This document shows, piece by piece, positions 1 through 22,878 of a stretch of 22,878 nt of DNA (positions within the stretch are counted from its first letter, which is position 1; the number at the start of each line of letters is the position of its first letter). The notes below the pieces were generated by a model. It was given only the letters and a program-made list of their open reading frames with translations. It ran no database searches and was not told where the DNA came from. The translations under genes and the position numbers were made by a program. Location: IMG/VR virus record IMGVR_UViG_3300005607_000302. One strand, given 5' to 3'. Origin of the DNA: a virus.

Positions 1-1
1 G

Positions 2-469
2 CAGGAGCGGAAGTTCCGCATCGAGGACGCGCTGAACGCGACGAAGGCCGCTGCTGACGAGGGCATCGTCCCCGGTGGTGGTATGGCGCTCTTCAACGCC
101 GTGGCGAAGGTCCGAGCATTGGTCAGCGGCGCGAAAGAGGTCGACCCCGAGGAGCTCCAGGGAGCGCAAGCGGTCTTCCGCGCTTGCCTCGGCCCGCTGC
201 GCCGGATCGTCGAGAACGCAGGCCAGAGCCCCGAGGTCGTCGTCAACGAGCTCGAGAAGATGAATAAGGCGGCGCCCACCGCCAATGACAACATGGGCTA
301 CAACGCTGCGACCGGCGAGTACACCGACCTCGTCGAGGCTGGCGTCATCGACCCCGTCAAGGTGACCCGCAGCGCGTTGAAGCACGCTGCCAGCGTGGCG
401 ACGACGTTCCTGTCGCTCGATGCTGTCATCTACGAAGAGCCGGCCAAGGAACAAGCGGGCGAGCAATGA
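2..469 (+). CDS. groEL: Chaperonin GroEL (Cpn60), C-terminal fragment; 5' end lies outside the window
   Basis: Frame 2 translates from base 2 as QERKFRIEDALNATKAAADEGIVPGGGMALFNAVAKV...SLDAVIYEEP. This matches the conserved GroEL equatorial C-terminal region, including the 'EGIVPGGG' motif. The stop is at 467-469. The tail 'EEPAKEQAGEQ' lacks the usual GGM repeats. Confidence 0.9.
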   Translation, partial: QERKFRIEDALNATKAAADEGIVPGGGMALFNAVAKVRALVSGAKEVDPEELQGAQAVFRACLGPLRRIVENAGQSPEVVVNELEKMNKAAPTANDNMGYNAATGEYTDLVEAGVIDPVKVTRSALKHAASVATTFLSLDAVIYEEPAKEQAGEQ

Positions 470-618
470 GCGGCTGGGCACCACACTGGCCCACCGTCAT
501 CGTCTCGATCTTCACGGTGTTCGCAGTGACATTCGCCAAGGAGGCTGCCGTCAACTTGGCCAAGAAGATCTTCGGACGGAAGAAGGACAAGGAAGAAGAT
601 GACAGCTCCGACGACTGA
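466..618 (+). CDS. Small hydrophobic protein (50 aa, one predicted TM helix, Lys-rich then acidic tail). Its ATG overlaps the groEL stop (ATGA)
   Basis: ATG at 466-468 overlaps the groEL TGA at 467-469. Translation is MSGWAPHWPTVIVSIFTVFAVTFAKEAAVNLAKKIFGRKKDKEEDDSSDD. Third-position GC is high. It is absent from the ORF track because it is under 60 aa. Confidence 0.4.
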   Translation: MSGWAPHWPTVIVSIFTVFAVTFAKEAAVNLAKKIFGRKKDKEEDDSSDD

Positions 619-1021
619 CGTGGACATCCAAGTCGATGCCCTGATGATGGACGAGGCAGCACGGGTCGACTGGCACGCCCTGTCTGAACCCGAGGCCGCG
701 AGCTTCGGCTTGGCGATGGGACTCCTCCGCGATGTCAGTCACACCCACGAGCACCGACGGGTCGCCTGGGGGACAGCAACGGGAGGGGTCATCAGCATGT
801 CAGTGCTGGCCCTGGCGTGCATGGCCTTCGGCGCGGGCCCATGGTTTGCCCTCGGAGTGGTCATCGGCACCCAGGCCATTAGAGCCCTGGTGCTGTACCT
901 GAAGGCACACCGTGCCTCCCAGGATGTCCGCTTCGTGGAACAACAGGCCCTCGAGGTCATCAGGGAACTGGCAGCCGCCCATCCTGCCCAGCGGCAGGAT
1001 ACGTACGAAGGTGGCAGCTGA
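599..1021 (+). CDS. Hypothetical protein, 140 aa, probable membrane protein with two hydrophobic segments
   Basis: ORF with GC-rich third positions. Hydrophobic stretch is 'VISMSVLALACMAFGAGPWFALGVVIGTQAIRALVLYL'. No recognisable catalytic motif. Confidence 0.5.
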   Translation: MTAPTTDVDIQVDALMMDEAARVDWHALSEPEAASFGLAMGLLRDVSHTHEHRRVAWGTATGGVISMSVLALACMAFGAGPWFALGVVIGTQAIRALVLYLKAHRASQDVRFVEQQALEVIRELAAAHPAQRQDTYEGGS

Positions 1022-1532
1022 CGTCACCTACTACGTTTACGTCGATAGAACGCTGACTGGCGTCCCATTCTACGTAGGAAAAGGTAAGCTACGTCGCATC
1101 AATGATCTCAAGCGAAACCAAAAGCATGAGTGGGTAGTTGCAAAGCACGGCATTCAACGTACCGTTGAGTTCAAAAGCAACAATGCGAATGAAGTTGGTG
1201 ATGTCGAAAGCCAACTGATCCGGACGTACAAGACGTACGTTTACGAAAATCGTACCGTCAATCCACTCGCTTGCAATTTTACGCGAGGTGGCGACGGGGC
1301 TCCAGGGTTTCGAATGCCAGCGGCAGTTCGAGCTCAGATGAGCCATGATCGAAAAGGTCATCCTCCAACACACGGAAAATCTGTCGTCCAATGTGATCAT
1401 GATGGACATGTGATTGCTACGTACGTAACGATGAGCGCTGCAGCTCGTGCTGTCGGTGGACATCGTACTCGTATCCGAGCATGTCTTGACGGTAAGTTGT
1501 CAACATACCTGGGATTCACATGGAAAAGATAG
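1011..1532 (+). CDS. GIY-YIG homing endonuclease (I-TevI/Seg-like, with NUMOD-like and C-terminal HTH region). Start is uncertain: GTG 1011 is favoured, and the track ORF starts at 912
   Basis: N-terminal 'YYVYVDRTLTGVPFYVGKG' is the GIY-YIG motif. 'SHDRKGHPPTHGKS' is NUMOD3-like. The C-terminal 'AARAVGGHRTRIRACLDGKLSTYLGFTWK' is like the Seg/I-TevI DNA-binding tail. GC is markedly lower than in the flanks. It is a paralog of the gene at 16291-16797. Confidence 0.8.
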   Translation: MAADVTYYVYVDRTLTGVPFYVGKGKLRRINDLKRNQKHEWVVAKHGIQRTVEFKSNNANEVGDVESQLIRTYKTYVYENRTVNPLACNFTRGGDGAPGFRMPAAVRAQMSHDRKGHPPTHGKSVVQCDHDGHVIATYVTMSAAARAVGGHRTRIRACLDGKLSTYLGFTWKR

Positions 1533-1744
1533 TTCCAGGTGATCTTGTCGTTCGTCGTATTCGATGGCACGTCGATGCCAACCTGATGGGGCTAGTCATC
1601 GGTCGCGAGAACGGCTCGTGGCTGGTGCTGTGGACGACGGGCGACCAACGCAGCGAGTTCAAGTGGCACCTGCCCGATGCGTTGCAGGTCGTTGACCTCC
1701 GCGACGTGCCTGACCTCGCTGCCCGGGGATCGCTCCACCCATGA
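1520..1744 (+). CDS. Small protein, 74 aa, member of the 'PGD-V' family (N-terminal MEKIVPGDLVV)
   Basis: ORF overlaps the HEG stop. The N-terminal hydrophobic-PGDLVV motif is shared with at least eight other small ORFs in the window. GC3 is high. Confidence 0.55.
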   Translation: MEKIVPGDLVVRRIRWHVDANLMGLVIGRENGSWLVLWTTGDQRSEFKWHLPDALQVVDLRDVPDLAARGSLHP

Positions 1745-1998
1745 AGCCGTCCTTCCTGCCCGGAGACGCAGTGACAGTCGTACCCGTCCACTTGACGGGT
1801 TCGCTCCGGGTACCTGCCCTCGTCATCAGCGTCCAGCCCTCAGACCAGGTCCCTGACGCAGTCGAACGTGGGCTCGGCGAACTGCAACCCTTCAAGTACT
1901 GGGTGATGTCGTACGGTGACACGCCGTGGGGCATCAAGTTCTGGGGTCCCTTCCGAGCGTTTGAGCTGAAGTCGCAGTGGGAGGCCGATGGCGCGTGA
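1741..1998 (+). CDS. Small protein, 85 aa, PGD-V family (MKPSFLPGDAVTVV)
   Basis: ATGA overlap with the upstream stop. The family motif is present. Confidence 0.55.
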   Translation: MKPSFLPGDAVTVVPVHLTGSLRVPALVISVQPSDQVPDAVERGLGELQPFKYWVMSYGDTPWGIKFWGPFRAFELKSQWEADGA

Positions 1999-2335
1999 CT
2001 GGCTGCCCGGCGACCTCGTTGTCGTCCTTGAGTCGAGCCTGATCGCGCGCTGCGGCACCGAGATCGAGCAGTTCACCCGCGGCATGCAGCTGGGCCTCGT
2101 CATCCAACGCTCCCACCAGTGGACGGAACCGAACACCCTCCAGGAAGAGTCGCACATGTACTACATCGTCTTCTTCGGTAGCGTGGTCGGACCCCAACGC
2201 ATGTTCCCACACGAAAGAGACGACAGCGTCATGTCGCCGGGCTTCTACCGGGTGCCGGGCAACCGCATCATCCACCCTGACGAGGTCAACAACCCAGCAC
2301 GGTTGTTTGGGTCACACCGCGGCCCCGTAGAATAA
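1988..2335 (+). CDS. Small protein, 115 aa, PGD-V family (MARDWLPGDLVVVL)
   Basis: 11-nt overlap with the upstream gene. Family motif present. GC3 is high. Confidence 0.6.
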   Translation: MARDWLPGDLVVVLESSLIARCGTEIEQFTRGMQLGLVIQRSHQWTEPNTLQEESHMYYIVFFGSVVGPQRMFPHERDDSVMSPGFYRVPGNRIIHPDEVNNPARLFGSHRGPVE

Positions 2336-2617
2336 TCAGGTGCTGCCGGAGGTGGGCAACTGCCGGCTCTCCACGCGCCAATTCTTGGGCAGGTCTCGAG
2401 CATAGCACGAGAACATCGCGATGCGATCATTGGTCAGCAGGCGCAAGCGGATCCGGCCCCGGCTGACGCGCCAGACCTGGAGGACGAGGCCCACGTCTCC
2501 GGGTTCGACCCAGACTCCGTCGCCGCCTCGTTCCCAGTCGGATTCCCATGCACGCATCCGGTGGACTGCACGAACCATGTCGCCGGGGAAGACATCGTCA
2601 GTAGGCATCGATCGCAA
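2336..2617 (-). CDS. Small protein, 93 aa, PGD-V family (DDVFPGDMVRAV, with a second 'EPGDVGLVL')
   Basis: Minus-strand ORF, convergent with and abutting the gene at 1988-2335. Family motif present. Confidence 0.5.
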   Translation of the reverse strand: MRSMPTDDVFPGDMVRAVHRMRAWESDWERGGDGVWVEPGDVGLVLQVWRVSRGRIRLRLLTNDRIAMFSCYARDLPKNWRVESRQLPTSGST

Positions 2618-2831
2618 TCGCCCATTTGTTCTGGAATGTGCTTGATTCTACATTGAACATCCGCAGTTTGCAACGTTTGGCATCGAGCACCCAGACGTGA
2701 AGCTGTCGCCAGGGACCTGGGTACTCTTCTACCTCAACGTGGTAGACAAGGTAGAACCCATCGTCTGGGATGTCACGTCTGTAGATCAGGGTCCCGGGAG
2801 CGAGGTGCTTGAGCCACTCCTCACTCGTCAT
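2598..2831 (-). CDS. Small protein, 77 aa, a divergent member of the same family (LAPGTLIYRRD)
   Basis: Overlaps its neighbours by 20 nt and 11 nt within a minus-strand operon. Confidence 0.45.
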   Translation of the reverse strand: MTSEEWLKHLAPGTLIYRRDIPDDGFYLVYHVEVEEYPGPWRQLHVWVLDAKRCKLRMFNVESSTFQNKWAIAIDAY

Positions 2832-3027
2832 TGATCCTCTCGATCGCTTCGGACAACACGCCGCCGTAGCCCACGCAGACGTTCTTGAACTGCAACCTCG
2901 GCGTCATGACGAGCATGTCAACGCCGCCCTTAAACGGCACGACCGCGATCACCAAGCAGGGACCGCGGTCTTCGCCAATCAGGCCCGAGAACGTGATCAA
3001 GTCACCGGGCCTGACTTTCTTCTTCAC
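2821..3027 (-). CDS. Small protein, 68 aa, PGD-V family (MKKKVRPGDLITFSGLIGEDRG), KOW-like
   Basis: The start overlaps the stop of the lipoprotein gene. Family motif present. Confidence 0.5.
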   Translation of the reverse strand: MKKKVRPGDLITFSGLIGEDRGPCLVIAVVPFKGGVDMLVMTPRLQFKNVCVGYGGVLSEAIERINDE

Positions 3028-3683
3028 TTCTTCTTCGGAGTCGCCTTCTTCGGTGTGGGAGCCGGAGCCGGCGCGGCCTCCTCTTCCTTCGGAGCAACGG
3101 GCGGAGCCTTGATGACCAACGTTTGGGTGATGGTCGCCATCAGCTTCGCGTCGTCCTTGGTCATCGGAGCGATGGAGATGACGGCGTATCCCATGTTGTT
3201 GGCGACGTCGACGGTGACGAAGACTCCGACGAAGACCCCCTTGTCGGTGAGGACTTGGGTGATGCTCGCTGGACGGTCCTTGAAGTCGCCAGCCTGGCGC
3301 TGGACATCGGTGACGGTGACGCCGTCGGGGACCATGTTCTCGACCGCCAACGACATGATCCTGACAAACACCTCCGGCGGAACGTCGTTGAGGGGCTGCG
3401 CTGCGACCTGGAGACGGGCGGGCTTCGTGGTCGCCGTCTTCGGCCGCTCCACGGTGACTCCCGATTCGCTGTCATCGCTGACTGTCCAGTCGCCGGGAAC
3501 GGTGATCGACCACGCTTGGTGATCGATGACCCTGGTCTCCGGGACCGGTGCCGGAGCGACTGCGGCCGGCGGCCGAACCATCGCGACGATCTCCGGCTTC
3601 GGGGGGACGGGTTGGGGCGGCGGCGCTGATGCGCCACACGCCGTGAGTGCGAGCGCCAGTGCGGCGACTGCGAAACGCTTCAT
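3024..3683 (-). CDS. Lipoprotein, 219 aa: signal peptide with lipobox LTAC-G, a Pro-rich linker, a globular domain and a Lys-rich C-terminal tail
   Basis: N-terminus is MKRFAVAALALALTACGASAPPPQP, a type II signal peptide with a lipobox. A GGAGGT RBS lies 7 nt upstream of the ATG. Pro/Ala-rich linkers are present. Confidence 0.65.
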   Translation of the reverse strand: MKRFAVAALALALTACGASAPPPQPVPPKPEIVAMVRPPAAVAPAPVPETRVIDHQAWSITVPGDWTVSDDSESGVTVERPKTATTKPARLQVAAQPLNDVPPEVFVRIMSLAVENMVPDGVTVTDVQRQAGDFKDRPASITQVLTDKGVFVGVFVTVDVANNMGYAVISIAPMTKDDAKLMATITQTLVIKAPPVAPKEEEAAPAPAPTPKKATPKKK

Positions 3684-3727
3684 GGGTGGAACCTCCAGAT
3701 CCTCACCCTACACCCCCACGCGAGCTG

Positions 3728-3982
3728 TTACACCTCGTCGCGAAGGTGCGCTTTCACTGCGAACCCACAGCGGCAGTTGAAGACTAGCCAGAAGCTGGCT
3801 GGAGAAGCCGTTATCGCTTTCGCTTGTGGGTGGGAGTCACCGCACCGGGGGCAGATGCCGTGGGTGATGTCGGTGATGAAGGGCAGGTCACGTGTCACAC
3901 GCTTGTGCTGGAGCATCCACAGCCGTGAAAGGATAGCGAGAACGACGAGGGTGGATACGACTAGGAGTACAAGTGGAGGCAT
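3728..3982 (-). CDS. Small membrane-anchored protein, 84 aa, with a CxxC...CxC zinc-ribbon-like C-terminal part
   Basis: N-terminal TM helix is MPPLVLLVVSTLVVLAILSRLW. Cys pairs are CPRCG and CRCG. Confidence 0.45.
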   Translation of the reverse strand: MPPLVLLVVSTLVVLAILSRLWMLQHKRVTRDLPFITDITHGICPRCGDSHPQAKAITASPASFWLVFNCRCGFAVKAHLRDEV

Positions 3983-3988
3983 CTAGAG

Positions 3989-4336
3989 TCAGATCTCGGT
4001 CCCACGCTTGTCGTCTTGGAGTGGGGGATCTGCCTGGGGGATTTGTTGGGTTGACGGAGGAGCGAAGAAGAACCTCGGGATTCGTCGGATCTCCTTTGCA
4101 ACGGGGCACCGACAGACGACGTTGCCGCTGACGATGTCCAGTTGCGTCCCTGGGGGACACGATGCCAGGATTTCCTCTCCATCATGAACTGTCACGACGA
4201 CTTCCTGGCACTGTGGGAGCGACACCGGCACTGGGTCGGGATCGTGCCCGAAGCTAACTATCACGCTCAGGGCCAGGCCCACGGCACTCGCCAGGACCAG
4301 CCCATCGGTCCACACCTTCGGGCGTTCCGTCCACAT
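3989..4336 (-). CDS. Secreted or membrane-anchored Cys-containing protein, about 115 aa. The track ORF extends to 4435; the ATG near 4336 (MWTERPK...) is favoured
   Basis: A hydrophobic signal-anchor 'GLVLASAVGLALSVIVSF' follows MWTERPKVWTD. The longer N-terminus would overlap the divergent gene at 4377. Confidence 0.4.
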   Translation of the reverse strand: MWTERPKVWTDGLVLASAVGLALSVIVSFGHDPDPVPVSLPQCQEVVVTVHDGEEILASCPPGTQLDIVSGNVVCRCPVAKEIRRIPRFFFAPPSTQQIPQADPPLQDDKRGTEI

Positions 4337-4376
4337 GCTCAATTCTGGCCCAATGCGGTAGAGTTCTACAAGACAC

Positions 4377-5204
4377 ATGACGGCAGCATTCACGATGTCA
4401 CGCCAGGAGGAGCCCTTTCTCCGTCTGTGGTGCAACTACTACTGCAGCGAACTCGGGGCGGAGAACGTCTGGGTTCTGGTCGAACCGGGGGACGAGACGG
4501 TAGAACCCGCCACGTCAAGGTGGCCTGGCATCCACGTTGTGGAGCTGCCCGCGCCCGATGGCCTAGCGTTCAACGAACGTTGGCGGACAGACATCGTGTG
4601 GGAGTGGCAGGGCAAGCTGCTCGGGTCGCGTTACAAGAGCGTCATCTTTTCGGACACAGATGAGCTACTGATCCCCAACGACGGGAAGACGTTGTTGCAG
4701 TACTGCCAACGGTTCGAGGTGCTCCGGACAGAGCCCTACCTGCGTGCGGTCGGTTGGAACGTCATCCAAGACGTTGACAACGAGCCGGCTTTTGAACGTG
4801 TCGACGGAGCACGCATCCTGGAACACCGCAAGTCGATGTGGCGGATGCCGAAGATGGACAAGACGCTGCTGGTCAAGCAGCAGACATCGTACTCTGGCGG
4901 GTTCCACCACGTCTGGGTCGCACGTGACAAGGGATGGAGGATCGAGGTCCCGCTGGAGGAGACGCTCGACCTGTGCCACCTCCAGCTGTTTGACTTGCAG
5001 GTCTACCTCGATCGTCACAAGCGACGTGAGATGACGATGCCTCCGCACCCCGACTACTACAACCGCATCTACACTTGCGGCGAAGTCGAAGAAGCAAAGA
5101 ACTACTTCCGGACCCACGAGGTCACGTGGGGACACGGCTCACCCATCCCATACGGGGACGAGAAACCGGTGCCCCAGCACTGGAAGGACAAGGTGGTGTA
5201 CTGA
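4377..5204 (+). CDS. Putative glycosyltransferase, 275 aa (GT-A fold, DxD motif 'IFSDTDELL')
   Basis: A hydrophobic beta-strand followed by 'SDTDE' is typical of nucleotide-sugar transferases. No TM segment. The family assignment is tentative. Confidence 0.5.
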   Translation: MTAAFTMSRQEEPFLRLWCNYYCSELGAENVWVLVEPGDETVEPATSRWPGIHVVELPAPDGLAFNERWRTDIVWEWQGKLLGSRYKSVIFSDTDELLIPNDGKTLLQYCQRFEVLRTEPYLRAVGWNVIQDVDNEPAFERVDGARILEHRKSMWRMPKMDKTLLVKQQTSYSGGFHHVWVARDKGWRIEVPLEETLDLCHLQLFDLQVYLDRHKRREMTMPPHPDYYNRIYTCGEVEEAKNYFRTHEVTWGHGSPIPYGDEKPVPQHWKDKVVY

Positions 5205-5908
5205 TGACGCTCCCTCTCGTGTCGATGTTGCTCCCCTGCCGGGGACGCTACGAGGGCACCAGACAATCCCTCGAGTCGTTGAAGCTGGCTACTGACCCGT
5301 CCCGGATCGAGGTTCTCGTGCGGTGCGACGATGACGACCCGCAGACAGCAGAGATCATGAAGGAGGAGTGGCCCTTCGTGACCAAGACCTTCGTCGGACC
5401 CAGGGGCAACGGCTATGCAGACCTGCATCACATGTACAACCAGCTGGCGGCTGAAGCCGCTGGGACGTTCCTGTTCCTGTGGAACAACGATGCCGTCATC
5501 CAGACACCCGGTTGGGACGACAAGCTGGTTCCGTTTGACGATGGGAAGCTACGCTACTTCCACGTCAGAGTGACGCCCGATGACCAGATCCTCAGCTTCC
5601 CGATCGTCCACAGGTCGTACCAGGACTGCCTCGGCCGCTACAGCGCCTGGGCCCACAACGACTCCTACGTCCATGCGGTGCTCCAACCGTTCTTCAGCCA
5701 GGGAGTCTACCAGGACGTTGACATCCACGTCCACCACCTGATCAACGACTACCTCGCCGCTGGAGATGCTCCTTCCGTCGAAGGGCGGTCGAAGTGGAGC
5801 GTGACGCGTCCCGTGCGGCGCACCGCCGAGTACCAGCAGGAGCTGCAGCGTGACCGGGAGAAGGTCGCTCAGTGGTTGGCTCGTTCAGCACATCGCAGTG
5901 AAGCCTGA
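5204..5908 (+). CDS. Putative GT2-like glycosyltransferase, 234 aa. The start is placed at ATG 5204, which overlaps the upstream TGA by 1 nt (the track ORF starts at 5075)
   Basis: 'VSMLLPCRGRYEG...IEVLVRCDDDD' resembles the GT2 N-terminal 'VSVIIPTYNR...EIIVVDDGS' pattern. 'LWNNDAVI' is a DxD-like segment. Confidence 0.5.
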   Translation: MTLPLVSMLLPCRGRYEGTRQSLESLKLATDPSRIEVLVRCDDDDPQTAEIMKEEWPFVTKTFVGPRGNGYADLHHMYNQLAAEAAGTFLFLWNNDAVIQTPGWDDKLVPFDDGKLRYFHVRVTPDDQILSFPIVHRSYQDCLGRYSAWAHNDSYVHAVLQPFFSQGVYQDVDIHVHHLINDYLAAGDAPSVEGRSKWSVTRPVRRTAEYQQELQRDREKVAQWLARSAHRSEA

Positions 5909-6098
5909 GCCACCAGTCGGGTAGGATCACCAGCCTGTTGTTGGTGAGAAGCAACACTTCGCTGGAGCTGGCAAAGACGCCGCCCGTCGAGATAACCAAC
6001 GCCTGGGTACCTTCGACGAGGATCAACTCCATGTTCCACTCCTTGTATGGGTGGGTGAGCTTGATCAGGTCACCGGGCAACAGGTCGGGGGCAGCCAC
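5742..6098 (-). CDS. Small protein, PGD-V family (MAAPDLLPGDLIKLTHPYKEW), 118-aa ORF. The C-terminal roughly 50 aa are low-complexity and antisense to the 3' end of the GT gene
   Basis: GTG start at 6098 carries the family motif. The 3' 166 nt overlap the convergent gene at 5204-5908. Confidence 0.45.
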   Translation of the reverse strand: MAAPDLLPGDLIKLTHPYKEWNMELILVEGTQALVISTGGVFASSSEVLLLTNNRLVILPDWWLRLHCDVLNEPTTERPSPGHAAAPAGTRRCAARDASRSTSTALRRKEHLQRRGSR

Positions 6099-6142
6099 GA
6101 TCGGAGTGTACTACTGACGTCACTGATGTACCTTCTCGCGAG

Positions 6143-6550
6143 ATGGAGCTGACTCTAGAGGGACCGACCACTGCACACGCTTCGGGGAACTTGACAGTCG
6201 AGCTCCCGCGGTACATGATCCCACTCGAACCCGAGGAGATGCATGACTCCCGGACGGCTCCCAACAAGGCTCAGCTTGCGCTGGCAGCGGGTCGCCATCC
6301 CAACGGGAACATCATGTTTATCACCGGGGACGGTACCATCCACGAGATCGACTGCCAGAAGCAGGGCGACCTCCCGAAGGGTGCAGTCTACCCGATCGAC
6401 AACGGCCTGACCATCGTCATCTTGCACCCGGGCCACAAGCCCTTCGAGATCGCCACGGATTGGGCGTTGGAGAACTCCAGCACCCTCCTGAGCGCAGGGG
6501 TCATGGTTGCTACCACAAAAGGGCGCCGGATCACCTATGTAGATGAGTGA
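6143..6550 (+). CDS. Hypothetical protein, 135 aa
   Basis: Strong GC3 bias in this frame compared with the antisense ORF at 6155-6559. No motif recognised. Confidence 0.55.
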   Translation: MELTLEGPTTAHASGNLTVELPRYMIPLEPEEMHDSRTAPNKAQLALAAGRHPNGNIMFITGDGTIHEIDCQKQGDLPKGAVYPIDNGLTIVILHPGHKPFEIATDWALENSSTLLSAGVMVATTKGRRITYVDE

Positions 6551-6834
6551 AGACCACACTACGCGAGCTGCGCCAAGAGATCCGGAGGTTGCTCCGCGAG
6601 TTCGGTGTCGACGATGACAACCGGTATTCAGCAGGCTTCTTCATGGACGGAGGCGGTGCCGGCTTTGGCGGAGAGACCAACCGCAGCCGCGAGAACAGCG
6701 TGATGAACCCACCCCCAGGATTGGGTGGACCCGAAGACGAAGAAGGAGACAATGGCGAAGAACAAGAGAAGGGGCAACCAGGCGTACGAGTCTACGACCA
6801 CAGCGGAGGTCAGGGAGGACCGCCTGGAGTTTGA
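6547..6834 (+). CDS. Hypothetical protein: an N-terminal basic helix 'LRELRQEIRRLLREFG' followed by a Gly/Pro/Asp-rich low-complexity tail. Its 3' end overlaps infA by about 80 nt
   Basis: GTG start overlaps the upstream TGA (GTGA). The N-terminal motif resembles that of the ORF at 16776/16803 ('LRKLLREVG'). Confidence 0.35.
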   Translation: MKTTLRELRQEIRRLLREFGVDDDNRYSAGFFMDGGGAGFGGETNRSRENSVMNPPPGLGGPEDEEGDNGEEQEKGQPGVRVYDHSGGQGGPPGV

Positions 6835-7021
6835 GGGCAACGTTGTCGAGGCGATGCCCGGCACGCTCTTCAAAGTGCAGACCACGATGGGCAACACCGT
6901 CATCTGCACGTTGGGCGGCAAGATGAGGATCAACAGGATCCGCCTGTTGCCCGGGGACAGGGTGACCATCGAAGTGTCGCCCTACGATGTGACCAAGGGC
7001 CGAGTCACCTGGAGGCATTGA
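6752..7021 (+). CDS. infA: Translation initiation factor IF-1 homolog (S1-like OB fold), 89 aa
   Basis: 'EGNVVEAMPGTLFKVQTTMGNTVICTLGGKMRINRIRLLPGDRVTIEVSPYDVTKGRVTWRH' aligns with bacterial IF-1 'EGTVLE.LPN.MFRVELENGH.V.AHISGKMRKNYIRIL.GDKV.VELTPYDLSKGRI..R'. An AAGGAG RBS lies 4-5 nt upstream of ATG 6752. Confidence 0.8.
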   Translation: MAKNKRRGNQAYESTTTAEVREDRLEFEGNVVEAMPGTLFKVQTTMGNTVICTLGGKMRINRIRLLPGDRVTIEVSPYDVTKGRVTWRH

Positions 7022-7140
7022 TGCAAGCTTGGGCTTTCGAACACCCGTACCTGACGTTCACGCTGGTTCTGCTCGCGCTCATTACAGTCGCGAGCAGCGT
7101 TGAAGCGATCGCAAAAGCGATCGGCAAGCGTTGTCAGTGA
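7021..7140 (+). CDS. Very small hydrophobic peptide, 39 aa (MQAWAFEHPYLTFTLVLLALITVASSVEAIAKAIGKRCQ). Its ATG overlaps the infA stop (TGATG)
   Basis: Single TM-like helix and translational coupling. Not in the track because it is under 60 aa. Confidence 0.35.
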   Translation: MQAWAFEHPYLTFTLVLLALITVASSVEAIAKAIGKRCQ

Positions 7141-7856
7141 GCGCGGCGAGCTGACCGTGCAGCCGGGTGAGCCGGCTTGATGAGGTTGTGGAGGACCTCA
7201 GCGTCCTTGCTACCGAAGACCTGCGACGTCTGTCCGGTCGTCGTGTCGAGCAGGACGAGGTAGCCACCCGGCGTCATCGTCAGCGGAGCGGTGCACTTCT
7301 TCAGCCAGTCGTACTGGGCTCCTGCCTCGGTCTGCTGAGCATCGAACCACGCGTCCAGCACGAAATTGCTGACAGTGACGAGCTGCGTGCCAGCGTGGAC
7401 GTTGTAGGAGTCGTTCTCCACCGGGTCACATGCTTCGTAGGCGACCATGTGGGTGGCGTCCTTCTGTGCCCAGAGGTTGCACCCCTTGTCGACGAAGAAC
7501 TCGATGACCTCGTGTGAGAGGCAGGCGCTGACGGACAGCGAACCCTGGAGGATTGTGCCGTTGTTGCTCAGGATCGTCTGGGCAAAGACGCGGCCGTAGA
7601 TGTTCCCGCCCGGGTCCTCGGTGTGGTAGCCCAGAGCACCCGCCACGTCGGCGTTGTCCAGGATGTAGATGGGATAGCAGTCCGACGGGATGGTACCACC
7701 CTTGGCGACGAAAACGCTGTCCATGAACTTCTTGTTCCAAGCGGGCGCGACTTGCCAATAGAGTTGGTTCTTCACTGCTTCGAACATGAGTTGCACGTCA
7801 GAATCAGAAACAACCGTTGAGTCATTGATTACGGCATAACGAGTCATCTTAGTCAT
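7134..7856 (-). CDS. Hypothetical protein, 240 aa. The 5' third is AT-richer than the rest
   Basis: Long ORF with good coding statistics. No catalytic motif recognised. Convergent with the small peptide gene. Confidence 0.55.
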   Translation of the reverse strand: MTKMTRYAVINDSTVVSDSDVQLMFEAVKNQLYWQVAPAWNKKFMDSVFVAKGGTIPSDCYPIYILDNADVAGALGYHTEDPGGNIYGRVFAQTILSNNGTILQGSLSVSACLSHEVIEFFVDKGCNLWAQKDATHMVAYEACDPVENDSYNVHAGTQLVTVSNFVLDAWFDAQQTEAGAQYDWLKKCTAPLTMTPGGYLVLLDTTTGQTSQVFGSKDAEVLHNLIKPAHPAARSARRAH

Positions 7857-7873
7857 GACCTTATGTAGGTCAT
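7855..7873. promoter_or_regulatory. Palindrome ATGACCT-tatgt-AGGTCAT overlapping the start codon of the gene at 7134-7856, in the 33-nt divergent gap before the HNH gene
   Basis: Perfect 7-bp arms with a 5-nt spacer, seen in the sequence. Candidate operator or translational hairpin. Confidence 0.25.
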
Positions 7874-7889
7874 TGAGTACGATTTCGGT

Positions 7890-8408
7890 GTGAGGAAGAT
7901 CGAGAAAATTGCGGCTGCTTGCGTATCATGTCAAACAACGATGTGGATACGTCCACGTCAAATCGGACATCGAAAATACTGTTCACGTAAATGCAAGAAC
8001 AAAGCCATGAGCGTACCTGGCGGGATCAACCATTGGCTCACTCCCAAGACCTGCGAGATCTGTCAACAATCCTTCATGGCCAAGGACTGCCGCGGACGTT
8101 TCTGCAAGACATGCGTCCCTGACGGAACGTGGTTGAGCATCGCTCAACACTACGGGTTGTCGAAAGCTGCGTATGAGTTGTTGGTCGAAGCGCAAGGCAA
8201 CCGTTGCAAGATCTGTGGCGTGCAACCCACCGGCAGTCATCACTTCAAGCGCCTCCACGTTGACCACAACCACATCACTGGCGAGGTCCGTGGCCTCCTC
8301 TGCCCGAAGTGCAACTCGACGGTTGGGTTCGTCGAGACTCACGATAACATCGACGAAGTCGTTGCCTACCTCAAGCGTGAATCCCGACCGCTTCGCTTGG
8401 TAGGATGA
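7890..8408 (+). CDS. HNH endonuclease of the Endonuclease VII family, with an N-terminal Cys4 zinc finger
   Basis: 'HVDHNHITGEVRGLLCPKCN' matches the Endo VII HNH signature. N-terminal CxxC...CxxxC is present. Lower GC than the flanks. It is a paralog of the gene at 13879-14298. Confidence 0.8.
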   Translation: MRKIEKIAAACVSCQTTMWIRPRQIGHRKYCSRKCKNKAMSVPGGINHWLTPKTCEICQQSFMAKDCRGRFCKTCVPDGTWLSIAQHYGLSKAAYELLVEAQGNRCKICGVQPTGSHHFKRLHVDHNHITGEVRGLLCPKCNSTVGFVETHDNIDEVVAYLKRESRPLRLVG

Positions 8409-8412
8409 ACGT

Positions 8413-8586
8413 ATGAGCCGGGTCCGTATCTTCGCCCTGTGGGCGCTCGCTGCAGTTACGGGGGTCACGTGCTACCGCTTGTTCAGCCAACACCGGACTG
8501 AAGAGATCGCAGTCGTTGTCTGGATGCTCCTGATGGTGGTCTGGTTCCACCACGAGGACTGGCTCGGCGATAGTTACAGAGCATGA
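8413..8586 (+). CDS. Small membrane protein, 57 aa, two hydrophobic segments
   Basis: MSRVRIFALWALAAVTGVTCYRLF...VVVWMLLMVVWFHHEDW. Its stop TGA overlaps the ATG of the next gene (ATGA). Confidence 0.4.
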   Translation: MSRVRIFALWALAAVTGVTCYRLFSQHRTEEIAVVVWMLLMVVWFHHEDWLGDSYRA

Positions 8587-8771
8587 AGAAGCTCTTCACG
8601 GCGTTCGTCGTAGCGATTACCCTGGTCGGGTGCTTGTCAACGGCGAACATCAAGCCGCTGCCGCCCGGTGCGAAAGCCTGTGGCGGTCCTGCGGACTGCC
8701 CCGTCGGGTACTACTGCGGGTTCCCTGGCGTTGACACCTACGCGCAGTGCCTACCCTACCGTCGCTACTGA
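8583..8771 (+). CDS. Small Cys-rich lipoprotein, 62 aa (lipobox LVGC, then four more Cys)
   Basis: Signal peptide MKKLFTAFVVAITLVGC. The mature part is 'ACGGPADCPVGYYCGF...QC'. Confidence 0.55.
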   Translation: MKKLFTAFVVAITLVGCLSTANIKPLPPGAKACGGPADCPVGYYCGFPGVDTYAQCLPYRRY

Positions 8772-8780
8772 GAGAACAAC

Positions 8781-8996
8781 ATGAACACCGCACGTCTTAT
8801 GGGCGCGATCTTCAGCCTGGTCCTCTGCCTGAGCATGACCGCCCTCGCTGTCTACAGCCTCTTCTGGACGAAGGTCCCGCTGCTGATGCCCGTTGCCACG
8901 GGCGGCATCGCTGCCATCGCCGGTGCCATGGTCGTCATGAACGACTGGCCCAAGGTGTGGAAGCCGCTGCTCACTGGCCAGACGCCTCCGCAGTGA
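8781..8996 (+). CDS. Small membrane protein, 71 aa, two TM helices
   Basis: Hydrophobic segments are 'MGAIFSLVLCLSMTALAVYSLFW' and 'GGIAAIAGAMVVM'. A GAGAGAA purine tract lies upstream. Confidence 0.5.
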   Translation: MNTARLMGAIFSLVLCLSMTALAVYSLFWTKVPLLMPVATGGIAAIAGAMVVMNDWPKVWKPLLTGQTPPQ

Positions 8997-10005
8997 GAAG
9001 CTGAAGTTGTGAGAGAACTGCATCGCGTGGTTTCGTGGTCTCACCCTCGATCCACAAGGGGGCTTGTTGTCCGACTTTTGCTGCGCGGCGAGCTTGTGAA
9101 ACATCACCTAGCTTGAACAACGACATCCAAGCCAGGTCCCAATAGAAATTGGCGATGTCAGGGCGTTGATGCATCAACGGTTTGACGTACTCCCACGTTT
9201 CCTGGTACTTTCCTTGCAACATCAGAGATCGTGCCGCCCTGAGTGCCGCCATGATCTCAAGGTTCGTTCCCAGGCGCGCGACTTGATTGAAGTATGCGAA
9301 CGCCTCGGCGAATTGTTGCCTGACGAACAACTCGTCGCCCAGGTGAAACTTCAAAACGACCTGGTCTTCACCTGGTTTGCAACCATCTCTCTCCCAACGT
9401 TGCAACATGCGTAGGTTCCGATCGTTATGTGCATTACGTCCCCCTCCCGACAAGTGCCTGACTCGAACTTGATCAGAGACTTGGTGTGGACACGTGTGGA
9501 TGTCACCGTGGCAACACGCAATCGACTCGTGGATGGGGTTGTTCCAACGCCACCCATGATCACGGTGAATGAAACGGGGGTGCTTCAGCGTTTGAATGCA
9601 CCGACCCTCACACCACGTATAGTCGTACCACATCCAGATGCTGAAACACGGTTCGCCTTCTCGACGTTTCTCAGCCTCTTCTACGATGTTGAGTACGTGT
9701 TGCCACCCAGCATCTAGAGTGTCGTCAGTGTGGAGCCACAGTCTCCAGGGTCGGGTCGCAAGGGCATATGCCTCGTTGTGAACCTCGGCAAAACTCCGGA
9801 GCAGCCCATCTTCGTGGATCAGATCGGGTCGCAGCGAGACGATGTCAGCGCCCGCTTCCTTGGCAACCTCGGGCGATCCATCGTCAGACATCGTATCAAC
9901 GACGACAATCTCTCTGACCCAAGGGCGAGCCTCGGTCACCAACCGCCTGACGTTGTCACGGTCGTTCCGACAGGGGATGATCAGCGAGACGTCTGCTCGT
10001 GACAC
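8971..10005 (-). CDS. Glycosyltransferase family 2 domain fused to a C-terminal TPR-like helical domain, 344 aa
   Basis: 'SLIIPCRNDRDN...VVVDTMSDDGSPE...LHTDDTL' gives the GT2 signature with a DxD motif. The C-terminal half has TPR-like amphipathic repeats. It is a paralog of the gene at 11115-12131. Confidence 0.75.
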   Translation of the reverse strand: MSRADVSLIIPCRNDRDNVRRLVTEARPWVREIVVVDTMSDDGSPEVAKEAGADIVSLRPDLIHEDGLLRSFAEVHNEAYALATRPWRLWLHTDDTLDAGWQHVLNIVEEAEKRREGEPCFSIWMWYDYTWCEGRCIQTLKHPRFIHRDHGWRWNNPIHESIACCHGDIHTCPHQVSDQVRVRHLSGGGRNAHNDRNLRMLQRWERDGCKPGEDQVVLKFHLGDELFVRQQFAEAFAYFNQVARLGTNLEIMAALRAARSLMLQGKYQETWEYVKPLMHQRPDIANFYWDLAWMSLFKLGDVSQARRAAKVGQQAPLWIEGETTKPRDAVLSQLQLLTAEASGQ

Positions 10006-10157
10006 GTTTCTTCCTTGTCCAACCGGCGGCGGGCACGCCGGACACGTTTCTTGGCGTGCCGTTTGCCTTTGCGGTGGGTCTCGTTCATCCGGTCACGATC
10101 CCAGGCATCTGATGTCTTGGCTTTCGCCTTCTTCTTGGCGCGGTCAGCTTGACTCAT
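9981..10157 (-). CDS. Small highly basic protein, 58 aa (Lys/Arg-rich). Its ATG overlaps the upstream TGA (ATGA)
   Basis: MSQADRAKKKAKAKTSDAWDRDRMNETHRKGKRHAKKRVRRARRRLDKEE... It is translationally coupled to the gene at 10154-10537. The track lists a GTG-extended version at 10181. Confidence 0.4.
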   Translation of the reverse strand: MSQADRAKKKAKAKTSDAWDRDRMNETHRKGKRHAKKRVRRARRRLDKEETCHEQTSR

Positions 10158-10537
10158 CGTAGGTGAGCGCAGTCTGGACACGGCTGCATCGGTCCATCGG
10201 GGTGATCGGGCGTCCAGAAGCTATGTGAAGCGAACCCGCAGGAACACAGCTTGCCCGAGCTGTGACAGCGTTTGCAGACGACGAAGGGACGATCGTCAGG
10301 CGTGTCCTTCCTGGGACGGTGCATCCGGTGGAGGACGTTCCACTCCCAGTGCCACTTGACGTTGCCCTTGAACCCGTAGACCATCAGCAGGTAGTGGCTG
10401 CCAATGACACGGTTGCTGTCACGGCCGTCGCGGTACTGGTCCTCGCGGGTCAGCCAGACGAGACACGGCTTGCTAACGTAGAGAGGATCGTGTTTGATGA
10501 ACGGGTTGCGGATCGCGAGCAGGACCTTGTGTGACAT
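10154..10537 (-). CDS. Hypothetical Cys/His-rich protein, 127 aa. An alternative GTG start lies at 10549
   Basis: High GC3. C-terminal 'CKRCHSSGKLCSCGF...CPDC' suggests metal binding. Confidence 0.55.
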   Translation of the reverse strand: MSHKVLLAIRNPFIKHDPLYVSKPCLVWLTREDQYRDGRDSNRVIGSHYLLMVYGFKGNVKWHWEWNVLHRMHRPRKDTPDDRPFVVCKRCHSSGKLCSCGFASHSFWTPDHPDGPMQPCPDCAHLR

Positions 10538-10540
10538 GGC

Positions 10541-10570
10541 GCCTGCCACTGATTTTACTCAATGGCAGGC
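10541..10570 (-). other. Perfect 8-bp inverted repeat (GCCTGCCA N14 TGGCAGGC) immediately 5' of the ATG at 10537
   Basis: Seen directly in the sequence. It lies in the 42-nt gap between two minus-strand genes, and no U-tract follows it. Confidence 0.3.
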
Positions 10571-10591
10571 AACGTTCATTACGTTAGAACG

Positions 10592-11047
10592 TTAGTTGCG
10601 AATGAAGGCCCAAATCTTGGCAGTCGGACTGCCAGATGGAAAGGCCATCAGAGTTGTGCTAGGTCCAGGCGGATAAGCATCTCCATCATCAGAAGGACGA
10701 GTGAAGAGGAAACGTCCGACAAGGTTCTCAGAAGGTACGCCAGTTCCCATCGAACCTGCGATAGCTCCCATTACGAAGAAACCAGCCGATGAGGGAGTTC
10801 CACCCCCAGATGTCGGGCTGCTAGCGAAACCCACAGTCTTGTCGTAGACTTCGGCATAGACCGCAGCGACGTAGCCTCCCATTCCGAGTTCGCCACCATC
10901 GACAGCAAAAGCTGTCGTGGGTGAATCGGGTGTCAGCTCAATGCTAACAACCGTAGTGTAGTTGATGCTGTCAAGAAAGTTCACCGTGTCAAGCGGTGCG
11001 CCGTCAGGCTGCCAAGAAAGACTGCCAGTGATTGAAAGTTGATCCAT
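10592..11047 (-). CDS. Hypothetical protein, 151 aa, Gly/Ser/Thr-rich. The region is AT-richer than the flanks
   Basis: ORF with an AAGGAGA RBS 6 nt upstream. Composition differs from its neighbours. Confidence 0.55.
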   Translation of the reverse strand: MDQLSITGSLSWQPDGAPLDTVNFLDSINYTTVVSIELTPDSPTTAFAVDGGELGMGGYVAAVYAEVYDKTVGFASSPTSGGGTPSSAGFFVMGAIAGSMGTGVPSENLVGRFLFTRPSDDGDAYPPGPSTTLMAFPSGSPTAKIWAFIRN

Positions 11048-11114
11048 TCAGTGTCTCCTTGTGAGGACACCCAGAACGACGGTTCTGAACGTTGATCCTC
11101 ACCACTTCATGGTA

Positions 11115-12131
11115 TCAAATCAAAGGCTTGTGTACACTTTTCAGTCGTTCAATGACGTGATCACGAAACTTCGTAGTTTCGCCTTCAATCTGCGTGGTTG
11201 CTTTCGTTGATGCATTCATCATGTGGGCCGCCATTGGCAGGTCGCCAACCAACGTGCATATGTACGCAGCATCCCAATAGAAGTCCGCGATGTGTGGGGC
11301 GGCATGGTAGAACGGTCGCAAGTACGCCTGCTGTTCTCGGAGCTTTCCCTGGAACATCAGGCATCGACCCGCGTTCAAGACACATGACACTTGCAACGGG
11401 TTTGCTGTCCCCGCCGCACGATTGAAGTACTCGAATGCTACTTCGTACTGTTGTCGAGTGCAGTACTCGGCACCCAAGTAGAAGTACAGGGAATCAGGAT
11501 CTTCTTTGGGCCCGTCTTCAGCTTCCCAATGCAACAGGATCCGAAGGTTACGATCGCTGGTGTTGCGTGAACTCTGCGACAGGTGGATGACTCGCAACGT
11601 CTCGTCCACAATCACGGGTTCGTCGCCCTGTCCACAGACCAAGCGTTCGTGGACGGGCTTCATCCAACGCCAGAAATCATCTTTGTGCGTCAAGCGAGTT
11701 CGGAGGAGCGAGACGAGACATTTGCTCCTGTCTTCCGACCATGCATAGTCATACCAGAGGTTCACGCTGAGCCCCCACTGGTTCTGCAACCGAGCCTCGG
11801 AAGCTCTGCGAACCAGCGTTGGCAACAACGACCAGTCGCTCAACGTGTCATCGGTGTCCAACCAGAGTTGCCACGGTTTCGTAGCGAGCTTGTATGACTC
11901 GTTCCGTGCCAGAGCAAAGCTCTTGATGATCCCGTCTTCTCGTAGTAGACCTGGACGTTCGACAACAACGTCAGCACCTGCTGACTTGGCAGCTCCGGCT
12001 GAACCGTCGGTCGAACCCGTGTCAACGATGACAATCTCGTCGACCCAAGGTCGAGCCTCTCTCACCAACCGCACCAGGTTCTCACGATCGTCGCGGTTGA
12101 TGATGCAGAGTGACAGTCCCTCTTGGACCAT
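11115..12131 (-). CDS. Glycosyltransferase family 2 domain plus a C-terminal TPR-like domain, 338 aa; paralog of the gene at 8971-10005
   Basis: 'SLCIINRDDREN...IVIVDTGSTDGS...LDTDDTL'. Colinear similarity with the other GT2-TPR gene runs over the full length. The start TGATG overlaps the stop of the phosphatase gene. Confidence 0.75.
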   Translation of the reverse strand: MVQEGLSLCIINRDDRENLVRLVREARPWVDEIVIVDTGSTDGSAGAAKSAGADVVVERPGLLREDGIIKSFALARNESYKLATKPWQLWLDTDDTLSDWSLLPTLVRRASEARLQNQWGLSVNLWYDYAWSEDRSKCLVSLLRTRLTHKDDFWRWMKPVHERLVCGQGDEPVIVDETLRVIHLSQSSRNTSDRNLRILLHWEAEDGPKEDPDSLYFYLGAEYCTRQQYEVAFEYFNRAAGTANPLQVSCVLNAGRCLMFQGKLREQQAYLRPFYHAAPHIADFYWDAAYICTLVGDLPMAAHMMNASTKATTQIEGETTKFRDHVIERLKSVHKPLI

Positions 12132-12904
12132 CAGTACGTCCCCACTCCTCGGTCTTGGTCGATGATGATCAGCTTGCGGTCGTGGTTGCCGCGCCGGTCC
12201 ATGTCCTTCTGGTCGTGCTTACCCCGTCCCTTGACGGAAACGAGCTGGTTGTCAGGCAGCACGTAGGCCCACAGCTCCAGGCCGAAACAGGCGCCGCCGT
12301 CGAGGCCCAGCACCTTGTCGGTGATCAGCGGCTTGTTGAGGACGCTGTGGCCGAAAGCAATGCGCTCAGGCCCGTTCCAGAAGTGGTGCCAGAAGTGCCA
12401 TCCTTCTTCGCCGGGTGGAATACGGCTCGGCCACATCGACTTCTCTTCGGGCGGCCTGATGCTCTGGATGTGGAGCAGGTGCCTGTCGGTCTGCTTCTCG
12501 ATCGGGCGACCCGGAAAGACGCCCGCATGGACAGCGACGAGGTTGTGTTCAGGGAAGCGCAGGAACTTGGGCATCGCCCGCATGTAGTCGTAATGGTGCG
12601 ACTTCAACTGGCGCCGGGTCTCGATGTGGGTCTCGATGTCGACGTTGACGTGGCCCTTGCGTGCCTTGATGTCCTCGTAGAAGAGGTGCTTCTCCTCGTG
12701 GTTGCCGAGGATGCAGGCGGGTTTCCCCTGTCTCATCTCGAGGCGCATCGCCAGGTCGACACAGCCGGCGCTGTCAGGACCGCGGTCGATCAGGTCGCCC
12801 AAGAAGAGGACGTGATCCTCTGGGCGTGCCTGGCACTTGTCCAGCAGCTCTTCGGCTTCCTTCAGGCAGCCGTGCAAATCCCCAACGAGAATCAGTCTCC
12901 CCAT
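12131..12904 (-). CDS. Metallophosphoesterase / PPP-family Ser/Thr protein phosphatase (lambda-PPase/ApaH-like), 257 aa
   Basis: Signature motifs GDLHG, GDLIDRG and GNHE occur in the canonical order. Confidence 0.8.
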   Translation of the reverse strand: MGRLILVGDLHGCLKEAEELLDKCQARPEDHVLFLGDLIDRGPDSAGCVDLAMRLEMRQGKPACILGNHEEKHLFYEDIKARKGHVNVDIETHIETRRQLKSHHYDYMRAMPKFLRFPEHNLVAVHAGVFPGRPIEKQTDRHLLHIQSIRPPEEKSMWPSRIPPGEEGWHFWHHFWNGPERIAFGHSVLNKPLITDKVLGLDGGACFGLELWAYVLPDNQLVSVKGRGKHDQKDMDRRGNHDRKLIIIDQDRGVGTY

Positions 12905-12919
12905 GATGGGGAGATAGTA

Positions 12920-13084
12920 CTACTTCTCTGCCCGGTGGTCAGCGAGGCACGTTTGCTCTGATTCCGTCCCACAGTGCGGACAGGTGACCGTCACCTTGCA
13001 CTTCTTGTGGTGGCCCTCGTAGAACCAGGTGCCGATCAACCAGACGAGGATCGCAGCGTCCAGGACCGCAGTGAGAGCTTCCAT
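12920..13084 (-). CDS. Small membrane protein, 54 aa, with a C-terminal CxxC...C zinc-ribbon-like motif. Its ATG overlaps the upstream TGA
   Basis: MEALTAVLDAAILVWLIGTWFYEGHHKKCKVTVTCPHCGTESEQTCLADHRAEK. GC3 is high. Confidence 0.4.
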   Translation of the reverse strand: MEALTAVLDAAILVWLIGTWFYEGHHKKCKVTVTCPHCGTESEQTCLADHRAEK

Positions 13085-13437
13085 CAGTTCACCGCCAGGC
13101 GGTTCGTCGGCGGTGCGATGTCTCGGCTGAGGTCGATCCCTTTGTTGGGGGTGTTGAACGTTGCATCGAACTCGATGACCTGCAGCGGCTCCGGCGGGAA
13201 CTCGTCCAGGCGCCAGCCCGGGCCCTCCAGATGCTCGCGGCCCTTGGGCACGCCGAACTCCGGCAGCGTCTCACGTTCGAAGATGTCATCGTCGTCCAAC
13301 ATCGTGACGTCGGACTCGCTGGCGAGCTGGGGCAGTGCACCCTTCGGCTTCGTCCCCCACTTGCCGACGACGTACGCCAGCCACATGAAGCCAGCAAGGT
13401 AGAGCCACACCTGCACGCGGTCAATGAACTTCTTCAC
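13084..13437 (-). CDS. Membrane-anchored protein, 117 aa (N-terminal TM helix, acidic soluble domain). GTG start overlaps the upstream TGA
   Basis: VKKFIDRVQVWLYLAGFMWLAYVVGKW..., then 'MLDDDDIFERETLPEFG'. A GGGAGAG RBS is present. GC3 is very high. The track lists a fused, longer ORF to 13827. Confidence 0.55.
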   Translation of the reverse strand: MKKFIDRVQVWLYLAGFMWLAYVVGKWGTKPKGALPQLASESDVTMLDDDDIFERETLPEFGVPKGREHLEGPGWRLDEFPPEPLQVIEFDATFNTPNKGIDLSRDIAPPTNRLAVN

Positions 13438-13733
13438 GTTGTCTCTCCCATGGCGATCACGTGGTGGTGACCCTTGTTGACCCACACCAGCTCGAACGTA
13501 GTCCCGGGAGGCAGTGGGTTGGACGGTGCGAACGGAAACTCGAGGACGACATCGGTGTTGTTCTGGCCCGACATCGCCTTGATGTGGACGGGCCACGGGT
13601 GAGCACGCTGGCTCGGCGCCAGCAGCTGGAGGTGATCGCCCAAACGTGGCCTGTGATCGTGCTGGTGGAAGTGGTGCGACGACCACTGCAGCTTTGCGGA
13701 CACGATTGCTGGGACGGGGAGGGCGACTGCCAT
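13434..13733 (-). CDS. Hypothetical His-rich protein, 99 aa (SSHHFHQHDH...KGHHHV)
   Basis: ATG at 13733. High GC3. It is the first gene of a long leftward operon. Confidence 0.55.
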   Translation of the reverse strand: MAVALPVPAIVSAKLQWSSHHFHQHDHRPRLGDHLQLLAPSQRAHPWPVHIKAMSGQNNTDVVLEFPFAPSNPLPPGTTFELVWVNKGHHHVIAMGETT

Positions 13734-13741
13734 GGTTGTAC

Positions 13742-13774
13742 GTATACTCCCATACACGAGTGTATACTGCCATA
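13742..13774. promoter_or_regulatory. Tandem 13-bp direct repeat GTATACTCCCATA / GTATACTGCCATA, 20-bp period, in the AT-rich divergent intergenic region. Candidate operator or promoter element
   Basis: Seen in the sequence. Each repeat contains the palindrome GTATAC. It sits between the divergent starts at 13733 (-) and the HNH gene (+). Confidence 0.3.
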
Positions 13775-13878
13775 GTATGCTTGAACGCCCATGGCATGCA
13801 CTTGCTTTTGAGCAGTACGTCACTCACAATTGTTCACTCAGCGAAACGTTACGTTGCTTGCATGATGCGGGTTTCAAG

Positions 13879-14298
13879 ATGACTCGCACTCCACTTCGAC
13901 AATTCTTGTTGAATCGCGGTGTGCTTCGCCCCAACACTCATGGTGGGTGGATGTGTGTGAAACGAAAACCGCGACAATGTGAGTACTGTCATAACGAGTA
14001 CGTGCCTGTTTCACGTACGCAACGTTGGTGTAAGACCTGTTGTCCTACTCGAAAAGATGCAGGTAGAATGTCAACATATGGGCTAACAATCTCAGCCTTC
14101 AACGAGATGATGCTTCGCTCTAATGGACGATGCGAAATTTGCGGGGAATGTTTTTCTGATGTTCCTTGTATCGACCATGATCATGTCACCAAGCGCGTAA
14201 GAGGTTTGCTCTGCACACAGTGCAACTTGCGATTGGGACATGTTGAAGTAGGACCAGACTGGTATGTCAAAGCAGCCGCGTATCTCCAACGAGCGTGA
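13879..14298 (+). CDS. HNH endonuclease, Endonuclease VII family, with an N-terminal zinc finger. Start is uncertain; the track ORF begins at 13732
   Basis: 'IDHDHVTKRVRGLLCTQCNLRLG' is the Endo VII HNH signature. Upstream Cys pairs are CEYC and CKTCC. Low-GC patch. Confidence 0.75.
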   Translation: MTRTPLRQFLLNRGVLRPNTHGGWMCVKRKPRQCEYCHNEYVPVSRTQRWCKTCCPTRKDAGRMSTYGLTISAFNEMMLRSNGRCEICGECFSDVPCIDHDHVTKRVRGLLCTQCNLRLGHVEVGPDWYVKAAAYLQRA

Positions 14299-14554
14299 AC
14301 TTCCCTCCGATGTCCTCCAGTTCCTCCTGGACCACCCCGACGAGGTCCAGCACGTCCGCTACCGCATGAAAGACATGGAGGAACGGATGATGCGGCCGAT
14401 TCGCGAGGAAGAGGAGAGGAAACGACGTGCAGCCCTTCCCCTCAAGAAGTGCACCGCCCTGCCCTACACCAACTGCCAGAACATGACGCCGGGAGGCTAC
14501 ATCTGTGATGACTGCGCAGCCGAGTATCGAGAAGACCCCGACGCTTTCAAGTGA
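14264..14554 (+). CDS. Hypothetical protein, 96 aa, with a C-terminal CxxC...CxxC zinc ribbon
   Basis: The ORF overlaps the last 35 nt of the HNH gene. 'CTALPYTNCQN...CDDCAAEY'. Confidence 0.45.
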   Translation: MSKQPRISNERELPSDVLQFLLDHPDEVQHVRYRMKDMEERMMRPIREEEERKRRAALPLKKCTALPYTNCQNMTPGGYICDDCAAEYREDPDAFK

Positions 14555-14588
14555 GCCGTTCGACCTCGACGCCCTTGAACGAGAGGTC

Positions 14589-14912
14589 ATGCGACGGGCT
14601 GACTCCATGACGCCCGAGCTGCTGCCTCGCCTGCTCATGGCGTTGCTCAAACGTGACTCGTTGGTCTACTGCGAGCGGCACATGACGAAGCTGTTCCCGT
14701 ACATCCGAGCCCAGATCAGCCTGACCCGGGCCCGACGGAACTACTACCGGGACGATTGGGTTCAACCCTGCTCCCAAGACGCATCGCTTTACGGCATCGT
14801 CAGCTCGCCGGTCAGCACTGAGCGGCTGTACAAGATGGCACTTGAACACCGAGACAGAGTCCGCCAAGAATATCGGTCAACACCGTGCGTCTGCTTCCAG
14901 CCGCACCGCTAA
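14589..14912 (+). CDS. Hypothetical protein, about 107 aa. The track ORF starts at 14505; ATG 14589 with a GAGAGG RBS is favoured
   Basis: Coding bias is good. No motif recognised. Confidence 0.45.
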   Translation: MRRADSMTPELLPRLLMALLKRDSLVYCERHMTKLFPYIRAQISLTRARRNYYRDDWVQPCSQDASLYGIVSSPVSTERLYKMALEHRDRVRQEYRSTPCVCFQPHR

Positions 14913-14928
14913 CCCAAGGAACGACATC

Positions 14929-15336
14929 ATGAGCGAGAACGAGAACCAGGAACAGGCATCCGAGACGGTGCAGACGGAGAAGGAGAGCGCCGTCAACAGC
15001 ATGCTCTCCGCGATCGCGTCGCGCATCAAGGACAGCAACCCCGAGGTCGTGGAACGCTGGCAGGACGCCCAGGTCGAGAAGGAAGTCTCCACGAGGGTGG
15101 ACCTGCTCGACAAGGCGATGCAACGCCGGTTCCAGTGCCTCACCGAGCTCAACAAGGTCAACCGCCCCGACAACGAGACGTTCAACGCCGACGGCTCGCG
15201 GGCCAGCGCCTCCTACTCGAAGGACCGCCTCAAGGCGATCAAGGACGCGAAGGAAGCGCTCGCCAAGGTGGAGCACGCCCTCGAGAAGGCGTTGGTCCAC
15301 AACGAGTGGCAGAAGATCAAGGAGCTCAAGGGCTGA
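14929..15336 (+). CDS. Acidic coiled-coil protein, 135 aa. The start is placed at ATG 14929 with an AAGGAA RBS (track ORF starts at 14842)
   Basis: MSENENQEQASETVQTEKES..., Glu/Lys-rich heptad-like segments. Confidence 0.55.
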   Translation: MSENENQEQASETVQTEKESAVNSMLSAIASRIKDSNPEVVERWQDAQVEKEVSTRVDLLDKAMQRRFQCLTELNKVNRPDNETFNADGSRASASYSKDRLKAIKDAKEALAKVEHALEKALVHNEWQKIKELKG

Positions 15337-15370
15337 ACAAGCCCCCGCGGCGGGCAGTACAATCTGCCGC

Positions 15371-15733
15371 ATGACAGACGACGAAGCGAAGACACTGAGG
15401 GCGGCGCTCGATGAGAACGTCGCCCTTCGTGACAACTTGAGGTCGACACAGGAGCGGTGCAGCGCGCTGCTCACCGAGAACCGGGCCCTTCGCCACCAGC
15501 TCGCGACGATGAAGCTGCGGTGGCTCCAGCTGCTGGAGATGCCGTGCTGGGAGCCGGGACCCGATGATGGTACGCTCGTCTTGAACTACGAGGTCAAGCA
15601 CGGCGACCACAAGGACAACCGGATCATCATCGAACGAGACGTCAGCCCGCCGTCGCACCGTTGCGTCGAGAGCGGGCACTCGTACGGGCACGGAGACACC
15701 TGCTACTACTGCGGGCACAAGGACGAGACATGA
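15371..15733 (+). CDS. Hypothetical protein, 120 aa, with an N-terminal coiled coil and a His/Cys-rich C-terminus
   Basis: A good start follows a short intergenic gap. 'HRCVESGHSYGHGDTCYYCGH'. Confidence 0.55.
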   Translation: MTDDEAKTLRAALDENVALRDNLRSTQERCSALLTENRALRHQLATMKLRWLQLLEMPCWEPGPDDGTLVLNYEVKHGDHKDNRIIIERDVSPPSHRCVESGHSYGHGDTCYYCGHKDET

Positions 15734-16278
15734 GCGAAGACATCAAGTGGGTCAAGCCCTGGTGCAAGATGAACCTCGACGAGCTGGAGGATTACCGCGG
15801 CTTCGTCGTCGCCGTTCATCCGGAACACGGCATCATCAACGCTGCACGGAACGTCGCCACGCTGCACGAGCAGCTGGAGTTCACGAAGCGGAAGGTGCGA
15901 GCAAAGGTCGCCGTCGTCTACACCAGCGACTACCTGCCCCCGCTCGACGATGCTCGCATGGAGGATGACGACGGCGAAGAGCCGGTGCCCGAGGATCCGG
16001 ATCCCCCGCCCCCGCTCGCTCCTCCCGTCGATCTCTTCGACACGACCGAGATCACGCTCGACGGTTCACGGCACCCTGAGGCTCCGATCGAGGCCGAACA
16101 CGGTCTCGCCCCTCTTCCCAACGATGGCCCGGGACCCGAAAAGGCCACACCGTTCCCCAGCAAGGACCCCCAGCCGCCCTTCACGCCCCGCCGTGACCTC
16201 AGCAACCTGAGGGTCGATGGGGTCATGCACCCGGGTGCCCGAGGTTCCTGGGGCGGGCGTGGTCCTCGGTACGACTGA
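15730..16278 (+). CDS. Hypothetical protein, 182 aa, with a Pro/Asp-rich, probably disordered C-terminal half. Its ATG overlaps the upstream TGA (ATGA)
   Basis: MSEDIKWVKPWCKMNLDELEDYRGF..., 'EDPDPPPPLAPPVDL'. Confidence 0.55.
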   Translation: MSEDIKWVKPWCKMNLDELEDYRGFVVAVHPEHGIINAARNVATLHEQLEFTKRKVRAKVAVVYTSDYLPPLDDARMEDDDGEEPVPEDPDPPPPLAPPVDLFDTTEITLDGSRHPEAPIEAEHGLAPLPNDGPGPEKATPFPSKDPQPPFTPRRDLSNLRVDGVMHPGARGSWGGRGPRYD

Positions 16279-16290
16279 CCTAGTTAACAT

Positions 16291-16797
16291 GTGACTTGGC
16301 ACGTTTACGTTGACTGGACGCTTGAGGAGACGCCTCGACCATTTTACGTGGGAAAGGGCACTCCAGATCGTCTTCGAAAGAAGCAACGTAACATCGTTCA
16401 CTCTCGCATCGCGAAAAAGTACGGCATGCGACGCGAGGTTGTGTTGACAACTGATGTTGAGCGTCAAGCGCTTGATGTCGAAGTTCAACTCATTCAAGAA
16501 CATCGCACGTTTGTGGACGGCGGTACTGGTTGGTGGGGCGCCAATCTTACGTTGGGTGGCGAGGGCGTTTCGGGCACACACATCAACAAGGGTCGAACGT
16601 TCAGCGCCGAACATCGTCAAAAACTCAGTCAAGCTCGTCGTGGCAGGGCGCCTTGGAACAAAGGACAGCAAAACGTCTACACGGATGAAGCCCTTGCCAA
16701 GATCAAGAAAGCACGTTCACGTCAAGTCACATCAACGGAAACGAAGCAGAAGATTGCTGACGGTGTCCGTCGTTCATGGAGCAAACGATGCGACTGA
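16291..16797 (+). CDS. GIY-YIG homing endonuclease (I-TevI/Seg-like, with a NUMOD3-like motif)
   Basis: 'WHVYVDWTLEETPRPFYVGKG' is the GIY-YIG motif. 'SAEHRQKLSQARRGRAPWNKG' is NUMOD-like. Low GC. Paralog of the gene at 1011-1532. Coordinates are taken from the ORF track. Confidence 0.85.
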   Translation: MTWHVYVDWTLEETPRPFYVGKGTPDRLRKKQRNIVHSRIAKKYGMRREVVLTTDVERQALDVEVQLIQEHRTFVDGGTGWWGANLTLGGEGVSGTHINKGRTFSAEHRQKLSQARRGRAPWNKGQQNVYTDEALAKIKKARSRQVTSTETKQKIADGVRRSWSKRCD

Positions 16798-16802
16798 CAA
16801 TG

Positions 16803-17117
16803 GGACAGCTTCGAAAACTTCTGCGTGAAGTAGGGGCAAATAATTCGTGGCCGGGCCAGCCGTATGGTCGGAGCGTGACATCGCCCGACATCAACTCACG
16901 CGAACAGCTGGGCGCGATCTCGGCGAAGGCTATCGACACCGTGGCAGACCCGGACGGTCTGCCCGATCACCTGCTCGAACCCCAGGTGGACCCCGAGGAC
17001 TGCTTTGGTCCCGTTCCACCCGATGCAGAGCCCCCGTACGTGGGGCAAGATCCCTTCGCTCGGGACGTCAGCCCGAACCCGACTGGCACCATCAAGCGCG
17101 GTCCTACGCGCGTCTGA
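16803..17117 (+). CDS. Hypothetical protein (about 104 aa from ATG 16803; the track ORF starts at 16776). The N-terminal 'QLRKLLREVG' helix is followed by a Pro/Asp-rich tail
   Basis: It follows the GIY-YIG stop directly. The N-terminal motif resembles that of the ORF at 6547. Confidence 0.45.
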   Translation, partial: GQLRKLLREVGANNSWPGQPYGRSVTSPDINSREQLGAISAKAIDTVADPDGLPDHLLEPQVDPEDCFGPVPPDAEPPYVGQDPFARDVSPNPTGTIKRGPTRV

Positions 17118-17451
17118 CCTCGGCGTCGAGGCGGTCCCGTTCCCAAGTCCGTTGCCGCTCTTCCCAGACGGGATCAGCGATGCGACGGATCCATCCAAAC
17201 TTCCCTTCGTGCCAGGCGAGTCGTGCAGAGGCTCCGAGGAGCAGGAAGCGCCAGTGACCGACGAATGCATTCCTGGGCTCTGGAACGTACTCTTTGCCGA
17301 TGACAGTCCAGGGAGTCTCGCTCTCCCAGAAGACCGGGTTGGGGTCGGTGAACAGCGGCTTGTCTCCCTCGACCTTCTCGCGGACGAAGAAGAACATCAT
17401 GCCCGGGTAGATGTCCTCGTGGTTCAGCTGCTCACGTTCGGGGAAGTTCAT
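17104..17451 (-). CDS. Hypothetical protein, 115 aa
   Basis: Strong GC3 bias. Convergent with the gene at 16803-17117 (14-nt overlap). Confidence 0.55.
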   Translation of the reverse strand: MNFPEREQLNHEDIYPGMMFFFVREKVEGDKPLFTDPNPVFWESETPWTVIGKEYVPEPRNAFVGHWRFLLLGASARLAWHEGKFGWIRRIADPVWEERQRTWERDRLDAEVRRA

Positions 17452-17779
17452 CGTCCGTCACGTCCTCCATGCCCTGCTGGCGTGCGAACTCACGGATGAA
17501 GTTATCAAAAGCGAGGCGGATGACGCCGAGGTCGACCAGCGTCACCTTGCGCAGCTCGTGGTCTGACCACGAGAGCGTGTTGATGGCGGTGCCCAATGGG
17601 CGCTGGAAGTCAAATGCGGGTCGCAGCATCAGCCGCGTGTGTTCGGTGGACGGGTTGCCCGGTGTGATCGGGGGACTGGTCTCGATCTTCTTGGACATCA
17701 CCTGGTAGATGATGTGGTTCTTCAGGGTCGTATGCTCGGTCTGCTTGCCCGTCCACACGACGAGGTCGCCCTCATTCAC
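17432..17779 (-). CDS. Small protein, about 116 aa, with a KOW-like 'EGDLVVWTGKQ' N-terminus. The GTG start at 17779 follows a GAGAGG RBS (the track ORF extends to 17875)
   Basis: The GTG overlaps the upstream TGA (GTGAATGA). The motif relates it to the PGD-V family. Confidence 0.4.
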   Translation of the reverse strand: MNEGDLVVWTGKQTEHTTLKNHIIYQVMSKKIETSPPITPGNPSTEHTRLMLRPAFDFQRPLGTAINTLSWSDHELRKVTLVDLGVIRLAFDNFIREFARQQGMEDVTDDELPRT

Positions 17780-18062
17780 GGTCCATGCCTCTCGAGATAG
17801 CGATGTCCCTGATGATGTTGCCGAGTTGCTGGTAAGCTGTGCCGAGTTGGACAAGGTCAGGCGCCTCCACTTCATGCCATTGTACCCTCTTGTCCCGCAA
17901 GACGCTGGGTCCTGTCACCGTCCACACGGGTTCGAGCCAGATGTAGGCACCCGCTGCTTTCTTGACCCGCCACAGGACACCCTCTCCAGCGCCATTGAAT
18001 CGTGCCATGGTGACTATGTCCCCGGGCTGGTAGGGGTTTTCTCGAGGGCGGTTGGTGGGCAC
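17772..18062 (-). CDS. Small protein, 96 aa, PGD-V family (PYQPGDIVTMARFNGAGEGVLWRV)
   Basis: Family motif present. It lies immediately downstream of the MetAP gene. Confidence 0.5.
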   Translation of the reverse strand: MPTNRPRENPYQPGDIVTMARFNGAGEGVLWRVKKAAGAYIWLEPVWTVTGPSVLRDKRVQWHEVEAPDLVQLGTAYQQLGNIIRDIAISRGMDRE

Positions 18063-18066
18063 GGTC

Positions 18067-18834
18067 CTAGCTCCTAGAGGCTGCCGCGGTCCTTCCTATC
18101 AGGGGCAGCGTCAGCACCTCGTAACCCGTCTCAGTCACCAGCACCGTGTGTTCGAACTGCGCTGACAACGAGCCATCGACGGTACGAACCGTCCACTGGT
18201 CAGCGTCGATCGTGATGTCGGCAGTGCCCAGGTTGATCATGGGCTCGATTGTGAACGTCATGCCAGGGACCAGGATGGGCCCGCCGGTGTGAGCGAAGTG
18301 GTTGACGTGGAGCTTGTTGTCATGGAAGATGCGGCCGATGCCGTGGCCACCGAACTCCCGGACCACGCTGCACCCGTTGACGTTGGCCAGGCGTTGGATC
18401 TCGTTACCCACTGCATTGAGGGGTGCACCCGGTTTGACTTGTTGGATGCCAGCCAACATCGCTGAGTGGGTGACAGTGATCAACCTCATCGCCTCATCTG
18501 AGACCCGTCCGACAGCGACGGTGGCGTTGCAGTCGCCGAAGTGGCCGTCCAGGATCGTCGTCACGTCGATGTTGACGATGTCGCCTTCCTTGAGGACGTA
18601 GGGACCCGGGATGCCGTGACAGACCACGTCGTTGACGCTGGTGCAGCAGGACTTGGGAAAGCCTCGATAGTTGAGGGGCGCCGGGCGGCCTCCCCTTCTC
18701 ACTGTGTCATTGTGGACGATCCGGTCGATGTCTGCTGTCGTCATCCCCGGCCTCACCGAGGTGCAGGCGAGGTGCAGGGTCTGGGCCGCGTGGCGGCAGG
18801 CGGCACGCATCTTGGCGATGTCTATGGGTTGCAT
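18067..18834 (-). CDS. map: Methionine aminopeptidase, type I
   Basis: 'VCHGIPG', 'GDIVNIDVT', 'REFGGHGIG', 'GMTFTIEPM' and 'SAQFEHTVLVT' are colinear with E. coli MetAP. The metal-ligand residues D, D, H, E, E are all present. Confidence 0.9.
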   Translation of the reverse strand: MQPIDIAKMRAACRHAAQTLHLACTSVRPGMTTADIDRIVHNDTVRRGGRPAPLNYRGFPKSCCTSVNDVVCHGIPGPYVLKEGDIVNIDVTTILDGHFGDCNATVAVGRVSDEAMRLITVTHSAMLAGIQQVKPGAPLNAVGNEIQRLANVNGCSVVREFGGHGIGRIFHDNKLHVNHFAHTGGPILVPGMTFTIEPMINLGTADITIDADQWTVRTVDGSLSAQFEHTVLVTETGYEVLTLPLIGRTAAASRS

Positions 18835-19187
18835 GCTAGCTCCTTGATCTCCTCACGCAGCTTGTCGATCTCGGGATCGGGCCGCCACAGCCATCCTACC
18901 GCCTCGATGTCCTCGAAGTGGAAGATCTTGCACGACGGCAGATGGAGCAGCAACGCGGGCCACTTGCGGAACACCTCGCGGTCGAAGGTGCTGTCGGTCT
19001 CTGGGCACTCGCCCCACGAGGCGATGACCAGCCAGAGGTCGCCGTACTCCAACATGATCCGGTGGTCACTGATGTCGAACCGGGAGTTGGGCACTCGCCA
19101 CAGGCCGTTGTGGTCAGCATCTTCTCTGAGCTCGGTGGAGGTCAGCAGCTCGCCGGGGATGGCGTACATAGGAGCGCTTAGGGGCAT
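18822..19187 (-). CDS. Hypothetical protein, 121 aa
   Basis: High GC3. The stop overlaps the MetAP start by 13 nt. Confidence 0.55.
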   Translation of the reverse strand: MPLSAPMYAIPGELLTSTELREDADHNGLWRVPNSRFDISDHRIMLEYGDLWLVIASWGECPETDSTFDREVFRKWPALLLHLPSCKIFHFEDIEAVGWLWRPDPEIDKLREEIKELACNP

Positions 19188-19432
19188 GGCACGTAATCCC
19201 GGACGTCGTACCAGCCCATCGTGTTGTTGCCGAGAGACACCAGCAAAGCATCCTCCAGGAACTTGTCAAACCCAATGATCAATGCGACTTCGTTCTTCTG
19301 GCTGTACCTCAGGATGCGACCCTTGTTTCCCGGTGAGGTCCGGAAGGAGTGACCCGGTTCAAGCAGGACCAGGTCACCCGGCCGGGGTGCTCCGCTCTCC
19401 GCAAAGAGGCGAACCTTCTTGGTCCGGGTCAT
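19178..19432 (-). CDS. Small protein, about 84 aa, PGD-V family (APRPGDLVLLEPGHS). ATG 19432 follows a GGGAG RBS (the track ORF extends to 19471)
   Basis: Family motif present. 10-nt overlap with the downstream gene. Confidence 0.5.
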   Translation of the reverse strand: MTRTKKVRLFAESGAPRPGDLVLLEPGHSFRTSPGNKGRILRYSQKNEVALIIGFDKFLEDALLVSLGNNTMGWYDVRDYVPCP

Positions 19433-19453
19433 CCTGCTCCCATTTAACGGCAT

Positions 19454-19485
19454 CAGGCCGCCCCAGGACAACCCAGAGCGGCCTG
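19454..19485 (-). other. Perfect 8-bp inverted repeat (CAGGCCGC N16 GCGGCCTG) between the flotillin-like gene and the small gene downstream of it
   Basis: Seen in the sequence. No U-tract follows it on the minus-strand transcript, so it is not a canonical intrinsic terminator. Confidence 0.3.
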
Positions 19486-19503
19486 AATGGAGTCACCTAC
19501 TGG

Positions 19504-21459
19504 TCAGTCGGACGACTTCTCGGACGGCTTCCGGGCACCGTTGCCGTTGGCCTTGGGCTCGTGCTTGTCGCCCGTGATCAGGTTGGCGAGTAGGACGCTG
19601 GCGAGGTTGTTGATGCCGCCGCCTCCGCCCTCACCGCCACCACCTGCGACGATCTGCGGGACGAGCGGGTGCTTGCCGTTGGCGAGAGCCCGAGCGACCT
19701 CGATCGTGGCGTAGTTGGTCTGGTCGACGGCGAGCGCCTTGGCCTTGATGACCTCGGCTTCCGCCTGACCGACTGCGGTGATGCTCTTGCCGTTGGCTTC
19801 GCCGGTCATCTGGATGACCTTCGCATCGGCCTCAGCCTGGACCGTCTTCGCTGCGGCTTCCGCCTGGGCGTTGACCGTCTTCACCTTGGCCTGGGCCTCG
19901 GCCTTGACGACGTCCATGTCGGCGCTGGCCTTGGCGTTGATGACCATCGACCGCGAGTCACCTTCCGCCTTCTTCACGGCCTGCTGGGCCTCGAACTCGG
20001 CGATGGCGACCTTCCGTTCGGCGTCGACGACCTTGGCCTGCGTGGCGGCAGTCGCCTTCGCCTGCTCGAGGTCCTTGCGCTTCTCCTCGGCGAGGCGCTG
20101 GGTCTCGAAGGTCATCTGCTCCTGCTCGGCGATCTTGCGATCGGTGAGGGTCTTCATCAGCTCCTTCGGCGGCGTGATGTCACCGATGAGAGTGTCGACG
20201 GCGACGACGTTGTAGTCGGCCAACGCCTTGCTGATGGCGTTCTTGGCGTCGTCCTGGCGGTTCTTGCGGTCACCGAGGAACTTGATGACGTCCGAACCCT
20301 GAGCGGCGTTGCGGAAGTAGTTGCCGATCGTCGGCTCCAGGACCTGGGTGACCAGGTTGGCGACGTTGCCGAAGCGAGCGATCACCTTCGGAGCGTCCGT
20401 CCTGGGGATGTGGATGATCTGCGAGACGTCCAGGTTGAACGTGAACCCGTCGTTGGACCGCACCGTGATGGTGCTGAGGTTCTTGTCCAGCATGTGAGCC
20501 TCGGTCTTGCCGGTCGCCCAGTTCAGGACGATGTTAGCCGTCGGCACGCTCTCGACCCGGTGGGTGTACGGGTTGATCGGATAGCGACCGGGATCGAGGG
20601 GCTCGGCCCAGACGCCCTTCTCACCCTTGCTGACGAGGTTGCCGTGCTTGAAGGCCTCACCGGTGACATCGACGCCGGGTTTGCCGACGAAGGCGATGAC
20701 GCAGCCGGCGTGAGCGATGGGCACCTCGGTCATGTCGACTTCCTCGACCGTGGCGAACAGTGGGTTGATGAAGTACCGTCCCGCCAGGATCACCTGCTCT
20801 TGCAGGCCCTTCTTCCCTCCGTTGTCGAGGAAGATCTGCGGGTTCTGGTACATGTTGTGTCCGGAGATCTCGGGACCCGCGATGTCACCGGTGTCGAGGG
20901 GCGTGCCCTCCTTGGTGGTGACGACGCCGACCTTGTTGTCCTTGATCTCGGTGCAGTTGCAGAGGTTGACCTCGAACAGGCCGGTGTTGATGCGGTACTG
21001 CCCGGGCGGGATGATGGCGAGCTGTGGACCACGTTCGCCGCCGCCCAGCAGGAACTGACGAGCGTTCTGGAACGAGTCGCACTCGACCGTCTTGCCGAGG
21101 ATGCGCCCGCCGCTGATCGCCTTGCCATCGCGGCTGGTGACGACGCCGAGCTTTCCACGCTCGATGGTGATGAACTTCTGGATGTCGATCTGGTACTGCC
21201 AGGGCCACAGACCGAAGTGGATGCCCGGGGGCAGGGTGTCGGCTTGGACACCGGCCTCACCGTTGAGAGCGACGATCGCTCCGTCGGGGAGTGCCTTGTT
21301 GGCGCCGAAGAGGACGAACTTCTTGGTGACGATGCCGATGGCGTCTTCGGGGATGCTGACCATCCCGAACAGCCTCAGCACGAGCCGGTGCAGGACCAGC
21401 GCGAGGAGGACGAGGATGCCTCCGACGATGAGGGGCAGGTGGGAAACGACGGATTCCAT
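19504..21459 (-). CDS. Flotillin-like SPFH/band-7 membrane protein, 651 aa: an N-terminal TM helix, three 'PGxYxIN' beta-repeats, an SPFH domain, a long Ala/Glu/Lys coiled coil and a Gly-rich tail
   Basis: TM helix is 'LPLIVGGILVLLALVLHRLVL'. SPFH core is 'NIVLNWATGKTEAHMLDKNLSTITVRSNDGFTFNLDVSQIIHI...'. The coiled coil has flotillin-style 'EAQAKV/AEAAAK' repeats. Confidence 0.8.
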   Translation of the reverse strand: MESVVSHLPLIVGGILVLLALVLHRLVLRLFGMVSIPEDAIGIVTKKFVLFGANKALPDGAIVALNGEAGVQADTLPPGIHFGLWPWQYQIDIQKFITIERGKLGVVTSRDGKAISGGRILGKTVECDSFQNARQFLLGGGERGPQLAIIPPGQYRINTGLFEVNLCNCTEIKDNKVGVVTTKEGTPLDTGDIAGPEISGHNMYQNPQIFLDNGGKKGLQEQVILAGRYFINPLFATVEEVDMTEVPIAHAGCVIAFVGKPGVDVTGEAFKHGNLVSKGEKGVWAEPLDPGRYPINPYTHRVESVPTANIVLNWATGKTEAHMLDKNLSTITVRSNDGFTFNLDVSQIIHIPRTDAPKVIARFGNVANLVTQVLEPTIGNYFRNAAQGSDVIKFLGDRKNRQDDAKNAISKALADYNVVAVDTLIGDITPPKELMKTLTDRKIAEQEQMTFETQRLAEEKRKDLEQAKATAATQAKVVDAERKVAIAEFEAQQAVKKAEGDSRSMVINAKASADMDVVKAEAQAKVKTVNAQAEAAAKTVQAEADAKVIQMTGEANGKSITAVGQAEAEVIKAKALAVDQTNYATIEVARALANGKHPLVPQIVAGGGGEGGGGGINNLASVLLANLITGDKHEPKANGNGARKPSEKSSD

Positions 21460-21532
21460 GTGTTCTTTCTTCTTTCAGATGTGCGAAAGCCCCGGCCGCC
21501 ACAAGGACGACCGAGGCTGTTCGCGGTTGGGA

Positions 21533-22878: not shown

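Follow-up and report, generated by a model that had tools for sequence, protein, structure and literature searches.

Ten small open reading frames, p1 to p10, in the 22,878-nucleotide stretch of viral DNA analysed here (the window) are genuine, conserved protein-coding genes. On the reading that we favour, with a probability of about one half, at least eight of these ten phage genes (p1–p7 and p10) would be old duplications of a single stand-alone SH3-like barrel, the fold class of KOW, Tudor and NdhS, and would act as non-enzymatic binding modules. The set amounts to about one gene in six on the contig, and none of its members fits a curated family.

Array layout and the N-terminal motif

An initial annotation had described an array of six tightly overlapping ORFs with four further copies elsewhere, and all ten are present at its coordinates, with overlaps of 4–11 nt. 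On the plus strand, p1 (1520–1744, 74 aa, motif IVPGDLVV) overlaps p2 (1741–1998, 85 aa, FLPGDAVTV) by 4 nt, and p2 overlaps p3 (1988–2335, 115 aa, WLPGDLVVV) by 11 nt. The stop codons of p3 (2333–2335) and p4 (2336–2338) abut with zero bases between them, and the minus strand carries p4 (2336–2608, 90 aa, VFPGDMVRA), p5 (2598–2831, 77 aa, relaxed motif LAPGTLIY) and p6 (2821–3027, 68 aa, VRPGDLITF), the last two overlapping by 11 nt. In the public gene call, p4 begins with the ATG at 2608; the initial annotation had used a TTG at 2617 (93 aa). The start of p6 is a GTG at 3027, the sole ATG, GTG or TTG in its frame between the upstream stop and that position, and p6 overlaps a co-oriented upstream lipoprotein gene (3024–3683) by 4 nt. 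The other four genes are also on the minus strand: p7 (5742–6098, 118 aa with a conserved core of about 85 aa at 5844–6098, LLPGDLIKL), p8 (17432–17779, 115 aa, GTG start, relaxed motif NEGDLVVW at residues 2–9), p9 (17772–18062, 96 aa, YQPGDIVTM) and p10 (19178–19432, 84 aa, PRPGDLVLL at residues 16–24). The public gene calls lack p7, whose final 167 nt overlap a glycosyltransferase gene. A promoter and terminator scan of the array gave nothing above background.

The motif was said to be carried by every copy, which holds for most of them; p5 has PGTLI in place of PGD, p8 has EGDLV at residues 3–7, and I substitutes for V in p6 and p7. Distant p5 orthologues in L041 and L042 carry PGDLV. In its strict form, PGD[LIVMA][IV], the motif occurs seven times in the 58 called proteins of the contig (9282 aa), each time at residues 6–18 of a protein of 68–115 aa and nowhere else in the contig. 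Over 5000 shuffles of the proteins the mean number of N-terminal matches was 0.013 and the maximum was 1, against the 7 observed, so that the motif is clearly enriched over the chance frequency of PGD. Nor is it an effect of GC content, since it is absent from 20 other MetAP-bearing viral loci, several of them at 63% GC, and is present in four copies in L043, a clade member at 45% GC. The motif is specific to this clade.

The codons of the motif vary from copy to copy, and no DNA-level repeat was found among the copies except for two short stretches of coding sequence that match between p3 and p4; in these two genes the codons of the PGDLV and LGLVIQ blocks are nearly identical. It is thus the protein sequence that is conserved, and a conserved DNA element beneath the motif was rejected. 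A similar lead-in is present in two unrelated folds of the same window, the OB-fold protein IF-1 (LLPGDRVTI) and MetAP (KEGDIVNI), and the motif alone is thus no proof of common descent.

Conservation beside the phage chaperonin gene

The DNA comes from an uncultivated huge phage, probably T4-like and with a bacterial host. This assignment to a phage of bacteria is made because the window has GTG and TTG starts, gene overlaps of 4–11 nt and a lipoprotein with a lipobox, because its IMG/VR relatives measure 72–369 kb, and because L041 gives a weak match to the Gp23 capsid protein. A eukaryotic giant virus, as the MVP, SET, TANGO2 and MetAP genes might suggest, was rejected on the obligatory GTG start of p6, the short overlaps, the lipobox lipoprotein and the weak match to T4 Gp23. 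Among 50,697 phage records, megablast with the whole window returned nothing, and tblastn searches with Cpn60 and with p4 brought up no cultured relative.

We call p1–p10 real genes because syntenic orthologues exist for all ten and retain the motif, and because dN/dS across the ten lies between 0.13 and 0.58, well below 1. Orthologues of p2 occur in L006, L008, P0009, P0015 and L041, where the motif reads TGDLV (dN/dS 0.28–0.29); those of p5 in L006 and L008 as well as L041 and L042 (0.46–0.50); and those of p6 in L006 and L044 (5160–5408), there too after a lipoprotein gene. For p3 there are nine homologues at 71–86% identity (0.13–0.18), with a highly conserved C-terminal segment, SPGFYRVPGNRIIHPDE..NPARLFG; a search of viral and metagenome contigs with the p3 alignment returned just two relatives that were already known. 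The orthologues of p7 (L006 and P0046; 0.16) stop about 33 aa earlier. Those of p8 are in L019, L010, L009 and L011 (0.27–0.37), those of p9 in L019, L010 and P0077 (0.18–0.24), and those of p10 in L010 and L019 (0.13–0.58). The most widespread subfamily is p4, with about 45 cluster representatives (50% identity) in 1.84 billion proteins and the consensus PGDxxxAxxxMRAWExDxxRGxxGxW..G..ALV.Q.W.VG.Q.R.RVL....FSC....NW.V.

The initial annotation had proposed a check of synteny and copy number in related genomes, and this check bears out the array. The loci L006, L008, L041, L042, L043 and L044 repeat the order Cpn60 ... p1 p2 p3, with p4 p5 (p6) on the other strand, and p4 adjoins Cpn60 in L041–L044. 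In the more distant loci with this gene order p4 identity is merely 36–42%. Further arrays exist in the clade, with seven copies in L044 at 138–2233 and seven strict copies in L011. The array paralogues are old, separate orthologous lineages, kept at a fixed position beside the phage Cpn60 gene and under purifying selection. This history bears on an earlier suggestion that the copies form a diversified anti-defence or host-takeover arsenal, each neutralising a different host immunity protein. The many small tandem paralogues, whose fixed scaffold carries variable loops and which lie in a non-structural region of the genome, and the additional arrays of the clade would suit such an arsenal. However, counter-defence genes typically show presence/absence turnover, whereas the six array members persist as stable lineages at fixed positions despite the divergence of p4, and their dN/dS values are low; the fit is poor, and we consider this explanation very unlikely.

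The neighbourhood is rich in translation and proteostasis genes, namely Cpn60, IF-1 and MetAP. In the window and in L041–L042, p1–p3 follow Cpn60 on its own strand, and expression of the array may proceed from two convergent operons, one of them starting with the phage chaperonin gene. The conserved one-strand order could also mean that p1–p3 assist the phage chaperonin as accessory factors, whether as substitutes for a co-chaperonin or as substrate adaptors, and no Cpn10/GroES match was obtained for any neighbouring ORF, including one of about 90 aa just upstream of Cpn60. Such a role is, in our estimation, highly improbable.

Similarity beyond the motif and the predicted fold

With the motif removed, leave-one-out HMM tests gave p≤0.02 for seven of the ten members, while p7, p8 and p9 failed; the real score of p10 was reached by 3 of 500 shuffles and that of p9 by 147 of 500, which is not significant. 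Profile comparison with hhalign linked p4 to p7 at 95% probability over 74 columns, p5 to p6 at 86% (49 columns), p2 to p6 at 83%, p1 to p4 at 71% (48 columns), p4 to p10 at 60% (39 columns) and p6 to p7 at 50%; the link of p3 to p4 reached just 43% (41 columns). Besides the motif, a second block, (G/A)LVI, and a third, (V/L)xW, are visible across members. The claim of one paralogous family conserved outside its core therefore stands for p1, p2, p4, p5, p6, p7 and p10, whose similarity beyond PGD is significant. Membership of p3 is weakly supported at the sequence level. p8 and p9, tied to the main family by the motif alone and with no profile link to p1–p7 past it, are not shown to belong to it. 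The blastp match between these two covers the C-terminal 55 aa only, and they have a C-terminal helix in common, in p9 DLVQLG...NIIRDIAISRGM.

A profile of the family alignment, to which p1 is the closest member, found 59 small proteins at E≤1e-3 among 1.84 billion; three long proteins with repeats, P0026, P0066 and P0080, which the search of representatives had returned, were rejected as artefacts of summed repeats. A word-indexed search with a crude alignment of the ten paralogues found 20 proteins, all of them orthologues of p1–p4 and p10. Two other ORFs of the window, both with a relaxed form of the motif, were scored against the family HMM: that at 17104–17451 (IYPGMMFFF) had its score reached by 15 of 500 shuffles, a weak support, and was left out of the set, and that at 18822–19187 (AIPGELL) was rejected at 170 of 500.

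It could be argued that these are several unrelated small proteins, each with the generic PGD-h-V lead-in to a strand that is common in small barrels. When each ORF was searched with phmmer against all fetched ORFs, only orthologues were returned, with zero cross-matches among the ten paralogues, and the failures of p7, p8 and p9 in the leave-one-out test, the lack of links for p8 and p9 and the lead-in of IF-1 point the same way. However, profile links of 39–74 columns join p1, p2, p4, p5, p6, p7 and p10, the GLVI and VLW blocks are common to members, and the motif is strictly N-terminal and confined to the clade. In addition, an alignment mixing the paralogues led to a confident structural model, whereas the shallow alignment of p3 on its own did not. 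Unrelated origins are thus quite improbable for the set, although they may still hold for p8 and p9 alone.

That confident model, the sole usable one among the ten, is of p1 and has a pLDDT of 79.4, although the alignment behind it already mixes the paralogues. Five antiparallel strands (residues 9–14, 17–30, 33–39, 45–50 and 55–57) form a small barrel, strand 5 being preceded by a short 3-10 turn, in an SH3-like arrangement in which PGD, at residues 6–8, is the turn right before strand 1. The model supports a small beta-barrel of the SH3/KOW/Tudor type for p1, with PGD predicted to lead into strand 1. The small barrel of the initial annotation is thus upheld for p1; the AlphaFold model of p3, made from a shallow alignment of nine close homologues, had a pLDDT of 41.8 and was excluded from fold claims, and p2, p4, p5, p6, p7 and p10 are tied to the fold of p1 only through the profile links of 50–95% probability. 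Foldseek with the p1 model gave target-normalised TM values of 0.78–0.80 to NdhS and Ssl0352, with the same ranking. The KOW domains of NusG/Spt5 and the KOW-containing eL14 and eL27 were also among the best structural matches, and the best neighbours were all binding modules.

The resemblance to KOW in fold is not matched in sequence. Searches of the ten proteins with Pfam, NCBIfam and PHROG models gave no KOW match and no S1, Sm or other nucleic-acid-binding match at E≤1, and 39 relatives of p4 had no Pfam match, KOW included, at the same threshold; the proposed membership of the KOW family is accordingly not supported. The only SH3 match was that of SH3_4 to p10 (E=0.096, over 23 residues), which at 12.9 bits falls below the cut-off of 24.1. 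The best PHROGs v4 match for any of the ten had an E-value of only 0.23, no enzyme family matched these proteins of 68–115 aa, and a PDB sequence search found no match. Of the ten cores, six have an acidic pI of 4.9–6.2, and p4 and p10 are basic (9.3). This mostly acidic or neutral composition argues mildly against nucleic-acid binding as a general property.

These results also bear on whether the proteins are KOW- or Tudor-like binders of nucleic acid, ribosomes or RNA polymerase that retune host transcription and translation alongside the phage IF-1 and MetAP. The structural matches to NusG/Spt5, eL14 and eL27, the nearby Cpn60, IF-1 and MetAP genes and the basic p4 and p10 are consistent with this. 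Against it, the nucleic-acid-binding models are silent, most cores are acidic, NdhS, which heads the structural matches, is a subunit that binds protein, and the gene neighbourhood is positional evidence only. We consider such a role possible, if unlikely.

Proposed function and relation to known systems

If the barrel family is real, the h-P-G-D-h-V-h segment would be a structural element and not an active site. The p1 model suggests that Pro-Gly-Asp makes the turn and that the alternating hydrophobic residues belong to strand 1; the (G/A)LVI block would supply strand 2 and the (V/L)xW block strand 3. The paralogues differ from one another in the segment that joins strand 1 to strand 2, a loop of about 4 to 30 residues, and in their C-terminal tails. 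Inside one paralogue these loops and tails are strongly conserved, as in the MRAWExDxxRG and FSC....NW segments of p4, and therefore each paralogue is likely to be tied to a fixed partner of its own. Binding is favoured over catalysis because the proteins are small, no enzyme family matches them and their structural neighbours are all binding modules. Judging from fold and size, they may act during infection on particular proteins of the host or the phage, as adaptors or as inhibitors.

The closest known fold is that of NdhS/Ssl0352, the SH3-like subunit S of cyanobacterial NDH-1 (PDB 6a7k, 2jz2 and 3c4s), to which there is no Pfam or PDB sequence match. NdhS is a single-copy subunit of a photosynthetic complex, whereas the phage set is an expanded family in an unrelated context. 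The KOW domains of NusG/Spt5/RfaH, eL14 and eL27 (PF00467) are similar in fold, but their model, a 27-residue motif with a conserved glycine, finds neither the ten proteins nor the 39 p4 relatives, and a KOW domain normally sits within a larger protein while the phage proteins stand alone. With the Tudor/Agenet/PWWP royal family, whose domains are eukaryotic readers of chromatin and RNA, there is similarity of fold only and no sequence match. Barrels of the same general fold, 57–75 aa long, are found in cultured phages at TM 0.6–0.78 (Gordonia phage BritBrat, A0A166XZJ8; the T4 MotB.1 region, P39415), although Foldseek against the BFVD phage models gave none at E≤1e-3; to our knowledge, ten or more copies have not been reported in these phages. 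Bacillus phage G has about 35 copies of a zinc ribbon, a lineage-specific expansion in a jumbo phage (PMC7824862). There too one small binding domain has been multiplied in a very large genome, though the fold and the lineage differ.

A bolder reading, which we hold to be a long shot, is that the clade has made stand-alone SH3-like modules into a toolkit of its own, ten of them in a 33-kb contig, each locked to a different component of host or phage protein synthesis and folding (Cpn60, IF-1, MetAP or the ribosome), which together would re-wire proteostasis in the course of infection. If true, this would be a previously undescribed form of host takeover by means of a multiplied adaptor fold.

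The favoured reading of an old SH3-like family is a useful annotation rather than a surprise, as small phage proteins commonly have this fold. With the fold named and most copies placed in one old family, a set of "hypothetical proteins" becomes a defined target. New domain families could be registered for the p4-like and p1-like subfamilies, which could then serve as markers of an uncultivated clade of huge phages that encode Cpn60. Should binding partners come to light, the set would illustrate the use that a very large phage makes of a multiplied binding scaffold.

The motif and its genes

The ten small open reading frames (ORFs) proposed in the initial annotation were all found in place: p1–p3 (plus strand) and p4–p6 (minus strand) in a convergent array at 1520–3027, and p7 (5742–6098), p8 (17432–17779), p9 (17772–18062) and p10 (19178–19432), all on the minus strand. 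PGD was not present in every copy as had been stated, p5 having PGT and p8 EGD, and the probable start of p4 is the ATG at 2608 instead of the one first chosen. The convergent genes p3 and p4 meet end to end (2333–2338), with no intergenic nucleotides and no terminator-like hairpin at the junction. ORF p7, absent from public gene calls, has a C-terminal extension that runs 167 nt (5742–5908) into the 3' end of the neighbouring, convergent glycosyltransferase gene; because its orthologues in the related locus L006 and in database protein P0046 stop approximately 33 aa sooner, the extension in the window apparently reflects loss of the stop codon.

Among the contig's 58 called proteins the strict motif PGD[LIVMA][IV] is found seven times, always at residues 6–18 of a protein of 68–115 aa and nowhere else. 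Shuffled proteins gave a mean of 0.013 N-terminal motifs (maximum 1 in 5000 trials), and 20 other viral loci sharing only the aminopeptidase contained no motif ORFs, even at 63% GC; the concern that PGD is simply frequent in GC-rich proteomes was therefore not borne out. A clade member of 45% GC still carries four motif ORFs, the codons under the motif differ, and no DNA repeat family was found. Together, these sequence comparisons show that the motif is real, protein-level and lineage-specific. In the 72-kb and 369-kb relatives all ten ORFs have same-position orthologues that keep the motif, with dN/dS values of 0.13–0.58, which identifies them as real genes.

Relatedness and fold

Single-sequence searches showed no connection among the ten. 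In a leave-one-group-out HMM test with the motif columns removed, the real score was reached by 0 of 500 shuffles for p1, 3 for p10, 4 for p3, 6 for p5, 8 for p4 and 9 each for p2 and p6, while p7, p8 and p9 did not rise above nearly all of theirs. Profile–profile comparison, with homologues from large protein collections added beforehand, linked p4 to p7 (95% over 74 columns), p5 to p6 (86%), p2 to p6 (83%), p1 to p4 (71% over 48 columns), p4 to p10 (60%), p6 to p7 (50%) and p3 to p4 (43%). The idea of one paralogous family with similarity past the motif thus holds for p1, p2, p4–p6 and p10 by HMM and profile links and for p7 by its profile link to p4; it holds weakly for p3, but not for p8 and p9, which are joined to each other by a C-terminal helix (DLVxLG...N-IR-A-GM) and to the other ORFs by the motif only. 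The common pattern is PGD-h-V-h (h, hydrophobic), a variable-length loop, often with Trp (RIRWHVD in p1, RMRAWESD in p4, YKEWNME in p7), (G/A)LVI, (V/L)xW and two further strands. Two small second-cluster ORFs on the minus strand, 17104–17451 and 18822–19187, start with the relaxed motifs IYPGMMFFF and AIPGELL; they were not counted as members, since their scores against the family HMM are matched by 15 and 170 of 500 shuffles, respectively.

The predicted structure of p1, from an 18-row alignment of p1 orthologues and other paralogues, is all-beta with five strands (pLDDT 79.4). PGD (residues 6–8) lies immediately ahead of strand 1, and in the model the motif leads into the first strand of a small barrel. 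The blocks most conserved among paralogues fall on strands 1–3; the parts that vary between paralogues are the strand 1–2 loop and the tails, both strongly conserved inside each paralogue. Across the p4 family, G9, W21 and W77 never vary and D10, A14, G28, R54, S67 and N76 almost never do. A prediction for p3 with nine close homologues (pLDDT 41.8) was too low for any fold reading. The p1 model comes closest in structure to NdhS and KOW/Tudor-type domains, and in a comparison with predicted viral structures many uncharacterised phage proteins of 57–75 aa resemble it, none at E<=1e-3. The KOW/SH3-like fold class originally suggested is supported for p1 by the model and for most others by homology; membership of the KOW sequence family is not, as neither the ten proteins nor 39 p4 relatives matched Pfam, nor did they match NCBIfam, PHROG or PDB sequences.

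Distribution and the virus

A search of 1.84 billion cluster representatives with a mixed-alignment profile returned 59 proteins at E<=1e-3: approximately 45 p4-like, approximately 10 p1-like, one p7-like and one p9-like. Three of the 59 are repeat-protein artefacts. Four distant p4 homologues (36–42% identity) were placed on their own contigs, L041–L044, and in all four an IF-1 gene lies near p4. Cpn60 is present in L041–L043, separated from the convergent p4 block by a few small genes; L044 ends before Cpn60 could be seen. Orthologues of p1, p2 and p3 are recognisable in L041 and L042. On these distant contigs the p5 orthologue has a canonical PGDLV, p2 reads TGDLV and p3 PGTLRV. L044 holds seven tandem copies of a subtype, "PGxxV...G-hIAh...VTVLW", at 138–2233, and the related locus L011 has seven strict copies and several weaker HMM matches in 20.7 kb, with an array at 7772–11594. 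The suggested survey of copy number and synteny in relatives thus found orthologues in the same position, and one to seven motif ORFs per fetched clade locus (10–21 kb). The picture from sequence is of an old family that has expanded repeatedly, its individual members afterwards being kept as distinct, conserved genes.

The window is a reversed segment (bases 12–22889) of the 32.9-kb metagenome contig k141_609427 (ENA ERZ27279671), and near-identical pieces are found in JGI 3300027706. The contig encodes Cpn60/GroEL, IF-1, methionine aminopeptidase (MetAP), a Band-7 protein, a major-vault-protein-like protein, glycosyltransferases, a metallophosphatase, several homing endonucleases and many small ORFs. 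Neighbouring genes share 4–11 nt, GTG is the sole possible start codon of p6, and upstream of p6 lies a lipobox lipoprotein gene; these features favour a phage of bacteria over a giant virus of eukaryotes. The IMG/VR relatives measure 72, 216 and 369 kb, a weak match to the T4 Gp23 capsid protein lies nearby in a relative further removed, and no relative was found among cultured phages.

Several other genes deserve mention. The major-vault-protein-like gene (21533–22723, minus strand; Pfam MVP_shoulder E=2.3e-30, Vault_3 E=2.9e-7) adjoins a 651-aa Band_7/SPFH gene (19504–21459, minus strand); a vault-protein homologue is unusual for a bacteriophage. Two paralogous proteins of approximately 340 aa with weak Glycos_transf_2 matches (8971–10005 and 11115–12131, minus strand) are alike in their N- and C-terminal sequences and lie approximately 1.1 kb apart, with two small ORFs between. 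A GIY-YIG-like homing endonuclease ORF with weak NUMOD1 matches (912–1532, plus strand) lies between Cpn60 and p1, where public gene calls have an antisense ORF (1089–1463, minus strand); a second copy is at 16291–16797, and several Endonuclease_7/HNH genes are at 7890–8408 and 13732–14298. The part of the contig upstream of the window (L004 1222–3915) carries SET-domain, ADP-ribosylglycohydrolase and TANGO2-domain genes, followed by AAA ATPase and Cpn60; the order ADP-ribosylglycohydrolase, TANGO2, AAA, Cpn60 recurs in L041 and L042.

Gene setting and possible role

ORFs p1–p3 are co-oriented with and downstream of Cpn60, and IF-1 and MetAP genes are nearby, a gene position compatible with some connection to proteostasis or translation. 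The window contains the Cpn60/GroEL C-terminus (83–469, plus strand; full gene L004 6830–8482). No recognisable Cpn10 accompanies this Cpn60; a candidate for a highly divergent co-chaperonin is the conserved ORF of approximately 90 aa just upstream of it (L004 6153–6437; L041 13364–13627), which has no Pfam match. Another paralogous family of small proteins, marked by the N-terminal motif 'M(R/K)xTLxELRxxh', is found at 6547–6834 (absent from public gene calls) and 16776–17117, both on the plus strand, and has two copies per genome also in L041, L043 and L044. In the window, L043 and L044 one of the copies immediately precedes IF-1 and overlaps its 5' end; in L041 two small genes lie between IF-1 and the nearest upstream copy.

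Each paralogue is probably a binding module without catalytic activity and with one fixed partner of its own, which could be a host or a phage protein. The cores are mostly acidic or neutral, p4 and p10 alone being basic, a mild argument for partners that are proteins rather than nucleic acids in general.

The closest genomic parallel is Bacillus phage G, in which a small zinc ribbon has expanded (PMC7824862), and our search of predicted viral structures indicates that small SH3-like proteins without assigned function are common in phages. Given these parallels and the nearest structures, the ORF set is a new, unannotated family of an already familiar type, and what is notable about it is its copy number and conserved synteny within a clade of uncultivated huge phages.

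Follow-up and report, generated by a model that had tools for sequence, protein, structure and literature searches.

The translation initiation factor IF-1 of an uncultured soil jumbo phage is of the bacterial type, and its basic N-terminal tail is a frame-shifted reading of the acidic tail of the preceding gene. This dual coding is conserved throughout the phage lineage, with selection acting on both frames. The IF-1 gene, infA, lies in a stretch of 22,878 nt (the window), where positions 6143 to 7140 form a same-strand cassette of four tightly packed genes: orf135, upORF, infA and a gene for a 39-aa membrane peptide. Their junctions overlap by 4, 83 and 1 nt, in that order. Phage IF-1 was known already, whereas the conserved double-coded tail is new.

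Identity and distribution of the phage IF-1

infA (6752 to 7021, plus strand, ATG to TGA) encodes a protein of 89 aa, which its family and structure matches identify as a true bacterial-type IF-1 and not another S1/CSD protein. The PF01176 profile, suggested earlier as a check of this identity, matched at an E value of 2e-21 (75.8 bits against a cut-off of 30.2), and the equivalog model TIGR00008 (infA) scored 87.5 bits against a cut-off of 61.15. The eIF-1A/aIF-1A profiles remained below their cut-offs (13.9 versus 102.9 for TIGR00523 and 15.8 versus 130 for NF003083). The start at ATG 6752 is supported by 46 aligned homologues, and an ATG is found there in all 14 family loci compared. GTG 6725 was considered as a start and rejected; the homologues align at the ATG, and most have no upstream start.

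The protein shares with bacterial IF-1 (InfA) the OB fold and the basic 30S-binding surface. Residues 20/21 to 88/89 align with residues 3 to 71 of solved bacterial IF-1s in the PDB, with no gaps and with 46 to 51% identity over residues 21 to 89. In the AlphaFold model, residues 21 to 89 (pLDDT above 90) fold into a five-stranded OB barrel (strands at 25-34, 40-44, 49-54, 70-75 and 82-88) whose third and fourth strands flank a short helix at 56-60. Residues 1 to 20 (pLDDT below 50) form a disordered basic tail. The best Foldseek matches were bacterial IF-1s, with a target TM-score of 0.94 and an rmsd of 0.9 Å; target TM-scores to 4ql5, 9fco and 1hr0 ranged from 0.89 to 0.94.

Unlike bacterial IF-1, which has about 72 aa, the phage protein is not a single domain of ~70 aa without appendages, since residues 1 to 20 of its 89 aa lie outside the domain. 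The N-terminal extension described in the original prediction is present, but alignment to solved IF-1s puts its length at about 18 residues, not 17; these residues are basic and predicted to be disordered. The phage gene further differs from its bacterial counterparts in lying outside any ribosomal operon and in starting inside another gene.

In Clostridioides difficile IF1 (Cd-IF1), the residues contacting the 30S subunit are K39, R41, R46, Y60, R64, R66 and R70, the basic ones of which touch the 530 loop, h44 (A1492/A1493) and S12 (PMC10913371). By alignment, their phage equivalents are K57, R59, R64, Y78, K82, R84 and R88. All are invariant or nearly so in 46 homologues, except for K82, which alternates between Lys and Arg. 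The original prediction of a bona fide IF-1 survives its own refutation test because these 30S A-site contacts are kept. Two contact sites deviate from Cd-IF1: M42 is replaced by I60, and the S12-facing H35 by T53. Thr53 is invariant in the phage family and could mean altered, even antagonistic, ribosome binding.

This substitution bears on the idea that the phage IF-1 is a decoy that sits on host 30S A-sites and shuts down or reprograms host initiation. The retained contact residues make binding likely, the family has a signature of its own (CTLSGKLRINRIRLL) besides the invariant Thr, and excess IF1 has been reported to inhibit protein synthesis (PMC10913371). However, the phage's own proteins need the same ribosomes, and all functional IF-1 residues are strongly conserved, as expected of a working factor. 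The published view also favors interception and redirection over blockade (PMC7162821). We consider an antagonist unlikely.

IF-1 turned out to be less of a rarity on mobile elements than had been assumed, being present in 36 phage records and at least 592 IMG/VR stretches, and huge phages have been reported to carry IF1 (PMC7162821, PMC11748809). The window protein is less than 56% identical to the IF-1s of Lak, Phosso and other deposited phages. In a neighbor-joining tree, which is built on about 70 residues and weakly resolved, the 21 distinct upORF-linked IF-1s form one clade together with only 3 other viral sequences and no bacterial sequence, suggesting a single origin. Two IMG/VR phage IF-1s inspected outside this clade (L028 and L036) have neither the tail nor upORF. 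Matches to ordinary bacterial infA overwhelmed the IF-1 profile scans of metagenomes and genomes, which were used for the outgroup only.

Dual coding at the upORF-infA junction

The cassette begins with orf135 (6143 to 6550, plus strand), a conserved hypothetical gene of 135 codons with homologues at the same position in related loci (L001, L004-L008, L011, L012, L017, L018, L020 and L043). Its TGA stop overlaps the GTG start of upORF as GTGA. upORF (6547 to 6834, plus strand, GTG to TGA) encodes a small acidic protein of 95 aa with a pI of 4.6. From the N terminus, the protein consists of an amphipathic leader, MKTTLRELRQEIRRLLRE, followed by FGVDDD..AGFFMDGGG, PPPGLGG, an acidic run and EQEKGQPGVRVYD..GG. 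AlphaFold predicted a helix for residues 5 to 18 and gave low confidence or disorder for the remainder.

The earlier label of a low-complexity ORF undersells upORF, which is kept in all family loci, with in-frame indels, and belongs to a family of 118 protein clusters (137 representatives at 50% identity), all unannotated. Pfam and PHROG searches with orf135, upORF, the micro-ORF downstream of infA, the 240-aa gene beyond it and the leader-bearing family 2 described below returned no matches, nor did tblastn of upORF and family 2 against deposited phages. A likeness of the upORF GFFMDGGG/acidic stretch to ribosomal stalk tails was considered and dropped, as there was no profile match.

The overlap between upORF and infA in another frame, noted from the start, is that of a real, conserved gene and spans 83 nt (6752 to 6834, plus strand). 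One frame of this segment encodes the IF-1 tail and the first strand residues, and the other encodes the 27 C-terminal codons of upORF. infA starts inside upORF, in the +1 frame, in 35 of 35 loci with upORF (21 distinct IF-1 sequences, 34 to 67% GC), and the overlaps range from 20 to 98 nt. The 14 loci compared in detail all show the +1 offset, with overlaps of 59 to 98 nt; the value falls to 20 nt in distant members. upORF is absent from all 225 other IF-1 loci compared. Gene callers often miss upORF or truncate infA; the overlap misleads them, so that the arrangement is invisible in standard annotation.

Constraint was found in both frames. When the IF-1 protein was held fixed during resampling, identity in the upORF frame was 0.40 as opposed to a null of 0.18 ± 0.012, and 0 of 2,000 resamplings reached the observed value. 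Across 14 relatives, the upORF frame contained 1 stop codon versus 18.6 expected. The control, taken from the OB-fold region, gave 0.28 versus 0.25. With upORF held fixed instead, identity in the IF-1 frame was 0.287 versus 0.192 ± 0.011 (again 0 of 2,000 resamplings; control, 0.245 versus 0.206). These synonymous-resampling nulls do not model phylogeny and the control regions also lie slightly above their nulls, so the effect size outweighs the P value.

The overlap is far beyond chance. At its core, (Y/D)EEE in the upORF frame is read as MKKN in the IF-1 frame, and R81 of upORF is invariant through different codons. Because the resampling tests show constraint in both frames, we conclude that the basic IF-1 tail (MKKN/KNKRR) is an overprinted, frame-shifted reading of the upORF acidic tail (EEE/EQEK). 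Conservation of the overlap may in part be a frozen accident, since overlapping genes are hard to separate.

A more skeptical account would have upORF simply run into infA as far as the first chance stop, with only one frame selected. The upORF stop is indeed not conserved and is almost always a TGA formed from IF-1 codons of the type xxT-GAx, the last 5 to 12 residues of upORF vary in length and sequence, and high-GC genomes leave alternative frames open by chance. However, the frame is also open in phages of 34 to 49% GC, with the shortage of stops given above. Identity in the upORF frame is twice the null while the control stays near its own, the reverse test is positive, and both R81 and the (nearly) invariant Q77 lie inside the overlap. 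A meaningless overlap is already largely excluded for the first ~20 overlapping codons, and we hold it to be very unlikely.

The constant +1 offset of infA raises the alternative of a programmed +1 frameshift that fuses upORF to IF-1, producing a leader-bearing IF-1 that might, for example, be targeted to the capsid and delivered with the DNA. The upORF leader is common to other small proteins, and many upORF stops read NNU UGA, which loosely resembles prfB. Yet neither a shift site nor a stimulator is conserved, and the 14 relatives vary in where the stop lies and in what surrounds it (GTT TGA G, CGT TGA G, CCT TGA C, AGA TGA A, CGA TAG A and others). The infA ATG, needless for a fusion, occurs in every one of the 14 family loci compared, and the one long database protein that looks like a fusion, P0243 (187 aa), reads through in the upORF frame rather than joining IF-1. 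L043, moreover, has lost upORF while retaining a long basic IF-1 tail, which indicates that the tail matters on its own. With the conserved site absent and the ATG in place, the frameshift was rejected as extremely unlikely.

Initiation signals, downstream peptide and phage context

The original prediction credited infA with an optimal ribosome-binding site. The hexamer AAGGAG is present (6743 to 6748, plus strand) within the run of acidic codons in upORF, but the spacer to the ATG is just 3 nt (ACA), and no Shine-Dalgarno sequence is conserved in the relatives. The conserved initiation feature is instead a purine-rich, weakly structured stretch. Purines make up 73% of the region from -40 to +30 of infA compared with 50% for the window, and 66 to 79% of the initiation region across loci against a background of about 50%. 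In 9 of 15 loci, at least 95% of random windows are more structured than this region. infA would be initiated independently at its own ATG, within purine-rich, weakly structured RNA that derives from acidic codons. Ribosomes translating upORF would cross the infA start and probably modulate IF-1 output.

The hydrophobic 39-aa peptide proposed to start on the infA stop is a conserved gene (7021 to 7140, plus strand, ATG to TGA) for a single-pass membrane peptide, consisting of MQAWAFEHPYLTF and one hydrophobic helix. One base belongs to both its ATG and the infA stop (TGATG), and at its 3' end the final 7 nt run into the stop of a convergent gene. Homologues directly follow infA in L005, L006/7, L008, L017, L018, L025, L043 and L177; codon position 2 changes least (4 differences versus 13 to 14 at positions 1 and 3), and the micro-ORF is also called as a gene in the source contig of the window. 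A Shine-Dalgarno sequence, GGAGG (7011 to 7015, plus strand), lies 5 nt upstream of its ATG and comes from the codons for the conserved W87-R88 of IF-1, as it does in L005 and L006. The micro-ORF is probably translationally coupled to infA through TGATG, using the GGAGG of the IF-1 Trp-Arg codons.

The convergent hypothetical gene (240 aa; 7134 to 7856, minus strand) interrupts the ancestral gene order; L001, L005 and L006, which are close relatives, have it, and L004 and L008 do not. Beyond it lies a gene for a small two-helix membrane protein (8413 to 8586, plus strand), matched in pairwise BLASTP to proteins of L004, L008, L016 and L011; other relatives have this gene immediately after infA or the micro-ORF. 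Scans for promoters and terminators around the cassette gave nothing convincing, and the window contains no tRNA and no Rfam family.

The relatives lie on IMG/VR and metagenome contigs of about 291 to 370 kb with conserved synteny; examples of relatives are IMGVR_UViG_3300005529_000001 (369 kb), IMGVR_UViG_3300036772_000425 (340 kb) and ena:ERZ27279688:k141_1055159. Some relatives encode ~200-aa proteins with the N-terminal motif of T4 Gp23, that motif being the only part seen. The window (22.9 kb) derives from a metagenome contig of 32.9 kb in ENA; a search of IMG/VR for an exact match to it returned nothing. A bacterial origin, in which a mis-binned or chimeric contig would carry the infA of a host, is scarcely credible. 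In its favor, IF-1 genes are universal in bacteria, the window is only a piece of a metagenome contig, and no deposited phage gave a megablast match to the window as a whole. Against it, ribosomal-protein operon context is absent, the same gene order recurs on IMG/VR viral contigs of 340 to 369 kb, the window carries many small unannotated ORFs and three homing-endonuclease genes, relatives encode the Gp23-motif proteins, and the IF-1 clade is free of bacterial sequences, the family reaching nowhere above 58% identity in bacterial species genomes (best match, core only).

The GroEL and methionine aminopeptidase genes mentioned in the original prediction are both present in the window and syntenic in relatives. 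The former is the C-terminal part of a GroEL/Cpn60 chaperonin (83 to 469, plus strand; PF00118) whose gene runs off the window start; a full-length copy is syntenic in L001, L004, L006, L008, L015, L026 and the P0165 contig. The M24 methionine aminopeptidase (18067 to 18834, minus strand) matches PF00557 at an E value of 4e-49 and is syntenic in L004 and L008. The proposed remodeling of translation initiation and nascent-chain processing by the phage is plausible and agrees with published proposals.

Shared leader, proposed role and known parallels

The upORF leader, residues 1 to 18 (6547 to 6600, plus strand), ends in L-R-E and is common to otherwise unrelated small proteins. The echo of it noticed elsewhere in the window is real: the ORF at 16788 to 17117 (plus strand) starts MRLTMGQLRKLLREVG and encodes the family-2 protein MRLTMGQLRKLLRE-VG...SREQLG...HLLEP...GPVPP. 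A regex scan placed the pattern M[KR][ILV]T[ILV]xxL[RK]xx[ILV][RK]E on three protein families in 14 loci; a further protein, P0347, carries two copies of the leader. Glu18 does not vary among 14 sequences and hardly varies among 58. The family-2 gene lies just downstream of the infA cassette in L017, L018, L020, L024, L025 and L178.

In its presence on at least three families of small proteins, the leader is reminiscent of a T4-type capsid-targeting propeptide, in which a short N-terminal peptide is likewise the sole common part of otherwise unrelated small proteins with clustered genes. The prohead protease of T4 cleaves at L/I-X-E. The phage leader ends in [ILV]-[RK]-E, which may be such a site, although the motif is short; unlike the 10-residue T4 sequence, the leader has 14 to 18 residues and is basic-amphipathic. 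No prohead protease gene was found in the 8 to 23 kb examined per genome. A database search with family 2 returned only "hypothetical protein" entries (67 clusters), which lends no support to the capsid-targeting idea.

The most likely role of the phage IF-1 is that it binds the host 30S subunit in favor of phage translation. During infection, it would occupy the A-site alongside or instead of host IF-1, and its basic tail would add RNA contacts favoring initiation on phage messages. Huge phages carry IF1 and IF3 as well as S21 with basic N-terminal extensions, which have been proposed to favor phage mRNAs (PMC7162821). The role suggested here for the tail parallels that proposal and the action of the eIF1A N-terminal tail in eukaryotes.

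We consider the account as a whole likely: a true IF-1, a conserved dual-coded basic tail, an independent infA start, a coupled micro-ORF and a helper function on the host 30S. A bolder version is doubtful, if conceivable. According to it, the jumbo-phage lineage made its IF-1 eIF1A-like by overprinting a basic tail on the acidic end of a neighboring gene, and the tail would extend to the mRNA/P-site region of the host 30S and bias start selection toward the phage's purine-rich leaders with little or no Shine-Dalgarno sequence. The leader-bearing small proteins (upORF, family 2 and family 3) may also be a new protease-processed, capsid-delivered class, which would place the IF-1 cassette in a host-takeover module.

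Several known systems share parts of this arrangement. The translation genes of huge phages (PMC7162821), including those from soil (PMC11748809) and the Lak megaphages, also comprise a phage IF1 in a genome of several hundred kilobases, and huge-phage S21 likewise places a basic N-terminal extension on a small initiation-related ribosome ligand. In those papers, however, the extension is mentioned for S21 and not for IF1, and a conserved out-of-frame overlap with the upstream gene is not described. Like the phage protein, eIF1A/aIF1A is an OB-fold A-site factor with a flexible Lys/Arg-rich N-terminal tail; eIF1A has N- and C-terminal tails besides its OB domain (PMC2731904). The two N-terminal tails are not homologous, however, and the phage IF-1, modeled as an OB domain only, has neither a helical subdomain nor a C-terminal tail. 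We regard this resemblance as an analogy of design only.

Overprinted gene pairs are familiar from phages, as in the overlapping genes of phiX174 and the Rz/Rz1 pair of lambda. There, as here, one DNA stretch is read in two frames that are both selected, and one reading probably arose de novo over the other. In contrast, upORF and infA overlap at their termini only (20 to 98 nt), and the product is an appendage on a universal translation factor, with the charge inverted so that an acidic tail is read as a basic one.

To our knowledge, phage-encoded initiation factors are known only as annotations, and nobody has shown their action. As a conserved appendage, the IF-1 tail is open to deletion and thereby to a test of whether it makes initiation selective for phage messages, and the common leader could be a tag of proteins that uncultured jumbo phages package or process. 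The tail is also a clean example from nature of how overprinting gives rise to a new stretch of protein, here on a translation factor that is conserved universally.

An IF-1 gene in a compact cassette

Four closely packed ORFs occupy the plus strand from 6143 to 7140, as judged from the sequence and the ORF list. The first, orf135 (6143-6550, 135 aa), overlaps through its stop, as GTGA, the start of upORF, a small acidic protein gene (GTG 6547 to TGA 6834, 95 aa). infA follows (ATG 6752 to TGA 7021, 89 aa), with AAGGAG at 6743-6748, 3 nt ahead of its ATG; it is in frame +1 with respect to upORF, with an 83-nt overlap between the two. The last, a 39-aa micro-ORF (ATG 7021 to TGA 7140), begins on the final base of the infA stop (TGATG); its start is this ATG, not the TTG given by the ORF lister. 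Third-position GC in the infA frame is 0.88, and the non-overlapping part of upORF shows the usual coding pattern. The cassette had been described accurately in the original prediction, apart from small adjustments. The predicted N-terminal extension of IF-1 is present, with a length of 18 residues rather than 17 by alignment to solved IF-1s.

The infA product matches Pfam PF01176 (E 2e-21) and scores 87.5 bits against the NCBI infA equivalog model (cut-off, 61.15), with only about 14-16 bits for the archaeal and eukaryotic IF-1A models. Residues 20/21-88/89 align without gaps to residues 3-71 of solved bacterial IF-1s. In an AlphaFold model built on 46 homologues, residues 21-89 form a confident OB barrel (pLDDT above 90) and residues 1-20 are disordered. 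The top structural matches of this model are bacterial IF-1s, ribosome-bound ones included (target TM-scores up to 0.94, rmsd 0.9 Å).

In Clostridioides difficile IF1, K39 and M42 contact the 530 loop, R41 and R46 contact A1492/A1493, R70 is critical, and H35, Y60, R64, and R66 lie towards S12 (PMC10913371). From this published list and the alignment to solved IF-1s, the equivalents of K39, M42, R41, R46, H35, Y60, R64, R66, and R70 are K57, I60, R59, R64, T53, Y78, K82, R84, and R88, respectively. Every basic contact residue and the tyrosine are retained, and all are invariant or nearly so in the 46-sequence family alignment except K82, which alternates between K and R. The sole systematic difference among the contacts is an invariant threonine in the phage family in place of the S12-facing histidine of bacterial IF-1. 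Because the IF-1 models and structures match best and these residues are kept, the alignments and the structural model show that the protein is an IF-1, as proposed, rather than another S1/CSD protein, and a functional-looking one with a conserved extra tail that is basic and predicted to be disordered. Such a protein would bind host 30S subunits during infection. It might conceivably do so as an antagonist or decoy rather than as a working initiation factor.

An overlapping gene behind the IF-1 tail

Relatives in this IF-1 family carry an upORF homologue directly 5' of infA, with indels kept in frame. Its motifs are, in order, a leader M[KR][ILV]T[ILV]xxL[RK]xx[ILV][RK]E, AGF..GG, PPPGLG, and an acidic run; most members have a further motif, EQEK.Q..(V/A)RV.DR..G. 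The family comprises 118 clusters in a collection of 5.8 billion proteins and, at 50% identity, 137 representatives out of 1.84 billion; all are annotated as hypothetical, and neither Pfam nor PHROG gives a match. The upORF protein has an acidic pI (4.6) and 28% Gly plus Pro, and its AlphaFold model contains only an N-terminal helix (residues 5-18, moderate confidence), the remainder looking disordered. An HMM scan of 260 IF-1 loci found upORF in 35, in every case immediately 5' of infA and co-oriented with it, with infA in the +1 frame; it was found in none of the 225 other loci, bacterial or other-phage. The overlap measures 59-98 nt in 14 compared loci (34-67% GC) and 20-65 nt in five more distant members. 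upORF is a real gene, and the overlap noticed in the window is a conserved one. Among the gene tables examined (L001, L004, L005, L006/L007, L008, L177, L178, and L260), automatic calls cope poorly with the overlap: they miss upORF in five (L001, L004, L005, L008, and the window's own contig), miss infA in L178, shorten it to 65 aa in L177, avoiding the overlap, and place a wrong-frame 46-aa ORF in L006/L007.

Selection on the two frames was assessed by resampling synonymous codons with each locus's own codon usage (2000 resamplings). Since these nulls ignore phylogeny, the evidence lies in effect sizes relative to controls and not in P values: with IF-1 fixed, mean pairwise identity in the upORF frame over IF-1 codons 2-20 was 0.40 versus a null of 0.18 ± 0.012 (reached in 0 of 2000), with 1 stop codon observed versus 18.6 expected, whereas the corresponding frame over the OB fold, included to control for common descent, gave 0.28 versus 0.25 and 34 stops versus 42; with upORF fixed, IF-1-frame identity was 0.287 versus 0.192 ± 0.011 (0 of 2000; control, 0.245 versus 0.206). 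The picture was unchanged in the 11 divergent loci alone. Arg81 of upORF, inside the overlap, is invariant despite being encoded by CGA, CGG, or AGG, and the IF-1 positions that use these bases accept several residues (Y/H/Q/S and E/G/Q/D). Selection acts on both frames of the overlap. Common to all members are acidic upORF codons, (Y/D)-E-E-E or E-Q-E-K, that read in the +1 frame as the M-K-K-N or K-N-K-R-R of the IF-1 start. The basic IF-1 tail is a frame-shifted reading of the acidic upORF tail and is dual-coded with a conserved small acidic protein.

A neighbor-joining tree of 208 distinct IF-1 cores, which at about 70 residues is indicative only, places the 21 distinct upORF-linked IF-1s under one node with only three others, all from IMG/VR viral contigs, and with no bacterial sequence. 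In two of these, L026 and L082, upORF is absent and the tail is short or missing. The third, L043, has lost upORF and kept a long basic tail, orf135, and the micro-ORF; retention of the tail although its overlapping partner is gone argues for a function of its own. The tail of the 110-aa L043 IF-1 (3905-4237) is rich in Lys and Asn. On another IMG/VR contig, L012, the usual infA stop is absent and the frame (3998-4507) stays open for 170 aa, which could be a genuine C-terminal extension or an artifact of assembly.

All family loci compared have the infA ATG, so independent initiation of infA would be the simple reading. The ribosome-binding site had been called optimal, a description we do not support, because AAGGAG is not conserved (relatives show GAGGA, AAGGA, or nothing recognizable there) and the spacing, 3 nt here and always 2-4 nt, falls short of the 5-7 nt seen for other genes of the window. 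Conserved instead is a 70-nt stretch with 66-79% purine, versus a background of about 50%; compared with random windows from its own locus, it has less structure than at least 95% of them in 9 of the 15 loci. This purine-rich, weakly structured RNA is a product of the acidic upORF codons. Ribosomes on upORF would cross the infA start and terminate 20-98 nt past it; easy re-initiation at infA would not be expected of them, and they would more likely tune IF-1 output. A programmed +1 frameshift fusing upORF to IF-1 is highly improbable, as upORF stop contexts and positions differ among relatives, no shift site is conserved, and the infA ATG would then be unneeded. A 187-aa database protein resembling such a fusion proved to be a read-through in the upORF frame.

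Small proteins around infA

The micro-ORF encodes MQAWAFEHPYLTF and then a hydrophobic helix; homologues stand immediately 3' of infA in L005, L006/7, L008, L017, L018, L025, L043, and L177 (39-61% GC). Between close relatives, changes are fewest at codon position 2 (4 differences versus 13-14 at positions 1 and 3), and the gene calls for the window's own contig include the micro-ORF. It is missing from L001, where the convergent 240-aa gene abuts infA. GGAGG at 7011-7015 (+), which arises from the conserved IF-1 codons for Trp87-Arg88, precedes the micro-ORF start with a 5-nt spacer. The proposal of a micro-ORF coupled at the infA stop stands: this is a real, conserved small membrane peptide, probably translationally coupled to infA. 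The invariant C-terminal Trp-Arg codons (TGG AGG) double as its Shine-Dalgarno sequence, a second, smaller double use of bases.

Small two-helix membrane proteins directly follow infA or the micro-ORF in several relatives (family members at L004 10340-10513, L008 10468-10683, L011 4267-4476, and L016 4261-4452). The window's own member (8413-8586) lies farther from infA, beyond the convergent 240-aa gene and a homing endonuclease.

The upORF leader, its N-terminal 14-18 residues, recurs on at least two other small-protein families otherwise unrelated to upORF, which accounts for the echo noted earlier near 16803. Family 2 (window 16788-17117) has homologues in all long relatives, with members at L004 15079, L006 17484, L008 14582, L011 6658, L012 7502, L013 5883, L017 4476, L018 4393, and L025 4425; a database search with it returned hypothetical proteins only. 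Family 3, starting MKTTLGKIRLALRE, occurs in L004, L013, and L016. The leader-bearing genes cluster around infA, and the ancestral order appears to have been orf135, upORF, infA, micro-ORF, family 2. Beyond the leader, family 2 conserves H-L-x-E-P (another L-x-E), SREQLG, and (Y/F/W)GPVPP, and some members have a doubled leader end (e.g., ..FIRE..ILE-VG). A 227-aa database protein, P0347, carries the leader at residues 1 and 89; either two such genes have fused, or a single gene call spans both.

At its end the leader reads [ILV]-[RK]-E, in which the Glu never varies. In T4, diverse internal proteins share only a short N-terminal capsid-targeting sequence, which the prohead protease removes after L/I-X-E (PMC9026906; PMC3012670). 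The likeness is a resemblance in sequence only: a short leader on unrelated proteins, ending in a short motif that may correspond to this site. Relatives also encode proteins of ~200 aa (L006 18743-19333, L004 16381-16989, and L008 16521-17120, all on the minus strand) that match only positions 4-49 of the 376-position profile of T4 Gp23, the major capsid protein, with the motif ...IAKQLVSIQPMSLPSGLIFY...; the window has no counterpart, the block being deleted there. Because of this resemblance to the T4 propeptide and the presence of Gp23-motif proteins in relatives, it is a reasonable hypothesis that the leader-bearing proteins form a processed, capsid-targeted class.

The phage lineage and the role of its IF-1

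The window represents part of the genome of an uncultured jumbo phage. It has no near match among deposited phages, no tRNA, and no Rfam match. It also encodes the C-terminal part of GroEL, a methionine aminopeptidase (MetAP), glycosyltransferases, and a metallophosphoesterase, together with two adjoining SPFH/Band-7 proteins on the minus strand (19504-21459 and 21533-22723, the latter running towards the window end), the second of which gave matches to the major vault protein shoulder domain (E 2e-30) and to a vault repeat as well. Such a vault-like pair is unusual for a phage. Three homing-endonuclease-like genes (7890-8408, 13732-14298, and 16291-16797, all +) comprise two of the endonuclease VII type and one of PHROG 314. 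L001/L002 have an additional endonuclease VII gene (L001 9348-9737, -) exactly between the orf135 homologue and upORF, breaking the GTGA coupling and leaving the upORF-infA overlap intact.

An identical IF-1 lies on a 32.9-kb soil metagenome contig, the window's own. The N-terminal extension recurs in about 70 homologues, and contigs of 309-369 kb carry several of them; among species-representative bacterial genomes, nothing exceeds 58% identity, and that over the core only. Relatives from forest and other soil metagenomes and IMG/VR viral contigs keep the gene order of the window (AAA ATPase, GroEL, ..., orf135, upORF, infA, ..., metallophosphoesterase, ..., MetAP); the cassette is conserved within a jumbo-phage lineage.

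IF1 has already been reported in huge phages (Al-Shayeb et al. 2020, PMC7162821), including those of soil (PMC11748809), and we found homologues in 36 deposited phage records, among them Lak megaphages and Sinorhizobium phage Phosso, and in at least 592 stretches of IMG/VR, possibly including some host DNA. Phage IF-1 genes as such are thus already known; the novelty lies in the conserved overprinted tail and the gene that partners it.

The original observation is confirmed, and its interpretation, that the element remodels host translation initiation and nascent-chain processing, is supported in part. MetAP and GroEL are syntenic in close relatives, which fits a translation and nascent-chain theme but could be due simply to common descent. 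The eukaryotic counterpart of IF-1, eIF1A, is described as having an N-terminal tail besides its OB domain (PMC2731904), as does the phage protein. Huge-phage S21 proteins likewise have basic N-terminal extensions, proposed to favor phage messages (PMC7162821). By analogy, the tail of a phage IF-1 acting in initiation would most likely add RNA contacts that favor phage messages.

Follow-up and report, generated by a model that had tools for sequence, protein, structure and literature searches.

Glycosyltransferases (GTs) that combine a catalytic domain of the GT-A fold with a helical-repeat domain are known from two characterized systems that bear on the viral locus described here. GmaR of Listeria monocytogenes is a flagellin O-GlcNAc transferase that doubles as the MogR anti-repressor: its N-terminal GT2 (GT-A) domain is followed by a TPR domain, a protein-protein interaction scaffold that has been proposed to recognize flagellin, and the 637-residue protein has, in addition, linker and anti-repressor domains through which MogR is bound (PMC9638930). 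The glycocin S-glycosyltransferases SunS and ThuS comprise a GT-A domain and a helical-repeat substrate-binding domain and act on a ribosomal peptide. In glycocins, the cysteines form nested Cx6C pairs. Glycocin clusters are defined by a precursor that carries a leader, by an exporter of the C39-protease/ABC type and by thiol-disulfide oxidoreductases (PMC12457901). Among viruses, mycobacteriophage GTs decorate structural proteins of the virion (Freeman et al. 2023, as summarized in PMC12619734), and diverse virus GTs hypermodify DNA, according to literature cited in the same article.

The window, i.e. the whole stretch of 22,878 nucleotides from IMG/VR record IMGVR_UViG_3300005607_000302, comes from an uncultivated phage of huge (jumbo-class) size and represents a fragment of its genome. 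Genes neighboring the GTs include those for a Cpn60 C-terminus, IF1, an M24 MetAP, an SPFH protein, a vault-like (MVP-like) protein and two EndoVII proteins; the MVP-like protein finds matches in the phage collection only in uncultured huge phages of 462-735 kb. Two further GT-A-like genes are located at 4377-5908. Sequence is available for only ~33 kb of the genome, whose full length is probably far greater, and genes for sugar nucleotides or base hydroxymethylation may lie elsewhere in it.

Nine co-directional minus-strand ORFs, spanning 13733 (or 13643) to 8971, form an array of two paralogous GT2+TPR genes, one PPP-type phosphatase gene and six genes for small proteins, all of them where the first-pass annotation had placed them. 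This annotation had considered the array a single transcriptional unit with mostly overlapping start and stop codons. Overlaps indeed occur at five of the eight junctions: GTGA at 13434-13437 (His-rich/TM-acidic gene), TGATG at 13084 (TM-acidic/Cys4 peptide gene), TGATG at 12131 (phosphatase/GT copy 1), ATGA at 10154-10157 (Cys-rich/highly basic ORF) and 25 nt at 9981-10005 (basic ORF/GT copy 2). The remaining three are gaps of 15 nt (Cys4 peptide gene/phosphatase), 67 nt (GT copy 1/ORF151, 11048-11114) and 54 nt (ORF151/Cys-rich gene, 10538-10591). Both spacers flanking ORF151 are strongly structured when their folding is compared with that of shuffled sequences. The spacer at 10538-10591 (MFE -30.5 kcal/mol, z = -6.25, none of 200 shuffles as stable) forms two adjacent hairpins (inverted repeats I1 and I3), and the 12-bp stem of the second one ends just 3 nt short of the ATG; for the spacer at 11048-11114, z is -2.5. 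Terminator-like sites in a consensus scan were not in excess of shuffled sequence (3 found, 4.7 expected). Taking the structured spacers and the lack of a terminator excess together, co-transcription of all nine ORFs is plausible, though unproven. At its 3' end the array meets a convergent gene on the plus strand (8781-8996), which shares 26 nt with GT copy 2.

The two GTs, copy 1 (11115-12131; 338 aa) and copy 2 (8971-10005; 344 aa), share one architecture, in which a GT-A catalytic domain precedes three canonical TPRs (residues ~1-190 and ~212-317 of copy 1), and both score above the gathering cut-off of PF00535 in Pfam (27.9 bits for copy 1 at a cut-off of 23.3; 30.1 bits for copy 2). At 47% identity (E = 2e-97) they are true paralogs, as had been annotated; together with the homolog P0002 they form one subclade in a neighbor-joining tree, and copy 2 has no relative above 39% identity in a set of 5.8 billion proteins. 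The catalytic halves are 50% identical and the TPR halves only 39-41%, which would fit a divergence in acceptor recognition, as had been suggested for the pair. Ten residues (D37, T38, S40, D42, D94, D95, H161, E162, R194 and N195) are invariant in all 26 aligned sequences, including both copies. Catalytic residues, on which the earlier assignment had been made to depend, are intact in copy 1, which retains every invariant position of the family, the nucleotide-binding and acid/base residues of GT2 included. Copy 2 retains them except for the column of D92, the first Asp of the DxD motif, where it alone among the 26 sequences has a His (LWLHTDD); since this Asp is otherwise invariant, copy 2 may be inactive.

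Searches with a profile built from the 26 family members place the GT domain of GmaR first among solved structures (6e-33), followed by SunS (5e-19) and ThuS (5e-13); copy 1 as a single sequence also matches GmaR (1.2e-6), and the C-terminal 105 positions of the profile match consensus TPR proteins and the TPRs of OGT/SPINDLY. An AF2 model of copy 1 (pLDDT 93.9) has SunS and ThuS as top PDB matches in Foldseek (E 1e-14 to 4e-12, TM 0.56-0.64), with alignments of ~300-400 columns, while generic GT2 enzymes trail by about eight orders of magnitude. This fold ranking is in part due to the common two-domain architecture rather than to a common type of substrate. The nearest solved relatives all glycosylate proteins or peptides, in keeping with the earlier proposal of protein glycosylation, and proteins, rather than a polymer or DNA, are most likely the molecules to which the phage GTs attach sugars.

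Two other types of acceptor can be considered. One is DNA: the GTs would glycosylate hydroxymethylated bases as a defense against host restriction, with the basic 58-residue protein as DNA-binding accessory. Phage GTs are classically known for glycosylating DNA, and the small ORF that precedes copy 2 is indeed very basic. We nevertheless regard this as very unlikely: the nearest characterized relatives act on proteins or peptides, TPRs are scaffolds for protein-protein interaction (PMC9638930), neither a hydroxymethylase nor any other base-modification gene is present in the window, and the basic ORF (9981-10157, minus strand; 58 aa, pI 11.2) is an orphan that matched no family, DNA-binding ones included. 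The DNA-modification role that had been left open on account of this ORF finds no evidence here. Alternatively, the substrate of the GTs could be a glycan not attached to protein, or a polymer of the cell envelope (teichoic acid, capsule or a spore-surface-like polysaccharide), either altering the host surface for superinfection exclusion or building a glycan that the other GT-A-like genes of the window extend. The two additional genes at 4377-5908 would suit such a pathway, and the polymer enzymes TarS, RmlT and heparosan synthase, generic members of GT2, appear among the secondary fold matches. Firmicute relatives (25-33% identity) adjoin spore-germination genes or lie inside a sugar-biosynthesis/GT cluster, the Peribacillus homolog being grouped with sugar-nucleotide biosynthesis genes and further GTs; this context would also fit glycan or polymer synthesis. 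Against this, both GTs lack transmembrane segments and any obvious membrane anchor, their TPR domain is canonical, and by profile they are related much more strongly to GmaR, SunS and ThuS than to polymer GTs, which makes a polymer acceptor unlikely.

The gene upstream of GT copy 1 (12131-12904, minus strand; 257 aa) encodes a PPP-superfamily metallophosphatase with all expected motifs (GDLHG, GDLIDRG, GNHE, VHAG and GH), matching Pfam Metallophos at 60.6 bits (cut-off 21.5; 3.6e-16) and the NinI-like family phrog_246 at 9e-32. The best PDB match is a putative Ap4A hydrolase of T. brucei (2qjc; 5e-28, a full-length match, residues 2-227). The enzyme had been called lambda-PPase-like; it does belong to the PPP enzymes, but the match to lambda PPase is limited to the first ~70 residues, and the protein is better described as ApaH-like/NinI-like, scoring below the equivalog cut-offs of the NCBIfam models for ApaH, PrpE, Pnkp and PrpA/B. 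Phosphatases of this type are common phage genes, also in unrelated phages that lack this GT: phages of Sinorhizobium, Vibrio and Escherichia carry homologs with 26-28% identity, and further matches come from Staphylococcus and Caulobacter phages.

Whether the array as a whole is a dedicated glycosylation or modification module, in which a phosphorylated intermediate or acceptor would be processed by the phosphatase and the small proteins would serve as cofactors or substrates, can be judged from six related phage loci (L002-L005, L007 and L010). Across these loci the GT gene alone recurs. Orthologs of the phosphatase (62% identity) are found in L005 and L010, 5-9 kb away from the GT and not adjacent to it, whereas in L002-L004 the 10 kb around the GT contain none. 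Homologs of the His-rich, TM/acidic, Cys4, Cys-rich and basic proteins are missing from all six loci, and in relatives the GT is flanked by genes that mostly have no relationship with each other. The array, earlier put forward as a candidate module, is not conserved as a functional one, and the phosphatase and small proteins are not conserved partners of the GTs. Some observations do hint at a closer connection: the tight packing with its five overlaps, the GC content of GT copy 1, ORF151 and GT copy 2, which is lower than that of the other six genes, and a 6-kb contig of a relative in which an ORF151 homolog comes immediately after a Metallophos gene, indicating some local phosphatase/ORF151 linkage. 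Homologs of ORF151 are, on the other hand, present without an adjacent GT, and the phosphatase is not of the sugar-phosphate or polyprenyl-phosphate type; nothing links it to the removal of a priming phosphate, the function once envisaged for it. A dedicated module is accordingly quite improbable.

Among the small proteins, the His-rich protein (13434-13733, minus strand; 11 His, GC3 0.80) has 99 residues if translated from the ATG at 13733, which is preceded by GGGAG but lies inside a CCATGG that also contains the ATG of the divergent EndoVII gene (13732); the source gene caller chose a TTG at 13643 instead (69 aa). Family searches returned no match for it, nor for the orphan TM/acidic protein (13084-13437, minus strand; 117 aa, pI 4.7, N-terminal hydrophobic segment 8-26), which also lacks homologs in the relatives. 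The 54-residue Cys4 peptide (12920-13084, minus strand) had been described as a Zn-ribbon membrane peptide: the N-terminal hydrophobic helix (Kyte-Doolittle maximum 1.87 at residues 3-21) and the four cysteines (C-x5-C-x2-C-x7-C) are there, the matches to YnfU, DUF7577 and Phage_zn_bind_8 are all sub-threshold, and zinc binding at a membrane is a possible role. The orphan Cys/His-rich protein (10154-10537, minus strand; 127 aa, 7 Cys, GC3 0.78) ends in CxxC...CxC...CxxC, with a sub-threshold match to GRXCR1-2_C as its sole hit. ORF151 (10592-11047, minus strand; AAGGAG ribosome-binding site) is, as noted before, AT-richer (GC 0.53, GC3 0.48) and a compositional outlier; its acidic product is rich in Ser, Thr, Gly and Pro and is predicted to form a beta-sandwich.

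Two small Cys-rich ORFs in one array with GTs whose top structural matches are SunS and ThuS, the former prophage-encoded (SPbeta, from the PDB molecule name), call to mind a glycocin-like RiPP cluster, in which the GT would S- or O-glycosylate the Cys4 peptide or the C-terminus of the 127-residue protein to yield an antibacterial or signaling glycopeptide. Of all explanations this is the most remote: precursor, C39/ABC exporter and thiol-disulfide oxidoreductases are all absent from the window, the cysteine spacing is of the CxxC zinc-knuckle type and not nested Cx6C, the Cys-containing peptides are not conserved beside the GT in any relative, and GmaR is nearer than SunS by sequence.

The array is therefore best explained, with moderate confidence, as a phage gene cluster harboring two paralogous cytoplasmic protein GTs of the GmaR/SunS type, to which the phosphatase and the small proteins would be neighbors only, packed together as is typical of phage transcription arrays. 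If active, these two enzymes could function in the following manner: The GT-A domain would bind an NDP-sugar and a divalent metal through the nucleotide-binding motif VDTGSxD and the D-x-D-D motif, the active site being completed by the His-Glu pair H161-E162 of the same domain and by the Arg-Asn pair R194-N195 at the start of the helical half. The TPR domain would dock a protein acceptor, a Ser, Thr or Cys side chain of which is then glycosylated, presumably by inverting chemistry as in GT2. The two copies probably go back to a lineage-specific duplication, after which they diverged chiefly in their TPR halves, with DxD turning into HxD in copy 2; given these changes, their acceptors, donors or metal use are most likely different, or, alternatively, copy 2 may have a reduced or regulatory role. 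The acceptors are most likely phage-encoded, candidates being virion components, the vault-like MVP homolog and ORF151; in relatives, the GT gene repeatedly adjoins a vault-like (MVP-like) gene, the sole comparative lead on the acceptor.

Compared with the known systems, the phage GTs are by sequence closest to GmaR among the proteins of solved structure. The order of GT-A and TPR domains is the same, the match covers nearly the whole 204-residue GT-domain chain, and the DxD(D/E) and His-Glu motifs align; the phage proteins differ in ending after three TPRs and in lacking a flagellin or MogR context. SunS and ThuS share the two-domain design, but identity is only 14-17% and the phage genes are not accompanied by the glycocin components; Cys versus Ser/Thr specificity cannot be inferred from this likeness. 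Among viruses, many phages and giant viruses have proteins of this architecture. Copy 1 and copy 2 match phrog_13126 (2e-20 and 1.6e-9), BFVD proteins of uncultured Caudovirales, Synechococcus phage S-SRM01, Dickeya phage JA29 and pitho-, cedrat-, marseille- and klosneuviruses have the same two domains (TM 0.63-0.75), albeit at only 13-21% identity to the phage GTs for these PHROG and BFVD proteins, and GT-domain relatives occur on 362 IMG/VR contigs, many of 200-470 kb; tblastn against 50,697 deposited phage genomes returned nothing at E <= 1e-5. None of these viral proteins has a tested function in the literature and entries covered. The array phosphatase retains all metal-binding motifs of its ApaH-like/NinI-like PPP group, although its substrate (phosphoprotein, Np4N or capped RNA) is not assignable. 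For the role of the GTs, the closest precedent is the glycosylation of mycobacteriophage virions; the window holds no structural genes, and the analogy is one of role only. With no conserved partners among its neighbors, the pair represents a plausible and fairly ordinary viral glycosylation function rather than a dedicated module.

Nine co-directional ORFs occupy the minus strand of the window from 13733 to 8971; the window has a G+C content of ~60% and is the reverse complement of positions 12-22889 in the ENA metagenome contig ERZ27279671 k141_609427 (32,878 bp). From its 5' end, the array encodes a His-rich protein (99 aa from ATG 13733; 69 aa if begun at TTG 13643, as the source annotation has it), an acidic 117-aa protein whose N-terminus bears a hydrophobic segment, a peptide of 54 aa with a hydrophobic helix and four Cys, a metallophosphatase (257 aa, 12131-12904), the first of two GT2-TPR glycosyltransferases (copy 1, 338 aa, 11115-12131), a Ser/Thr/Gly/Pro-rich protein of lower G+C (ORF151, 151 aa, 10592-11047), a Cys/His-rich protein (127 aa), a very basic ORF (58 aa) and the second glycosyltransferase (copy 2, 344 aa, 8971-10005). 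Of the eight junctions, five are overlaps (GTGA, TGATG, TGATG, ATGA and one of 25 nt) and the rest are gaps of 15, 67 and 54 nt. At its 5' end the array diverges from an endonuclease VII gene (13732-14298, plus strand), the ATG of which shares the sequence CCATGG with ATG 13733 of the His-rich ORF on the opposite strand; the 3' end is convergent, a plus-strand gene for a hydrophobic 71-aa protein (8781-8996) overlapping copy 2 by 26 nt. Together with the genes for a hydrophobic 57-aa protein (8413-8586) and a 62-aa putative lipoprotein with a hydrophobic leader ending in LVGC and further Cys (8583-8771), both also on the plus strand, this gene forms a small group converging on copy 2. As ORF positions, junctions, composition and physical properties all match the labels given in the first-pass annotation, its description of the gene array was accurate.

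Judged by gene packing, co-transcription of the array is plausible, and there may be processing or attenuation in the vicinity of ORF151. In a consensus scan, terminator-like and promoter-like sites were in no excess over shuffled sequence. The spacer downstream of ORF151 (10538-10591) is predicted to form two neighbouring hairpins (-30.5 kcal/mol, z = -6.25, none of 200 shuffles as stable), the second stem of which stops 3 nt short of the next ATG and is not followed by a U-tract; this spacer might be a site of processing, act as a stabiliser or control translation. The spacer on the other flank of ORF151 (11048-11114) is also structured (z = -2.5). Scans of the window for tRNAs and Rfam families found none. 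The start codon of the phosphatase lies within a perfect 9+9-nt palindrome, TCTCCCCAT N ATGGGGAGA, at 12896-12914, and the small hairpin predicted there would sequester the phosphatase ATG (z = -2.1). The shorter palindrome AACGTT occurs 12 times in the window versus 4.2 expected, a count reached by none of 100 shuffles; its sites include 10571, 10588, 11088 and 13845, four positions that fall in spacers without coding sequence or upstream of the array.

Both glycosyltransferases score above the cut-off of the GT2 profile PF00535 (23.3 bits), copy 2 with 30.1 and copy 1 with 27.9 bits, and neither contains a membrane segment. The AF2 model of copy 1 (mean pLDDT 93.9) consists of alternating beta and alpha elements in residues 6-183, followed by helices in residues 194-333, and its top fold matches in the PDB are all GT-A enzymes with the corresponding Rossmann-like fold. 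Among these, Foldseek ranks SunS and ThuS, two glycocin S-glycosyltransferases, highest (E 1e-14 to 4e-12, TM 0.56-0.64); generic GT2 enzymes come next, at only ~4e-6. At the sequence level, the single sequence of copy 1 is enough for a match to the GT domain of Listeria GmaR, for which a structure is solved (1.2e-6), and a family profile finds GmaR at 6e-33, SunS at 5e-19 and ThuS at 5e-13, so that profile and fold comparisons both place the enzymes closer to GmaR, SunS and ThuS than to generic GT2 enzymes. In the region of profile positions 212-317, the matches are consensus proteins built of three TPRs (~1e-11 to 1e-12 per three-repeat unit) as well as the TPRs of OGT and SPINDLY; Pfam TPR matches of the single GT sequences are sub-threshold only. 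A database search returned about 20 relatives at 36-47% identity, all of them metagenomic; the more distant ones (24-34% identity) are GT2+TPR proteins encoded by spore-forming Firmicutes or are unnamed and metagenomic.

The catalytic residues of the GT domains are in place in copy 1 and changed at a single position in copy 2. In copy 1, the nucleotide-binding motif after beta-2 reads VDTGSTDGS and the DxD motif LWLDTDDTL, with D37, D42, D92, D94 and D95 all present and D92-x-D94 aligned with the DAD of GmaR. An alignment of 26 members shows the V-D-T-G-S-x-D motif, D94 and D95 of D-x-D-D, H161-E162 and R194-N195 to be invariant. Copy 2 retains VDTMSDDGS, and its DxD motif reads H-T-D-D (LWLHTDD); the D92 column is Asp in all 26 aligned sequences except copy 2, where it is His, a residue able to ligate metals, so that copy 2 may or may not be active.

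The relatives thus identified modify proteins or peptides: GmaR O-GlcNAcylates flagellin, which its TPR domain has been proposed to recognise (PMC9638930), and SunS, GccA and EnfC glycosylate ribosomal peptides (PMC12457901). Therefore, the best-supported reading is that both copies are cytoplasmic protein glycosyltransferases, in which the GT-A domain would bind an NDP-sugar and a metal while the TPR domain would dock the protein acceptor. The similarity to SunS and ThuS also raises the idea of a glycocin-type RiPP cluster, which can be rejected because the other glycocin components, namely a leader precursor with paired Cys, a C39-protease/ABC exporter and a thiol-disulfide oxidoreductase (PMC12457901), are missing beside the GT. 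Neither ABC_tran and Peptidase_C39 nor thioredoxin/DsbB-type families matched any scanned ORF or the precomputed annotations of the contig, and the small Cys peptides of the array have CxxC-type instead of Cx6C spacing and are not conserved. Glycosylation of phage DNA, for which there is general precedent only, is set aside as improbable: the enzyme family points to a protein acceptor, and no base-modification gene or pyrimidine hydroxymethylase is found in the 22.9-kb window, itself part of a presumably much larger genome.

A glycan or envelope polymer as the target of the GTs has a modest probability. It is favoured by a homolog in Peribacillus that lies inside a sugar-biosynthesis/GT cluster and by two more weak GT-A-like genes on the plus strand of the window (4377-5204 and 5204-5908). 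One of the two carries SDTDE and a sub-threshold match to Glyco_tranf_2_4, the other CDDDD...NND and a match to phrog_14945 ‘glycosyltransferase’ (2e-5); both lack a PDB sequence match, and their family matches are sub-threshold only. With these two genes, the window may therefore hold four glycosyltransferase-like genes.

The nearest cellular homologs of the GTs are those of Paenibacillus and Peribacillus (locus L008, 8001-9071; locus L009, 8001-9098 and 16544-17098). Their contexts are a gerA-type spore germination operon and a sugar-nucleotide/GT cluster with a second GT2-TPR gene, respectively, which hints at a role of the bacterial branch of the GT2-TPR family in spore-surface glycosylation.

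As to the origin of the two putative protein glycosyltransferases, copy 1 and copy 2 are 47% identical (E = 2e-97) and form one subclade of a neighbour-joining tree together with P0002, a GT relative from a 2.3-kb contig, which makes the duplication lineage-specific. Identity between the paralogs is 50% over the catalytic half and 39-41% over the TPR half, and the lower value for the latter agrees with divergence in acceptor recognition. Copy 2 is located on the longer branch and has no relative closer than 39% in a set of 5.8 billion proteins; it may have been neofunctionalised towards another metal or donor, or it may be decaying or have a regulatory role. The pair, with DxD in one paralog and HxD in the other, represents a natural experiment in acceptor or donor divergence.

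The phosphatase encoded next to copy 1 had been proposed to remove a priming phosphate. It matches PF00149 (Metallophos) with 60.6 bits against a cut-off of 21.5, all PPP motifs can be read in its sequence (GDLHG, GDLIDRG and GNHE for the pattern GDxHG, GDxxDRG, GNHE), and it matches phrog_246 ‘NinI-like’ at 9e-32. Its best full-length solved match is a putative diadenosine tetraphosphatase of trypanosomes (2qjc, 5e-28, residues 2-227); lambda PPase (1g5b) and PrpA/B align to residues 5-72 only. None of the NCBIfam equivalog cut-offs for ApaH, PrpE, Pnkp and PrpA/B is reached, those for ApaH being missed with 91.5 versus 176 bits (NF001204) and 46.4 versus 222.85 bits (TIGR00668). Many unrelated phages encode a homolog with 26-28% identity. 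On these matches, the protein is best described as a probable ApaH-like/NinI-like PPP phosphatase, and no connection with sugar priming was found.

Whether the array acts as a functional module was addressed by comparing the surroundings of GT relatives in six related loci (L002-L005, L007 and, from IMG/VR, L010), which were queried with all window proteins. Only the GT recurs across these loci. The phosphatase has an ortholog (62% identity) in L005, at about 5 kb from the GT, and in L010, where the distance is about 8 kb; none is present within 10 kb of the GT in L002-L004. For the His-rich, acidic, Cys4, Cys-rich and basic proteins, none of the six loci contains a homolog. According to an all-against-all BLAST, the genes immediately flanking the GT in the relatives are mostly unrelated to each other, the sole conserved downstream neighbour pair being that of L004 and L005, which is not found in the window. 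A scan of metagenome contigs added one informative locus only (L091), which has no other gene in common with the window. ORF151 belongs to a small but real family with four relatives of 42-56% identity and conserved length, one of which is encoded on a contig without a GT. The JGI 3300047160 contig carrying P0107 contains a Metallophos gene, then an ORF151 homolog and then a 132-aa gene, which is the order of the window minus the GT between the Metallophos gene and the ORF151 homolog, and this suggests that copy 1 was inserted into a phosphatase-ORF151 pair. Copy 1, ORF151 and copy 2 are compositional outliers within the array (G+C 0.53-0.56 versus 0.59-0.64), and the GT orthologs in other loci are not outliers there; a relatively recent acquisition or exchange would fit these values.

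Since only the GT recurs and ORF151 homologs occur without an adjacent GT, the array looks like the usual dense mosaic gene block of a large phage, not a conserved pathway. Of the glycosylation or modification module suggested in the first-pass annotation, protein glycosylation by two diverged paralogs is supported, on the strength of the GmaR/SunS/ThuS relatives and the TPR domain, whereas a phosphatase-assisted, DNA-directed or multi-protein module is not. A function of the array in anti-phage defence was also considered and dropped, no PADLOC defence-system model matching any of the nine proteins.

Among the possible acceptors of the two enzymes, a vault-like protein is the only lead that the comparison of loci yields. 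The C-terminal half of an MVP homolog, cut by the contig end, is encoded at 21533-22876 on the minus strand (MVP_shoulder 2.8e-30, Vault_3). In the related loci the homolog measures ~900 aa and is found at 3654-6353 in L005, 11110-13833 in L010 and 2-625 in L004. The MVP gene precedes the GT with a 75-nt gap in L005 and follows it with an 81-nt gap in L010; the two are 1.4 kb apart in L004, and in the window they are located on one strand at a distance of 9.4 kb. The GT2-TPR enzymes might conceivably glycosylate the phage's own vault-like protein, giving rise to a sugar-coated vault-like shell or compartment during infection, with the copies differing in sugars, sites or partners. The basis of this improbable reading is genomic only, namely the proximity of GT and MVP genes with a gene order that differs among loci; much of the proximity can be put down to synteny inherited among L004, L005 and L010, which are related. 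ORF151, an acidic, Ser/Thr-rich protein with a predicted beta-sandwich, was tried as a further acceptor and retained as a candidate only, given a low-confidence model (pLDDT 63), generic jelly-roll/cupin matches and homologs that do not adjoin GTs.

The remainder of the window fits a huge phage. Immediately downstream of the MVP-like gene, a 651-aa SPFH/Band-7 protein is encoded (19504-21459, minus strand), which has no homolog in any related locus fetched. Within a deposited phage collection, the MVP-like protein itself finds its matches among uncultured huge phages (462-735 kb) only. Genes for protein synthesis and folding, of a kind unusual in phages, are present as well: the C-terminus of a Cpn60/GroEL-type chaperonin (2-469, plus strand), an IF1-like protein (6752-7021, plus strand; eIF-1a domain, 2.7e-21) and an M24 methionine aminopeptidase (18067-18834, minus strand; 4e-49). 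In the relatives, the M24 gene is conserved at 60-65% identity, and in L007 it comes directly after the GT. Two endonuclease VII genes, paralogs with 35% identity, and one gene with a NUMOD3 motif (13732-14298, 8007-8408 and 16291-16797, all on the plus strand) are probably mobile homing-type endonucleases, as suggested by the low GC3 of 13732-14298 and 16291-16797 (~0.5 versus ~0.75-0.9 for their neighbours), that of 8007-8408 being less extreme (0.64).

In IMG/VR, 362 contigs with GT-domain relatives, many of 200-470 kb, were detected by an alignment-based scan, which was needed because a scan with the single GT protein found none; a near-identity DNA search and a tblastn search with copy 1 against 50,697 deposited phage genomes yielded none either. 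The two-domain architecture is found in BFVD models of uncultured Caudovirales, Synechococcus and Dickeya phages and several giant-virus groups (TM 0.63-0.75), and PHROG 13126 already covers it. Judged from these profile and model matches, the GT2-TPR kind is known and widespread in viruses. To our knowledge, protein glycosylation by bacteriophages has been documented for few systems only. If the enzymes decorate the virion or intracellular phage assemblies, host recognition, evasion of immunity and defence, and particle stability in huge phages would be affected. The two genes belong to a GT-A+TPR family that is common in large uncultivated phages, the solved relatives of which all act on proteins or peptides, and which is duplicated and diverged in this genome; they constitute a sound annotation rather than a new kind of system.
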